A stretch of 63,458 bases of DNA, filler included, from an uncultured bacterium (GTDB lineage: Bacteria; DYJV01), in assembly GCA_964543655.1 (NCBI GenBank). It is 3 parts of 3 records of this genome, joined end to end, with 100 filler letters (N's around TTAATTAATTAA, not from the genome) between each part and the next. Parts side by side here need not be neighbours in the genome. Positions count along the whole stretch, not along the records: positions 40,440 to 63,458 come from CAZIZE010000063.1; 2 more parts are not named here. One strand, 5' to 3'. Below, piece by piece: positions 1 to 63,458 of this stretch (the first letter of the stretch is position 1; every line of letters begins with the position of its first letter). Made by a program: the position numbers and the translations under genes. The notes under the pieces were generated by a model. The model was not told the origin of the DNA. It did not search any database and was given only the letters and a program-made list of their open reading frames with translations.

Positions 1-123
1 GATAATGTGAACTTGGAAGTAGAGTTAATAACTCCAGTGGCAATGGAGAAGGAGTTAAGGTTTGCAATAAGGGAAGGTGGAAGGACAGTAGGAGCAGGAG
101 TAGTTACAGAAATAATTGAATAA
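1..123 (+). CDS. tuf: Elongation factor Tu, 3' end (partial, cut by window start)
   Basis: Frame 1 reads [40 protein letters not shown], the EF-Tu C-terminus; context upstream of rpmG-secE. Confidence 0.97.
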
Positions 124-138
124 TTTGGAGTGATAGCA

Positions 139-288
139 ATGAATGAAGTAATAAATTTAGCTTGTCAAGAATGCAAAAGAAAAAATTATGCAACAACCAA
201 AAATAAAAAAACACATAGAGAAAAATTAGAGCTAAAAAAATATTGTAAATGGTGTAAGAAACATACTCTTCACAAAGAAACTAAATAA
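139..288 (+). CDS. rpmG: 50S ribosomal protein L33, zinc-binding (CxxC...CxxC) type
   Basis: Manual translation [56 protein letters not shown]; absent from ORF track because of its size. Confidence 0.96.
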
Positions 289-296
289 TTTATAAT

Positions 297-371
297 AGGC
301 CAGTAGCTCTAATTGGATAGAGCGTCGGACTCCAAATCCGAAGGCTGGGGGTTCGAATCCCCCCTGGCCTG
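297..371 (+). tRNA. tRNA-Trp (anticodon CCA); 3' CCA not encoded
   Basis: Acceptor stem AGGCCAG/CTGGCCT, anticodon arm TCGGA-CTCCAAA-TCCGA, T-loop GTTCGAATC; classic rpmG-tRNA-Trp-secE position. Confidence 0.97.
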
Positions 372-397
372 TTTTTAATAATTAATGAGAGGATACT

Positions 398-619
398 ATG
401 GCTCAGCAAAAGGTTGAAGAAGCTAAAGTTAACAAGATAGAACAATTAAAAATATTTTTAAAAGAAGCACGTGAAGAATTAAACAAAGTAGTATGGCCAG
501 AAAAGAAAGTGGTTATTAATGCTACATGGGTTGTGCTGGCTATTACAATAATTGTTGCAGGAGTCCTTGGAATTGTTGATTTAATTTATTCAAATATTAT
601 TAAGCTTATTTTTAGCTAA
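398..619 (+). CDS. secE: Preprotein translocase subunit SecE
   Basis: ELNKVVWP motif plus one TM helix; upstream of nusG. Confidence 0.95.
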   Translation: MAQQKVEEAKVNKIEQLKIFLKEAREELNKVVWPEKKVVINATWVVLAITIIVAGVLGIVDLIYSNIIKLIFS

Positions 620-631
620 CGAGGAAATTTA

Positions 632-1162
632 ATGGAAAAAAAATGGTATGTTGTCCATACTAAAACAGGATACGAATTAAAAGCAAAAGAAGCACTTGAA
701 GAGAAAATTAAAAATGAAAACATGGGTGATTACATTGAAGAGATAATTGTTCCTATGGAAGACGTTATAGAAGTAGTTAAAGGTAAAAAACAGAAAAAGA
801 GTAAACAGATTTTTCCAGGATACCTTCTTGTCAAAATGAGAGTAACAGAGCGTTCATGGCATTTTATTAAGAATTCTCCATATGTTACAGGTTTTGTTGG
901 TAAAAAAACAAAGCCAATTCCTCTTACACAGGAAGAAGCAGAGAAGTTGATTTCAAGTTACAAAGAGGGTAAATTATCTTCTAAACCAAAAATAGATTTT
1001 GAAATAGGGGATAATGTAAGGGTTATAGACGGTCCATTTGTTAATTTTACAGGTACAATAGATGATGTAAAACCTGATAAAGCCAAATTGAAAGTTCTTG
1101 TTAGTATTTTTGGCAGACCAACACCAGTTGAAGTAAATTTTGAACAAGTAGAAAAAATTTAA
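632..1162 (+). CDS. nusG: Transcription termination/antitermination factor NusG
   Basis: WYVVHT, IFPGY, VTGFVG, KOW region, SIFGRPTPVE. Confidence 0.98.
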   Translation: MEKKWYVVHTKTGYELKAKEALEEKIKNENMGDYIEEIIVPMEDVIEVVKGKKQKKSKQIFPGYLLVKMRVTERSWHFIKNSPYVTGFVGKKTKPIPLTQEEAEKLISSYKEGKLSSKPKIDFEIGDNVRVIDGPFVNFTGTIDDVKPDKAKLKVLVSIFGRPTPVEVNFEQVEKI

Positions 1163-1174
1163 AGGGGTTCTTAA

Positions 1175-1600
1175 ATGGCTAAAAAAGAGATTGCTAAAAT
1201 TAAACTTCAAATTGAAGCAGGAAAAGCAAACCCAGCACCACCTGTTGGTCCAGCGCTTGGTCAGCATGGTGTTAATATTATGGAGTTTTGCAAAGCTTTC
1301 AATGCAAAAACCCAGAATGATGCTGGAATGATAATTCCTGTTGTTATAACTGTATATCAGGATAAAAGTTTTTCTTTTATTACTAAAACACCACCAGCTG
1401 CTGTTCTGTTAAAAAAAGCTGCTGGTATTGAAAAAGGTTCAAGTGTGCCAAATAAAGATAAAGTTGGCAAGGTTACAAAAAAACAGGTAGAAGAGATAGC
1501 AAAAGTTAAATTACCAGATTTGAATACAACGTCATTAGAAGCAGCAGTTCGTACAATAGAAGGTGCTGCAAGAAGCATGGGAATAGAAATAGTAGATTAG
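1175..1600 (+). CDS. rplK: 50S ribosomal protein L11
   Basis: [30 protein letters not shown]. Confidence 0.99.
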
Positions 1601-1610
1601 GAGTGGAATA

Positions 1611-2303
1611 ATGCCAAAAAGAGGGAAAAAATATTTAGAGAGTTTAAAGCAATTTGACAGAAATAAAAGGTATCCATTGGAGGAAGCAGTTCCTATTGTT
1701 AAGAAGATAGGTTATTGCAATTTTGATGAGACAGTTGATATTGCTGTGAGATTGGGTGTTGATCCAAAGCATGCAGATCAGATGGTAAGAGGAGCAGTTG
1801 TTTTACCTCATGGCACAGGGAAGAGTGCTACTGTGCTTGTACTTGCAAAAGGTGAAAAAGAAAAAGAGGCTGAAGAAGCTGGAGCTGACTTTGTGGGGCT
1901 TGATGAATATGTTGAAAAAATAAAAGAAGGTTGGTTCGGTTTTGATAAAGTTGTTGCAACTCCTGATGTTATGAATGTAGTTGGTAAACTTGGTAAAATT
2001 CTTGGTCCAAGAGGATTGATGCCTAACCCAAAAGTTGGCACAGTTACTTTTGATATTGCTAAAGCTGTAAAAGAGATTAAAGCAGGAAAAGTGGAATTTA
2101 GAGTTGATAAAGCTGGAAATATACATGCTCCTGTTGGTAAAAAATCATTTGATGACGATAAACTTGTGGAAAACATTAAAACATTAATTTCAGAGCTAAT
2201 CAGGCTTAAGCCTGCTTCAAGCAAAGGGGCTTATATAAGGGGTATTGCTTTATCTACAACTATGAGCCCTGGAGTTAGAGTAGATATAGCAAGTGTTACT
2301 TAG
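1611..2303 (+). CDS. rplA: 50S ribosomal protein L1
   Basis: [32 protein letters not shown]. Confidence 0.99.
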
Positions 2304-2308
2304 AGTGC

Positions 2309-2365
2309 TTCTGTCTAAGAAAACAGGTACCTGTTTTAGGTTTAAAATTGCCTGTCGAGACAGAA
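2309..2365 (+). promoter_or_regulatory. L10 leader (rplJL autoregulatory RNA), probable
   Basis: Stem TTCTGTCT/AGACAGAA enclosing AAGA..ACAGG...TTAA...CCTGT.CGAG, resembling the L10-leader consensus, in the rplA-rplJ gap. Confidence 0.7.
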
Positions 2366-2404
2366 ATGGCTTGACAGTAGCGAAATATGTAAGGGGGTGA
2401 TTTT

Positions 2405-2923
2405 TTGCCAACAGATAAAAAAAGACAAATAGTTGAAATATACAAAGAATTATTAAATGAGAGTAAAGCTCTCTTTATTGTTGATTACAAAGGAATTACT
2501 GTAGAAGAGATTAATGCAATAAGAAGAAAATTTGATGAATGTAATTCAAAATATAAGGTAGTTAAAAATAGCTTGTTTAAAATAGCAACAAAAGGTACAG
2601 AATTTGAAGAGATAGCTAAAGATCTTGTAGGTACTAATGGGGTGATATTTATTCAGGATGATCCAGTAGCTGTTGCTAAAACATTAAACAGTATATTAAA
2701 AGATTATTCATCATTTGAATACAAAACAGGTATCTTAGAGGGCAAAATTGTAGAAGAAGCCTCATTAAAAGCACTTGCACAATTACCACCTAAAGAAGTA
2801 TTACAAGCTCAACTTCTTGCTCTATTTGTTGCTCCAGCAACAAATATGGTTAACTTGTTGGCTGCTACACCAAGAAATTTCTTAAATTTATTAAATGCTT
2901 ACAAATCATCAAAAGAAAATTAA
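2405..2923 (+). CDS. rplJ: 50S ribosomal protein L10 (TTG start)
   Basis: VDYKGITV, KVVKNSL, LAQLPPKE; between rplA and rplL. Confidence 0.96.
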   Translation: MPTDKKRQIVEIYKELLNESKALFIVDYKGITVEEINAIRRKFDECNSKYKVVKNSLFKIATKGTEFEEIAKDLVGTNGVIFIQDDPVAVAKTLNSILKDYSSFEYKTGILEGKIVEEASLKALAQLPPKEVLQAQLLALFVAPATNMVNLLAATPRNFLNLLNAYKSSKEN

Positions 2924-2941
2924 TTAATGGAGGGAAAGTAA

Positions 2942-3331
2942 ATGTCTAACATAAGCAAAGAAGATGTAATTAAATATCTTGAAAGTTTAACAGTTCTTGA
3001 AATGGCTGAATTTGTTAAAGAGTTAGAGGAAAAGTGGGGAGTTTCAGCTGCTGCTCCTGTGGCGGTTGCTGCTGCACCTGGAGCTGCTGGTGGTGATGCT
3101 GGAGCTGCTGCAGAGGAAAAAACAGAATTTGATGTAATTTTAACAAGTTTCGGTGAAAAGAAAATTCAGGTAATTAAAGCAGTTAGAGAAATTACTGGAT
3201 TAGGTCTCAAAGAAGCTAAGGAGCTTGTTGAGGGAGCACCAAAGCCAATAAAAGAAGGTGTTGCCAAAGACGAAGCTGAATCAATTAAAGCAAAAATTGA
3301 AGAAGCTGGAGGAAGTGCAGAAATTAAATAA
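2942..3331 (+). CDS. rplL: 50S ribosomal protein L7/L12
   Basis: Ala-rich hinge, [20 protein letters not shown]. Confidence 0.99.
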
Positions 3332-3372
3332 TTTAGTCTTTACTTTTAATTACTAATATAGTATAAGTTATC

Positions 3373-3411
3373 ACCTGGAGCAATAGGAGAGTATTGCTCC
3401 AGGTTTATTTT
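3373..3411 (+). terminator. Intrinsic terminator/attenuator between rplL and rpoB
   Basis: 13-bp perfect stem ACCTGGAGCAATA/TATTGCTCCAGGT, 6-nt loop, followed by TTATTTT. Confidence 0.75.
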
Positions 3412-3463
3412 AATCCTCAAAAAACTACAAGTCTTTAAAATGCCACAATTAAAGGAATGAAAA

Positions 3464-6400
3464 ATGACAAAAGTAAAAAGAATAAGAAAATCTTTTTCAA
3501 AACTTCAAAAAGCTCTTGAACAACCTTTTCTTCTTGAAACACAGAGAAAATCTTATGAAGTATTTCTGCAAAAGGATGTTAATCCTGAAGATAGAGAAGA
3601 TGTGGGGTTGCAGGCTGCGTTTAATTCTGTTTTTCCAATTAAAGATTTTTATGGTACAAGTCAGATAGATTTTGTATCCTATGAAATTGGTGAGCCAAAA
3701 TATAGCATTGATGAATGTATTCTGAAGAAGCTTACATATACTGCACCATTGAGAATTACAGTTAGATTAATTTCCTGGGATATTGATGCTGATACAGGAG
3801 CAAAGTCCATTAGGGATATTAAAGAGCAAAAAATTTATTTTGGTGAAATACCATTAATGACTGATAATGCAACATTTATCATTAATGGTATAGAGCGGGT
3901 TATTGTTTCTCAGCTTCATAGATCTCCTGGGGTGTTTTTTACATTTGATAAAAAAGATGTAATTGCAAGGATAATCCCTTACAGGGGAAGCTGGATAGAT
4001 TTTGAGTTTGATACTAAAAATTATTTATATGTAAAAATTGATAAACGTAAAAAAATTCCAGCAACAATACTTTTTAGAGCTTTAGGTTTATCATCAAAAG
4101 AGATTTTACACTACTTTTATGAAACAGAGGAGTATGTTTTTGAAGATGATAAGATTTATAAAGTATTAAACTATGACAAAGAGAGAACTCTACTCAATTT
4201 TAAGTTAATAGAAGATGTAGTTGTCAATGGTGAAGTTTTAATACCAAAAAATAGGAAAGTTAAAAGAAACACCATTAAAAGATTGAAAGCAGCAGGTATA
4301 GAGAAACTGCTTGCATCTGAAGAAAATATTATTGGCAAAGCTGTTGCCGATGATATTGTTGATGAAGAAACAGGCGAAGTAATTTTAGAATGCAATGAAG
4401 TTATTACAGAGGAGAAGTTAAAATATTTAAAAGAGTGTGGAATTACAAAGCTGCAACTTCTTTTTATTGATAATATAACCACTCTTCCCATAATTAGAGA
4501 TACACTATTAATTGATAAAATCAATTCTATTTCAAAAGAGCATAAAAAGGAGTTTCCAGATAAACCATTAAAAGATATTGAAATAGAAGCAGCTCTTATA
4601 ATGATTTACAAAAGGTTAAGGCCGGGAGAGCCTGTTGATATTGATACAGCTAAAAACTTTTTTCATAATCTATTTTTTGAAAAAGAGAGATACAGCCTTT
4701 CAAAAATAGGCAGGCTGAAATTCAATTTTAAATTAAATCAAAAAAAACCTCTTGATAATGTAACCTTAGAGCCTGATGATATCCTTTCTGTTGCAAAATA
4801 TTTAATAGAGATTAAAAATGGCACACCTGGTTATGAAATTGATGATATTGATAATCTTGGTAATAGACGTGTTAGAAGTGTTGGAGAGCTTGCTGAAAAT
4901 CAGTTTAGAATTGGCCTTGTTAGAATGGAGAGGGCAATCAAGGAGAAGCTTAGTTTAAAAGACATTGATAGTCTTATGCCACAGGATATTGTTAACCATA
5001 AACCTGTTATTACTGTTTTAAATGATTTTTTCCAGAGCAGTCAACTTTCTCAATTTATGGATCAGACAAATCCTCTATCAGAGATTACTCATAAAAGAAG
5101 GTTAAGTGCACTTGGCCCTGGTGGTCTTACAAGGGAGAGAGCTGGTTTTGAGGTTCGTGATGTTCATGCTACGCACTATGGTAGAATTTGTCCTATTGAA
5201 ACACCTGAGGGACCAAATATTGGTCTGATTTCATCAATGACAACTTATGCTACTGTAAATGAATTTGGTTTTATAGAAACACCATACAGAAAAGTTAAAG
5301 ATGGCAAGGTTACAGATGAGGTTGTGCACCTTTCTGCATTTGAGGAGAAAGGACTTGTTATTGCTCAGGCTAATGCTCCCATTGATAAAGATGGTAATTT
5401 TTTAAATGACATGGTGCTTGCAAGAAAAGATGGTGATTTTAAATGGGTTAATAAAAATGAAGTGCAATATATGGATGTTTCTCCAAACCAGGTTGTTAGT
5501 GTGGCTGCTTCATTAATTCCATTTCTTGAACATGACGATGCAAACAGGGCTTTAATGGGCTCAAACATGCAGAGGCAAGCTGTTCCTCTGTTAAAAACAG
5601 AAGCACCACTTGTTGGAACTGGAATGGAAACAAAAACAGCAAGAGATTCAGGGCTTGCAATATTAGCTAAAAGAGATGGGACAGTTGTCAGAGTTGATAA
5701 AAATAGAATAGTGATTCAGGCTGATACTGATGATTTTGACAATTATGATATATATCACATTATGAAAAATAGAAAATCTAATCAGAATACCTTATATGAA
5801 CAAAGACCTCTTGTAAGTAAAGGTGATAAAGTTAAAGCAGGAGATGTTATTGCTGATGGACCTGGAATGGATAAAGGAGAGCTCGCTCTTGGTAAAAATG
5901 TGCTTGTAGCTTTTATGCCCTGGGGTGGCTATAATTTTGAGGATTCAATACTTGTTAGTGAAAATATTATAAAAAATGATGTTTATACATCTGTTCATAT
6001 AGAAGAGTTTGAATGTTTTGCAAGAAATACAAAACTTGGTGATGAAGAGATTACTGCTGATATTCCAAATGTTGGTGATGCAGAGCTAAGAAATCTTGAT
6101 GAAAATGGAATAGTGAGAATAGGTGCTTATGTTAAACCTGGTGATATTTTAGTTGGAAAGGTAACACCAAAAAGTGAAACTCAGCTTACACCAGAAGAGA
6201 AGCTGCTAAGAGCAATCTTTGGTGAAAAAGCAAAAGATGTTACTGATTCATCTCTAAGAGTTCCACCAGGTGTTGAAGGAACAGTAGTTGATATTAAGAT
6301 ATTTTCAAGAAATAAAAAGTTGAACTTTGAGATAGATAAATATTATGAAAGAGATATTCAGTTTTTAGAGAGCAATAAGAATGATGAAATAAGACTGGTA

Positions 6401-7579
6401 AAAGAGAATTTTTACCAGAAAATGGTTAAAATCCTCAAAGGCAAGAAATTAAAGAAAGAGTTAAAGTATGATGATAAAGTTTTAAAAGAGGGTACACAAT
6501 TAACTGAGGATATTATTAATAATCTGCCAACAGGTGTTTTTAAAGATATAAAAATTAAATTTGATGTTGAAGAGGAAGTAAAAAAATATAAAACTTTATA
6601 TGATGCTAAAATTAAAGAGATTGAAAAGAGATACCAGAAAAAGATAGAGAATCTTGGTGTTGGTGATGAGCTTCAGCCAGGTGTTTTCACTATGATAAAA
6701 GTTTATCTCGCAATTAAGAGAAAGCTCTCTGTTGGCGATAAAATGTCAGGTAGACATGGTAATAAAGGGGTTGTTTCAAAAATTTTACCAGAAGAGAGCA
6801 TGCCATTTCTTGCAGATGGTACACCAGTTGACATTGTTCTTAATCCACTTGGAGTTCCTTCTCGTATGAATGTTGGGCAGATACTTGAAACTCACCTTGG
6901 ATGGGCTGCAAAAGAAGTTGGAAATAAAATTCAGCAATATTTAGAAGAGAATTATTCACCTGAAAAGTTGAGAGAAAAAATTATTGAATATTACAATGAT
7001 AAAGAGGTAACCAAGTTTGTTAAGAAACTTGATGATGATGCTGTGGTAGAGATGGCTAAAGAGCTTGGTAAGGGATTGTTTGTTGCCACACCTGTTTTTG
7101 ATGGTGCTACTGAAGATGAAATAAAAGATTATCTTAAAAAATTAGGCTTACCAGAAAATGGTCAGATTACACTTTATGATGGAAGGACAGGTGAGCCATT
7201 TGCCAATAATGTAACTATTGGTTATATGTATATGCTTAAACTGCACCATCTTGTTGATGAAAAGATTCATGCAAGGTCTATTGGACCATATTCACTTGTT
7301 ACTCAGCAACCTCTTGGTGGTAAAGCTCAATTTGGTGGTCAGAGACTTGGAGAAATGGAAGTTTGGGCACTTGAAGCTTATGGTGCTGCTTATTCATTGC
7401 AGGAATTTCTCACAGTTAAATCAGATGACCTTGCTGGAAGAAATAGAATGTATGAAGCAATTGTTAAAGGGAAAAATTTCCTTCAAGCAGGAATTCCAGA
7501 GTCATTTAATGTGTTAATTAATGAGCTTAAAGGTCTGGCTCTTGATGTAAAATTAATAGAATATGATGACGAGGAATAA
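3464..7579 (+). CDS. rpoB: RNA polymerase beta subunit
   Basis: [46 protein letters not shown]. Confidence 0.99.
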
Positions 7580-7611
7580 TTTTATGTTAAAAAATATTTA
7601 GGGGGTTAGCC

Positions 7612-10600
7612 TTGAGAGATATATTATCATTGTTTGAAAAACCACAGGACCCAATTAAATTTAAAGCTGTTCAGATTAATTTAGCATCTCCAGAACAGAT
7701 TAGAGAATGGTCTTATGGAGAGGTCAAGAAGCCAGAGACCATTAATTATAGAACTTTTAAACCAGAAAGAGATGGTCTTTTTTGTGCCAAAATTTTTGGA
7801 CCAGTTAAAGATTATGAGTGTAACTGTGGTAAATATAAAAGGATGAAACATAGGGGAATTGTATGTGAAAAATGTGGTGTTGAAGTTATACAGTCAAAGG
7901 TTAGACGATTTAGAATGGCTCATATAGAATTAGCGACACCAGTTGCTCATATATGGTATTTTAAAAATCAACCATGTAGAATTGGTGTTTTACTTGGTAT
8001 GACAATGAAAGAGGTTGAAAGAGTTTTGTATTACGACTCTTATGTTGTTCTTGATCCTGGTGAGACCAACCTTAAATATGGTCAACTTTTAAATGAAGAG
8101 CAATATGAGAAAGAGTATGAAAAATATAATGGCAAATTTAGAGCAGAGATGGGTGCTGTTGCTTTGAAAGAAATGCTTGTGAATCTGAATCTTGACGAGC
8201 TTTCATTTAAACTTAGAGAACAACTTGCAGCAACCAAATCAGACACAAAGCAGAAAAGTATAGTTTCCAAACTTAAGATAATAGAAGCTTTTATTAATTC
8301 AGGAAATAAACCAGAGTGGATGATTCTTGATGTAATTCCTGTTATTCCACCAGACTTGAGGCCTCTTGTTCCTCTTGAAGGAGGAAGGTTTGCAACTGCT
8401 GATTTAAATGACCTGTATAGAAGATTAATAAACAGGAATAACAGATTAAAAAGACTTTTAAGTTTAAATGCACCATCTATTATTATTAACAATGAAAAGA
8501 GGATGTTACAGGAAGCAGTTGATGCACTATTTGATAATACTAAAAGAGAAAGACCAATTATAGGCTCCAATAAAAAGCCCCTTAAATCTCTTTCTGAGAT
8601 TATCAAAGGTAAGCAGGGTAGATTCAGACAAAACCTTTTAGGTAAAAGGGTGGATTATTCTGGAAGGTCTGTTATTGTTGTTGGGCCTGAGTTAAAATTG
8701 CATCAATGTGGTTTGCCTAAAAAAATGGCTTTGGAACTTTTTAAGCCTTTTATATTTAACAGATTAATTGAAAAGGGAATTGTTCAATCAATAAAAACAG
8801 CCAAAAAATATGTTGAACTTGAAAAACCTGAAGTCTGGGATGCACTTGAAGAGGTTATTAAGCAACATCCAGTTTTATTAAACAGGGCACCAACTCTTCA
8901 TAGACTTGGAATTCAAGCTTTTGAGCCTATATTAACAGAAGGTAAGGCCATTAGATTGCATCCATTAGTATGTACTGCATTTAATGCTGACTTTGATGGT
9001 GACCAGATGGCTGTGCATGTGCCGCTATCATATGAAGCTCAAATTGAGGCAAGGACGTTGATAATGTCCACAAATAATATTTTATTGCCAGCTAATGGTA
9101 AGCCTGTTATTGTGCCTTCTCAAGATATTGTTCTTGGATTGTACTATCTCTCCACTCCAAAAGAGTTTGCTAAAGGTGAAGGATTGCAGTTTGGTTCAAT
9201 TGATGAAGCCCTTCTTGTTTTTGAAATGGGGAAGGTTGACCCACAAGCAAAAGTTAAAATTAAAATTGATAATAAAGTTTATGATACTGTAATGGGTAGA
9301 ATTTTAATCTATTCAATTACACCAAAAGAGATTTCATTTGATGAAATAAATCAGATTATCAGGAAAAAGGTTGTTGTTAAATTAATAGATAAAGCATACA
9401 GAGTTGCTGGTGATAAAAAGACAGTAATTTTTGCTGACCAGTTAAAAAACCTTGGTTTTGAATTTGCCACAAGGGCAGCTATTTCTATTGGTATAGATGA
9501 CCTTGAAATTCCTGAAGCTAAAAAAACAATTTTAGATAGGACATTAAAGCAGATTCAAGCTATTGAAAATGAATATAGAGATGGTGCTATTACACAAGGT
9601 GAAAGATACAATAAAATAATTGATACATGGCAGCATGCTACTGACGAAATAGCAAAGGCAATGATGGAAAACATTTCCACAAAAGAATATGTTTCTCCAG
9701 ATGGTAAAGAAAAGAGAGTGGGCAACAGCTTTAACTCTATATTTATTATGGCTGATTCTGGTGCAAGGGGTAGTGAGAACCAGATGAAGCAGTTAGCTGG
9801 AATGAGAGGGTTAATGGCTAAGCCTTCAGGTGAAATTATTGAAACACCAATTGTTTCTAATTTCAGGGAAGGTTTGAATGTTTTACAATACTTTATTTCA
9901 ACTCATGGTGCAAGGAAAGGGCTTGCTGATACAGCACTTAAAACTGCTAATGCTGGTTATTTAACAAGAAGGCTTGTTGATGTTGCTCAAGATGCTTTTG
10001 TTGTTGAGGAAGATTGCGGTACATTAGATGGAATTGAAGTGGAATCACTTGTTGAAGGTGGTGAGATTATTGAAAGAGTTGGTTCAAGGGTTCTTGGTAG
10101 AACAGCTCTTTATGATATAGTTGACCCACATAGTGGAGAAATTATTGTTAAAGCTAATGAGCTAATTGATGAAGCAGCTGCAAGCAAGATAGATGATAGT
10201 GGTTTAAATAAAGTTTTTATAAGGTCAGTGCTTACATGTAAATCAGCACGTGGTGGTGTTTGTAGTTTATGTTATGGAAGAGACCTTGCAAGAGGTACTC
10301 TTGTGGAAATTGGAGAGCCAATTGGAGTTATAGCTGCTCAATCAATTGGTGAGCCCGGTACACAGCTTACAATGAGAACATTCCATATTGGTGGAACAGC
10401 AAGTGCCGTTACAGAGCAGAGTGTTCTTGAAGCACACAAAGATGGTACTGTAAAATATAAGGACCTTCACTATGTTGTAAATGATAAAGGTCAGATGATA
10501 GTTATGAATAGACACTCTCAAATTGTGATTCTTGATGAAAAGGGTAGGGAAATTGAGAAAAATCCTCTTGTTTATGGTGCAAAGTTGAACTTTAAAGAGG

Positions 10601-11751
10601 GAGATAAAATTAAAAAAGGTGATAAATTAGCAGAATGGGATCCTTTTACAGTTCCAATTTTAACTGAAGTTTCTGGTAAAATTAAATTTGGTGACATTAT
10701 TGAAGGTGTAACCATTCAGGAGCAGGTTGATGAAATAACAAAACTTTCTACAAAGAAAGTTATTGATTACAAAGATATTAATTTAAGACCAAGAATTTCT
10801 ATAAAAGATGAATCAGGTAAAACTGCTAAACTTGCAGATGGTAAAACACTTGCTCGATATTTACTACCTGTAAATGCTGTTATTAGTGTAGAAGAAGGTG
10901 ATTATGTTTCTGCTGGTACTGTTATTGCCAAAATACCAAGGGAAACAACCAAAACCAAAGATATTACAGGTGGTTTGCCGAGAGTTGAGGAACTTTTAGA
11001 AGCAAGAACTCCAAAAGATTTTGCAATAATTACAGAGATTGAAGGTAGAGTTTCATTTGGAAAAATGACCAAAGGTAAGAGAAGAGTTATAATTACTCCA
11101 GAAGTTGGTGAACCAATGGAATATCTTATTCCAAAAGGTAAGCATATTACTGTTAGAGAAGGTGAATATGTTCAAGCTGGTGAGCCACTTATGGATGGTC
11201 CATTAAATCCTCACGATATTTTGAGAGTAAAGGGGCCAAAGGAACTTGCAAAATACCTTGTTAATGAAGTTCAGGAAATATATAAATTACAGGGTGTTGA
11301 AATTAATGACAAGCATATTGAAGTTATTGTTAGACAGATGTTGAGGAAAGTTATTGTTAAAGATGCAGGTGAGACAAGTTTCTTAAATGGTGACCTTGTT
11401 GAAAGAGTTGTTTTTGAAGAGGAGAATCAGAAAGCTCTTGCAGAGGGTAAGCAGCCAGCAACTGGTGAGGTAATACTTCTTGGAATTACTAAAGCTGCTC
11501 TTAATACATCAAGCTTTATCTCTGCTGCATCATTCCAGGAGACTACAAAAGTTTTAACACAGGCAGCAATAGAAGGGAAAACAGATTATCTATATGGTTT
11601 AAAAGAGAACGTTATTATGGGAAGGCTTGTTCCTGTTGGAACAGGAGTTAGAAAATATAATAAAATAAAAATAGAAGTTGAGACTGATGAGCAAGATGAA
11701 TCATTATCTGAAGCAATTAATGAAAGTGAAGCTGAAGAATCAGTTAGTTAA
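7612..11751 (+). CDS. rpoC: RNA polymerase beta' subunit (TTG start)
   Basis: NADFDGDQM catalytic motif, Zn-ribbon [20 protein letters not shown]. Confidence 0.99.
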
Positions 11752-11778
11752 GAATAATTAGAGAGGAGATTGAGCATT

Positions 11779-12552
11779 ATGGCACTTGATGAATTAATAA
11801 TCACAAAGGCTATTATAGATAGATTTATTGAAAAATTTAAAGATTGCCTTGACCTTGATGTTGCTATTGTTGGTGGTGGACCAGCAGGTCTTGTTGCAGG
11901 GTTCTATATTGCAAAAGCAGGTTACAAAGTTGCAATGTTTGAAAGAAAGCTCAGCATTGGTGGTGGAATGTGGGGCGGTGGCATGATGTTTAATGAAATT
12001 GTGGTTCAGGAAGAGGGAAAATCTATTCTTGATGAATTTGAAATAAATTACAATAAGTATGAGGAGAATTACTATACAGCAGATTCTGTTGAATCAGTTG
12101 CTGCGCTTATTTTAAAATCAAGAAGGGCAGGACTAAAAATTTTTAATTGCATATCAGTTGAGGATGTTGTTGTCAGGGATAACAAAGTAAATGGTCTTGT
12201 GATTCAGTGGAGCCCCGTTGAAATGGCTAAACTCCATGTTGACCCTCTTGTTGTTAGAGCTAAATTTGTTATTGATGCAACAGGCCATGATTCAGAGATA
12301 GTTAAAATTGTAGAAAAAAAATGTGAAGGCAAACTTTTTACTGAAACAGGCAGTATAATGGGTGAAAGATCTCTCTGGGCTGAAGTTGGAGAAAAAACAA
12401 CAGTTGAAAATACAAAAGAAGCTTACGCCAATTTATATGTTGCTGGAATGTCAGCAAATAATGTTTTTGGAAGTAATAGAATGGGACCTGTTTTTGGTGG
12501 CATGCTGCTTTCAGGGAAAAAAGTAGCTGAAATGATAATAAATAGACTTTAA
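11779..12552 (+). CDS. thi4: Sulfide-dependent adenosine diphosphate thiazole synthase (Thi4, His-type)
   Basis: [42 protein letters not shown] 11779 fits RBS GAGGAG better than TTG 11770. Confidence 0.93.
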
Positions 12553-13607
12553 TGAACAAGATTTACAGAGTTATTGATGCTAATGTTAATAGAGCATCAG
12601 AAGGATTAAGAGTTTTAGAAGATATTTTCAGGCTTTTCTATAATAATGATAAATTTGTGAAAGCTGTTAAAGAAATTAGACATTCCATTAGAAAAGCCTG
12701 CTCTGATTTAAAGTTTTTAAAATCAAGGGATATTTCAACAGATTCAGGAAAAAGTTCTTTCACCAATACTGAAAAAAGTAGAAAGAGTGTTGAAGATATA
12801 TACCTTGCTAATTCCAAAAGAGTAGAAGAAAGCCTAAGGGTTCTCGAAGAATTTTTTAAAATTGTAAATGAAAGCAAAAGTTTTTTATTTAAAGAGTTAA
12901 GATTTAAAATTTATAGAATTGAAGAAGAGCTATTCTCTGTTAAACATAAATTCCAGAATATTTTAAAATGTAGCAAAACCACTCTATATACAATAGTTGA
13001 TTCAAGGTTCTGTATTAAAGAGCGTTTAGACACTTGTGTTGAAATTTTAAAAGGTGGTGCTAAAATTTTGCAACTCAGAGAAAAAGTGTTGAGTGACAGA
13101 GAAAAAATAAAAATTGGTAAAGCTATTTCTAAATTATGTAGAGATTTTGGAGCAATTTTTATAGTTAATGATAGAGTTGATATTGCTCTATATTGTGAAG
13201 CTGATGGTGTTCATCTTGGTCAAGATGACATTCCTGTTGAGTTAGCAAAAGATATTTTAGGAATAAATAAAATTTATGGGTTATCAACTCATACTTTCAA
13301 GCAGGTAAAGGAAGCAGCAACTCTATCTATTGATTACATTGGATTTGGCCCAATTTTCCCTACAAAGAGCAAGGAGAATCCTGATCCAGTTGTTGGAACC
13401 GAAAGTTTAAAAAAAGTAAAAAAAGAATATAAAAATTTACCTGTTTGTGCTATTGGCGGAATTAATTTTTCAAATATAGAGAGTGTTTTAGAAGCAACAC
13501 CAGAAATGGTTTGTGTAATGAGTGGAATTACAATGAGAGAAAATATAAAAAAAGAAGTTGAAAATTACAGGAGAGTTATTAATGACACAGTTAACTTATG
13601 CAAATAG
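12552..13607 (+). CDS. thiE: Thiamine-phosphate synthase with N-terminal ThiD2-like domain
   Basis: N-term RVIDANVNRASEGLRVLED (ThiD2-type); C-term QLREK, IVNDRVD, GVHLGQDD, GPIFPTKSK, AIGGI. Confidence 0.92.
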   Translation: MNKIYRVIDANVNRASEGLRVLEDIFRLFYNNDKFVKAVKEIRHSIRKACSDLKFLKSRDISTDSGKSSFTNTEKSRKSVEDIYLANSKRVEESLRVLEEFFKIVNESKSFLFKELRFKIYRIEEELFSVKHKFQNILKCSKTTLYTIVDSRFCIKERLDTCVEILKGGAKILQLREKVLSDREKIKIGKAISKLCRDFGAIFIVNDRVDIALYCEADGVHLGQDDIPVELAKDILGINKIYGLSTHTFKQVKEAATLSIDYIGFGPIFPTKSKENPDPVVGTESLKKVKKEYKNLPVCAIGGINFSNIESVLEATPEMVCVMSGITMRENIKKEVENYRRVINDTVNLCK

Positions 13608-14874
13608 AAATGAGCTTTCAAAAGAGATGAAAATTGTTGCAGAAGATGAAAATATTGATGTGGAGATTTTAAAAGAGAAAATAAAAAAGGGAAGGGTTGT
13701 TATTCCTGCGAATATTAATCATAAATCTTTGCATCCAAAAGGTATAGGAGAAGGTTTGAAAACAAAGGTTAATGTTAATCTTGGCTCCTCCAGGGATAAA
13801 GATGACTTTGAATTTGAGCTGAAGAAGCTTGATATTGCAATTAGATATGGTGCAGATGCAGTAATGGATTTAAGCACAGGTGAAAACCTTGATGAAATGA
13901 GAAGATTAATTATAGAAAAATCTCCTATTATGGTGGGTACAGTTCCAATTTATCAAGCTGCAATAGAGGCTGTTAAAAAGTATGGTTTTATGGGGAAAAT
14001 GAGTAAAAACCTGCTTTTTGATGTGATTGAAAAGCAGTGTGAGGATGGAGTTGATTTTATTACAGTCCATTGTGGAGTTACGCAATCATCAATTGAAAGA
14101 ATAAGGAAAGAGGGAAGAATAACCAATGTTGTTAGTAGAGGTGGCTCATTTATTGTTGAATGGATGATTTACAATAATAGAGAAAATCCTCTTTATGAAT
14201 TTTATGACGAATTATTGAAAATAGCAAAGAAATATGATGTTACTTTAAGTCTTGGTGATGGACTAAGGCCAGGTTGCTTATCTGATGCAACTGATAGGGG
14301 TCAGATACATGAATTAATTACCCTTGGTGAGCTTACAGAAGTTGCTTGGGAAAATGAAGTTCAGGTAATGATTGAAGGTCCTGGACATGTGCCCATTAAT
14401 GAAGTGGAGATGAATATTAAGCTGCAAAAATCTTTATGCCATGGTGCTCCTTTTTATGTTCTTGGCCCAATAGTAACAGATATTGCACCAGGATATGACC
14501 ATATTACAAGTGCAATTGGTGGTGCAATGGCTGCTTATTTTGGTGCAGATTTTCTATGTTATGTTACTCCAGCTGAGCATTTGAGACTTCCAGATGAAAA
14601 TGATGTAAAAGAAGGACTTATTGCTTCTAAGATAGCTGCACATGCAGGAGATATTGGTAAAAAAATTCCTGGTGCTATTGATATAGACAATGAAATGGCT
14701 AAAAGTAGAATGGAATTTAACTGGGAAAAACAGATTGAATTGAGCATTGATCCTTTTAAATCAAGAAAGTATAGAGATTCCCTTAAATCACAGGATAGTG
14801 ATGCATGTAGTATGTGTGGAGAATATTGCGCTCTTAAAAAGGTTAAGGAATATTTTGATTATAATAAAAAATGA
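13582..14874 (+). CDS. thiC: Phosphomethylpyrimidine synthase ThiC (short anaerobe type)
   Basis: VMDLSTG, GTVPIYQ, SRGGS, LSLGDGLRPG, MIEGPGH, YVTPAEHL, CSMCGEYC; ATG 13582 follows AGGAGA. Confidence 0.9.
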   Translation: MTQLTYANRNELSKEMKIVAEDENIDVEILKEKIKKGRVVIPANINHKSLHPKGIGEGLKTKVNVNLGSSRDKDDFEFELKKLDIAIRYGADAVMDLSTGENLDEMRRLIIEKSPIMVGTVPIYQAAIEAVKKYGFMGKMSKNLLFDVIEKQCEDGVDFITVHCGVTQSSIERIRKEGRITNVVSRGGSFIVEWMIYNNRENPLYEFYDELLKIAKKYDVTLSLGDGLRPGCLSDATDRGQIHELITLGELTEVAWENEVQVMIEGPGHVPINEVEMNIKLQKSLCHGAPFYVLGPIVTDIAPGYDHITSAIGGAMAAYFGADFLCYVTPAEHLRLPDENDVKEGLIASKIAAHAGDIGKKIPGAIDIDNEMAKSRMEFNWEKQIELSIDPFKSRKYRDSLKSQDSDACSMCGEYCALKKVKEYFDYNKK

Positions 14875-15383
14875 AAATATTAATTTCTGAATCTGAAATA
14901 AAAAAAAGAGTAAATGAAATAGCCAGTCAGATAGCTAAGGATTACAAGGGGAAAAAATTATTTATCATATCTATTCTTAAAGGTAGCTTTATCTTTGCTG
15001 CTGATCTTATTAGAGCTTTGTCATGTTATAATCTAAAAATAGAAATAGATTTTATAAAAGTTAGAAGTTATTCAGGTACAGAGTCTACAGGTAAGATTAA
15101 TTTTTTAAGTAAGGTACCTGATATTGCTGGAAAAGATGTTTTAATAGTGGAAGATATTTTTGATACAGGTCTTACACTTGAAGAAATTTACAATATTTTA
15201 CTTAAAGATAATCCAAATACTTTGAAGATAGCTACTTTTATAATTAAAGAAAAAGATAGAGAGTTTAATATTCCAATAGAATATTTTGGATTTAAAATTA
15301 AAGATCTGTTTATTGTAGGGTATGGTCTTGATTACAATGAAGATTACAGATATTTACCTTATATTGGTGTGATTTCACAATGA
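14871..15383 (+). CDS. hpt: Hypoxanthine phosphoribosyltransferase
   Basis: ILKGSFIFAADL, VLIVEDIFDTGLTL, FIVGYGLDY. Confidence 0.95.
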   Translation: MKILISESEIKKRVNEIASQIAKDYKGKKLFIISILKGSFIFAADLIRALSCYNLKIEIDFIKVRSYSGTESTGKINFLSKVPDIAGKDVLIVEDIFDTGLTLEEIYNILLKDNPNTLKIATFIIKEKDREFNIPIEYFGFKIKDLFIVGYGLDYNEDYRYLPYIGVISQ

Positions 15384-15904
15384 GTAAAGTAGTATTTGTT
15401 GTTGGTGGAAACAGGAGTGGGAAGAGTTTTTTTGCCCAGACTTATGCAGAATCATTATCAGGAAAAAGGGTGTATGTTGCCACTGCAATAGCATTTGATG
15501 AAGAGATGAAAGAAAGAATCAGGAAACATAAAAGTATTAGAGCTGATAAATGGCATGAAACAATAGAAGAACCATACAATATTTCAAGAATTCTTTCCAA
15601 TATGAGAGGAAAAACAGATGTAATGTTAATAGATTGTATAACTTTATGGTTAAATAATTTGATTTTAAAATTTGAAAATGATTTTCAGAAAATTTATAGA
15701 GAGATTGATAAATTTGTTAAAGAGATTTCCAATGTTACATACAATCTTTTTATTGTGTCAAATGAAGTTGGCATGGGAATAGTTCCTGAAAATAAAATTG
15801 CAAGATTATTTAGAGATCTTTCAGGTTATGCTAATCAGAAAATTGCTAAAGCCTCTGATGAGTTTTATATATCTTTTTGTGGATACAATCTGAGATTAAA
15901 ATGA
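15380..15904 (+). CDS. cobU: Adenosylcobinamide kinase/guanylyltransferase
   Basis: GGNRSGKS, YVATA..DEEM..RI..H, DCITLW, VSNEVGMGIVP. Confidence 0.95.
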   Translation: MSKVVFVVGGNRSGKSFFAQTYAESLSGKRVYVATAIAFDEEMKERIRKHKSIRADKWHETIEEPYNISRILSNMRGKTDVMLIDCITLWLNNLILKFENDFQKIYREIDKFVKEISNVTYNLFIVSNEVGMGIVPENKIARLFRDLSGYANQKIAKASDEFYISFCGYNLRLK

Positions 15905-16620
15905 ATTCAATTATAGCAGCAATATCATTTCTTACAATAGTTCCTATTAAAAATTTCAAAATCAACAATGAAATTTTTAGAAATTCATTAAAATTTTTTC
16001 CTTTAGTTGGGCTTATTTTAGGGTTGATTTTTTATTTAGTTACACTGTTGCCACTAAATTTTGAAATTATTGCGTTATTAATAACTCTTTGTTGGATTGT
16101 TATTACTGGAGGCTTCCATCTTGATGGTGTAGCTGATCTTTTTGATGCATTGGGGTCGTTAAAAGATAGAGCTAAAGCTATTGAAATAATGAAAGATTCA
16201 AGGGTTGGTGCAATGGGAGTTATTTCAATAGTTTTGGTTATATTATCAAAATTTATTCTTATAAAAAATATGTTAATAATTAATCCTTTTTTTCTAATCC
16301 TCCCACCTGTTGCAGGAAGATTTGCTATTAATTTTTTATCATGGAAAATAGATTATGCAAAAGAGGAAGGACTTGGTAAAAGTATAGTTGAATATACAGA
16401 TGATTTTACATTTATATTTAGCTTAATTTTTACTGGAGTTCTCTTTATAATGGTAAATATCAAACTAATTCTACTTTTTATTGATTTAATATTTTTTCTA
16501 TACTTTGCTTCAATCTTTTTTAAAAGAAAATTTGGTGGTGTTACTGGTGATATTTTAGGTTGTATGGTAGAAATATCAGAGGTTTTTATTTTAATTGGGG
16601 GGCTTTTTTTTGTTAGCTGA
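15901..16620 (+). CDS. cobS: Adenosylcobinamide-GDP ribazoletransferase (cobalamin synthase)
   Basis: TGGFHLDGVADLFD, IMKDSRVGAMG, GGVTGDILG; ATG overlaps cobU stop (ATGA). Confidence 0.95.
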   Translation: MNSIIAAISFLTIVPIKNFKINNEIFRNSLKFFPLVGLILGLIFYLVTLLPLNFEIIALLITLCWIVITGGFHLDGVADLFDALGSLKDRAKAIEIMKDSRVGAMGVISIVLVILSKFILIKNMLIINPFFLILPPVAGRFAINFLSWKIDYAKEEGLGKSIVEYTDDFTFIFSLIFTGVLFIMVNIKLILLFIDLIFFLYFASIFFKRKFGGVTGDILGCMVEISEVFILIGGLFFVS

Positions 16621-17245
16621 ATCATTAGTTGAAATTTTAAAAATCTATAGAGATGATGGTGTTGATTTTTTGCCAAAAGCTATATCAGAGAAGGAGTTAT
16701 TTATTGATAATCTTAAAAAAGAAGTAAAAAATTGTAAAAAGTGCACTCTTTTTAAATCTCGTAAAAATATAGTTTTTGGTGAAGGTAATCTATATGCAAA
16801 ACTAATGTTTATTGGTGAAGCTCCTGGAAAATATGAAGATCTTTCCGGTAAACCATTTGTGGGAGATGCTGGTAAGCTATTATCTAAAATAATAGATGCA
16901 ATGCATTTAAAAAGGGAAGATGTATATATTTGCAATATTTTAAAATGCAGGCCACCTAACAATAGAGATCCTCTACCTGAGGAAGTTGAAAAATGTTTAC
17001 CATTTTTAATAAAACAGATTGAATTAATAAAGCCAGAAATTATTGTAACACTCGGGAAAATTAGTACCTCTGTTTTATTAAATACCAGTGAGAAAATCAA
17101 TAAATTAAGAGGAAAATTTTATAATTATAAAGGGATAAAACTTTTGCCCACATTTCATCCAGCTCATCTTTTGCATCACCCTGAAAATAAAAAGTTTGTG
17201 TGGCATGATATGCAGTTAGTAATGAAAGAGTTAAATTTAAATTAA
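16595..17245 (+). CDS. udg: Uracil-DNA glycosylase family 4 (Fe-S); real start possibly TTG 16610
   Basis: CKKC, GEAPG..ED..GKPFVG, NILKCRPPNNRDP, TFHPA. Confidence 0.93.
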   Translation: MGGFFLLAESLVEILKIYRDDGVDFLPKAISEKELFIDNLKKEVKNCKKCTLFKSRKNIVFGEGNLYAKLMFIGEAPGKYEDLSGKPFVGDAGKLLSKIIDAMHLKREDVYICNILKCRPPNNRDPLPEEVEKCLPFLIKQIELIKPEIIVTLGKISTSVLLNTSEKINKLRGKFYNYKGIKLLPTFHPAHLLHHPENKKFVWHDMQLVMKELNLN

Positions 17246-17293
17246 GTGAAAAATGGTGAATTTGAGTTTAAAAAAAATTTTTAAGGAGCAGAT

Positions 17294-17584
17294 ATGGATC
17301 CATTTTTTGCAGGTATGGGAATATTTTCGTTTGTTTTTATAATTTTTGCTATAATTATAAGCATTTTATGGACAATGCTTCCATTTGCAATATTTGGTAT
17401 TAAAAATAGGCTTGACAAATTAATAGATCTACTTGAAAAAGTTAATTTTCAACTTTCTTCAATTGAAAAAGAATTAATCAATGTTCATAAAAATTGCTGT
17501 GAGTATAAAAAAGATAAAGAGGAAGCCAAGGCTAATAGAGAATCAAATGATGATTATACCAAGTATATGCCTAAACAGAAGTAA
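17294..17584 (+). CDS. Small membrane-anchored hypothetical protein
   Basis: AAGGAG RBS; N-terminal hydrophobic helix followed by a coiled-coil-like segment. Confidence 0.75.
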   Translation: MDPFFAGMGIFSFVFIIFAIIISILWTMLPFAIFGIKNRLDKLIDLLEKVNFQLSSIEKELINVHKNCCEYKKDKEEAKANRESNDDYTKYMPKQK

Positions 17585-17643
17585 GGCTTTTATATACTCT
17601 TAAGTAGTATGAATTTTTATTGTGCTAAATATTTGAAATAGTA

Positions 17644-18060
17644 TTACTTTTTGTAAATACCTTGTTCTCTCCTCTTTTCTGCAAGCTTGCTAATTCGTGT
17701 ACCATAAATAATCTTGAACCCTAATTTATTTCCTACAAGTGATTCAATGTAATCTTTATGTGGACATGGGCCACCATGAAAAGAATCAAGTGCCATACAT
17801 GATGAAAAGTGAACAATAATCTCTTCTTTGATTATTTTTTCTTTCCTTTTCATCTGTCTCAAAAGATTGGTTAATTTTCTATGAACTGCTCTGCCACAAC
17901 ATCCACCACAGGTCATGGTCAGAAATCTCAGATTTTTATTTTCAGAATAAATAGAGAATGCACCACTTCTATTATGAAAAGCATACTCACAATAGTAGCC
18001 TGAGCACCTTTCTTTTACAATATGGCATTGTATTACAACAATATATTTAACATTTTCCAT
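17644..18060 (-). CDS. CGGC-domain putative metal/Fe-S binding protein
   Basis: QC..VKERCSG..C, TCGGCCG, HFSSC, CPH. Confidence 0.85.
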   Translation of the reverse strand: MENVKYIVVIQCHIVKERCSGYYCEYAFHNRSGAFSIYSENKNLRFLTMTCGGCCGRAVHRKLTNLLRQMKRKEKIIKEEIIVHFSSCMALDSFHGGPCPHKDYIESLVGNKLGFKIIYGTRISKLAEKRREQGIYKK

Positions 18061-18072
18061 GAATTGCTCCTT

Positions 18073-19218
18073 TTATGTTTCCTCTGTATAAAAAAGAATA
18101 GCTTTTAAATCATCTTCTTCTTCAAGGTTTCCACCAAAGGCAGAGATAAGTATTCCGAGAGTGCTAATAAGAAGAGCAAAATGGGTAACTGGTAAATGAC
18201 CGGAAATTCCACTCCAATTTATTAAAACCTTTTCAGGAAATATGGATATAATAAAGTATGATATAAAAAAAAGAAGCAGCCATAGAGCTGATATACCTAT
18301 TAATAGAGTACCAAAAATAACAAATTTTGACCTTACAGCTTGCTCTTTTAACTTATCTGATCTTGCAATTTTATTGAGATTCTGACCAAAATATAGTGAG
18401 AGAGTAGAGCCTAATAGCGCAAATATTATACATGAATAAAGCCACCCTGTTTTTATGGCAGCTCCCATTTCCCAGAATTCTGCAGTTAAAAATAAGAAAA
18501 TAGTGGAAATTACAATAGCTGCTATAAATTTGCTCAAATAAATAATAGTAAGCCATGAACGAAAAATTATTATATCTCTAAGCATCCCAAAACCTTCATT
18601 TTTTAAAAACTGGAGATAGAATAATAATTTTTTTGATTTTGTGTCAGATTTTTCTTCAAGTCTTGGGTCTGCAATTTTTTGTAAATAATGGATAATATGC
18701 TCTTTTTCAAAACTATTCCACTGAGTAAGGCTCTCTTCTGTCCAAACATTCCAGGGTTTCATTACAGAATTTTCACTGTGATCAAGTCCCCAAAGATGTC
18801 CTAAATTATGTTTTATTAGTGCAATAGCAGGTTGAAAAGAATCACTGCTCCTACTTTCAAAAAATCTTGCAAAACTGATGATAGCTGTTTCAAGCATATT
18901 TGAAGGAACAGCATTGGTAAATTGATTAAACCTTGGTTTTAGCGGTAATGATGTAAATAGTAAAACAAAGTCGAGATTATATTCAAGCTTGAGTGATGAA
19001 GCATAATCAAGAAGTTGTACTGGGTCAGCTGGTGATTCTCTTATAAAATCTTTCCTTTTTATTAATTTAAATTGCCACTCAAATGCAGGTAAAGTCTCAT
19101 TTAAATCTTTGGAAAGCTCATTTATCAGATTGGTGACAAAATTGTAAAAATCTTTATCTTCTTTAGCATCAACAATGATACCCAACGAAATGTTGTTAAT
19201 GTTTTTTGATTTTTCCAT
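18073..19218 (-). CDS. Membrane protein with metzincin-like N-terminal domain (catalytic Glu replaced by Asn)
   Basis: HNLGHLWGLDH followed by SVM (Met-turn-like); about 4 C-terminal TM helices. Confidence 0.65.
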   Translation of the reverse strand: MEKSKNINNISLGIIVDAKEDKDFYNFVTNLINELSKDLNETLPAFEWQFKLIKRKDFIRESPADPVQLLDYASSLKLEYNLDFVLLFTSLPLKPRFNQFTNAVPSNMLETAIISFARFFESRSSDSFQPAIALIKHNLGHLWGLDHSENSVMKPWNVWTEESLTQWNSFEKEHIIHYLQKIADPRLEEKSDTKSKKLLFYLQFLKNEGFGMLRDIIIFRSWLTIIYLSKFIAAIVISTIFLFLTAEFWEMGAAIKTGWLYSCIIFALLGSTLSLYFGQNLNKIARSDKLKEQAVRSKFVIFGTLLIGISALWLLLFFISYFIISIFPEKVLINWSGISGHLPVTHFALLISTLGILISAFGGNLEEEDDLKAILFYTEET

Positions 19219-19308
19219 GATGCTTTTTATTATAACAGTTTTGATAATAATTACAAGAGATAAAATTTAATAAGGAGAAATGTATGAAAAATAGATGTAA
19301 ATTAAGAA

Positions 19309-19917
19309 TTAATCAGTTAAAAAAGTGTAATTGATTTTTTCAACTTTAACAAAATTGTCAAAATATTCAATTATATTCATACAGCCAAAATCCTGCTTTA
19401 TTCTGAAAAAATCTTGTAACTGCATGTTTAATGCATTGAGAATAATTAATGTATTAATTCCACCATGTGCAACTATTATGATATTTTTACCAAAATGTTC
19501 TTTCTTTACTGTTTCAATAAAATTTATCACCCTTTCCTGTGCCTCAATTAGGTTCTCAGCACCTTCTACTTTGTAAGTAACATAATCTGCAAATTTTTTT
19601 TCTGCTTCCTCTGGGTATTTTTTCATTATTTCCTCATAGCTAAGCCCTTCCCATCTTCCCTGACTGACTTCTCTTAGCTTTTTATCAACTCTGTATGGAA
19701 TATTAAAAAATTTTGAAAAAATTTCCGCACCTTTTTTAGCTCTTATTAAGTCGCTTGAATAAATAGCAGAGAAATTGAAATTTCGTAAAAATGGGATGTA
19801 ATGGTGAAAAATTTCTAATCCTTTTTTGTCAACATCAACGTCAATAAAGCCGTTGTATCTAAAAGTTCCATCTAAAGTATTTATTGTTTGAGTATGCCTA
19901 AAAAGGAAAAGCTTCAT
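19309..19917 (-). CDS. cobC: Histidine phosphatase family protein, probable alpha-ribazole phosphatase
   Basis: RH motif (RHTQT), YSSDL.RA, LRE..QGRWEG, VAHGGIN; cobU and cobS nearby. Confidence 0.65.
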   Translation of the reverse strand: MKLFLFRHTQTINTLDGTFRYNGFIDVDVDKKGLEIFHHYIPFLRNFNFSAIYSSDLIRAKKGAEIFSKFFNIPYRVDKKLREVSQGRWEGLSYEEIMKKYPEEAEKKFADYVTYKVEGAENLIEAQERVINFIETVKKEHFGKNIIIVAHGGINTLIILNALNMQLQDFFRIKQDFGCMNIIEYFDNFVKVEKINYTFLTD

Positions 19918-19926
19918 AAGAAATCC

Positions 19927-20463
19927 TTAATTTTTTATTGAAATTATATTTGTAAAGCATGGAATACATAACTTCTGGTTGTTAAAAAATTTAATTTTTG
20001 TTTCCATAACTGATTCGCCACAATTTTCGCAGATGATAGAGCTAAAAATTCGAGCCTTTATAGGAATTTCTGAATCTTCAATTTTGAACTTTTTAATAAA
20101 AAAAATTTTATCTTCTGGAGATTTCATGATTAGGTTAAAGAATTCATCTTTTGAGAGTTTATCCCTTGAAATAGGTTTTAAACAGATTCTAATAGCTTCT
20201 CCATTTTTTCTTTTAATGATTGTAAATGCTTGTTTGCCAAAATCTTTGAAAATTAAATTGCCTTTGCCAAAAGTGCAACTTAAGATGTATTGGATTGCAT
20301 CTACACTGCATGAATTATTTTCAACAATTGCAACCAATTCTTCATCTTCTGACTTTGAAAAGCCACTCATTATAGCAATATTAGCAGCTCTAAATCCTAT
20401 AGCAAGACCAGCGCATGAATGACCATGAAATTTTACAACATCGTTGTAAAGAATGTTTTCCAT
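19927..20463 (-). CDS. FmdE-family protein with C-terminal zinc finger
   Basis: FHGHSCAGLAIG, ENNSCSVDAIQ..CTFGKGNL, CENCGE...CIPC; ATG 20463 follows GGGGT. Confidence 0.9.
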   Translation of the reverse strand: MENILYNDVVKFHGHSCAGLAIGFRAANIAIMSGFSKSEDEELVAIVENNSCSVDAIQYILSCTFGKGNLIFKDFGKQAFTIIKRKNGEAIRICLKPISRDKLSKDEFFNLIMKSPEDKIFFIKKFKIEDSEIPIKARIFSSIICENCGESVMETKIKFFNNQKLCIPCFTNIISIKN

Positions 20464-20465
20464 TT

Positions 20466-20978
20466 TTACCCCCAAAATAATTTTTCTATTTCATTTATTT
20501 TTTCTTTATCTATTTCAGGACATTGATAAATTTCCGCATCACCCTGAGAAAGTTTCGTTGCAAATACAAAACATGAGGGTTGATTGCATTTTTTGCAATT
20601 TGTTTTAGGGAGAAGTTTATAAATATCTATTACCTTGGGGGGCTCTTTTTTAGAGTAATCTGGTGTTATTTCTGACCGACGCTCCCATATATTATTTATA
20701 AACTTAACGAGATTGGCTGCTACTTTTTCTCCTTCTTCTTTGTCAATAATATTGCCTATTTTTATTTCATCTGGTCTAATTGAAACTTTATGGTTTTCAA
20801 AATTAAAAACAATAGTTTTTGCTTGAGGAATATAAATTCTTTTATTTAAATAACCGTTTAGAAAGGGTAAAAGTTCTGTAAGATTATTGTCTATTTCTAA
20901 TTTTCCACTCCAATAAACAGAACCAGGAAGGCATGGTGGTGGAAAAAGTTGTAGTTTGTAATTGTTAATTAGTGTCAT
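20466..20978 (-). CDS. (Fe-S)-binding protein
   Basis: PPCLPGS N-terminus; C-terminal LPKTNCKKCNQPSC..FA...CP Fe-S cluster domain; own RBS GGAGAAGGAG. Confidence 0.85.
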   Translation of the reverse strand: MTLINNYKLQLFPPPCLPGSVYWSGKLEIDNNLTELLPFLNGYLNKRIYIPQAKTIVFNFENHKVSIRPDEIKIGNIIDKEEGEKVAANLVKFINNIWERRSEITPDYSKKEPPKVIDIYKLLPKTNCKKCNQPSCFVFATKLSQGDAEIYQCPEIDKEKINEIEKLFWG

Positions 20979-21406
20979 ATCTCCTTCTCCTGAAAGATTT
21001 TTTATTAATCGATTTAGTAAATTTTTGAATAATTCTATATCATTTTGAGAAAAATTATTTAAACTTTTATTTAATGTATCTACTATCAGTTTTTTTAATG
21101 GTTTTTCAATTAACTTTGCATCCTCTGTTAAAAATATTTTAAAAGCTCTTTTGTCGCTTTGATGAATAACTCTTGTTACAAAACCTTTTTTTCAAGTTTA
21201 TCAATAATCAGTTTAATTGTAGAAGGGTCACTGTAAAGTTTTTGTGAAATTTCAACAAGAGTTAATCCATCTTTTTCAAATAATCTTGACAATACTCCCC
21301 ATTGTGGAGCTGTTAAATTGTAAGGAGCAAGAACAGTTTCTATTCTTTTTTTTAATAACCTAAAAGAAACAGATAGTAAATATCCTAAAAAATTATTGTA
21401 ACTCAT
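20979..21406 (-). pseudogene. MarR-family regulator split by a -1 frameshift at A7 (21186-21192); the distal half has no stop and runs in frame into the Fe-S gene
   Basis: 0 frame ..LTAPQWGVL..IIDKLEKKVL*; -1 frame GFVTRVIHQSDKRAFKIFLT..LLNRLIKNLSGEGD-MTLINN. Confidence 0.85.
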
Positions 21407-21415
21407 TTTTTTTAA

Positions 21416-22303
21416 TTACTCCAACCCAAGTTCTTTTAAAACTTCTGAACCAAAATTAACATACGATGCACCAGCTGCAATTATTCCAGATATAAAAACA
21501 TCTCTAATTTCTTCAATGGTGATTCCTATATTAAGAGCATTGAGTATATGATGTTTGAGACAATCCTTACATTTTGCGAAGCAGGAGATAGCAATTAAAA
21601 TTAATGCTGTTTCTTTGTCTGTAAGTACCTTTGTGCTCTTTATTTGATTTATAAAATCAAACATGGAGTTTTTAATATCTGGGTAATTTTTGTCAATAAA
21701 TTTTAAAATTTCAGGAAAGTATTCGCTTTTTTCGCTAATTTTTTTATTTTTTTCTATTTTAAAGATTATCTGGGTAATTTTACTTTCCACATATTGTAAA
21801 TCATTTTCATCTGGTCTGCCACTAATATCTCCAAGTAGAGAGTCTTTGTTAAATTTACTAAATTCAGGAGTTTTATATTCCCCAACAATGTATAATTCAT
21901 CAACAATTTCAAATCTCAAATGTTCTAAAAACTGCTCAATATATTTTAAAGCAGGTATAGCTTCCCTTATCCCTGTATGCATTCCACCATAGCTAACAAA
22001 TGGCACAGCATACTTCCCTGTAAATTTAGGAGATTTTGGAATGATAATACCTTTTTTTAAATAATATGCCAGGTATTTTTTGCAGAAATTCATTAAATTG
22101 ATTGAAGGTAAAAATTGAATAACAGGTGAACCAATAAAGACAATATCAAAATCAAGTATTTCAACATGTTCATTAAAATCTTTTTTGGTTTTTAATTTGA
22201 CTATTTCAGTAAAATTTTTATATTTTTTCAATGTTTCATAAATTTTTTCAACAACTTTTTCTGTATTGCCAGTAAAAGAATCGTAGAGAATAAGAGCTTT
22301 CAT
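21416..22303 (-). CDS. Flavodoxin-family protein fused to a carboxymuconolactone decarboxylase/AhpD-like domain
   Basis: YDSFTGNTEKV FMN loop, IGSPV, SYGG; C-term LTDKETALILIAISCFAKCKDCLKHH...GITIEEI. Confidence 0.8.
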   Translation of the reverse strand: MKALILYDSFTGNTEKVVEKIYETLKKYKNFTEIVKLKTKKDFNEHVEILDFDIVFIGSPVIQFLPSINLMNFCKKYLAYYLKKGIIIPKSPKFTGKYAVPFVSYGGMHTGIREAIPALKYIEQFLEHLRFEIVDELYIVGEYKTPEFSKFNKDSLLGDISGRPDENDLQYVESKITQIIFKIEKNKKISEKSEYFPEILKFIDKNYPDIKNSMFDFINQIKSTKVLTDKETALILIAISCFAKCKDCLKHHILNALNIGITIEEIRDVFISGIIAAGASYVNFGSEVLKELGLE

Positions 22304-22315
22304 CTGAATACCTCC

Positions 22316-22362
22316 ATATATTTGGTATATCTATATTTAGCATACCAAATATATATTGTCAA
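22316..22362 (-). promoter_or_regulatory. Inverted-repeat operator overlapping a sigma70-like promoter of the flavodoxin-MarR operon
   Basis: ATATATTTGGTAT-N13-ATACCAAATATAT (22316-22354); minus-strand TTGACA at 22362-22357 with TGC-TAAATA 17 nt downstream. Confidence 0.6.
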
Positions 22363-22436
22363 GTTTTAATTATTCGAAATTTTATATTTAGAAAATTAAC
22401 TTGCATAAATTAAATTTTTTTTTTATTAATAAGCTA

Positions 22437-22922
22437 ATGAAAAAAATAACATTACAACCAGTAGGGATTATTCATTCTCCTTTCAAAAGAACAGAGGATA
22501 CACCAATCCAGCCTACAGCAGCAAAAGGAGTCAAAGGGAGTATAGAGATTTATAGTAAATTTGTAGAAGGTTTAAAAGATTTAGATGGTTTTTCTCACTT
22601 AATCCTTTTATATTACTTTCATTTAATTAAAAATTTTAAATTAAAAGTTAGGCCTTTTTTAGATAATAAATTACATGGAGTATTTTCAACAAGAGCACCA
22701 GCAAGGCCAAATTCAATAGGCTTTTCTATTGTTGAACTTATTGAAATAAAAGAGAACATTCTATTTATTCAAGATGTTGATATTGTAGATAGTACTCCTC
22801 TTCTTGATATAAAGCCTTATGTACCTCAGTTTGACTATAGAGAGGCTGTTAAAGTAGGCTGGCTAAAAAGAAATTTAGATAAATTGGAAGATACAAGAGA
22901 TGATGGAAGATTTATAGAATAA
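22437..22922 (+). CDS. trmO: tRNA (N6-threonylcarbamoyladenosine37-N6)-methyltransferase TrmO/TsaA family
   Basis: PVGIIHSPF, GLKDLDGFSHLILLYYFH, GVFSTRAPARPNSIG, TPLLDIKPY. Confidence 0.9.
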   Translation: MKKITLQPVGIIHSPFKRTEDTPIQPTAAKGVKGSIEIYSKFVEGLKDLDGFSHLILLYYFHLIKNFKLKVRPFLDNKLHGVFSTRAPARPNSIGFSIVELIEIKENILFIQDVDIVDSTPLLDIKPYVPQFDYREAVKVGWLKRNLDKLEDTRDDGRFIE

Positions 22923-22937
22923 ATTAGGAGCAAATAA

Positions 22938-24767
22938 ATGAAATTTTTTAATTTTAAAAATTTTTCCATAGTTACCAAACTTTTAATAATGTATATTATT
23001 GGGCTGTCAACACTTGGGATAGTTGGTTATGGATTTTATATCTATCTTGAAATAAAAAATTATGAAATTGATAAAATGCTTTTAGAAAAGAATCAAAAAA
23101 TAGTAGAAACTACATTTTTTAATCAGGCAAAGTATCTAAATAACCTTTATAATATTCTTTCAAATATCTATTATCAGAAATTAAATGGAGATGATTTAAT
23201 TAAAGAATTTTTTAAAAAAGTTAATTCGTTAAATACAGAAGTATACTCTTTTTCTCTTGTTTCTCAAAAAGGGAAAATAATAATTACAAACTCTACAGAG
23301 ATTAAACAGCTTTCAAAAAACTATTTATTTGGAAATTTTTTAAAAAATATAGACAATAAATACTCAGAGTTAATTGACATTACCTATACAACTCCTAATA
23401 ATGAAACTTTTTATTTTTTAGGAAGATATTTTAAACCTTTAAATTATATAATTCTCTCAAATGTAAATAATATTGCGCTAAAGAAGAATACTGCAAAAAT
23501 ACTTGAGCATAAGAAACATTTGATTTACCAATCCATTGCAATGAGCTTTATAATAGGGTTTATTGCAACAATTTTTGTGTTATTGCTCTTTTACCTTTAT
23601 TTAAAGCGATTGACACTATATTTAAATGAAGTTACAACCATTTTAAGAGAGCTTATTTTTGAAGGTAAAAGTAGCAAAAAATTAAAAGAGAAAAGCCATG
23701 ATGAAATAGGAATTCTTATCTCTGCTTTTAATGATTACCTTGATAAAAGGATAAAACTCGAAAAATTTAGACAGCTAATAGAGGAGGATGAAAATATCCA
23801 TGATGTTTATTGCAGAGTTTTTAACCTCATGTCAGAGATAGAAGATGGAATTTATGCAATTTTTGAAGTTGACAATGAGAAAAATAATCTAAAGTTTATA
23901 AATTCAGAAATTTGTGGAGATTTTTGCCAGATACATACTGATATGCCTTGTTCAGAGGAAATCCTGATCAAAGCAGACAGCTGTCGTGCTAAAAGACTTG
24001 CCCAGATTATAAAGGGTAATGCTGAGTACAAAGTTTGTCCCAAATATAAAAATTATAGGGATGGATTTGCACATATATGTATTCCTATAATAATTGGTGG
24101 AACTGCTGGTAATATTGTTCACATTAGTTATAAAGATACTAAGGAAAATAGATCAAGAATAAAGCTTATTGTTGAATATCTGAAAAATGTTTCTCCTGTT
24201 ATTGAAAGTAAGAAGCTTCTTGATAATATGAGAAATATATCACTTAGAGATCCACTTACAGGATTGAATAATAGAAGATTCCTTGAAGAATATCTTGAAA
24301 TATTACTATCAGAGACCAAAAGATACAATTCTAAGTTAGCACTTTTAATGTGCGATCTTGATTTTTTCAAAAAAGTTAATGACGAATATGGACATGAAGC
24401 AGGTGATATAGTTTTAAAGCAAATATCTGATACAATTAAAAACACAGTTAGAGGCTCTGATTTGATAATTAGATATGGCGGAGAAGAGTTTCTTGTTGTT
24501 TTGAGAAATATTAATGGAGATAAAGATGCAGTTGAGACTGCGGAAAAAATCAGAAAAAATATTGAAAGTAACAAGATTAAGATTTCTCCAGGAGTTTCAA
24601 TACAGAAAACAATTAGTATAGGAGTTTCAATATATCCTGATGATACTGTTAATTTTTGGCAATGTGTAAAATTTGCTGATGTTGCATTATACAGAGCAAA
24701 AGAAACAGGTAGAAATAAGGTTGTTAGATTTGAAGCTTCAATGTGGCAAGAAACTGAAAATTATTAA
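22938..24767 (+). CDS. Membrane diguanylate cyclase (2 TM, HAMP-like, Cys-rich GAF-like, GGDEF)
   Basis: DPLTGLNNRR, DLDFFKKVND.YGH..GD, RGSD I-site, RYGGEEF. Confidence 0.92.
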   Translation: MKFFNFKNFSIVTKLLIMYIIGLSTLGIVGYGFYIYLEIKNYEIDKMLLEKNQKIVETTFFNQAKYLNNLYNILSNIYYQKLNGDDLIKEFFKKVNSLNTEVYSFSLVSQKGKIIITNSTEIKQLSKNYLFGNFLKNIDNKYSELIDITYTTPNNETFYFLGRYFKPLNYIILSNVNNIALKKNTAKILEHKKHLIYQSIAMSFIIGFIATIFVLLLFYLYLKRLTLYLNEVTTILRELIFEGKSSKKLKEKSHDEIGILISAFNDYLDKRIKLEKFRQLIEEDENIHDVYCRVFNLMSEIEDGIYAIFEVDNEKNNLKFINSEICGDFCQIHTDMPCSEEILIKADSCRAKRLAQIIKGNAEYKVCPKYKNYRDGFAHICIPIIIGGTAGNIVHISYKDTKENRSRIKLIVEYLKNVSPVIESKKLLDNMRNISLRDPLTGLNNRRFLEEYLEILLSETKRYNSKLALLMCDLDFFKKVNDEYGHEAGDIVLKQISDTIKNTVRGSDLIIRYGGEEFLVVLRNINGDKDAVETAEKIRKNIESNKIKISPGVSIQKTISIGVSIYPDDTVNFWQCVKFADVALYRAKETGRNKVVRFEASMWQETENY

Positions 24768-24941
24768 AACATTTTTAAAAATTTTGTAAAAATTTTCCTG
24801 TTCTCCAACCAGTTACGGAAGCTATCTATTTATGGAGACACAGTAAAGGGATAGCCTGTTGTAATTAGACAATGTTACTCAGTTGATAATAGAGGATTTA
24901 TAATGGAATTTTGGTAAAAAATAAAAAGCAGGAGGAGCGTT

Positions 24942-25499
24942 ATTCCATTATTATTTCAATCTATAAATAGTGGTGAAGTGGCTTTTGGTTTTTTCAATAT
25001 AGACACTGATTTATTGTTATTAGAAAATTATTTCTTTTTTGCACCTGAATTTTGTAATTGTGTAATTAATTGGTTAGAATCATCAGAATTAGAATTTGTT
25101 TTTTATATTGACGGTTACATTTTTACGTATAAAAATCAAATTGGAGACTTAATGGGAGCAATACATGGACTTAGGTTTGTTGGATTTATAGGAGAGGTCT
25201 ATAAAGTTTTTCCTTTTCCTGAGGATGTTAAAGATTTTAAGCAAAAAACAGATGGATGGAAAAATAGGCAGATTATAGAGAAAATAATATTAAAATTTGC
25301 AAAGCCAACAAAAATAGAGTGTAGATTTAAAAAAAATGGAATAATTCAAATAGGCGATTATCATTTTACCAATGAACAATTTTTTCTATTGGTAAAATAT
25401 GTATTAGAAGGAGGTTTTCCCAAATGGTTAAATGGAGAACCACCTGAATATGTGCTTAATTTAATGAGATTTAGCAAATTAAGAGAAAATTTAAAATGA
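24942..25499 (+). CDS. Conserved-looking hypothetical protein; start uncertain (ATT 24942 or GTG 24978)
   Basis: Open frame of 173+ codons (AFGFFNI..., IGDLMGAIHG, GGFPKW); strong GGAGGAG RBS at 24931-24937 precedes an in-frame ATT. Confidence 0.7.
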   Translation: MPLLFQSINSGEVAFGFFNIDTDLLLLENYFFFAPEFCNCVINWLESSELEFVFYIDGYIFTYKNQIGDLMGAIHGLRFVGFIGEVYKVFPFPEDVKDFKQKTDGWKNRQIIEKIILKFAKPTKIECRFKKNGIIQIGDYHFTNEQFFLLVKYVLEGGFPKWLNGEPPEYVLNLMRFSKLRENLK

Positions 25500-25505
25500 T
25501 GTAGT

Positions 25506-25577
25506 CAAAACATTTCAAAAATAGAAGCAACTAATATTAGTCCTAACAGTATTTGGTTATTGAAATTTTCATGGTAA
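25506..25577 (+). pseudogene. Possible eroded DUF2442-like (toxin-antitoxin-associated) gene remnant
   Basis: Startless frame QNISKIEATNISPNSIWLLKFSW* resembles the DUF2442 N-terminus as recalled (EVTNISxxGIWLL...FPW). Confidence 0.3.
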
Positions 25578-25607
25578 AAAGACCCGGTATTTTCATGAAA
25601 ATTGCCA

Positions 25608-25635
25608 GTAAGGGCTATTCATAAATTGCCAATAC
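25608..25635. repeat. Degenerate GTAG-family REP-like palindrome
   Basis: GTAAGGGCTATTCATAAATTGCCAATAC is an imperfect palindrome of the GTAGGGGCAATTCATGAATTGCCCCTAC type. Confidence 0.55.
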
Positions 25636-25636
25636 A

Positions 25637-25783
25637 GGATTAAGATTTAGAGATTAGGATTTGGGATTTAGTAGGTAGTATGTAGTGGGTAGTTAGTAGT
25701 AGGAACAATTTGGGATTTAGGATTTAGTGGATAGTTAGTAGTAGGAACTAAAAACGTTGAACTTTGAACTTTGAACGAATTTT
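25637..25783. repeat. Mixed heptamer tandem array (GATTTAG / TnnnTAG / TTTGAAC families) in unbroken 7-nt phase
   Basis: 21 consecutive 7-mers read directly; two more GATTTAG at 25821-25834. Confidence 0.85.
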
Positions 25784-25813
25784 GTCACTCTGAGGGCTTT
25801 AGCCCGAAGAGTC
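25784..25813 (+). repeat. GTCA-type REP-like element, copy 1
   Basis: GTCACTCTGAGGGCTTTAGCCCGAAGAGTC with GGGC-TTTA-GCCC hairpin; 25/30 identical to the reverse complement of 27302-27331. Confidence 0.7.
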
Positions 25814-26089
25814 CATAAGGGATTTAGGATTTAGTCGATAAAATTTTGTCAGGAAATAGGATTTAATTGTTGAGATTTAGTAATTATGAATGTTGAATTA
25901 CAATAAATTACTACAGATTATCATGAAAATTTACAAGGTTTACAAAGTGGTTAAAAAAATAAAAAAACTTGACAAAAAAATATCAATAAATTAAAGCATG
26001 TTATGCAATATTTTCAACATTCAACATTCAACATTTTAATCTTATTTGTTTTCTTTTCAAATCAAAAACTAAAATTTTAGGAGGGGGAG

Positions 26090-26571
26090 ATGAAAAGGAT
26101 ATTTTTATGCTTGCTTAGTGTAATTTTTCTATTAATGCCAGTAATTATTCATGCTGATTTAAATGATGGTTTAGTTGCTTACTGGAGTTTTGACAATTGT
26201 GATGCAACAGATGATAGCGGCAATGGACATGATGGCAAAATATATGGTAATCCTCAATGTGTTGATGGAAAAATTGGGAAGGCTTTTGAGTTTGATGGGG
26301 AGGATGATTGGATAAATACAAATTATTATCCCCAATTTAAATCGACGGACTCTTTTTCAATAAGTTTTTGGATTAAAGGTTTATATAAAGTAAATCAAGA
26401 ACCTTTTGGTTTCAAAAAAGCAAATAAATCAGGTATAGAAATTTTAACAGGAGATTCTATGGATGGTTCGTATTATTCTTCACGTTTTTCACTTTTTGAT
26501 GAAAATAATAATAAGACTATAATATATAATAATTTTTTGGATAATTATTGGCATAATTTTTTAATTATTAG
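26090..26571 (+). CDS. Secreted LamG/concanavalin-A-like domain protein (truncated at contig end)
   Basis: Signal peptide; DLNDGLVAYWSFD..ATDDSGNGHDG, GKAFEFDG.DD, SFSISFW. Confidence 0.85.
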
Positions 26572-26670
26572 NNNNNNNNNNNNNNNNNNNNNNNNNNNNN
26601 NNNNNNNNNNNNNNNTTAATTAATTAANNNNNNNNNNNNNNNNNNNNNNNNNNNNNNNNNNNNNNNNNNN
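26572..26670. other. Assembly linker (N-run, TTAATTAATTAA, N-run)
   Basis: Six-frame stop linker at 26616-26627 inside N runs. Confidence 0.98.
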
Positions 26671-27124
26671 NATCATACTCATCTATCAGTATCACTACTT
26701 TTCTATTGTACTTCTCATAAGATTTGTAAATTAGCTCATCAAAGCACGATTTATAATCTTCAAAATTATCACATTTTATCCCAAGTTCCCTTTCATTTCT
26801 CTTCATTATCCTTTTAATCTCTTTAACTGTCTGCTCCTCTGTGAGAGAATAACTACCACTTCCAAAGCTTATTCTAATAACAGGATGAGGCTTAAAATCG
26901 TATTTATCATAAATATAGAGCCCTTTAAAAAGTTCTCTACTACCAAGAAAAATCTCTGATAAAGTATCAAGAAATAGAGATTTGCCAAATCTTCTGGGAC
27001 GGGATAAAAAATAATATTTGCCAGAAGTTATTAATTTATGAGCAAAGCCTGTTTTATCAACATATAAATAGTTTTCTTCTATTATTTCACTAAAAGTCTG
27101 AATACCTATTGGCAGTTTTTTCAT
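26671..27124 (-). CDS. AAA-ATPase-like protein of the PD-(D/E)XK nuclease-associated family (truncated at contig end)
   Basis: KKLPIGIQTFSEI...YVDKT, FLSRPRRFGKSL, VILIDEYD. Confidence 0.9.
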
Positions 27125-27267
27125 ATTAATAACTTATCAAAAATTTTGGATAAATTCAAGATGTAATTAGTCGTTAGACAATAGTTAATGAAAAGAAAAC
27201 TTTACACGATAAAAAATAGCAAAATTTTATAAAATAAATATATACATATAAAAAAAGCAGTTATAAT

Positions 27268-27331
27268 GATTTTTCACCTTCGCTCTGCTCAGGGTCTGAA
27301 TGACTTTTTGGGCTAATGCCCTCAAAATGAC
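27268..27331 (-). repeat. Two tandem GTCA-type REP-like elements
   Basis: Reverse complements GTCATTTTGAGGGCATTAGCCCAAAAAGTC and GTCATTCAGACCCTGAGCAGAGCGAAGGTGAAAAATC. Confidence 0.6.
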
Positions 27332-27459
27332 AGCTTTTATGGTAAACAGGAGCACTTGTAAAAAAATGCTGTTGGGTTTTAAATTTGCTTTTGTATTATT
27401 TATTCAAAATAGTCATTTTAGGTTTTGTTGTATCAAAAATATAATTTAATTAATTCACC

Positions 27460-27492
27460 AAAAAAAAAAAGCGGGAAAATTCCCGCTTTTTT
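27460..27492 (-). terminator. Intrinsic terminator after hppA (bidirectional shape)
   Basis: A11-GCGGGA-AAAT-TCCCGC-T6. Confidence 0.9.
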
Positions 27493-29482
27493 ATTTTAAC
27501 ATTGGTGCAATAACCAATGCTACTATACTCATTAATTTAATTAAAATATTCATTGCAGGACCTGAAGTATCTTTAAATGGGTCTCCTACTGTATCACCAA
27601 CAACTGCTGCTTTATGTGCTTCAGAACCTTTTTTCTCTCCTGGTACTTCCCCTTTTTCTATAGCTTTTTTAGCATTATCCCATGCACCACCAGCGTTAGC
27701 CATAAAAAGTGCCATTGTAACACCAGTAACAGTAGCACCTGCAAGTGCACCACCAAGAGATTCTGGGCCAAGAAAGATACCAACCAACACAGGAACAATA
27801 ACAGCTGTTAAACCAGGTAAAATCATCTCTTTTAAAGCAGCTTTTGTACTAATATCAACACAAGTTTTTGGGTCTGGCTTAGCTTTTCCTTCAAGTAAGC
27901 CTGTAATTTCCCTGAATTGTCTTCTAATTTCCTCAATCATTGCATAAGCTGCTTTACCAACAGAAGTCATTGTAACAGCAGCTACAAAAAATGGCACAAT
28001 ACCACCAATTAAAAGACCAATAACTGTCATTGGATCTGCAAGGTTTATTGATTTAAGACCAACAGCACTTCCATAAGCTGAGAAAAGAGCCAGTGCGGTA
28101 AGTGCAGCAGAACCAATGGCAAAACCTTTACCAATTGCTGCTGTGGTATTACCAAGAGCATCTAATTTATCAGTAATTGCTCTTACTTCTGGACCTAATT
28201 CAGCCATCTCTGAAATACCACCAGCATTATCAGCAATAGGACCATATGCATCAACAGACATAACAACTCCAACTGTTGCAAGCATTCCAACAGCTGCAAT
28301 ACCAATACCATAAAGGCCTATTAATTTATATGCAAGAAAAATTGCAACGCAAATAAATATTACTGGCACTGCAACACTCTCCATCCCAACTGCAAGACCT
28401 GTGATAATATTTGTAGCAGCACCTGTTTTACTTGCTTCAGCAATTCTAAAAATTGGTTTAGCTGCTGTATAATATTCTGTTACAAGACCAATAATAACAC
28501 CACAAACACAGCCAAATAACACTGACCAGAAAGCTCCTGTATTAATACCCATCATTTTACATGCAATAAAAGCAAGTATTAGAAAGATAATAGCTGCTGT
28601 ATATGTACAGTTTCTAAGTGCAGTTGCAGGGTCACCTTTTTCAAAAATTTTCATAGATAATACACCAATAATGGAACCAATAATACCAACTATAATAATT
28701 ACAAGAGGATATGCCATATATGATAATCTATTTGCAGCAATAATTGTATATGATGTAGTGGCTGCTATAGCTATTGTAGCAATAACTGAATTAACGTATG
28801 ATTCAAAAATATCAGCACCTAATCCTGCAATATCACCAACATTGTCTCCAACATTATCTGCAATAACACCAGGGTTTCTTGGATCATCTTCTGGAATTCC
28901 TGCTTCCACTTTACCAACAAGGTCAGCACCAACATCAGCAGCTTTAGTATATATTCCACCACCAACCCTTGAAAATAGGGCAACAGAACTTGCACCCATT
29001 CCAAAACCATTTAAATATTGAGCAGTTGTAGGATCTCCACCAAAAATATTGTAAAAAATTCCAACACCTAACAAACCAACACCAGCTACTGCCATTCCCA
29101 TAACAGAACCACCATTAAAAGCAACATTCAAAGCTTTTGATTGACCACCATGATTAGCTGCTTCAGAAGTCCTAACATTTGCTTTAGTAGCTGCCATCAT
29201 ACCAATAAAACCTGCTATCATTGAACATAATGCACCAAAAACATAGGCAATTGCACTTTTTGGGCTAATGAAGATAGCTAATAGAATAGCAACAACAACA
29301 ACAAAAACAGCCAAAATTTGATACTCTCTTCTTAAAAATGCTAAAGCACCTTCATGAATGAGATCAGCAATTTCTTTCATTCTCTCATTACCAGCTGGCT
29401 GTTTGGCAACATAATTGTAAAGATACCAGGCAAAAATTACGCCAATTAGGCCAAAAATCCAGCCCCATCCTGCTAAACCCAT
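27491..29482 (-). CDS. hppA: Membrane-bound K+-dependent, probably Na+-translocating pyrophosphatase
   Basis: [42 protein letters not shown] (Ala = K+-dependent), [10 protein letters not shown]. Confidence 0.95.
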
Positions 29483-29502
29483 GATCCACCTCCTAAGATT
29501 AT

Positions 29503-30080
29503 TTAATTACTTCCATTGAGATAATTATACGCTAAATTAATATTTAATGTTATTGCAAGTATAATTGATAAATTGGCTACCTTTTTTCTAATGTTTTTTA
29601 ACATAATCAGCTCTTCTTCTGAAAAATCTGAAAGAACATAGTTAACAACTTCTTCTCTTTTTTCTGGTCTTCCTATACCAACTTTAATTCTAAAAAAATT
29701 ATTACTATTTAAGGATGTGATTATTGATTTAATACCATTGTGACCTCCATCTCCCCCTCTGTTTTTTATTTTTATTTTTCCAAAAGGAAGATCAAGGTCA
29801 TCATGTATAACAACTAAATTTTCTAAATCTTTTCTCTCTGCTCTAATCTTTTCTATTGCCTCTCCTGAAAGATTCATATAGGTTTGAGGGAATAAAAATA
29901 TAATACTTTTCTTAATTTTATTATAAATAAAAGTATGCTGAGCAAAAAAGTAAGTTTTTTTTTTACTATTTCCAAATTGTATCTTTTTACAATTGTGTTT
30001 AAAACTAAAAATCCTATATTATGTCTGTTATATTCATACCTTTTACCTGGATTTCCCAGACCTACTATTAGTACAGACAT
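29503..30080 (-). CDS. pth: Peptidyl-tRNA hydrolase, split by a frameshift at an A10 run (29955-29964)
   Basis: [14 protein letters not shown] in 0 frame; [29 protein letters not shown] in -1 frame. Confidence 0.92.
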
Positions 30081-30089
30081 GTTAAAAGA

Positions 30090-30701
30090 TTACTCTTCTT
30101 CCTCTGTTTCCTCTTCAACCACTTCTTCCTGCTCTTTTGTTGGAGCAGCAATTGTAAGCACAGTAAAATTCGTATCATAAATAAACTTTACATTAGGAAT
30201 CTTCAAATCTTCAATATGAACATTATCATTTATATCAAGATCAGTAATATCAATTTCTATTTTCTCTGGCAAATATTGTGGTAAACATTTAACAGTAAGC
30301 TCTTTCCTAATAATCTGCAATATTCCACCTTTCTTCACACCAACTGAAATTCCTTTAACTACTACAGGTACTTCAACTTCTATCTCTTCTTTTTCTTCAA
30401 TTGCATAAAAATCTACATGAATAGGCATTCTATAAATTGGATGTTTCTGAACATCTTTAATTAGTGCAAGATGATTATACTTTTCTCCATTATGTTCTAT
30501 TTCAAGGTTGATAAAACTATTAATACCAGCCTGGCTTTTTAAAATCTTTTTTATTTTAATTGGGTCAACTGCTATAGGGATATTTTCTTTAATATGTTTA
30601 CCATAAAAAATACCTGGAATTAACCCCTTTCTTTTCAGTTGATTTCTCTCTTTTTTTGAACTACTTGTTCGTCTTAAAACATTAAGTGTCACTTGTTCCA
30701 T
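30090..30701 (-). CDS. rplY: 50S ribosomal protein L25/Ctc
   Basis: GLIPGIFYG, KDVQKHP..HVDFY, GVKKGG; prs-rplY-pth synteny. Confidence 0.95.
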   Translation of the reverse strand: MEQVTLNVLRRTSSSKKERNQLKRKGLIPGIFYGKHIKENIPIAVDPIKIKKILKSQAGINSFINLEIEHNGEKYNHLALIKDVQKHPIYRMPIHVDFYAIEEKEEIEVEVPVVVKGISVGVKKGGILQIIRKELTVKCLPQYLPEKIEIDITDLDINDNVHIEDLKIPNVKFIYDTNFTVLTIAAPTKEQEEVVEEETEEEE

Positions 30702-30717
30702 ACTTTTCCTCCATTTA

Positions 30718-31662
30718 TTAATCAAACAAAGAACTTACTGAGTCGTCATGATAAATTCTTTTTATTGCCTCAGCTAAAAGAGATGCTACTGAAAGCACTT
30801 CAATTTTGCTACATTTTTTACCTTCTTCACTTAAAGGTATTGTATTGGTAACTATTAATTTTTCAAGAGATGAATTTTCTAATCTTTCAATAGCTGGCCC
30901 AGATAAAACAGGATGAGTTATACATGCATAAACCTTTTTAGCACCATTTTCTAATAGTGCATCTGACGAATTGCATAAAGTGCCAGCAGTATCAACTATG
31001 TCATCTACAATAACAGCTATTTTACCTGAAACATCACCTATAACATGAAGAGCTTTTGACTGATTAGGCTTATCTCTCCTTTTATCAACAATTGCAAGAC
31101 CTGCATTTATCTTTTTAGCATAAGCTCTTGCTCTCTCCACACCTCCTGCATCTGGAGAAACAATTACAACCTCTCCATTTTTATTGATAATATTTGAATT
31201 GATATAATCAATCATTACAGGTAAAGCATAGAGATGATCAACTGGAATATCAAAAAAACCCTGAATCTGACCTGCATGTAAATCAACTGTCAATAATCTA
31301 TTTATACCTGCAACCTGTAATAGGTCAGATACAAGTTTTGCAGATATAGGTGCTCTTGGTGCAACTTTTCTATCCTGCCTTGCATAACCATAATAAGGAA
31401 TTACAGCTGTAATAGAATGTGCAGATGCTCTTTTAAATGCATCTATCATTATAAGAAGCTCCATAATATTTTCATTGGCAGGCTTGCAGGTAGACTGGAT
31501 AATGAAAACTCTTTTACCTCTAACACTTTCGTTAATTTCTACATTAACTTCCCCATCACTGAATCTTTTAACAGATGCCTTGCCAAGTGGCATATTTAAT
31601 GCCTCTGAAATACCTTTTGCTAAATCAATGTTAGAGTTACCTGCAAAAATTTTGACTTCCAT
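30718..31662 (-). CDS. prs: Ribose-phosphate pyrophosphokinase
   Basis: [46 protein letters not shown]. Confidence 0.98.
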
Positions 31663-31686
31663 GTAATCTCCATTAATAAAAAATAA

Positions 31687-31762
31687 TGGCTGGGGTGGTA
31701 GGACTCGAACCCACGAATGCGGGGACCAAAACCCCGTGCCTTACCTACTTGGCGACACCCCA
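31687..31762 (-). tRNA. tRNA-Gln (anticodon TTG), CCA encoded
   Basis: Reverse complement TGGGGTGTCGCCAAGTAGGTAAGGCACGGGGTTTTGGTCCCCGCATTCGTGGGTTCGAGTCCTACCACCCCAGCCA; ispE-tRNA-Gln-prs context. Confidence 0.97.
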
Positions 31763-31767
31763 GCAAA

Positions 31768-32613
31768 TTAATCTAAAGCATTTAAAAGAAATTTTTCATA
31801 TTTCGCATCTAATTGTTGAATACAGTAAAGAGCTTTTTCTCTGCTATTAAATAACCCAAAAACTGCTGAGCCACTTCCTGTCATTAATGACAGAGAGGCT
31901 CCATTTTTATACATGAATTTTTTAATGTTTTCTATCTCAGGGTAATATTCTAAAACAACGTTCTCCAAATCATTAAAAAATTCACTTATTTGAGACGGTG
32001 CTCTATTAATACTTTTAAATTTATTTGTCAACTCTAAATTTAAATTTTTGTAAACCGATTTTGTTGATATTGAAAAATTTGGCTTAACAATTAAAATCAA
32101 ATAGTTTGACAAATCTAAATCATAGTCAAAAAGCTTATCTCCTATTCCACCCATTAAAAGCAAGTTTTTGTTGGAAACAAATAGTGGTACATCAGCACCT
32201 ATCTTTTTTGCAATGGAAATTAATTTTTCAATATTAAAAGGCTCTGAATAAAATTTGTTTAAAAATTTTAAAACAATCCCTGCATTTGAACTACCGCCAC
32301 CAAGTCCCGCTTCAACAGGTATCTCTTTTTTTATAAAAATCTCAATTGAATCATTCAGGTTAAATTGCTCTTTAAAATATTTTACAGCATTATAAACTGT
32401 ATTGTTAACAGGTGATATTTCTGTATTGGAAAATAAAACTTTAATTAGCCCTTTATTATTTTTCAAAATTCTTATCTTTATAATATCAAATAGAGATATT
32501 TTTTGAACAGCACTTAATATATTGTGATAACCATCCTCTCTTTTATTTAAAACCTTCAAAAATAGATTAATTTTTGCTGGTGATAAAAGAATGTATGCTC
32601 TATTATACTTCAT
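31768..32613 (-). CDS. ispE: 4-diphosphocytidyl-2-C-methyl-D-erythritol kinase
   Basis: SPAKINLFL, KREDGYH, IPVEAGLGGGSSNA, GADVP, MTGSGSAVFG. Confidence 0.96.
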   Translation of the reverse strand: MKYNRAYILLSPAKINLFLKVLNKREDGYHNILSAVQKISLFDIIKIRILKNNKGLIKVLFSNTEISPVNNTVYNAVKYFKEQFNLNDSIEIFIKKEIPVEAGLGGGSSNAGIVLKFLNKFYSEPFNIEKLISIAKKIGADVPLFVSNKNLLLMGGIGDKLFDYDLDLSNYLILIVKPNFSISTKSVYKNLNLELTNKFKSINRAPSQISEFFNDLENVVLEYYPEIENIKKFMYKNGASLSLMTGSGSAVFGLFNSREKALYCIQQLDAKYEKFLLNALD

Positions 32614-32696
32614 AAAACACCTCGAAATTTAAATTTAATATTTGAAAATTTTTCTCCAATAATATATATTGGGTTATCTTTATGAAAGGAATATAT

Positions 32697-34325
32697 ATGA
32701 AAAAATTATTTATTGCAATTTTTATTCTACTACTATTTTTAGGCTGCTCCCAGCAGGAAAAACCACCTCAAAAATCTAAAAAAATTCCTATAAAAAAGAG
32801 TATTAATAAACCTGATTATGGAGATAAAATAGTTGTTGGTTCCATTGGTGATATTAGCAACCTTATACCTATCCTTGCTACTGATTCTGCTTCACATGAA
32901 ATAGCAGGATTAATATACAATGGTCTGCTAAAGTACAATAAAAATTTAAAATTAGTTGGTGACCTTGCTAAATCTTATTCAATTTCAAAAGATAACAAGG
33001 TTATTACTTTTAAATTAAAAAAAGGGATAAAATGGCAGGATGGTGTTGAGTTTACTGCTGATGATGTTATTTTTACCTACAATCTTATTATGGATCCCAA
33101 AACTCCCACAGCATACAGAGGAGATTATGAACTTGTTAAAAAAGTTGAAAAAGTCAATAAATATGAAGTTAAAGTTTATTATAAAAAACCTTTTGCACCT
33201 GCTCTTGGAAGCTGGACTATTTCTATTTTACCTGCCCATCTTTTAAAAGGTAAAGATATTTTAAAAACACCTTTAAGCAAACACCCTGTTGGTACAGGTC
33301 CCTTTATTTTTGAAAAATGGGAAGTGGGACAGGTTGTTAAACTTAAAAGTAACAACAATTATTTTAATGGACGACCATACCTCAATGGGTATATTTATAA
33401 AATAATTCCAGACTCTGCTACCATGTTTTTAGAATTAAAAGCTGGGAAGATTGATTTAATGGGGCTCACTCCCATACAGTTCAGAAGACAAACAGAGACA
33501 AAGTTTTTTAAAGAAAACTTTAAAAAGTTCTGTTATCCAGTTTTCAGTTACACATATCTTGGATTTAATTTAAAAGATCCCCTTTTTAAAGATAGGAAAG
33601 TTAGACAAGCTATAGCATATGCTATAAATAAAAAGGAAATTGTAGATGGTGTGCTTCTTGGTTTGGGAACTGTTGCCACAGGTCCATATCGCCCAGATAT
33701 GTGGTATTACAATAAAAATGTAAAAAAATACAATTACAATCCAGAATATGCAAAAGAATTATTAAAAGAAGCTAATTGGGTTGATTCCAATCATGATGGT
33801 ATTCTCGATAAAAATGGAAAAAAATTTGAATTTACCATTTTAACAAATCAGGGGAACAACAATAGATTGAAAACAGCTGAAATTATCCAGATGAGATTAA
33901 AAAAAGTTGGTATTAAAGTTAACATTCGGGTTATTGAGTGGGCATCATTTATAAATGAATTTATTGATAAAAGAAGATTTCAAGCTGTTATTCTTGGCTG
34001 GAGTACTGGAATAGATCCTGATCAATACGATATCTGGCACTCATCCAAAACTGGTCCAAAAGAATTAAACTTCATTTCATATAAAAATAAAGAAGTTGAT
34101 AAATTACTTGAAGAGGGACGATTAACCTTTAACATTGAAGAAAGAAAAAAAATATACTTTAAATTTCAAGAAATTTTATCAGAAGATGAGCCTTATGTAT
34201 TTCTCTATATTCCTTACTCACTTGTAATTTTACATAAAAGATTTAGGAATGTAAAGCTTGCACCTGCTGGAATTGAGTATAATCTTGAAAAATGGTGGGT
34301 GCCCAAATTTGAGCAACGTTATTAA
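32697..34325 (+). CDS. Peptide/nickel ABC transporter substrate-binding lipoprotein (SBP family 5)
   Basis: Lipobox LFLGC; IYNGL, GDLA.S, WQDG..FTADDV, PVGTGPF, VRQAIAYAIN. Confidence 0.92.
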   Translation: MKKLFIAIFILLLFLGCSQQEKPPQKSKKIPIKKSINKPDYGDKIVVGSIGDISNLIPILATDSASHEIAGLIYNGLLKYNKNLKLVGDLAKSYSISKDNKVITFKLKKGIKWQDGVEFTADDVIFTYNLIMDPKTPTAYRGDYELVKKVEKVNKYEVKVYYKKPFAPALGSWTISILPAHLLKGKDILKTPLSKHPVGTGPFIFEKWEVGQVVKLKSNNNYFNGRPYLNGYIYKIIPDSATMFLELKAGKIDLMGLTPIQFRRQTETKFFKENFKKFCYPVFSYTYLGFNLKDPLFKDRKVRQAIAYAINKKEIVDGVLLGLGTVATGPYRPDMWYYNKNVKKYNYNPEYAKELLKEANWVDSNHDGILDKNGKKFEFTILTNQGNNNRLKTAEIIQMRLKKVGIKVNIRVIEWASFINEFIDKRRFQAVILGWSTGIDPDQYDIWHSSKTGPKELNFISYKNKEVDKLLEEGRLTFNIEERKKIYFKFQEILSEDEPYVFLYIPYSLVILHKRFRNVKLAPAGIEYNLEKWWVPKFEQRY

Positions 34326-34336
34326 AAGGAGATGTT

Positions 34337-35023
34337 ATGACAATTAATTCCTTGCACAATGCATATTTAAAACAGAGAGAATTAACTCAAAAATTTAATG
34401 ATAGATTAATTGGATACAAAATCGGCTTTTCAAGTAATGATACTCAGCAGAAATTCAACATTAATGAGCCAGCTTATGGTAAATTATACCATTCAATGTT
34501 GTACAAAAATAATTTAAAATTTAAAATTTCTGAATTTGTAGCACCTTTAATAGAGGTTGAAATAGCAATTAAACTTTCAAAAAACATAGAAAAAGAACTT
34601 AACTCTATAAATGAAATAAAAAAATATATTAAAAGTTACTTTATGTCAGTTGAACTTCCTGATTTAAGGGTAAAGAATAGTGGAAGTTTAAATGCCTTTC
34701 AAATAATAGCAGATAACCTTGCAGCAAAATATTTTATAATTAATAGAGAAAGGGAATATTCTGGAGAAGATTTTATAAATTGTAAAGCTGAATTGTTTCT
34801 CAATGGAAAATTAATTAGAATAGGAGAAGCAACCAATGTTCTTGGCTCACCTTTAAATGCTCTTCTCTGGTTGAGCAGAAAGTTAATATCACAAGACGAT
34901 TATTTGAAAAAAGGCCAGATTATTTTAACTGGAAGTTTTACTGAAATATTTTTAGCAGAAAAAGGTGATTATAAAGTTGTGTTCTCAAATCCTGATGAAA
35001 CTTTAAACTTCTCCTTTATTTAA
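34337..35023 (+). CDS. 2-keto-4-pentenoate hydratase / FAH-family protein
   Basis: GYKIGFSS, EPAYGKL, IEVEIA, IADN, VLGSPLNALLWL, ILTGS. Confidence 0.85.
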   Translation: MTINSLHNAYLKQRELTQKFNDRLIGYKIGFSSNDTQQKFNINEPAYGKLYHSMLYKNNLKFKISEFVAPLIEVEIAIKLSKNIEKELNSINEIKKYIKSYFMSVELPDLRVKNSGSLNAFQIIADNLAAKYFIINREREYSGEDFINCKAELFLNGKLIRIGEATNVLGSPLNALLWLSRKLISQDDYLKKGQIILTGSFTEIFLAEKGDYKVVFSNPDETLNFSFI

Positions 35024-35653
35024 TTCTGCTACATATTTACACCACTTATTATAAACTTCTTCACCTAACTCTTTTTTAAATCCAGCCATTATTGTATTAA
35101 AAGGCAGGTCATCAAATTCACCTCTAAAATTTACATATTCAAAGGTAAGTTCATTGTTTTGATTATATTTGTGTAAAAGAGCATCATCTTTACCATTAAA
35201 CTCAGTTGGTTTGTATCCAAATTTTTCACACATTTCAATGTTAAAAGTAGGAGCAGCAGCTATCCATTTATTATTTAGAAAAACTCCACAGTATCCATGA
35301 AAATGGTATGTATTACCAAATAGTTTTGTTAATTTTTCAGGTGCTTTATAATTTTTAATATCAACAAAAATCAGTTTACAGGGTATATCTGCACATCTAA
35401 GCATTGAGCATAAGAGAACAGCTTTCTGAATGCAGTAGCCATAGCCTCTTTTTAAAATCTCACTACTTTTATAATACTCCTCTTTTTCCCACGGACTGTA
35501 TGGATTGTATTTTATTGAATCTCTAACAAAATAAAAAAGTTTTATAGCTTTTTCAATATTTGTTTTACTATCTTTAATTAAAAATGCAACTTTCTCTTTT
35601 ATTAATGGCTGGTTATAATCTATAAAATAGGTGGGTTTTAAATAATTTTCCAT
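35003..35653 (-). CDS. Transglutaminase-like domain protein
   Basis: YLKPT.FID, LFYFVRD.I.Y, GYCIQKA, HGY. Confidence 0.85.
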   Translation of the reverse strand: MENYLKPTYFIDYNQPLIKEKVAFLIKDSKTNIEKAIKLFYFVRDSIKYNPYSPWEKEEYYKSSEILKRGYGYCIQKAVLLCSMLRCADIPCKLIFVDIKNYKAPEKLTKLFGNTYHFHGYCGVFLNNKWIAAAPTFNIEMCEKFGYKPTEFNGKDDALLHKYNQNNELTFEYVNFRGEFDDLPFNTIMAGFKKELGEEVYNKWCKYVAELNKGEV

Positions 35654-35660
35654 AATCTCT

Positions 35661-35691
35661 AAAATAAAAAAGCCCTCATTAAGAGAGGGCT
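35661..35691 (-). terminator. Intrinsic terminator after nuoN
   Basis: Minus strand AGCCCTC-TCTTAAT-GAGGGCT followed by TTTTTATTTT. Confidence 0.8.
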
Positions 35692-35706
35692 AAATTTATT
35701 AACAAA

Positions 35707-37155
35707 TTACAATAAATGTATAATTGATTTTTGAAGGAATTCTATTAAAGATTCAGGTAATATTCCAAAGTAGAGAACACCTGCAATTGCAAGGCTGATT
35801 CCAAAAACTGTTGACATATTGTAGGAAACTGTTTCTTTTGCCTCTCCTTTAAAATACATATAAACAAGTACTCTCAAATAGTAATATGCTGAAATTGCAC
35901 TATTAATTACAGCAAGAATTGTTAATCCATAAAGTTTTGCATTAATTGCTGCTGAAAAAAGATAAAATTTACCTAAAAATCCTACTGCTGGTGGGACACC
36001 AGCCATTGAAAACATAAAAACACTCATTGCAATTCCAAGAAATGGATTTTTTAAACCTAAGCCTTTTATATCATCAAGTGTTCTTGCATTAGCTGCTGAT
36101 AGAACACTAAATGCACCAACATTCATAAAACCATATCCAAGAAGATAAAATAGTATTGCTGAGCTGCTTAAATATGTTGCTGCAACAATACCTACAAGGA
36201 TATAACCTGCATGAGCAATACTTGAATATGCAAGCATTCTTTTAACGTTTTTCTGAGGTAATGCAAGTAAATTACCACCAAACATTGTAAGAACAGCAAA
36301 AAATGCTATAATTGCGCTGTACTCATTAACAAAGTGATTGAAAGATGTTAACAATATTCTGAGAAAAGCTGAAAATGCTGCTGCTTTAACTCCAGTAGCC
36401 ATAAACCCGGTAATTGGTGAAGGTGCTCCTTCATATACATCTGGTGTCCACATATGGAAAGGAACTGTTGATACTTTAAATAAAAATCCTGTTAATATAA
36501 GGGCAATTCCACCAAGTAGCATTGGATTATGTAGATATTCCGGATAAATTTTTATAAACTTAGCTATATCTTTTAAATCAAATACACCTGTTGCACCATA
36601 AATAAAAGCTATCCCAAGAAGTAGAAAACCTGCTGAAAATGCACCAAGAACAAAATATTTAATTGCACCTTCAACACTTTTTTCATCATTCTTCTTAAAA
36701 GCTGCAAGACAATATATTGCCACAGACATCATTTCAAGTGCAATAAAAATCATAATAAGATTGGTAGAAGATGCCATTAACATCATACCTACTGCTGCAA
36801 ATAAAATCAGTGCATAATATTCCCCTGAATCTATTTTCTTTTTTACAGTATAATTCATTGAGGAAAAAATGGTCAAAGCTACTATAATTAAAGTTACTAA
36901 TTTAAAAAACCAAGCATAACCATCAAGAACAACCATATGGTTAAATGCTGAAACATTTTTGCCATATATTAAAAAAAGTGAAAAAAAGGCAAAAATTACT
37001 CCAACTATTGAAATATATCCATTGTATGATGTTTTATATTCCTTACCTTCACTAAAAACACCTGCTATTAAAACTAACATCCCAAATATTGATAAAATTA
37101 TTTCAGGTAAAATTACTATCAACTTAGGCTCAGCAAGAGTCATAAAATTTACCAT
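35707..37155 (-). CDS. nuoN: NADH-quinone oxidoreductase subunit N
   Basis: EGAIKYF, FKVSTVPFHMWTPDVYEGAP, KRMLAYSSIAH. Confidence 0.95.
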   Translation of the reverse strand: MVNFMTLAEPKLIVILPEIILSIFGMLVLIAGVFSEGKEYKTSYNGYISIVGVIFAFFSLFLIYGKNVSAFNHMVVLDGYAWFFKLVTLIIVALTIFSSMNYTVKKKIDSGEYYALILFAAVGMMLMASSTNLIMIFIALEMMSVAIYCLAAFKKNDEKSVEGAIKYFVLGAFSAGFLLLGIAFIYGATGVFDLKDIAKFIKIYPEYLHNPMLLGGIALILTGFLFKVSTVPFHMWTPDVYEGAPSPITGFMATGVKAAAFSAFLRILLTSFNHFVNEYSAIIAFFAVLTMFGGNLLALPQKNVKRMLAYSSIAHAGYILVGIVAATYLSSSAILFYLLGYGFMNVGAFSVLSAANARTLDDIKGLGLKNPFLGIAMSVFMFSMAGVPPAVGFLGKFYLFSAAINAKLYGLTILAVINSAISAYYYLRVLVYMYFKGEAKETVSYNMSTVFGISLAIAGVLYFGILPESLIEFLQKSIIHLL

Positions 37156-37166
37156 TTTTTCCTCCT

Positions 37167-38672
37167 CTACTTATCTATTACCATGGTAATTGTATTTTTA
37201 CTTTTCATTGTATTTATAAAATTTTTAGATGTTGAATCAAATTTCTGAATAAAGTATTGTGGAAAAATTCCCATTATAAATATTAAAAGAATCAACGGAA
37301 TAATATAACCAAATTCCCTAACATTAATATCTGGTAATTTTTTATTCTCCTCTTTTTCAAGTGGACCAAAAAATGATCTCTGATACATCCATAACATATA
37401 GATGGCACCAAGTATTGTAGATGTACATGCAATTACTGCAAACCAAGGATTAGCTTTAAAAATACCAATAAAAAGTAAAAATTCACCAATAAAACCATTT
37501 GTACCTGGAAGCCCCACTGATGCTAACATTGCAATCATAAAAAAAGTGGCAAATAAAGGCATCTGCTTGGCTATCCCACTGTAATCCTTAATAAGTCTTG
37601 AGGAACTTCTTTCAAATAAAATTCCAAGAAGTAGAAATAACGCACCTGTAACAACTGTATGGTTTAACATTTGAAAAATTGCACCATGCACTCCCTGAAC
37701 TGTTAAAAGATAGAGTCCTAAAATAATCACTGCCAAGTGACCTATTGATGAATATGCAATAAGTCTTTTCATATCCTTCTGAACAATAGCTATTAAAGAT
37801 ATATATACAACTGCTATTAAAGTAAGAGTAGCTATTAAAGGAGTAAATTTTATTGCTGCATCTGGAAATAGTGGCATTGCAAATCTATAAAATCCATATA
37901 CCCCCATTTTTGATAAAACTGCTGCAAGTAAAACTGTACCTGCTGTTGGAGCATTAACATATGTATCAGGTTGCCAGGTGTGAAATGGAATAAGTGGTAC
38001 TTTAATTGCAAATGCTACAAAAAAAGCTAAAAATAGCAGAGTCTGCTTTGCCATTGGAATGTGTAATTTATACATACTTAAAATTTCAAAATTAGATTTT
38101 CCATTTAACCAGTAAAGAGTAAAAATTGCTACAAGCATAATAACACTACCTGCCATTGTATAAATATAAAACTTTAAAGTAGAGTAGATTCTCTTATAAT
38201 CACCCCAAATACCAATTAAGAAATACATTGGTATTAACATAACTTCCCAGAATATATAGAATAAAACTAAATCAAGGGCAGCAAGTGAGCCTATTACTCC
38301 TGATTCAACAAACAATATACATAAGAAATATTCTCTAACATATTTTTCTATCTTCCACGATGCAACTATGCAAATTGCTGTAATTAATGTTGTTGCAACA
38401 ATAAGGTACATACTAACAGCATCAACACCAAGATAATACTGAATTCCAAGAGATTTTATCCATTGATGCTTTTCTATAAATTGAAAAATTGCACCTTTGC
38501 CATTATATCCAAAGAAAAGATACAGGCCAAATAATAAATTTAGAAAAGCAAAGAATGATGCTGTTAACTTCACTCCACCATCATTATCTCGTTGAAATCC
38601 AAGTAGAGTAATAGCACCAGCTAATGGTAAAAATATCATTATAGATAAAATATGGTTAGTTAATATTTCCAT
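37167..38672 (-). CDS. nuoM: NADH-quinone oxidoreductase subunit M
   Basis: FYIFWE.MLIPMY, FAIKVPLIPFHTW, KRLIAYSS, LPGTNGFIGEF. Confidence 0.95.
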   Translation of the reverse strand: MEILTNHILSIMIFLPLAGAITLLGFQRDNDGGVKLTASFFAFLNLLFGLYLFFGYNGKGAIFQFIEKHQWIKSLGIQYYLGVDAVSMYLIVATTLITAICIVASWKIEKYVREYFLCILFVESGVIGSLAALDLVLFYIFWEVMLIPMYFLIGIWGDYKRIYSTLKFYIYTMAGSVIMLVAIFTLYWLNGKSNFEILSMYKLHIPMAKQTLLFLAFFVAFAIKVPLIPFHTWQPDTYVNAPTAGTVLLAAVLSKMGVYGFYRFAMPLFPDAAIKFTPLIATLTLIAVVYISLIAIVQKDMKRLIAYSSIGHLAVIILGLYLLTVQGVHGAIFQMLNHTVVTGALFLLLGILFERSSSRLIKDYSGIAKQMPLFATFFMIAMLASVGLPGTNGFIGEFLLFIGIFKANPWFAVIACTSTILGAIYMLWMYQRSFFGPLEKEENKKLPDINVREFGYIIPLILLIFIMGIFPQYFIQKFDSTSKNFINTMKSKNTITMVIDK

Positions 38673-38683
38673 AACTGCTCCCC

Positions 38684-40339
38684 TTATATTATATTTAAGA
38701 AATAGCTAATAGTTATAATAATCCCTAATAAAATGCTAACTGCATAAAATTGAACAGAACCAGTTTGAACAAATCTCAACCCATAACCAACACCTCTTAT
38801 AATCCCTGTAACTGTCCTTACAACTCCATCAACAATTAACTCATCCCAAATAACCCATAATACATTGCCTATGAAATTACCTGGTTTTTCAAAAATAAAC
38901 TCATAAATCTCATCAACATACCATTTGTTATAAAGTAATTTATGCAACAGAGGAAAACTTTTAGAAAGTTTTTCTGGTAATTCTCTATTTTTAAGATAAA
39001 ATAGATAAGCTACATAGATACCAGCAAGACCTACAATTACAGCTATTATCATTAAAAGATATTCTAAGCTATGTGAAACTGGATGAAAAAGATTCTCAGT
39101 TTCAAAACCAGCAAGACCAGTTAATGTAAATGATGGTTCAAGAAAATGCTCTATTAAATTAGAGCCACCTAAAATTTTAGGTACTCCTATGTAACCACCA
39201 ATTACTGATAATATAGCAAGTATAATCATGGGAACTGTCATACTTGATGGTGATTCATGAATATGTTTGGCAACTTCAGGTTCAACTCTACTTTCACCAA
39301 AAAATGTCATAAATAAAACTCTGAACATATAAAAAGATGTTAAACCAGCAGTAATTGTGCCTAATGCCCAGAGAAAATAATGGCCTGAGGCAAAAGTTTT
39401 ACCAAGAATCTCATCTTTACTGAAAAATCCTGATAAACCTGGAATTCCAGAAATAGCAAGACAGGCGATTAAAAATGTCCAGTATGTTATTGGTATTTTA
39501 TTTTTTAATCCTCCCATTTTTCTCATATCTTGCTCTCCTGAAAGAGCATGAATTACACTACCTGCACCAAGGAAGAGTAATGCTTTAAAAAATGAATGTG
39601 TAACTATATGAAATACACCTGCTGAAAAAGCTGCCACACCAACACCTAAAAACATGTATCCTAATTGGGATATAGTTGAATAAGCAATAACTTTTTTAAT
39701 ATCGTATTGAGCAAGTGCCATAGTAGCTGCAAAAAAAGATGTAACTCCACCAACAATTGCAACAATTTCAAGAGCTAAATGTCCATGCATGTAAAGTGGT
39801 GCACACCTTGCAACCATATACACACCTGCTGTAACCATTGTAGCAGCGTGGATTAAAGCTGATACTGGAGTTGGACCTGCCATTGCATAGGCAACCATAC
39901 AAAAAGTGGTATTTGCGCTGATTTGCCTGTAGCACCTATGAATAAAAGAATTCCTACAGCAGTAGCAATACCAACAGGGATAAATTTCACATGAGAAAGT
40001 GATGCGTAAAAATCAAATGTGTATATATTGGTATATTTTCCAATTGTAAAAAACAATAAAAACATACCAAGAATAAATCCAAAATCACCTACTCTATTAA
40101 ATACAAACGCTTTTTTTCCTGCAGATGCAAATTCTTTGTTTTCAAACCAGAAACCAATAAGAAGATAAGAACATACTCCAACACCTTCCCAACCAAGAAA
40201 CATTAGAACAAAGTTATTTGCAAGAATAAGATTTATCATAGAAAGCATAAATAGATTCAAATATGTAAAATATCTATAATATCTCCCTTCATCATGAATC
40301 ATATAACCTATGGAATATACATGAATAAGGAAACCTACA
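38684..40339 (-). CDS. nuoL: NADH-quinone oxidoreductase subunit L; 5' end lost at the gap, and a 1-bp deletion near 39888 splits the ORF
   Basis: GWEGVG, NRVGDFG, GKSAQIPLFVWLP then AMAGPTPVSALIHAATMV in another frame (G of the Asp codon GAT missing). Confidence 0.93.
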
Positions 40340-40439
40340 NNNNNNNNNNNNNNNNNNNNNNNNNNNNNNNNNNNNNNNNNNNNTTAATTAATTAANNNNN
40401 NNNNNNNNNNNNNNNNNNNNNNNNNNNNNNNNNNNNNNN
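40340..40439. other. Assembly linker (N-run, TTAATTAATTAA, N-run)
   Basis: Linker at 40384-40395. Confidence 0.98.
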
Positions 40440-40595
40440 TGGAAAATAAAATATAACTTCTGATTTTTTTAGGCACTCCTCACCTGCTATAGTTATAAGA
40501 TTTCTCTTACCAGGACCACAGCCAATAAGATAGAGTTTCCCTCTAATATTTATCCCCCTGAGTTTAGTTGGTAGCTGGTACTCGTTACTCTCCAT
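40440..40595 (-). CDS. Tetrapyrrole (precorrin) methyltransferase N-terminal fragment, truncated at the gap; start may be ATT 40547
   Basis: GKLYLIGCGPG..NLIT..GEECLKKSEVI. Confidence 0.75.
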
Positions 40596-40600
40596 ACTCT

Positions 40601-40649
40601 AACCACTAATCATTAACCATCAACCATCAACCACCAACAATTAACAAGC
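40601..40649. repeat. Heptamer tandem array (AACCATC-like x7)
   Basis: AACCACT AATCATT AACCATC AACCATC AACCACC AACAATT AACAAGC. Confidence 0.75.
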
Positions 40650-40651
40650 AA

Positions 40652-41857
40652 TTACTTTAAAACAATTTTTTTTATTTTTTTCTTACCTGCTCTGATTATT
40701 CCTGAAAAACCTTTTGTTAATTCTATATTTTCATCTAAAACTTTTTCGCCATCTATTTTTACAGCTCCCTGTTTGATTAATCTTTTGGCTTCGCTGTTTG
40801 AGCTTACCATTTGAAGCTCTTTTAAAAGCTTGCATATCCATATTTTCTCATTTTCAATTTCAATTTCAACATTTTCAAGCTCATCAGGCACTTCCTTTTT
40901 GCTAAAAAGTTGCAAAAAATACTCTTCTGCCTCTTTTGCTTTTTCATAACCATGAAATCTTGCAACAATTTCGTATGCAAGCTGTTTTTTAGCATTCATT
41001 GGATGAACTGAACCATCTTTTATGCCATTTTTTAATTTAAGGAAATCGTTGTAACTAATATCACTTAAAAGTTCATAATATCTAATCATTAGCTCATCTG
41101 AAATAGACATTATTTTGCCATACATATCATTTGGATTTTCTTGAATGCCAATGTAATTATTCAATGATTTGCTCATTTTATTTTTACCATCAAGACCTTC
41201 AAGTATGGGCATTGTTAGAATAACTTGAGGAGATTGACCATAATCTCGCTGTAAATCTCTACCAACAAGCAGATTAAACTTTTGGTCAGTGCCGCCAAGC
41301 TCTACATCACTTTTTATTGCAACAGAATCATACCCCTGAAAAAGAGGATATAAAAATTCATGAATAGATATTGAAATATTATTTTTAAATCTATTGTTAA
41401 AATCGTCTCTTTCAAGCATTCTTGCAACAGTATATTTTGAACATAACCTCACAATGTCCTCTGAAGTTAATTTGGATAGCCATTCACTGTTAAAAACTAT
41501 TATGGTTTTCTCTTCATTTAAAATTTTAAAAATTTGCTCTTTATAAGTTTCTGCATTTTTCAAAACCTCTTCTTTTGAAAGAGCTTTCCTTGTTTCTGAT
41601 TTTCCAGTAGGGTCACCAATCATTCCAGTAAAATCACCTATTAAAAAGTATATTTCATGACCTAAATCCTGGAAATGTTTTAATTTCTGGATTAACACAG
41701 TATGTCCAAGGTGTAGGTCAGGAGCTGTTGGGTCAAAGCCAGCCTTGATTCTAAGTGAGCCTTTGGCTTTAATTTTTTCAATTAATTCTTCCTCTCTAAT
41801 AATTTCCTCTGCACCTTTTTTAATAAGATTCATCTGTTCATTAATATCAATATTCAT
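40652..41857 (-). CDS. tyrS: Tyrosine--tRNA ligase
   Basis: [36 protein letters not shown]4 domain. Confidence 0.98.
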
Positions 41858-42061
41858 TAAAACCTCCTGTTAATACAATTTCTGATTAATTAGTTTATAA
41901 TGTGCGTTTTCCAAATTTAAAACCTTTGCACAGTGTTTTTAACTATTGCTAAAATTTTTTCATATTAATAACTTTTGAATTTTTCAATTGCTATGTTTAA
42001 CAGAGAGTCACTCTGCCCCTGAATGAAGTTTTAATTTAGTATAGCATAATTTTAGCAAAAA

Positions 42062-43261
42062 TTAAACTATTAAAATATCTTCACTAATTTTAGTTATTTT
42101 TTCAATTTTATTATTAAGAACAACCACGCTATTCTCAATACCAACAATTCCGAAATTATTAATTACAAATTTTGGCTCAATTGCAAATGTCATCCTTTCT
42201 GAGATTTTATCTTTAGAATTTTTTGCAAGTAAGGGAGATTCTGATGTTTCAAGGCCAACCCCATGTCCAATAAACTTTTTTTTATTTTTGCCTATTCCAA
42301 GAAATTCATTAAAAACTCCAATAGCTTTTGCTTCTTTAATAGCCTCATTGTATAAAAAATCACCAGTAGCGTCTATTTTTACTTTTGTTAAAATATGTTT
42401 TTCTATTTTTCGGGCACTATTGTAAAAGCTTTGAAATTTTTCATCAGGCTCACCAATACAATACATTCTTGTAGAGTCCACCTGATAACCGTAGTAACAT
42501 ATACCAAAATCAACCATAACAGGCTCTCCTTTTAAAATTTTTTTCCTGCTTGCACTGTTAGGAAAAGAGGGAGACATTCCAATACCAGATGCTGGTGCAT
42601 CATACTGACCATGAATATTGCCACTAATTCCACTTAAAATATGCCATGAAACTGGATTGAAATCAATTGAGCCTGTTCTTAATACTCCTTCATGACCAAA
42701 CTTTTGAGCAAGGGAAAACATAATACTCCCAAATTCAATTTCAGTAATACCCTCTTTTAAATAGTTAAGAGCCTCTATATAAACTTTTTCAGCAATAGAT
42801 GCAGCTTTTTTCATTAATTTCAATTCAAAATTAGATTTAATGCTTCTAATTTCTCTAATTATATTTGTTATGTCTATTAAATTATCAGAGAGAAATGATT
42901 TTAATTTTAAATATTGCTTTGCTGTAATGTAATTAAACTCAACTCCAATATTTTTTGAGCTAATAAATTTTTTTAAATCTTGAAAAGAAGAGAAATTTAC
43001 AGTTTCTATTGGTGATTCTAAAGATGCTCTATGAATATCCCTTTTAACCAAAAGCAGAGGTGGTTTTGATGCATAGACTATTAAAATTTGCTCCTGATTT
43101 GTCCCTGTAAAATAGTAGTTGTTAACTTTTGAAAAAATTACAGCTTCTAAAATCTCTTTTTTTTGTAATAAAAACTTTAATTTATCTATTCTATTTAAAA
43201 TTTCTTCTGGTGGTAAAAAATTTATTCCATTATTATTTAGAATCTCTTTTAAACTCTCCAT
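42062..43261 (-). CDS. Xaa-Pro peptidase (M24 family)
   Basis: VDFG...GYQVDSTR, GHGVGLE, AIEPK, GIEN. Confidence 0.9.
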   Translation of the reverse strand: MESLKEILNNNGINFLPPEEILNRIDKLKFLLQKKEILEAVIFSKVNNYYFTGTNQEQILIVYASKPPLLLVKRDIHRASLESPIETVNFSSFQDLKKFISSKNIGVEFNYITAKQYLKLKSFLSDNLIDITNIIREIRSIKSNFELKLMKKAASIAEKVYIEALNYLKEGITEIEFGSIMFSLAQKFGHEGVLRTGSIDFNPVSWHILSGISGNIHGQYDAPASGIGMSPSFPNSASRKKILKGEPVMVDFGICYYGYQVDSTRMYCIGEPDEKFQSFYNSARKIEKHILTKVKIDATGDFLYNEAIKEAKAIGVFNEFLGIGKNKKKFIGHGVGLETSESPLLAKNSKDKISERMTFAIEPKFVINNFGIVGIENSVVVLNNKIEKITKISEDILIV

Positions 43262-43383
43262 TTTAAAAAACCTCTATTTTAATTTTTGCTATCTATCATA
43301 TAATTTTTTAATTTTGTAGTATAAAATAAAATTTTATTGAGAAATAAACCATAATGTTTTATTAAAGAAAAAAAGGATTAAGG

Positions 43384-44046
43384 ATGATTTTAGTTGTTTC
43401 TGCATTAAATACAGAGGTTGATTATATAAAAAAACATTGCATTTTAAAAGAGTCATTTGGTAAAAAACCTTTTACTTTTTTTAAGTGCTCATTTAACAAT
43501 GTTGATTTTCTTGTTGCAAAATCTGGTTTGGGAAAAGTGAGGAGTGCAAGCTTTGTTCAGTATGCTATTGACAATATTAATGATATTAAATTAGTTGTTA
43601 ACTTTGGCTCAGCTGGTGCTGTATCAGAAGAAGCAAAAATAGGTGATACATATTTTTGCATAAAAGCTGTTGAATACGATTTTTTTACAACAAGGAATTT
43701 CAAACCAGAATTTGAAATAGAGTTAAAAGATGATATTAAAAATATTTTAAAAAAGTTAGATATAAAAATTGGTGTTGTTGTTTCTGCCACTCAAAATGTT
43801 GATTCAATAGAGAAAAAGAAGATGCTTTTCAATAAATATGGAGCAACAGTTGGTGATTGGGAGGCATCAGCTATTGTGCAAGTTTGTAAACTTAATAAAG
43901 TGAATAGTTATATTTTCAAAGCAGTTACTGACCTTGGCAATGAAAATATCTTAAATGATTATAAAATTAATTATAAATCTGTTTTAGAGAATAGTGGTTT
44001 AAAAGTTTTAAAATTTATAGAAATGCTGAAAAAGAAAAGTTGGTAG
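43384..44046 (+). CDS. mtnN: 5'-methylthioadenosine/S-adenosylhomocysteine nucleosidase family
   Basis: SALNTE, SGLGKV, NFGSAGA, DWEASAI, KAVTD. Confidence 0.75.
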   Translation: MILVVSALNTEVDYIKKHCILKESFGKKPFTFFKCSFNNVDFLVAKSGLGKVRSASFVQYAIDNINDIKLVVNFGSAGAVSEEAKIGDTYFCIKAVEYDFFTTRNFKPEFEIELKDDIKNILKKLDIKIGVVVSATQNVDSIEKKKMLFNKYGATVGDWEASAIVQVCKLNKVNSYIFKAVTDLGNENILNDYKINYKSVLENSGLKVLKFIEMLKKKSW

Positions 44047-44106
44047 AAAGTAAGGTGAAGTTTGGATAATGGGTCAGGGAATGTCAGGACTTATACAAAA
44101 TAGATG

Positions 44107-45507
44107 TTAAATTTTAAAAATTATTTCAAAAATTGAAAAAGAATCTTCTCTTTTATAATTTATAGTAGCATTGTGTAGTTCTAAATTTTTTTTGGCAATA
44201 GAAAGGCCAAGGCCTGTTCCAAAATATTTTGTTGTAAAAAATGGTGTAAATAATTTCTCTATCTCTTTTACACCTTTACCATTATCTTTTATAAGAATTT
44301 TAATTCTCTTTTTTTCTTTCTGCAATTCAATAATTATTTTCTTATAATATTCTATTTCTCTCAATGCTTCTACACTATTTTTTATTAAATTTATAAGCAC
44401 TTGCTTTATTTTGTAAACATCTCCAGTATAAATAAGAGAAGAGATATTTTTTTTAAATTCAATTTTTATAGATTCTTTTTGAAAGGTTTCCTGAAATTCA
44501 AAAATAATTTCATTAATTAACTTTACAAAATCGAAATCCACCTTATTTAAAACACTATTTTTCCCAAATTGTAAAAAGTCATTTAATAAATTTGATAATC
44601 TGTCTATCTCATGTTGAATACTCTGAAAAGTTTTTTTTACATGGGTGTCTTCATTTTTAATGAGCTTTTCAAGAAGAGTTGTTTTTAATTTAATGGAGTT
44701 AAGAGGATTTTTGATTTCATGTGTTATTTCAGAAGCGATTTTCCCGAGTAATGATAGTTTTTCTGATTTACTAAACTCTTCTTTAAGTTTTATAAGAGAG
44801 GTAATATCCTCTACTATACAGAGAAAATATGGGGATAGGAAGGTCTGCTGAATTTTAAAATATTTTTTATTAATCTCTTTGGTGATTTCATAAGAATTAA
44901 TTGGACAAAATTTACATGGTTGGGAAAAGCCAAATGCAAGGTCATAACATTTGTAAACATCATCACCATGATTTTTATTTACAAGGATTATATTAAAATT
45001 TTTATCCCTTACAATAATTGTTGAGGAAATTATAGAGAAGATTCTATTAATATATAGGTTTCTCCTCTGATCAATATTTCTAATTGAAATGTTTTGAAAT
45101 ATAAGATTTAAAATTTTTGATAAAAATAGAAATTCACTTTTTTCTAATTTTATATTGGGAATAATAATGAGATATTTTAGCCTGTTTTGCAATATTAGTG
45201 GAATTATTGATATTTTTTTTATATTTTCCAAATGAGTCAGAAATGGTAAATTTTTTAAATTAACATTGTATAAGTAAGATGAATCCTCATACTTTTGCTC
45301 AAATAACAGAATATCAATCTGATTTGTATTAATCACAGTTTCATTGTTTTTGAATAATAATTTATGATTTTTAGCTCCTATTTCAAGAATATAGGCTTTT
45401 GATATGTTTGAAAAAAGTGTAAAATTTTTAGAAAAAATAAAAGATTTAAATTCTGAAAAATTTGAGATATTTAAAATTTCCGCAAAGTTATTTAAATTTG
45501 CATTCAA
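44107..45507 (-). CDS. Cytoplasmic sensor histidine kinase (PAS-like, HisKA, HATPase), orphan
   Basis: THEIKNPL H-box, NLIKNSVEA, DNGKG, PFFTTK, GTGLGL. Confidence 0.9.
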   Translation of the reverse strand: MNANLNNFAEILNISNFSEFKSFIFSKNFTLFSNISKAYILEIGAKNHKLLFKNNETVINTNQIDILLFEQKYEDSSYLYNVNLKNLPFLTHLENIKKISIIPLILQNRLKYLIIIPNIKLEKSEFLFLSKILNLIFQNISIRNIDQRRNLYINRIFSIISSTIIVRDKNFNIILVNKNHGDDVYKCYDLAFGFSQPCKFCPINSYEITKEINKKYFKIQQTFLSPYFLCIVEDITSLIKLKEEFSKSEKLSLLGKIASEITHEIKNPLNSIKLKTTLLEKLIKNEDTHVKKTFQSIQHEIDRLSNLLNDFLQFGKNSVLNKVDFDFVKLINEIIFEFQETFQKESIKIEFKKNISSLIYTGDVYKIKQVLINLIKNSVEALREIEYYKKIIIELQKEKKRIKILIKDNGKGVKEIEKLFTPFFTTKYFGTGLGLSIAKKNLELHNATINYKREDSFSIFEIIFKI

Positions 45508-46111
45508 ATTTTAATTCCTCATTTTTTAAAAGTCTTAAAATATTGGGTTTATGCTTGTAAAGAATTAAAAGTGACACAATTGATGCAAAGTATAATATTG
45601 TATTATCAAAATTGTAATAATGAAAAATTATTAGAAATTTAATGATACCAGGAAGAGATAATGCACTAATAATAGATGCAAGTGACACATATCTCCACAC
45701 AAACGCAACAGTAAAGAAAATAAGAGCGTCAATAGCAACTGCAACAGGTGCCATTGCTAAAAATATTCCAATTGCTGTGGCAACACCTTTGCCGCCTCTA
45801 AAATGTAAATATATGGGGAATAGATGTCCAAGAAATGCTGCAACCCCAGATAGGTATGGAAGCTGCCCATGTAAATTGAGCTTGTATGCATAAAATACCG
45901 GGATAAATCCTTTGGCTGCATCTAAAATTAAAGTTATTATTCCAAGAAAAATTCCACCACTTCTTGCAACATTGGTTGCGCCAATATTTCCACTTCCAGA
46001 ATCACGAGGATCTTTTTTTAAAAATATTTTTGAAAGAATTAATCCATTAGGAATAGAGCCAATTAAATATGATATGATTACAATAATTGTAAATTGAAAA
46101 TATATGTTCAT
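45488..46111 (-). CDS. plsY: Glycerol-3-phosphate acyltransferase PlsY
   Basis: YLIGSIP, GSGNIGATN, GHLFPIY..FRGGKGVAT, KHKPNI.RL. Confidence 0.97.
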   Translation of the reverse strand: MNIYFQFTIIVIISYLIGSIPNGLILSKIFLKKDPRDSGSGNIGATNVARSGGIFLGIITLILDAAKGFIPVFYAYKLNLHGQLPYLSGVAAFLGHLFPIYLHFRGGKGVATAIGIFLAMAPVAVAIDALIFFTVAFVWRYVSLASIISALSLPGIIKFLIIFHYYNFDNTILYFASIVSLLILYKHKPNILRLLKNEELKFECKFK

Positions 46112-46207
46112 GTAAGATTAATAACATTCTATTTTAAGCATGGCAAGGGAAAAAAACTTGATTTTATTTTTTCTCTATTTTATATTAAGAAAAATAAGGA
46201 TATAGCC

Positions 46208-47566
46208 ATGACTATAGAAATTGATTATAATTTTTGTTTTTCAGATATTCTCCAGAAAGAGAAGTTATCTTTTGAGAAAATAAAAGATTTAGACTCAAAA
46301 GTTAATAATATCCATGAAAAGATTAATAGAGATAAAAAAGGTAAAGTTGGTTTTTACTCACTACCATTTCAGGAAATATCTACATTAGAAGAAATTTCAA
46401 AGAATTTTCAAGATAAATTTGATACCTGTGTTGTTCTTGGAATTGGTGGCTCAGCTCTTGGGACAATTGCTATTAAAAAAGCATTACTACCTATGTTTGG
46501 TAAAAAAGAAAAAAAACTTTACATTATTGACAATGTGGATCCAGAAGTAGTAACAGAATTTTTTGAATTTATTGATTTGAAGAAAACTTTTTTTGTTATA
46601 ATCAGTAAATCTGGCTCAACAGCAGAAACAATTAGCCAGTTTTTAATTATTAGAAAAATTTTAATTGAAAAATTTGGAATAAAAGGTTATAAAGAGCGTA
46701 CAGTTATAATTACAGATCCATACAAAGGAACGCTTCGTTCAGTAGCCAATGAAGAGGAACTTGTATCATTTGATATTCCAGAAAATGTTGGTGGTAGATT
46801 TTCTGTTTTAAGCGCAGTTGGATTATTCCCACTTTCATTTGCTGGTATTGATATTTCACAGCTATTGAATGGTGCAAAAGATTGTTATTATAAAACTGAA
46901 AATAATAATTTTACAAATAATTTAGCTTACTTTTCAGGGATGATACACTACCTTGCTTATGAGCAAGGTAAAAGTATTAATGTTTTAATGCCTTATTCAA
47001 GCAAATTGTATGGATTTGCAGACTGGTTTAGACAATTATGGGCAGAGAGTTTGGGTAAAAATGGTATTGGCCTAACACCAGTTAAAGCGCTTGGTACTAC
47101 AGATCAACACTCACAATTACAGTTGTATATTGATGGTCCAAAAGATAAATTAATCACTTTTATTAAAGTTAAAAATTTTCATAATGATACAACAATTCCG
47201 CAACAGGAAATAGATGATAGTTACAAATATTTATTTAATCATAAAATTAGTGAATTAATAAATTCTGCTGTTGATTCAACAAGGGTGGCTCTTGCAAAAA
47301 ATGGAGTTTTAAATTATACAATTATTTTAAGTGAAATCAATGCGTTTAATTTAGGCTGGTTAATATTTTATTATGAAGTTATGACCCATTTTACAGGTTA
47401 TTTATTTGAAATTAATCCATTTAATCAGCCTGGGGTAGAAATGAGTAAAAATTTTACCTATGGTTTAATGGGGAGAGAAGGGTATCAGAATAAAAAATTT
47501 GAATTTGAAAAAATTTTTAAAAATATTTCAAAAGATTTCGTAATTTCAGGAGATATAGATGGATGA
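46208..47566 (+). CDS. pgi: Glucose-6-phosphate isomerase
   Basis: GIGGSALG, SKSGSTAET, VGGRFSVLS, QLWAESLGK, TDQHS, NQPGVE; ATG 46208 follows AAGGA. Confidence 0.96.
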   Translation: MTIEIDYNFCFSDILQKEKLSFEKIKDLDSKVNNIHEKINRDKKGKVGFYSLPFQEISTLEEISKNFQDKFDTCVVLGIGGSALGTIAIKKALLPMFGKKEKKLYIIDNVDPEVVTEFFEFIDLKKTFFVIISKSGSTAETISQFLIIRKILIEKFGIKGYKERTVIITDPYKGTLRSVANEEELVSFDIPENVGGRFSVLSAVGLFPLSFAGIDISQLLNGAKDCYYKTENNNFTNNLAYFSGMIHYLAYEQGKSINVLMPYSSKLYGFADWFRQLWAESLGKNGIGLTPVKALGTTDQHSQLQLYIDGPKDKLITFIKVKNFHNDTTIPQQEIDDSYKYLFNHKISELINSAVDSTRVALAKNGVLNYTIILSEINAFNLGWLIFYYEVMTHFTGYLFEINPFNQPGVEMSKNFTYGLMGREGYQNKKFEFEKIFKNISKDFVISGDIDG

Positions 47567-50500
47567 TTCATTAAAGGAATTTCTTGAAGATTTTTTATCA
47601 GAGGCAGAGGAGCATCTTACAACTATTAACAATAATCTTCTGTCTATTGAGCAGCAATTTAAAGCTAATGGTGAAGTTGATGAAGAAAGTGTTAATTCAA
47701 TTTTCAGGGCTGTTCATACAATTAAAGGTCTTGCTGGAATGCTTGGGTTTGATAATGTTCAAATGCTTGCTCATGCTATGGAAGACCTTATGGGTGAAAT
47801 CAGGCAGGGTAGCAGGGGACTTTCAGAAAATATTTTAGATCTGTTATTTGAATCCACAGATGCTCTAAACCAGCAGATAGAAGAGATAAAAACCAAAGGA
47901 GAAGTTATTACTGATCCAACACCTTATGTAGAGAAACTACGAAATATATTAGATGGCACTGATACTAATGATGCTAATGATACATCAGAGGAAGTTAATG
48001 AAGCACCATCACTTGATTTTTTAGATTTTGATATTCCTGTTGAAAACTTTGTACCAAAAGAGATAGAAGCAGCAATATTAAAAGATGCAGTTGACAGAGA
48101 TTTAAATGTGTATATGGTAATTAAAGAGGTAACTTCAGATATTACTGAAGAAAAATTTAATAAATTACCAATTTTTAACGATATAGAAAAGGTAGGTGAG
48201 TTAATTTTTTATAGGCCTACTGTTGAAGAGATTAATAGCTCTAATAAATCTTCACTTTTTTGCTATTTTGTTTTTATGTCTGAGAAATCTTATGATGAAA
48301 TTAAAAACAACTTTTTTGATGAAATTAAAGTTTTAAGAGAAAGTTCAAAAAAAATAGAAAAAGAAGAAGAGGGAGAAACAATGGCAGATGAAAATGTTGA
48401 AGTTTTTAGATTAGCAGATACAGGATTTGACGAATCAATTGTAGCAGAATTTTTTGAGGAAGTTGATGAGTTAATAGAGAATCTTGATATGGATCTGCTT
48501 GAGCTTGAAAAAAATCCCGAAGATACAGAAATTTTAAATTCCATATTTAGAGCAGCTCATACCATTAAAGGTGCTTCATCTATGTTTGGTTTTGAGCCTA
48601 TTGTGAAGCTGACTCATGCTATGGAAAACCTTTTTGATAACTTGAGAAAGGGTGTGATGGTTGCTGATACTTACATTATGGATACATTTTTTGAGGGTAT
48701 TGATCTATTGAAAGATATGTTAAATTCTTTAAAAGAAGAGGGTATAATTGACCAGAATTATCTACCAATTGTTAAAAAGATCAATGAAATAATTGAAAAT
48801 CAGGGTGCACCTAAAGGTGCAAAAAGTGAAGCTGATATAAAAGAGGTTACTACAGATGAGCAACCTACAGCAGTTTCTACTTCTTCAGCTTCAATTGATT
48901 TGAATATAGATGAAGATTTTAAAAATTTTATTCCTTCAGAGGATATTGAAAAAATAAAAGAGGAAAAAGCAAAGGGCAATAACTTAATTTATATTAAAGT
49001 TGAATATCCAGAAGATATTTTAAAAAGTATTTTTAAACCATTTGAAGGTTTATTTACCGGGCTTGAAATAGCTGGAGATGTTGTATCTGTTTATCCTGAT
49101 ATAAGTAAGGTTCCTTTAATAGATGAATATGAGGTGGATAAATTCTATTTTTCTTTACAGATTATTTTATCATCTACTTCATCACTTGAAGATGTAAAAA
49201 TGTTGCTTGGTGGTTTTGAAGATACATTGAAAATGGAGTACCTTCCACTTGAAATAAAAGAGGCCAGTAGTAGTGTTGAAGAAGCACCCAAGCCTTCAGC
49301 ACAGGTTGAATCCAAGCCTGTACAAAAAGAGGAGCCACCTGCTGTAAAAGAAGAACCAAAGGTAGAACCTCAGCCTAAGCCGCAGGCTCAGCCACAACCA
49401 AAGCCACAAAAAGAACAACCCAAAAAAGTTGAAGCCAAAAAGCCTAAGGCTGACAATAAAAAAGAGGGAGCGAAAAAGAAGCTCACCTCAAATACAATTA
49501 GAGTTGACCTTGAAAGGCTTGATAAACTACTTAATCTTGTTGGAGAGTTTGTTATTGATAGAACAAGGTTTGCTCAAATCAGTCAGGAATTAAGAGAAAA
49601 GTATCCACATGATCCTCTGATTATGCAGCTAAATGAGACCAACCAGATATTTGGTAGGCATATGAATGAAATTCAAGAAGTTATTATGAGTGTGAGGATG
49701 ATTCCTATTGGGAATACATTCAATAAATATCCTCGTATAGTTAGGGATCTTGCAAGAGAGAGTGGTAAAGAGATTAATCTTGAAATTAGTGGGCAGGAAA
49801 CAGAACTTGATAAAACTCTTGTTGAAGAAATTGGTGATCCACTTGTTCACTTAATTAGAAATTCAGTTGACCATGGAATTGAGCCACCAGAGGAAAGAGT
49901 TAGAGTTGGAAAACCAAGAGTTGGTACAATTAAGCTATCAGCACATCATGAAGGTAACCATATTGTAATTTCAATATCTGATGATGGTAGGGGTATTGAC
50001 CCTGAAAAGATAAGAGCAAAAGCTATAGAAAGAGGATTGATTAAAGAGGATGATATTTTAACCAAAAAAGAGATTTTAAATCTAATTTTTGAGCCAGGTT
50101 TTTCAACTGCTGAAAAAGTTACCAATATTAGTGGCCGTGGTGTTGGTATGGATGTTGTCAAGAGAAACATTAGCAAATTAAAAGGTATAATTGATATAGA
50201 CACAGAAGTTGGGAAAGGTACAACAATTAGTATTAAATTGCCATTAACACTTGCAATTATTCAGGTTTTAATGGTTCAAGTTGCAAGTGAGATTTTTGCA
50301 GTTCCTTTACCTTCAATTATAGAGACAATTAGAATTAGCAAAGATGAAATTCAAAAAATTGAAGGTTATGAAATGATTACATTAAGAGACTCAGTGCTTC
50401 CAATTGCAAGATTAAAAGAAATATTCCAGTTAGATGATAAAAAATTAAAAGGTTCATTATCATATAACAATGAACTTGATACAGAGGACACTGGTAAATT

Positions 50501-50711
50501 TTTTATTGTAATTGTTGGACTTGCAGAGCATAGAGTAGGATTAATTGTTGATAAATTAATTACACAGCAGGAAGTTGTTATTAAATCTCTTGGTTCTCTT
50601 TTATCTCATGCAAAAGGTATAGCTGGTGCAACTATTTTAGGAAATGGTAAAGTTGCATTGATTCTTGATATTGCAGAAGTAATAGAAGATTCTAAACAAT
50701 TAAATGTATAA
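47559..50711 (+). CDS. cheA: Chemotaxis histidine kinase CheA with two tandem Hpt(+P2-like) modules
   Basis: FRAVHTIKG and FRAAHTIKG; TIRVDLERLDKLLNLVGE; HLIRNSVDHGIE; SGRGVGMDVV; CheW domain. Confidence 0.96.
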   Translation: MDDSLKEFLEDFLSEAEEHLTTINNNLLSIEQQFKANGEVDEESVNSIFRAVHTIKGLAGMLGFDNVQMLAHAMEDLMGEIRQGSRGLSENILDLLFESTDALNQQIEEIKTKGEVITDPTPYVEKLRNILDGTDTNDANDTSEEVNEAPSLDFLDFDIPVENFVPKEIEAAILKDAVDRDLNVYMVIKEVTSDITEEKFNKLPIFNDIEKVGELIFYRPTVEEINSSNKSSLFCYFVFMSEKSYDEIKNNFFDEIKVLRESSKKIEKEEEGETMADENVEVFRLADTGFDESIVAEFFEEVDELIENLDMDLLELEKNPEDTEILNSIFRAAHTIKGASSMFGFEPIVKLTHAMENLFDNLRKGVMVADTYIMDTFFEGIDLLKDMLNSLKEEGIIDQNYLPIVKKINEIIENQGAPKGAKSEADIKEVTTDEQPTAVSTSSASIDLNIDEDFKNFIPSEDIEKIKEEKAKGNNLIYIKVEYPEDILKSIFKPFEGLFTGLEIAGDVVSVYPDISKVPLIDEYEVDKFYFSLQIILSSTSSLEDVKMLLGGFEDTLKMEYLPLEIKEASSSVEEAPKPSAQVESKPVQKEEPPAVKEEPKVEPQPKPQAQPQPKPQKEQPKKVEAKKPKADNKKEGAKKKLTSNTIRVDLERLDKLLNLVGEFVIDRTRFAQISQELREKYPHDPLIMQLNETNQIFGRHMNEIQEVIMSVRMIPIGNTFNKYPRIVRDLARESGKEINLEISGQETELDKTLVEEIGDPLVHLIRNSVDHGIEPPEERVRVGKPRVGTIKLSAHHEGNHIVISISDDGRGIDPEKIRAKAIERGLIKEDDILTKKEILNLIFEPGFSTAEKVTNISGRGVGMDVVKRNISKLKGIIDIDTEVGKGTTISIKLPLTLAIIQVLMVQVASEIFAVPLPSIIETIRISKDEIQKIEGYEMITLRDSVLPIARLKEIFQLDDKKLKGSLSYNNELDTEDTGKFFIVIVGLAEHRVGLIVDKLITQQEVVIKSLGSLLSHAKGIAGATILGNGKVALILDIAEVIEDSKQLNV

Positions 50712-50736
50712 AAAATATTAAAAGGAGGAGATTATT

Positions 50737-51072
50737 ATGGAATTAAGTAAGAAGGTAGAGGGGAATATATTTATAATCAGTTTTGTTGGTAATCTGATTT
50801 TATCTGATCTTGAAAAAGCAAGAAAGTTTGTAAAAGATTGTATTGATTCTGAAAATGCAAATGAGATTATATTTGACCTTTCAGGAGTTGATTTTATTGA
50901 TTCAGCAGGTATAGGTTTTATTGTTTCTATTTTTAAAACAATAAAAGCAAAAAATGGTAAATTTGCAATTGCTGCTTTAAAATCAAAACCAAGAGAGGTA
51001 TTTAAATTAACAAGACTTGATAAAATTATTTCAATTTATGAGAATGTAGAGACAGCAAAACAGGAGTTATAA
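50737..51072 (+). CDS. STAS-domain anti-sigma-factor antagonist
   Basis: DLSGVDFIDSAGIG (phosphorylatable Ser), FKLTRLD. Confidence 0.9.
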   Translation: MELSKKVEGNIFIISFVGNLILSDLEKARKFVKDCIDSENANEIIFDLSGVDFIDSAGIGFIVSIFKTIKAKNGKFAIAALKSKPREVFKLTRLDKIISIYENVETAKQEL

Positions 51073-51073
51073 A

Positions 51074-51580
51074 ATGATTAAAGACAATTTATTGTCATTT
51101 AATGGTGATGCACAAGAATTTGAAGATAAAAATGTTCAATTTGAAAAAACCATTCAAATGGTGGGTTTTGAACTTGGCAGAGAAGAGTATATGGTTGATA
51201 TTAATAAAATCCGAGAAATAATTATGACCACAGAGATAACCTATGTGCCAAGGGTAGATGATTATTTTGAAGGTGTGATTAATCTCAGGGGAAATATTGT
51301 TCCAATTATTAATCTTAGAAAAAAACTTGGTATGGAATCACGTGAAATAACTCCTTCAACAAGAATTTTAATTATGGAAATTTTAGATATGAATGTGGGA
51401 TTTATTGTTGATAAAATAACCAAAGTTATTATTATACCAGAGAAAAATATTGATTCTACCCCTACTACCTTTGGTGGAATGGCAGCTGAATTTATTAATG
51501 GTGTTGGAAGATTTGAAAACAAGATAATTGGCTGGGTTAATGTTGAAAAAATTATTGAGAGTTGCATGGTAAATAAATAA
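51074..51580 (+). CDS. cheW: Chemotaxis coupling protein CheW
   Basis: FELGREEY..I..IREI, VP...EGVINLRG.IVPII.LR. Confidence 0.95.
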   Translation: MIKDNLLSFNGDAQEFEDKNVQFEKTIQMVGFELGREEYMVDINKIREIIMTTEITYVPRVDDYFEGVINLRGNIVPIINLRKKLGMESREITPSTRILIMEILDMNVGFIVDKITKVIIIPEKNIDSTPTTFGGMAAEFINGVGRFENKIIGWVNVEKIIESCMVNK

Positions 51581-53022
51581 TGGAGGTTGTATTAGGTATT
51601 GATTTTGGTACAACTAATTCAGTTGTTTCAGCAAGTATAGATTCAAAGCCAAATATTATTACAAATGAAGAGGGTGAAAAGATTATACCCTCTGTTGTTT
51701 CTTGCAATAAAAATAATGAGATTTTAATTGGTACCCCTGCAAAAAGGCAGGCAATAATTAATCCAGAGAGCACAATATCTTCTATTAAGAGGTTTATGGG
51801 GGAAAAGAGAAAGTTTAAACTTTGTAATAACTTTTATTTCCCCCATGAAATTGCAGCAAAAATTATAGCTTATCTTAAAGAAATAGCAGAAAAATCATTA
51901 TCAGAAAAAATCGATAAAGCAGTAATTACTGTTCCAGCATATTTTACCAATCAGCAGAGAAATGTTACAAAATTAGCTGGCAAAATAGCCGGGTTAAATG
52001 TGCTCAGAATTATTAATGAGCCTACAGCTGCAGCTCTTGCCTATGGTTTTGGTGAAGATTTTGAAGGTAAAATTATTGTTTTTGACTTTGGTGGAGGTAC
52101 TTTTGATGTATCAATTCTTGAAATCATAGATGGAGTATATGAAGTAATAGCAACTGCTGGTAATAATTTTTTAGGTGGAGATGATTTTGATTTTAAAATA
52201 GCAAACTTATTAATTGAAGATTTTAAAAATAAACATGGAATTAATCTAAAAGAAGATAAAATGGCTTTTCAGAAAATAAAGGAGGAAGCTGAAAAAGCCA
52301 AGATTCTTTTAAGCAGGCAAGATGAAGTTAAAATAAATATTCCATTTATTACAGCAGATGAGCATGGTGCAAAACATATTGAATATAATTTGACTATTTC
52401 TGAGTTTAATAGTTTAACAGAGGATTTAATTGAAGAAGCTATTAAATGCACTAAAAGGGCAATGTTAGATGCAAGATTGAAGCCTGAAGATATTGATGAA
52501 ATAATATTTGTAGGTGGTTCAACTAAGATAAAGCAATTTAGAGAGAGAATTTTTGACCTTATGAAAAAAGAGTGCAAAGACTCTGTTGACCCAATGCTCT
52601 GTGTTTCAATTGGTGCTGCACTTCAAGGAAATATAATCTTAGGTAATAGCAATAATCTTGTTCTCGTGGATGTTACACCATTAACTCTTGGTGTTGAAAC
52701 AAAGGGTGGGAAATTTACCCCAATTATTTTGAGAAATACAACAATTCCAGCCAAAGAGAGTAAGTTATTTACAACAATTAGAGATAATCAAACATCAGTT
52801 ACAGTAAATGTTTATCAGGGAGAGAGTGAATTTTGTATTAATAATACATTAATTGGCACAGTAAAGCTTGAGAATATCCCTTTTCAGCCTAAGGGTAAGC
52901 CAAGAATAGAGGTTGTATTTGATATTGATGTAGATGGAATACTTCATATTTCAGCTATTGATAGAAAGACAATGAAAAAACAGGAAATTACAATTGAATA
53001 TCCATTTATGGACAATATATAA
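51580..53022 (+). CDS. Hsp70-family (DnaK-like) protein lacking the helical lid (480 aa)
   Basis: GIDFGTTNS, INEPTAAALAYG, DFGGGTFDVS, LGGDDFD, linker LVLVDVTPLTLG, DNQTSV..VYQGE; ends right after SBD-beta. Confidence 0.92.
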   Translation: MEVVLGIDFGTTNSVVSASIDSKPNIITNEEGEKIIPSVVSCNKNNEILIGTPAKRQAIINPESTISSIKRFMGEKRKFKLCNNFYFPHEIAAKIIAYLKEIAEKSLSEKIDKAVITVPAYFTNQQRNVTKLAGKIAGLNVLRIINEPTAAALAYGFGEDFEGKIIVFDFGGGTFDVSILEIIDGVYEVIATAGNNFLGGDDFDFKIANLLIEDFKNKHGINLKEDKMAFQKIKEEAEKAKILLSRQDEVKINIPFITADEHGAKHIEYNLTISEFNSLTEDLIEEAIKCTKRAMLDARLKPEDIDEIIFVGGSTKIKQFRERIFDLMKKECKDSVDPMLCVSIGAALQGNIILGNSNNLVLVDVTPLTLGVETKGGKFTPIILRNTTIPAKESKLFTTIRDNQTSVTVNVYQGESEFCINNTLIGTVKLENIPFQPKGKPRIEVVFDIDVDGILHISAIDRKTMKKQEITIEYPFMDNI

Positions 53023-53943
53023 ATGAACAGAGGAGAGTGCCTTAAAATATTAAATTTAAATAAAAATGCTTCAATTGAAGATGTTAAAAGAGCATACAGG
53101 GCTCTTGTAAAAAAGTATCATCCAGATATTGCAGGTAAAAATGATTATTATGTTGAAAAATTTAGAACAATTACCAAAGCGTATAAAACATTAATTTCTC
53201 AAAATAACACTGTTACTTGCGAAAAAGATGAAAAAGATATTAAAGAAATTTTAAAAAACATAAAAAGTAAAATTGATAATTACATTAGTTTTTTTAAAAG
53301 AAAGAGAAGACAGGAGCCTTCAAATTTTAGTGGAATATTTTTAAAAGAAGTAGATTACAGATTAATTGAGATAGGAGAAGATGAGCTTATTTTAAGGCTT
53401 GCTGGTAGTAACAACTTTTATGTTATGGTAGAAGCAATAAAAGCTCTCTACAAAATTAATACAGAAAAGAGCTGTTCAGCTATTGTTGAAAATTATTATA
53501 AATACAATAAAGATTTGAGGATTTTTGTTTCTTTTTTATTAAGAAGGAAATTAAATTTGCTTGAAAACTTTTTAGAGGAAAGTATTAAATCAGATAATTA
53601 TAATTTGCTGATTTCTATACTTTCTTTTCTCTACTTTATTTATGGAGATTTTCCTGAAAAAAAATATATTGATATTTTTATTAAAGATAATTTAAATATT
53701 AGTAAGATAGAGTTATCAAAATATTTTGTAAAATATAAAAATATTTTTTCAAAAAATGAGTTAAAAATTGGAGAAAAATTACTTTTAATGGATAGATTAA
53801 ATAGAGATGAGTTATCAATTGCTCTTTCAATAAAAAATAAATTTCCTGCTATTAAAATAGGAAGAATTATTTCAGATTTAGGTTTTCTATCATACAAGGA
53901 GATAGAAGTTGTTATAAAAACCAAGACAATTTTCAATGATTAA
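53023..53943 (+). CDS. J-domain protein with helical middle region and C-terminal MshEN-like repeat
   Basis: VKRAYRALVKKYHPD; C-term KIGEKLL..L....L..AL..K-x5-KIGRII..LGFL. Confidence 0.8.
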   Translation: MNRGECLKILNLNKNASIEDVKRAYRALVKKYHPDIAGKNDYYVEKFRTITKAYKTLISQNNTVTCEKDEKDIKEILKNIKSKIDNYISFFKRKRRQEPSNFSGIFLKEVDYRLIEIGEDELILRLAGSNNFYVMVEAIKALYKINTEKSCSAIVENYYKYNKDLRIFVSFLLRRKLNLLENFLEESIKSDNYNLLISILSFLYFIYGDFPEKKYIDIFIKDNLNISKIELSKYFVKYKNIFSKNELKIGEKLLLMDRLNRDELSIALSIKNKFPAIKIGRIISDLGFLSYKEIEVVIKTKTIFND

Positions 53944-53952
53944 GGAATTTTT

Positions 53953-55290
53953 ATGATAATAGGATTTTTAAACTACAATTTTGATAGTAATGAATTTAAC
54001 ACTGTTAATTTAAAAAATTTATCAGAGATAAATAAGATTAAAGATCTGGAATATATTTTTATCTATGAAAAAAAAGCAGATGATTTTTCAAATACTTTAA
54101 AAGAACTGTTGAAAATAGCTCCATCAATAAAGTTTATCCCAATAGTGGATTCTCAAAATCTAAACATTATTCCAAGTTTAATGTCCATTGGAGCAATAAC
54201 ATTTGTAATTCCACCATTTGATGAAAATATAAAAAAGAACATAGAGAATCTTTTGAAAATTAATAAAAGAGAGAAACTTGATTTAAAAAAAGTAAGTATT
54301 TATAATGGCATTGTTGGTGCCAGTAAGCAAATGCAGGAGCTTTTTCAATTAATAGATAAAGTTTCTAAATCTGATTCTACTATTTTGATTACTGGAGAAA
54401 GTGGTACAGGTAAAGAATTAGTTGCAAAAGCTATATATAAAAATAGCAAAAGAAAAGATAAGTTATTCATTCCTATAAACTGTGGTGCAATACCAGAAGA
54501 TTTAATTGAAAGTGAATTATTTGGCTATTCAAAAGGGGCTTTTACAGGTGCAACTACAAATAAAATAGGTAAAATTCAAGCTGCAAATGAGGGGACTGTT
54601 TTTCTTGATGAAATAGGAGAAATGCCTCTTAACTTGCAGGTAAAGATTTTAAGGCTTTTGCAGGAGCGAGAGATTCAACCAGTTGGTGCTAATAAACCTG
54701 TTAAAGTGGATATTAGAATTATTGCAGCTACCAATAAAAATCTTGAAAAATTAGTGGAAGAAAAAAAGTTTAGAGAAGACCTTTTTTATAGATTAAATGT
54801 TATTCCTATTCATATTCCTCCTCTAAGAGAGCGAAAAGAAGATATCCCGCTGTTAGTGGATTATTTTTTTAAAAAATTTAGAGATAAATATGAAAAAAAT
54901 GATGAAATAGAAGGTTTTTCAGATGAAGCAATAATTTTACTTGAAAACTATGATTGGCCAGGTAATGTAAGAGAGCTTGAAAATGTTATTGAGCGAATAG
55001 TGGTTTTAAAAGAAGGAGGCACTATTTTACCATATGATTTGCCAAGTAAATTTTTTCAAAATGAATTTTTCAATGACATTACTCCACCAAATGATAAAGA
55101 GTATTTAAATTCCTTAATTAAGTTATCTGATGAAGGTATTAATTTAAAAGAGGTTATAGATAACCTTGAAACTAATCTTATTATGCAGGCTCTTGAAAAA
55201 GCTGGTGGAGTAAAAGAAAAAGCCGCAAAACTATTAAATATTAAACGGACTACATTAATAGAAAAATTGAAAAGAAAAAATCTAATGTGA
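53953..55290 (+). CDS. Sigma54-dependent enhancer-binding protein with degenerate receiver-like N-terminus (FleQ/FlrA-like)
   Basis: GESGTGKE, GAFTGA, FLDEIGE, WPGNVRELEN, HTH AAKLLNIKRTTLIEKLK. Confidence 0.88.
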   Translation: MIIGFLNYNFDSNEFNTVNLKNLSEINKIKDLEYIFIYEKKADDFSNTLKELLKIAPSIKFIPIVDSQNLNIIPSLMSIGAITFVIPPFDENIKKNIENLLKINKREKLDLKKVSIYNGIVGASKQMQELFQLIDKVSKSDSTILITGESGTGKELVAKAIYKNSKRKDKLFIPINCGAIPEDLIESELFGYSKGAFTGATTNKIGKIQAANEGTVFLDEIGEMPLNLQVKILRLLQEREIQPVGANKPVKVDIRIIAATNKNLEKLVEEKKFREDLFYRLNVIPIHIPPLRERKEDIPLLVDYFFKKFRDKYEKNDEIEGFSDEAIILLENYDWPGNVRELENVIERIVVLKEGGTILPYDLPSKFFQNEFFNDITPPNDKEYLNSLIKLSDEGINLKEVIDNLETNLIMQALEKAGGVKEKAAKLLNIKRTTLIEKLKRKNLM

Positions 55291-57785
55291 TGAGAAAATT
55301 TTTTTTTATCCTATTTTCTTTTTTTCTTATAACCAATCTTTTTTCTAAAAATTTAAATTACCTGCTTGATATAAAATATAGAGACTTTCCCAAAGAAAAA
55401 TTTGTTAGAATTGTATTTTATTTTACTTCACCACCACTATTCCAGGAGATTAGATTAAAAGATAAAAATAAGTTGGTTGTTACTTTAGATAATACTGATA
55501 TTCAAAATTTCTATGGGAATCTTAAAGTGCCATCAACTATTATAGACTCTTTTGACACTTTACAAAAAAAAAATTCTCTTATAGTAACAATTAATTTCAA
55601 AAGTTATGTAGATAGATTTTCCACTATAAAATCAAAATCACCACCTCTACTATATCTTAAAGTTTATGTAACCAATGTAAAGCCTGTTGAAAAACCAAAA
55701 ATTAATAAAAAGCAGGGTAATGTTACAATTTCTGAGAATAAAACAGCTACTACTCTTAAAACTCCACAAGAAATTTTAAAGCAGATTAAGAAAAAAAAGA
55801 AAATAAAAAAGATTATTAAGAAAAAAGTAACAGTTAAAGAAGTTGTTACAAAAGCTCAAATAAATAAAATGAGGAATATATATGAGCAAGGTTTAAGCTT
55901 AATGGCTGATAAGAAATATAATGAAGCTATTAATGTTTTTAAATCAATTATCTCATCAGCTAAAAAAAAGAATCCATATTATATAAAATCAAGGTTTAGA
56001 ATTTTAGATTGTTATTATTACCTGCTTAAGCCCAATGATATTCATGGATTAATGAATTTAGCCTATGCATACCAGGATTTAATAGCAGCCTATCCTAAAT
56101 CTGACGAAGCTGCCTGGGCTGCATTTCAAATGGCAAATTGTTATGAAAAGCTTGGTTTTTTAGAGGAAGCACTTGGGTCATTCAGGTTTGTTACAAAATA
56201 TTATCCAAAATCTATTTTTTCTGCAACAGCTTTTCTCCATTTAAGTGACATTTTATACAAAATGAAAAGATATTCAGAAGCGTTAGAAAATTATAAAAAA
56301 ATTATGATGAAATACCCTCAAAGTATTTTAGCAATTAAAGCTAATTATTACATAGCCAATTGTTTATATCATTTAAAACAGTATAGTAGAGCGCTAAATG
56401 TTTTTAAAGAAGCAATTAAAAAAGCACCTAAATTTTTAAATAAAGACCCAGAAACACTATATAATATTGGTAATACCTATTTTTATTTGAAGAAATATCC
56501 TTATGCAAGGGAGTATTTTTTAAAAATAAGGAATCTTTTTCCAAAAAGTGAGTTTTTTGACCTGGCACTTATGAAAATAGGTGAGACCTATGTGAAGGAG
56601 AAGGATTTTAAAGCAGCGTTATACGTTTTTAAAAGGGTAATAGATGTTAGTAAAGATAAAGAAAAAATTATTATTGCAAGGTTAGAGCTTGCTGATATTG
56701 GACTATCCGGGATAATTAAAGATAAGAATTTAATAAAAAAATATTATAATTATATAAATCCAGAAATTGCTTATAATTATATTATTAAAAATTTTCCAAA
56801 ACATAAATTGACTCAAATTGCTTTTTCAAGATTAGTCGGTTATTTTCTTGATAAAAAGAGATTTCAAGATGCTGTTGATTATTTAGAAGAGTTTTACAAA
56901 AGGTTTCCCAATTCTAAAATAAAAGATAGTATGGATAAAAAGATGTATAAGGCACTTTATGGATTAATAGATTTATCTTTTAAAAATAAAAATTATCAAA
57001 AAATAATTTTTTATTATGAAAAGTATAACAAAACATTTTTAAAAGAAGTAAAGCCACTTAATGTTTTTAAAGATATTTATTTTTCTTATAAAAATCTTGA
57101 CCTAACTGTTGCTGCTAATAGATTATTAAAGAAATTATTAAAAAGTTATAAAAATGATGCTGATTTAAATTTTGAAAAAATAGTTACAGAGATTAATAAT
57201 AAAGAGTATAAAAAAGCAGTTAAAGATATTAATCTATTTTATAAAAGATATAAAAAATCAAACTATTTGCCAAAATTAAAATTTTTAAAAGCTATCTGTT
57301 ACAGTAAATTAAGTTACTTTAAGGAAGCACTTAATATATTTTTTGATATTCTTGATAATAATCCTTCAAATAAAAGTGAAATTTTATTCAATATTGCTGA
57401 AATTTATAGAAATTCCGGTGATTTAAATAATGCACTTAAATTTTACAAATTAATAAATGAAAATACAGAGCAGGAGCATATAGAGAAAGATATTCAGATA
57501 AATTCGTATTTTTACATAGGTTATATTAATTATCTATTGAAAAATTATAAAGATGCTGTTATTAATTTAGAAGCTTTTGTAAAGTTATATCCAGATGATT
57601 ATAGAGTTGATGAAATAAATTATTATATTCTTAACTGTTTTTACCATTTAAAAGAGTACAATAAAGCAATTGCTTATTTTAGTAAAATTAAAGGAAGTTT
57701 TAAAGATAAAAATTTTCTAAAATTATCAGAAGAAGTTTTAGAAAATATAAAATGGGTGAATTCATTTAAAAGCAATGGAAAATAA
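55287..57785 (+). CDS. Exported TPR-repeat protein with AMIN-like N-terminal domain
   Basis: Signal peptide; beta-rich VRIVFYF..LVVTLDNT; many Y..A..Y...YP.S TPR repeats. Confidence 0.8.
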   Translation: MMRKFFFILFSFFLITNLFSKNLNYLLDIKYRDFPKEKFVRIVFYFTSPPLFQEIRLKDKNKLVVTLDNTDIQNFYGNLKVPSTIIDSFDTLQKKNSLIVTINFKSYVDRFSTIKSKSPPLLYLKVYVTNVKPVEKPKINKKQGNVTISENKTATTLKTPQEILKQIKKKKKIKKIIKKKVTVKEVVTKAQINKMRNIYEQGLSLMADKKYNEAINVFKSIISSAKKKNPYYIKSRFRILDCYYYLLKPNDIHGLMNLAYAYQDLIAAYPKSDEAAWAAFQMANCYEKLGFLEEALGSFRFVTKYYPKSIFSATAFLHLSDILYKMKRYSEALENYKKIMMKYPQSILAIKANYYIANCLYHLKQYSRALNVFKEAIKKAPKFLNKDPETLYNIGNTYFYLKKYPYAREYFLKIRNLFPKSEFFDLALMKIGETYVKEKDFKAALYVFKRVIDVSKDKEKIIIARLELADIGLSGIIKDKNLIKKYYNYINPEIAYNYIIKNFPKHKLTQIAFSRLVGYFLDKKRFQDAVDYLEEFYKRFPNSKIKDSMDKKMYKALYGLIDLSFKNKNYQKIIFYYEKYNKTFLKEVKPLNVFKDIYFSYKNLDLTVAANRLLKKLLKSYKNDADLNFEKIVTEINNKEYKKAVKDINLFYKRYKKSNYLPKLKFLKAICYSKLSYFKEALNIFFDILDNNPSNKSEILFNIAEIYRNSGDLNNALKFYKLINENTEQEHIEKDIQINSYFYIGYINYLLKNYKDAVINLEAFVKLYPDDYRVDEINYYILNCFYHLKEYNKAIAYFSKIKGSFKDKNFLKLSEEVLENIKWVNSFKSNGK

Positions 57786-59154
57786 CATAGTTATTATTAG
57801 TGAGGATATATCTTTTTTATCAGAGTTGGGGAATATAATAAAAGCATTTAACTTTAAACCTCTTTTATTTGAAAAAATAGAGGAAGGTTTTAAATATCTT
57901 GAGTCTCACAAACCCTATCTTGTTATTTCTGACCTATTTTTTAAAGGTTTTAAACCTGATGACATTTGGAATAGGTTTAAGTTATTAAACATAGAAAATA
58001 TTTTAATAATATCAGACAATCCTGATACCAATATTGGGACAAAAGTTATTCAGGAAGGAGCCCTTGATTATATTTTAAAACCAATAGAAGTTGAGCAGAT
58101 TAGATTATTGCTTGCAAAATTAAAAATTAAAAAAAAGAGAACAATAACTGATTTTAGAAAAATAGTAACAAATAATCCTAAAATGTTAATGGTATTAAAG
58201 ATAGCAGAAAATGCAGCTAAGAGCCGTTCAACTGTTCTAATTAAAGGAGAAAGTGGTGTTGGAAAAGAACTTATTGCAAGAATGATTCATGAAAAAAGCA
58301 GCAGGGCAAATGAACCATTTGTTGCAGTAAATTGCGCTGCTCTCCCTGAAACATTACTTGAGAGTGAGCTTTTTGGCCATGAAAAGGGCTCTTTTACTGG
58401 TGCAATATCTACAAAACCAGGTAAATTTGAGCTTGCCAATAATGGCACAATACTACTTGATGAAATTACAGAAATGAATTTTCCATTGCAGGCAAAATTA
58501 TTAAGAGTTTTACAAGAAAGAGAAATAGACAGAATAGGAGGGAGAGAACCAATAAAACTTGATATACGTATTATTGCAACAACTAACAGGGATATGAAGC
58601 AAATTATTGCTGAGAAAAAATTTAGAGAAGATTTATACTATAGATTAAATGTAATTCCTTTGCATATTCCACCACTTAGAGAGAGAAAAGATGATATACC
58701 ACTTCTAACAAAACATTTTATTAGAAAGCATTCAGCTCTAAATAATATACAGGAGAAGGAGATTTCTGATTCTGCGTTAAAAAAGCTTGCTAAATATGAC
58801 TGGCCTGGTAATATTAGAGAGCTTGAAAATATTATTGAAAGGGCAGTTGTGATTTGTCCTTCACATATTATTGATGAAAACTTTATAATATTTGAGGATG
58901 AAATTGAATCTATTTATGAATTTAGTGAAAATGTAGTTGCTCTTGAAAGTAGTAAAGCCAAAGATATTTCCCAAGAGGAATCTCTATCAGTTAAGCCTGG
59001 AACCACCATAGCAGAAATGGAGAAAAAATTAATCCTTGAGACTTTAAAATCTGTTAATGCCAATAGAACAGTTGCAGCTGAGCTTCTTGGAATAAGTGTA
59101 AGAACTTTAAGAAATAAACTAAATGAGTATAAAAAATCAGGAATAGAAATTTAA
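57775..59154 (+). CDS. Sigma54-dependent response regulator (FlrC/FleR/FlgR-like)
   Basis: Receiver (ISED, VISD, DYILKP), GESGVGKE, GSFTGA, HTH LGISVRTLRNKLNEY. Confidence 0.9.
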   Translation: MENNIVIISEDISFLSELGNIIKAFNFKPLLFEKIEEGFKYLESHKPYLVISDLFFKGFKPDDIWNRFKLLNIENILIISDNPDTNIGTKVIQEGALDYILKPIEVEQIRLLLAKLKIKKKRTITDFRKIVTNNPKMLMVLKIAENAAKSRSTVLIKGESGVGKELIARMIHEKSSRANEPFVAVNCAALPETLLESELFGHEKGSFTGAISTKPGKFELANNGTILLDEITEMNFPLQAKLLRVLQEREIDRIGGREPIKLDIRIIATTNRDMKQIIAEKKFREDLYYRLNVIPLHIPPLRERKDDIPLLTKHFIRKHSALNNIQEKEISDSALKKLAKYDWPGNIRELENIIERAVVICPSHIIDENFIIFEDEIESIYEFSENVVALESSKAKDISQEESLSVKPGTTIAEMEKKLILETLKSVNANRTVAAELLGISVRTLRNKLNEYKKSGIEI

Positions 59155-61688
59155 TTTTCTGATAAAACTTCTTTTATCTCAATGGCAATTTTTTTAAGGG
59201 TTAAAGGTTTTTTTAAAAATTTTTTTGCTCCCAATTTTAAAGCATTATCAATATTATTTTCAGAATAAAAGCCACTCATAATTATTGCTTTTTGATGAGG
59301 GTACTTTTCCAAAATAATTTTCAGAGTTTCAAATCCGCTGATTCCTGGTTCCATAACAAGATCAATTATAACAATTTCAATCTTATTTTTATTAAGAAAA
59401 AAAATTGCATCTTCTCCTGATTTACAGGTAAAAACTTTATAATTTAACATTGTTAATAAGCTTGAATATATTTCCAGTTGCTCCTCTTCATCATCAACAA
59501 TTAAAATTTTTTCTCCATTCCCTTTTAATTTATTAATTTCTTCTTTTGTATCTTCTCTAATTAATTTTTTCCGTGTTGCAGGGAAAAATAGCTCAAAAGT
59601 TGTACCATTTTTATCAGATGATACTTTAATACCACCATCATGGTCATGTACCGTATTCCATACCACTGCAAGACCAAGTCCGGTGCCACTTTTTTTAGTT
59701 GCTTTCTTTTTGGAAAAAAATGGTTCAAAGATTCTGTCAATATATTCTTCAGGAATTCCTTCACCGGTATCAGATATTGATAAAACAACATACTCTCCTT
59801 TTTTTAGAAATTGGTTTTTTGGTAAGGGTTTATCAACATACTGATTTCTTGTGGAAATAATTATTTTCCCTTTTCCTTTTATTGATTCAGCAGCATTGTG
59901 AACAAGATTCATTAAACTTTTCTTTATATGTACTGGTGAGCAGTATATATTTAATAAATCTTTTTCCAGGTTCAATTCTACAGATACATTTAGATGGTCT
60001 TTAAAGAAATTTTTAAATTCATCTGAATCAATATACTCTTTTATAATATCATTTAAGGAAGCAATCTCTTTTTTTGCACTAACTCCTCGAGCAATTGTTA
60101 GTAAGTCCATTACTATTTCAGATGCTTTTTTACCGGATCTCTTAATTGCTTCAACGTATTTTCTAACTGGAGAATCGTCAGGTAATTTCATTAAAATCAA
60201 ATCCGGGTATCCTAAAATAGTTGATAAAATATTATTCAAATCGTGTGCAACTCCACTTGCCATTAAACCAATAGCTTCCATTTTTTCAGCTCTAATAAGT
60301 TTTTTTCCTAAAATCTTTTCTTGAGTAATATCTCTACCAAAAACAATTAAGGCTTTTCTTGAGCCATCTAAATGAAATAGAGGAACTTTAATTACATCAA
60401 AGATTTTTTTTCCACCGTCAATTGTTGGAATTGTTTCTTCATTTCTAATGAGAGTTTTATTTTTCCATGCTTTTTCATCACTTTGATAACATGTTTTAAA
60501 AGCTTCTTTAAAAACAGGATGAGTGTAATTAGCAAGTTCAAGGTCAGTTTTACCTCTATAATCAACATTTGTAAGTTGAAATAATTCCAAATCTGCTTTG
60601 TTTGCTTCAACCCACCTACCTTCACCATCTTTAAAACATATAATATCTGGAGTAGCATTTATTAACGTTCTTAAACGTTCTTCATTTTCTTTTAATTGCT
60701 TAGTTTTTAATTGAACCAGTTTTTCTATTTTTTTTCTTCTTCTGTTAGTTTCAATTCTAAAAAGAACTATCCAGAGTGCTATAAAAATAAAGATAATAGT
60801 AAAGGTAGTAACAACAGATAGGGTCACAAGTTTGGCAGTGGATAAACCACGGAGCATAATATCCCTTGTAAACTTTGCTTTAATTAGTAGCAGTGGCTTT
60901 TTATTGATGTCACGAACTATAGTATAGCCTAATAAAATGTTATTATTTTTCTCAATAAATATATAATGTTTAAGTAAAACTTTTTTTGCAATTTTACGTT
61001 CTTTTTCAGGAATATTTTTTTTTGTTAAATCCATTAAAGTAAAATGAATATTCATCTGTTTTGAGAGAGTTTGAATTATATTTTTATGAAGGAAACGACC
61101 CATAACAAAGATTCCTCTACTTGGCCCTTTACCTGAGCTTTTAAGAATTTGTTGAAGAGTAATTAAAAGAGGACCATTTTCAGTAGAGATAATACCAGAA
61201 ATTCCACCCTTTTTTTTAAATAACTTTATTAAAGGGTCTGAACTACAAAAATTTTTTGAAAATCTTTTTAATTGAATGTTTTTATTAAGAATTTTATCAT
61301 GGATACCATGCCAGATTGTTCTACCATTATTGGAGCAGATAAAGATAAGTTCTATACCACTTGCATTGAGACTTTCCCATTGAAAATTTGATATTTCATA
61401 AGCTTTATCTTTCTCCTTTACATATTTATAAGTGTCATCCCAGTAAGCCCAATCTTTGGAAATTTGCATTAAATGAAAAACTTCCCTCTGGATGGCATTC
61501 TTGATTCTATTAAGATCTTTTTGAGCTTTTTCTCTTTCAAGCTCTGAAAAAGCAGGGATTATAATTTTATAGCTTAAAAAATAATTACCTGTAATTTCAA
61601 ACAACAGAATAAGGGCGATAAATATTAAAAGAGATTTATAGGGGCTTAAAAAAATTTTTTTTATTAAATTTTTATTAAAACTATCCAT
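59151..61688 (-). CDS. Hybrid sensor kinase (TM-CHASE4-TM-PAS-HisKA-HATPase-REC)
   Basis: DWAYWDDTY, PAS region KDGEGRW..AN, GVAHDLNN, GTGLGLA, ILIVDDEE..IDLVM. Confidence 0.9.
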   Translation of the reverse strand: MDSFNKNLIKKIFLSPYKSLLIFIALILLFEITGNYFLSYKIIIPAFSELEREKAQKDLNRIKNAIQREVFHLMQISKDWAYWDDTYKYVKEKDKAYEISNFQWESLNASGIELIFICSNNGRTIWHGIHDKILNKNIQLKRFSKNFCSSDPLIKLFKKKGGISGIISTENGPLLITLQQILKSSGKGPSRGIFVMGRFLHKNIIQTLSKQMNIHFTLMDLTKKNIPEKERKIAKKVLLKHYIFIEKNNNILLGYTIVRDINKKPLLLIKAKFTRDIMLRGLSTAKLVTLSVVTTFTIIFIFIALWIVLFRIETNRRRKKIEKLVQLKTKQLKENEERLRTLINATPDIICFKDGEGRWVEANKADLELFQLTNVDYRGKTDLELANYTHPVFKEAFKTCYQSDEKAWKNKTLIRNEETIPTIDGGKKIFDVIKVPLFHLDGSRKALIVFGRDITQEKILGKKLIRAEKMEAIGLMASGVAHDLNNILSTILGYPDLILMKLPDDSPVRKYVEAIKRSGKKASEIVMDLLTIARGVSAKKEIASLNDIIKEYIDSDEFKNFFKDHLNVSVELNLEKDLLNIYCSPVHIKKSLMNLVHNAAESIKGKGKIIISTRNQYVDKPLPKNQFLKKGEYVVLSISDTGEGIPEEYIDRIFEPFFSKKKATKKSGTGLGLAVVWNTVHDHDGGIKVSSDKNGTTFELFFPATRKKLIREDTKEEINKLKGNGEKILIVDDEEEQLEIYSSLLTMLNYKVFTCKSGEDAIFFLNKNKIEIVIIDLVMEPGISGFETLKIILEKYPHQKAIIMSGFYSENNIDNALKLGAKKFLKKPLTLKKIAIEIKEVLSEN

Positions 61689-61785
61689 AAGAATTAAATT
61701 AGAAATTTTGTATTTTGTTAGAAATTAAAACAAAATATATTTACATTTTTTTTAAACAAATGTCCAGTATTTTAACATGAACAAA

Positions 61786-61802
61786 CTGGCATTTAAATTG
61801 CT
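61786..61802 (+). promoter_or_regulatory. Sigma54 (-24/-12) promoter of flgF
   Basis: CTGGCATTTAAATTGCT = TGGC-N7-TTGC, about 30 nt upstream of the flgF ATG. Confidence 0.85.
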
Positions 61803-61833
61803 TGATTGAATAAAAAACAGATTAGGAGCAAAA

Positions 61834-62622
61834 ATGAATCATGCCATTTATACTGCATTATCAGGGGCAATAGCAAATGACAAAAGGTTTGATATTGTTA
61901 GTAATAATCTTGCAAATGCTAATACTACAGGCTTTAAAAAAAGCAGGGTTTCTTTTGCTTCAATGTTACCAGTTCAAGATGAAGAAACAAAGAAAATAAA
62001 TGAAAATAGAGATGTTCCTGACAATTTCAAAAAGGGAGTGTTTAATACTTTTACTTATGTGAATAAGGTGAAAACAGACTTTTCTCAAGGATATTTAAAG
62101 GAAACAGGTAATGATTTTGATTTTGCAATAAATGGAGATGGTTTTTTTGTTGTTAAAGATGGAAAAGGAAATGTAAAATATACAAGGGATGGAAACTTTG
62201 TGGTTAACAATAATGGAACACTTGTAGATAGAGATGGTGATCAGGTTCTTGACACCAATAATAATCCTATTAAAATTCCAACTGAAAATGTAAAGTTTGT
62301 AAATGTAGATGAAAAAGGGAATATTTATGTAAATGATAATTTAGTTGCCAAGATGGCAGTTGTTGATTTTCAGGATAAAAGTAAACTCAGCAGAATAGGT
62401 AATAACAAATTTATTAACACAGATAAAAATATACAACCAAAAGAGAGTAAAAATTATAGTGTGTATCAAGGGTATTTGGAAGGTTCAAATATTAACATAG
62501 TCAAAGAAATGACAGCTTTAATAGAAATAATGAGGTCTTATGAAGCTACCCAGAAAGTTATAACTACAATAGATACCCAGATTGATCAAAGAGCTGTTAA
62601 TGATGTTGGAAGAATAGTATAA
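61834..62622 (+). CDS. flgF: Flagellar basal-body rod protein FlgF
   Basis: IYTALSG, NNLANANTTGFK, TGNDFDFAI.GDGFF, YTRDGNF, LEGSN. Confidence 0.9.
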   Translation: MNHAIYTALSGAIANDKRFDIVSNNLANANTTGFKKSRVSFASMLPVQDEETKKINENRDVPDNFKKGVFNTFTYVNKVKTDFSQGYLKETGNDFDFAINGDGFFVVKDGKGNVKYTRDGNFVVNNNGTLVDRDGDQVLDTNNNPIKIPTENVKFVNVDEKGNIYVNDNLVAKMAVVDFQDKSKLSRIGNNKFINTDKNIQPKESKNYSVYQGYLEGSNINIVKEMTALIEIMRSYEATQKVITTIDTQIDQRAVNDVGRIV

Positions 62623-62656
62623 TTTAATATTCATAAAAATTTAAGGAGGATTAAAA

Positions 62657-63445
62657 ATGTTTAGAGGTTTATGGACAGCTGCAACAGGTATGATAACACA
62701 GCAAACAAATATTGATGTAATTGCAAATAATCTTGCAAATGTAAATACAGCTGGTTTTAAAAAATCAAGGGCAAATTTTGAGGATCTCATTTATCAGACT
62801 TTTAAACATCCTGGGACATTGACAAGCTCTGGAAATGAAATCCCCACAGGAATTCAAATAGGCCACGGAGCAAAAACAACTTCTGTTGAAAAGATTTTTA
62901 CTGAAGGTAATCTCCAGCATACAGGAAATCAACTTGATCTTGCCATTGAGGGAAAAGGTTTTTTTAAAATTACAATGCCTGATGGTACAGAAGCTTACAC
63001 CCGTGATGGTGGTTTTAAAATTGATAGTACAGGACAGCTTGTTACTGCAAATGGTTATAAATTATCACCTGCAATTGTAATACCTAATGATACAACAAAT
63101 ATTACCATTTCTGAAGATGGCACAGTTTCTGTGCTTCAAGCTGGTCAAACATCTATGACTCAGGTTGGAAATATTACTCTTACAACTTTTTTAAACCCTT
63201 CTGGTTTGAAATCAATTGGTAAAAATCTTTTTAAAGAAACTGGAGCAAGTGGCAGTCCTAATGAAGTTACACCTGGAACAAATGGTGCAGGAACAATTGC
63301 TCAAGGATTCTTAGAAATGTCAAATGTTAGTGTTGTTGAAGAAATGGTTAATATGATTACTGGTCAGAGAGCATATGAAGTAAATTCAAAAACAGTGCAA
63401 ACAGCAGATTCAATGCTTCAAACTGCTATAAATGTGAAGAGATAA
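62657..63445 (+). CDS. flgG: Flagellar basal-body rod protein FlgG
   Basis: [54 protein letters not shown]. Confidence 0.97.
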
Positions 63446-63458
63446 TAAGAAAGGGGGA

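Follow-up and report, generated by a model that had tools for sequence, protein, structure and literature searches.

A naturally lidless Hsp70 and a class C J-domain protein encoded within the chemosensory core of a flagellar-regulator locus

Analysis of a 63,458-nucleotide window from an uncultured bacterium, consisting of three contigs joined by N spacers, established that a chemosensory core (cheA-cheW) is fused with a flagellar-regulator block (STAS-EBP1-TPR-EBP2), and that a gene pair coding for an Hsp70 and a J-domain protein lies within that core. Taken broadly, a dedication of the pair to flagellar motility is considered probable; that it is specialised for, and dedicated to, the motility apparatus, and here most likely serves the chemosensory pathway, is put at even chances, while the array-specific version, wherein the pair acts on the CheA-CheW-receptor array, is likewise held in approximately equal balance.

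The nine-gene run (46208..59154) lies wholly on one 96.5-kb contig (C63), and each of the nine co-directional, tightly spaced genes described in the initial annotation was recovered as a plus-strand ORF with unchanged coordinates (Table 1), the Pfam assignments being, in order, PGI, CheA, STAS, CheW, HSP70, DnaJ, Sigma54_activat, TPR+AMIN and REC-Sigma54. Successive junctions measured -8 (pgi-cheA), 25 (cheA-STAS), 1 (STAS-cheW), -1 (cheW-hsp70), 0 (hsp70-J), 9 (J-EBP1), -4 (EBP1-TPR) and -11 nt (TPR-EBP2), and none coincided with any of the 11 terminator-like sites located between 45400 and 62000 by a simple scan. The nine genes form one apparent operon, in which EBP1 would be a co-transcribed neighbour of the pair. 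A sigma70 promoter scan remained at chance level (107 found versus 95.8), while the sigma54 promoter proposed for flgFG was located, as a consensus match only, 2.6 kb past the run, at a distance of 32 nt from the start of flgF; it is one of three exact TGGCA-N6-TTGC matches in the window. Because one relative lacking the che genes (G004) keeps pgi, the latter is a conserved leader gene outside the module; a NifU_N gene precedes pgi in G002, G004 and G005, and is therefore still present in the pair-less G004.

Table 1. Features of the nine-gene run and of the downstream flagellar genes, with positions along the window.
Feature	Position	Strand	Basis or remark
pgi, glucose-6-phosphate isomerase	46208..47566	+	Pfam PGI; neighbour in G002, G004, G005
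cheA, (Hpt-P2-like)x2-P3-P4-P5	47559..50711	+	Pfam: 2 Hpt, P2, dimerisation, HATPase, CheW
STAS anti-anti-sigma-like protein	50737..51072	+	conserved D-S-A-G serine
cheW	51074..51580	+	Pfam; 1-nt overlap with hsp70 start, also in G002
Hsp70, lidless, 480 aa, NBD + linker + SBD-beta	51580..53022	+	
class C J-domain protein, 306 aa	53023..53943	+	starts immediately after hsp70 stop codon
J domain, HPD intact, aa 8-60	53044..53202	+	Pfam DnaJ, E 1.9e-14
HEAT-like helical repeat, ~aa 110-225	53350..53697	+	AF2 model; HEAT_2 in distant homologs; alphaRep/HEAT PDB
MshEN/GSPII-like four-helix domain, aa 244-304	53752..53934	+	degenerate c-di-GMP motif
sigma54 EBP1, GAFTGA, degenerate receiver-like N-terminus	53953..55290	+	
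TPR + AMIN protein, probably exported	55287..57785	+	
sigma54 EBP2, REC-AAA-HTH, GSFTGA	57775..59154	+	FlbD best NCBIfam match, below cut-off
sigma54-type -24/-12 site upstream of flgF	61787..61801	+	consensus match only
flgF-flgG, first genes of flagellar run	61834..63445	+	

When compared with the Pfam HSP70 profile the Hsp70 scored 565 bits over profile positions 1-497 of 599, and an actin-like NBD, phosphate-1 and phosphate-2 motifs, a hydrophobic linker and an SBD-beta, with the motifs present in 9/9 orthologs and a fold resembling DnaK 2v7y, confirmed its place in the superfamily. A length of 480-482 aa in all nine orthologs, the absence of the 24-aa subdomain-IB insert and a C-terminus consisting of a short conserved hydrophobic tail characterise a protein that is lidless by nature; the common end point ruled out a broken Hsp70-J fusion or premature stop, as further indicated by hsp70-J spacings of 6 nt in G002 and 1 nt in G005. 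Equivalents of D8, K70, P143, R151, R167, E171 and T199 (E. coli numbering), plus the hydrophobic linker, are retained in 9/9; the catalytic and allosteric residues are intact. The adenine-pocket equivalents R345 and D368/E369 are altered in all nine, which may give the protein an unusual ATPase cycle.

The protein corresponds to neither a housekeeping DnaK (TIGR02350, 617.5 bits versus a cut-off of 822.55, with no alpha-helical lid) nor HscA (455.9 versus 708.55 bits, with a J-HEAT-MshEN partner and no HscB). A separate hrcA-grpE-dnaK-dnaJ locus, in which hrcA and grpE were assigned from position and sequence, is present on contig C57 of the same genome; together with the location of the run on one contig, this upheld the earlier view of a dedicated, non-housekeeping Hsp70/J pair, and disposed of the concern that the gene was mis-assembled or the sole dnaK of the genome.

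The J-protein combines an HPD J-domain, invariant across alignments A1, A2 and A8, with added domains and has no G/F region or zinc finger, an arrangement typical of class C. Its HEAT and MshEN-like domains had escaped the initial annotation. Profile A2 matched alphaRep/HEAT PDB entries as well as PilF 6f8l (E 1.5e-12), and structure comparison recovered MshE 5htl (Z 6.6, rmsd 3.2, 58 residues) and PilF 8pdk (Z 6.0), Z values that are middling taken alone; the profile and the four-helix fold identify the C-terminal segment as an MshEN/GSPII domain. According to Wang 2016, MshEN receptors for c-di-GMP have a 5-residue spacer and two 24-residue motifs that supply Arg/Gly/Gln contacts. The segment departs from that receptor motif, with Lys in place of Gln, the motif-I Gly gone and a spacer of 6, and a relaxed MshEN pattern found neither half in six of eight J orthologs, motif II alone in two and both halves in none. 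Given that the same genome contains 11 GGDEF-motif and 4 HD-GYP-motif ORFs (regex), c-di-GMP is nonetheless plausible as ligand of the tail.

Wider searches with the J-protein were less productive: its model gave no Foldseek match at E <= 0.001, an atlas search with the C-terminal part returned a single lead at 0.84, a contig scan of genomes yielded generic J-domain matches only, with 80 of 531 loci kept, a plasmid search found no match, and the J profile was matched in 0/301 genomes of the phylum of G041, with nothing further from a second 400-genome sample comprising mostly the same genomes. Databases supplied nine full-length J orthologs, nine of the lidless Hsp70 and nine close CheA orthologs, and for several of these the lengths of the contigs agree, which counts as indirect evidence for the preferred reading; all carriers found so far are rare genomes.

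Comparison of the six genomes of the order established which genes the pair accompanies. The block is conserved in three of the six species, namely the genome under study (G000), G002 of the same family and G005 of another family, with gaps of no more than 25 nt in G002 and G005; the synteny that the initial annotation had sought in relatives thus holds for these two, and is missing from G001, G003 and G004. As G001 lacks the whole locus, it is uninformative. By way of contrast, the loci of G004 (pgi-STAS-EBP1-TPR, gaps of 25 and 3 nt) and G003 (STAS-EBP1, 15-nt gap, with EBP1 frameshifted in G003 and intact in G004) persist, although tblastn of both loci revealed no trace of cheA, cheW, hsp70 or J, and neither genome as a whole yielded an ortholog of any of the four. 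Since G003 is closer to G000, and G004 to G005, two independent losses are indicated; and since cheA, cheW, hsp70 and J have gone while STAS-EBP1-TPR were kept, the pair goes with the chemosensory core rather than with the sigma54 activators. None of the six genomes has the pair without this CheA. The genes cheW, hsp70 and J are contiguous, such that a single deletion takes all three, and the loss events number only two.

These losses bear directly on the possibility that the Hsp70/J pair is a passenger cassette that arrived by transfer, serves an unrelated client, sits here by chance and was deleted with cheW solely through adjacency. Outside its own family the best matches of the Hsp70 are Bacillota-type DnaKs (~55%), lidless DnaK-like clusters of ~460-490 aa occur in Thermodesulfobacteriota, Myxococcota and Actinomycetota, and marine J-HEAT-MshEN homologs are orphans, having an hsp70, che or EBP neighbour in 0/80 loci (44 of the 80 loci being at least 5 kb); pgi, moreover, is itself a passenger in the same run. 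Nevertheless, two independent lineages kept the flanking STAS and EBP1 and lost the pair together with cheA and cheW, the pair never occurs without this CheA in the six genomes, the GC3 of hsp70 and J resembles that of neighbouring genes, and a related pair recurs among motility genes in another phylum (see below), as a result of which the passenger explanation is judged improbable.

The cheY, cheB, cheR, MCP, grpE and hrcA genes reported as missing are indeed absent from the run, but all are present elsewhere in the genome, and the notion of a non-canonical kinase operating without CheY or MCPs is not supported. The genome carries HEAT-cheR-cheB-cheY on contig C90, another cheY and two genes that are CheV-like, and its very long receptors number seven, all of them with 36 heptads per arm (~72 heptads in total); the chemosensory pathway is thus dispersed over the genome. 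Both Hpt histidines of CheA (H53 and H333) are retained in nine lineage orthologs, and named close matches of CheA come from Nitrospinae, Oligoflexia and Silvanigrellales. Within the order HEAT-cheR-cheB-cheY is intact in G000, G002 and G005 only, CheV and the long MCPs co-vary with the CheA of the run, and MCP-signal matches number 13, 8 and 9 in these three genomes versus 1 in G003 and 2 in G004. The losses in the latter two are not clean across the whole pathway: in G003 a motor-type CheY (72%) remains, along with a single CheV and a single long MCP, and G004 retains a diverged cheR-cheB. Two candidates for association with the pair were dropped: an F9-like cluster (C43), found in G000 only, with no Hsp70 and no co-variation with the pair, and a convergent CHASE4 kinase, absent from that place in G002 and G003.

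The initial annotation had coupled the kinase to sigma54-dependent flagellar transcription, a proposal according to which the pair remodels EBP1 or EBP2, or links CheA to such transcription. The single apparent operon, the phospho-Asp of the EBP2 receiver in G000, the sigma54 site before flgF and the known remodelling of regulators by DnaK all favour it. However, STAS, EBP1 and TPR in both G003 and G004, and EBP2 in G003, persist without the pair and this CheA, TPR has no EBP2 beside it in either G004 or G005, the Lys of the EBP2 receiver has given way to T or A in both G002 and G003, and the related pair of the distant phylum has no EBP in its vicinity; the coupling is consequently regarded as very improbable. 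Neither EBP reached an NCBIfam cut-off for its FleQ/FlrA or FlrC label; the genome has 13 EBP-type ORFs, and the EBPs are kept in flagellated relatives. The TPR protein, with an N-terminal hydrophobic stretch (by eye) and an AMIN domain, is probably exported, and since it is also kept without the pair, a role as cytosolic Hsp70 co-chaperone is unlikely.

Further evidence was provided by a distant phylum, in which 3/3 genomes have a second DnaK directly followed by a homologous J-HEAT gene, with fapA/(mot) on one side of the pair and flgF-flgG...fliC on the other. Neither Hsp70 type has the IB insert that is present in the housekeeping DnaK of its host, and the two fall on one side of a branch with 96-97% SH-aLRT, while an AU test rejected grouping with host DnaK (p 0.0125), and with it an origin as a recent copy of host dnaK; both trees were quick trees with long stems, for which long-branch attraction is possible. 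The tie to motility suggested at the outset is supported both by co-loss with cheA-cheW and by the placing of the related pair among flagellar genes.

The same genomes raise the alternative that the direct target of the pair is the flagellar machine, in stator loading, the C-ring/switch, export or rod assembly, in which case cheW adjacency would be secondary and the losses in G003 and G004 would have followed once motor switching or tuning became unnecessary. The absence of any che gene within ~10 kb of the distant pair points to motor or basal body over array, as do its position in all three genomes and the 0-nt gap at which it abuts motB in G654; in G000, flgF-flgG begins 2.6 kb past the run, and cyanobacterial DnaK1 works at a pilus motor. 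Yet G003 and G004 still carry flgF/flgE-type and fliM genes with no pair, which is accordingly dispensable for building a flagellum in this order, and the alternative is considered doubtful.

For the preferred reading, that of service to the chemosensory pathway, the earlier suggestion of CheA/CheW remodelling fits the co-loss pattern. The proposed mechanism, in which the two proteins would pair as cognates and the Hsp70 would work as an ATPase, is an inference that extends to the client and to any gating by nucleotide. The HEAT part of the J-protein would dock on a client in its native state, for which the CheA-CheW-receptor array, whose receptors are of double length (~72 heptads), is the most plausible candidate. 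The HPD J-domain would next stimulate the cognate Hsp70 to hydrolyse ATP, and rapid gripping and release of an exposed segment by the lidless SBD-beta would then assemble, position or remodel the complex rather than refold it, with the MshEN-like tail serving perhaps as a gate operated by c-di-GMP or as a docking module. The fullest version, an as yet undescribed flagellum-associated Hsp70/J-HEAT family in at least two small phyla, represented here by a lidless, MshEN-tailed, c-di-GMP-gated and ATP-driven array remodeller with a new 72-heptad receptor class, which would make a chaperone a core signalling component of flagellar chemotaxis, is considered rather unlikely.

DnaK paralogs tied to motility or exopolysaccharide signalling, SglK (MxDnaK2) and StkA, are established in the delta-type bacterium Myxococcus xanthus, but we know of no myxobacterial paralog embedded between cheW and sigma54 EBP genes. 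Hsp70/J pairs devoted to pilus motility have been described; to our knowledge, no such pair is encoded alongside a flagellar chemotaxis pathway and disappears together with it. Eukaryotic Ssz1/HSPA14 and Zuo1/MPP11 combine a lidless Hsp70 with a class C J-protein at one fixed machine, the ribosome, where Ssz1 reportedly has no ATP-hydrolysing activity; the present Hsp70 keeps its catalytic residues, and the likeness is one of analogy only. Judged by description, a close parallel is the cyanobacterial DnaK1/DnaJ3, in which a DnaK paralog that is not essential serves motility together with its cognate J-protein (PMC9239167, PMC13710413), also first inferred as a pair from co-occurrence: DnaK1 of Synechococcus elongatus UTEX 3055 (DnaK1-DnaJ1-GrpE) has the chemosensory response regulator PixG and the motor ATPase PilB as binding partners (PMC13710413), and the DnaK1/DnaJ3 pair of Nostoc punctiforme acts at the pilus motor (PMC9239167). 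The passages on these systems concern type IV pili rather than flagella, and describe no cheA-cheW operon, missing lid or HEAT/MshEN partner. M. xanthus MxDnaK2, as far as the available text goes, also differs in keeping its lid and missing only the C-terminal tail (PMC11019930). A literature search found no paper on an Hsp70/J pair within a cheA-cheW/sigma54 EBP operon.

Class F10, whose receptors are 64H, is the chemosensory class associated with the beta-group of clusters. Deltaproteobacterial beta-group clusters resemble the present system in that cheA and cheW occur there unaccompanied by mcp, cheR-cheB is joined by a HEAT gene, and the receptors are very long (Tran 2008, PMC2577667), an account in which dnaK occurs 0 times and no Hsp70/J pair is mentioned. 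The present system differs in the location of cheR/cheB on another contig (C90), a CheA with two Hpt-P2 units, the presence of CheV, and receptors of ~72 rather than 64 heptads.

If the pair does act on either array or motor, it would show cleanly how a signalling complex in its native state can be remodelled at the expense of ATP. The Hsp70, which is lidless by nature yet has intact allosteric residues, additionally provides a way to test the role of the lid, and its partner may be a J-protein that reads c-di-GMP. A ParA-TPR-lidless Hsp70 trio found at an F9-type cluster in G654 differs from the present pair in its Hsp70 family (35% identity) and in having ParA and TPR partners with no J-protein, and this unrelated lidless Hsp70 suggests repeated recruitment of Hsp70s to chemosensory systems.

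The architecture is real and conserved: a dedicated Hsp70/J pair is attached to flagellar chemotaxis, an arrangement that is apparently undescribed before. The nine genes proved to be ordered and tightly spaced as the initial annotation described, gaps of -8, 25, 1, -1, 0, 9, -4 and -11 nt separating pgi, cheA, a STAS gene, cheW, hsp70, the J-protein gene, the sigma54 activator gene EBP1, a TPR gene and a second activator gene, EBP2. Since the window consists of three contigs joined by N spacers, adjacency across those spacers is artificial; the run lies entirely within contig C63 of G000, the genome under study (94% complete), and a sigma54-type site lies ahead of flgF-flgG.

Synteny was assessed in six species of the order, and was confirmed by G002, with all nine genes in order, and by G005, with eight, EBP2 not being adjacent. 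The G004 locus comprised pgi-STAS-EBP1-TPR and that of G003 STAS-EBP1-TPR-EBP2 across two contigs, cheW-hsp70-J being cleanly absent from each; neither genome yielded an ortholog of the run's cheA, the G003 contig starting just before STAS so that the cheA position itself is out of view there. Identities group G003 with G000 and G004 with G005, indicating that the two losses were independent. Flagellar genes were retained in both genomes, while MCP numbers and a HEAT-cheR-cheB-cheY cluster dropped alongside the losses. Counting against the co-loss pattern, G003 still has one CheY, one CheV and a single long MCP as well as a frameshifted EBP1, G004 retains a diverged cheR-cheB, and cheW, hsp70 and J, being adjacent, could be removed by a single deletion. 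G001 has fliM but neither flgG nor any part of the locus, and is uninformative on loss.

The preferred reading is of an Hsp70 machine dedicated to motility, whose two proteins we infer to be cognate partners, with its ATPase activity, client and gating likewise inferred. As the pair tracks the chemosensory core in this order, the most likely client here is the CheA-CheW-receptor array, a proposition judged evenly balanced. The initial annotation had proposed a chaperone switch coupling a non-canonical CheA to sigma54-dependent flagellar transcription; because the activator genes persist where the pair is gone, and the Lys of the EBP2 receiver varies between genomes, this route is very improbable. 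That the pair is a passenger is also improbable.

A separate canonical hrcA-grpE-dnaK-dnaJ locus was present on C57, its full-length dnaK and the run's lidless gene being the two Hsp70 genes of G000. The initial report that cheY, cheB, cheR and MCP genes are missing holds for the run and fails genome-wide: G000 carries three cheA, three cheB, at least three cheR, about a dozen MCP and two CheV-like genes, with HEAT-cheR-cheB-cheY on C90 without accompanying cheA, and another cheY 38 kb downstream on C63. The pathway is thus dispersed rather than incomplete. Neither fliM nor fliN was found in the G000 assembly, probably reflecting an assembly gap; fliM is present in all five relatives. An RsbW-like HATPase_c_2 protein encoded on C63 is a candidate kinase partner of the run's STAS protein.

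The run's CheA has the layout (Hpt-P2-like)x2-P3-P4-P5, both Hpt histidines being retained in nine lineage orthologs and the second lost in seven aligned, more distant two-Hpt relatives (one named Nitrospinae). Since ~93% of multi-Hpt CheAs are of the ACF or Tfp class, according to the accessible portion of Berry 2023, this form is uncommon. The system resembles beta-group clusters as they appear in the available text of Tran 2008 (PMC2577667), a likeness that does not establish class membership. In seven transmembrane receptors of G000 and one each of G002 and G003, 269 residues separate the HAMP Glu from the tip Glu, compared with 143 in Tsr, corresponding to 36 heptads per arm (~72H), exactly twice Tsr. 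The longest class named in the accessible part of PMC8235581 is 64H, and that of PMC3543383 carries the designation '40+24H'; the ~72H receptors, being longer than 64H, possibly form an unrecorded length class.

Locations of features (L, extracted loci; C, G000 contigs; G001-G005, other species of the order; G503, G654, G033, distant phylum)
Feature	Location	Remarks
N spacers	window 26572-26671; 40340-40439	between C59, C61 and C63
Repeats, ~330 bp + ~100 bp	window 26846-27409	85-90% copies on ~ten further contigs, frequently close to contig ends
CHASE4-PAS hybrid histidine kinase	window 59151-61688 (-)	between run and flgF; not at this position in G002, G003
sigma54-type site	window 61787-61801	
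cheY, HEAT protein, RsbW-like HATPase_c_2 protein	L200:1493-3618 (G000:C63:56292-58417)	
F9-like chemosensory cluster	L024 (G000:C43:2644-14537)	double-signal MCP, triple CheW, HEAT; among six genomes G000 only
~72H receptors	G000 C13, C24, C25, C31, C53, C77, C96; L202:1-2619; L108:5350-8484	
EBP1 ortholog, frameshifted	L018:388-1729 (G003)	pseudogene or assembly error; flagellar genes retained
NifU_N gene before pgi	L016:3710-4102 (G002); L017:12859-13254 (G005); L019:6386-6799 (G004)	not in G000
Distant pair	L209-L211 (G503, G654, G033)	fapA-(motA-motB)-dnaK2-J-flgF-flgG-flgA-flgH-flgI...flgK-flgL-fliW-fliC
ParA-TPR-Hsp70	L218:101-2991 (G654)	
Marine J-HEAT-MshEN family	L111-L190	

The Hsp70 search recovered nine proteins of 480-482 aa (63-100% identity), followed, among the best 120 of 7,994 matches, by full-length DnaKs at ~55%. 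All nine terminate just past SBD-beta with a short conserved tail, a common end point indicating that the lid is absent by descent; lidless DnaK-like proteins also recur in other phyla. The structure model fits DnaK NBD + SBD-beta, and the phosphate motifs, linker, long subdomain-IIB loop and what we take to be the equivalents of K70, P143, R151, R167, E171 and T199 are kept, the 24-aa insert of the host DnaK being missing. The substrate arch is altered (Leu/Met to Lys in 7/9, Ala to Ile/Val in 9/9) and the presumed equivalents of R345 and D368/E369 are changed throughout; judged from sequence, these substitutions would alter substrate choice and perhaps quicken nucleotide exchange.

The J-protein search gave 13 matches, nine of them full-length, and the model comprised, from N to C, a J-domain, loose linker, HEAT-like repeat and four-helix tail. 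In a search with an 11-sequence profile, the PilF GSPII domain was matched at E 1.5e-12, and model residues 244-304 aligned to MshE-c-di-GMP 5htl (Z 6.6) and 8pdk (Z 6.0): the tail fold is MshEN-like. Its c-di-GMP motif, as defined in the accessible portion of Wang 2016, is degenerate, both halves occurring in none of eight orthologs and one half in two. Binding of c-di-GMP by the tail would be somewhat unlikely, and the composite proposal of a c-di-GMP-gated array remodeller in the 72H pathway is doubtful. Of 98 loci of a marine J-HEAT-MshEN family, 80 were kept, and none of these had hsp70, che or EBP genes alongside, so this J architecture also works without a lidless Hsp70 partner; motif glutamines are better preserved there, amid housekeeping genes.

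In Myxococcus, the DnaK paralogs SglK and StkA have roles in motility or exopolysaccharide signalling. The literature searched, with most subscription papers outside it, gave no description of the Hsp70/J architecture or of an MshEN + J-domain pairing. From the available text of each source, the nearest functional analogs are cyanobacterial DnaK1 with DnaJ3 (PMC9239167) or DnaJ1 (PMC13710413) and Myxococcus DnaK paralogs (PMC11019930); the accessible portions of PMC8396549 and PMC6194562 contain nothing on analogs of the pair.

At E <= 1e-22 the J profile matched six of 401 genomes, namely G000, G002, G005 and three distant carriers, which are all three genomes examined of their phylum; in the phylum of G041 it matched 0/301. 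The distant J-HEAT gene (255-264 aa, without MshEN tail) lies 3-9 nt after a second, full-length DnaK (DnaK2) in 3/3, with mot genes in place in G654 and G033 and not in G503. Such flagellar surroundings point to the motor or basal body as client, a reading considered fairly unlikely. The DnaK2s likewise lack the insert carried by their hosts' own DnaK, and in both quick trees (30 and 20 rows, taking in six and four of the nine lidless proteins) they fell with the lidless family on the same side of a 96-97% branch; grouping of the lidless family with host DnaK was rejected (p-AU 0.0125). Long stems render both results suggestive only. G654 additionally encodes ParA-TPR-Hsp70 (499 aa) directly before a receptor gene, beyond which lies a triple CheW, this Hsp70 belonging to a different family from the run's lidless protein (35% identity).
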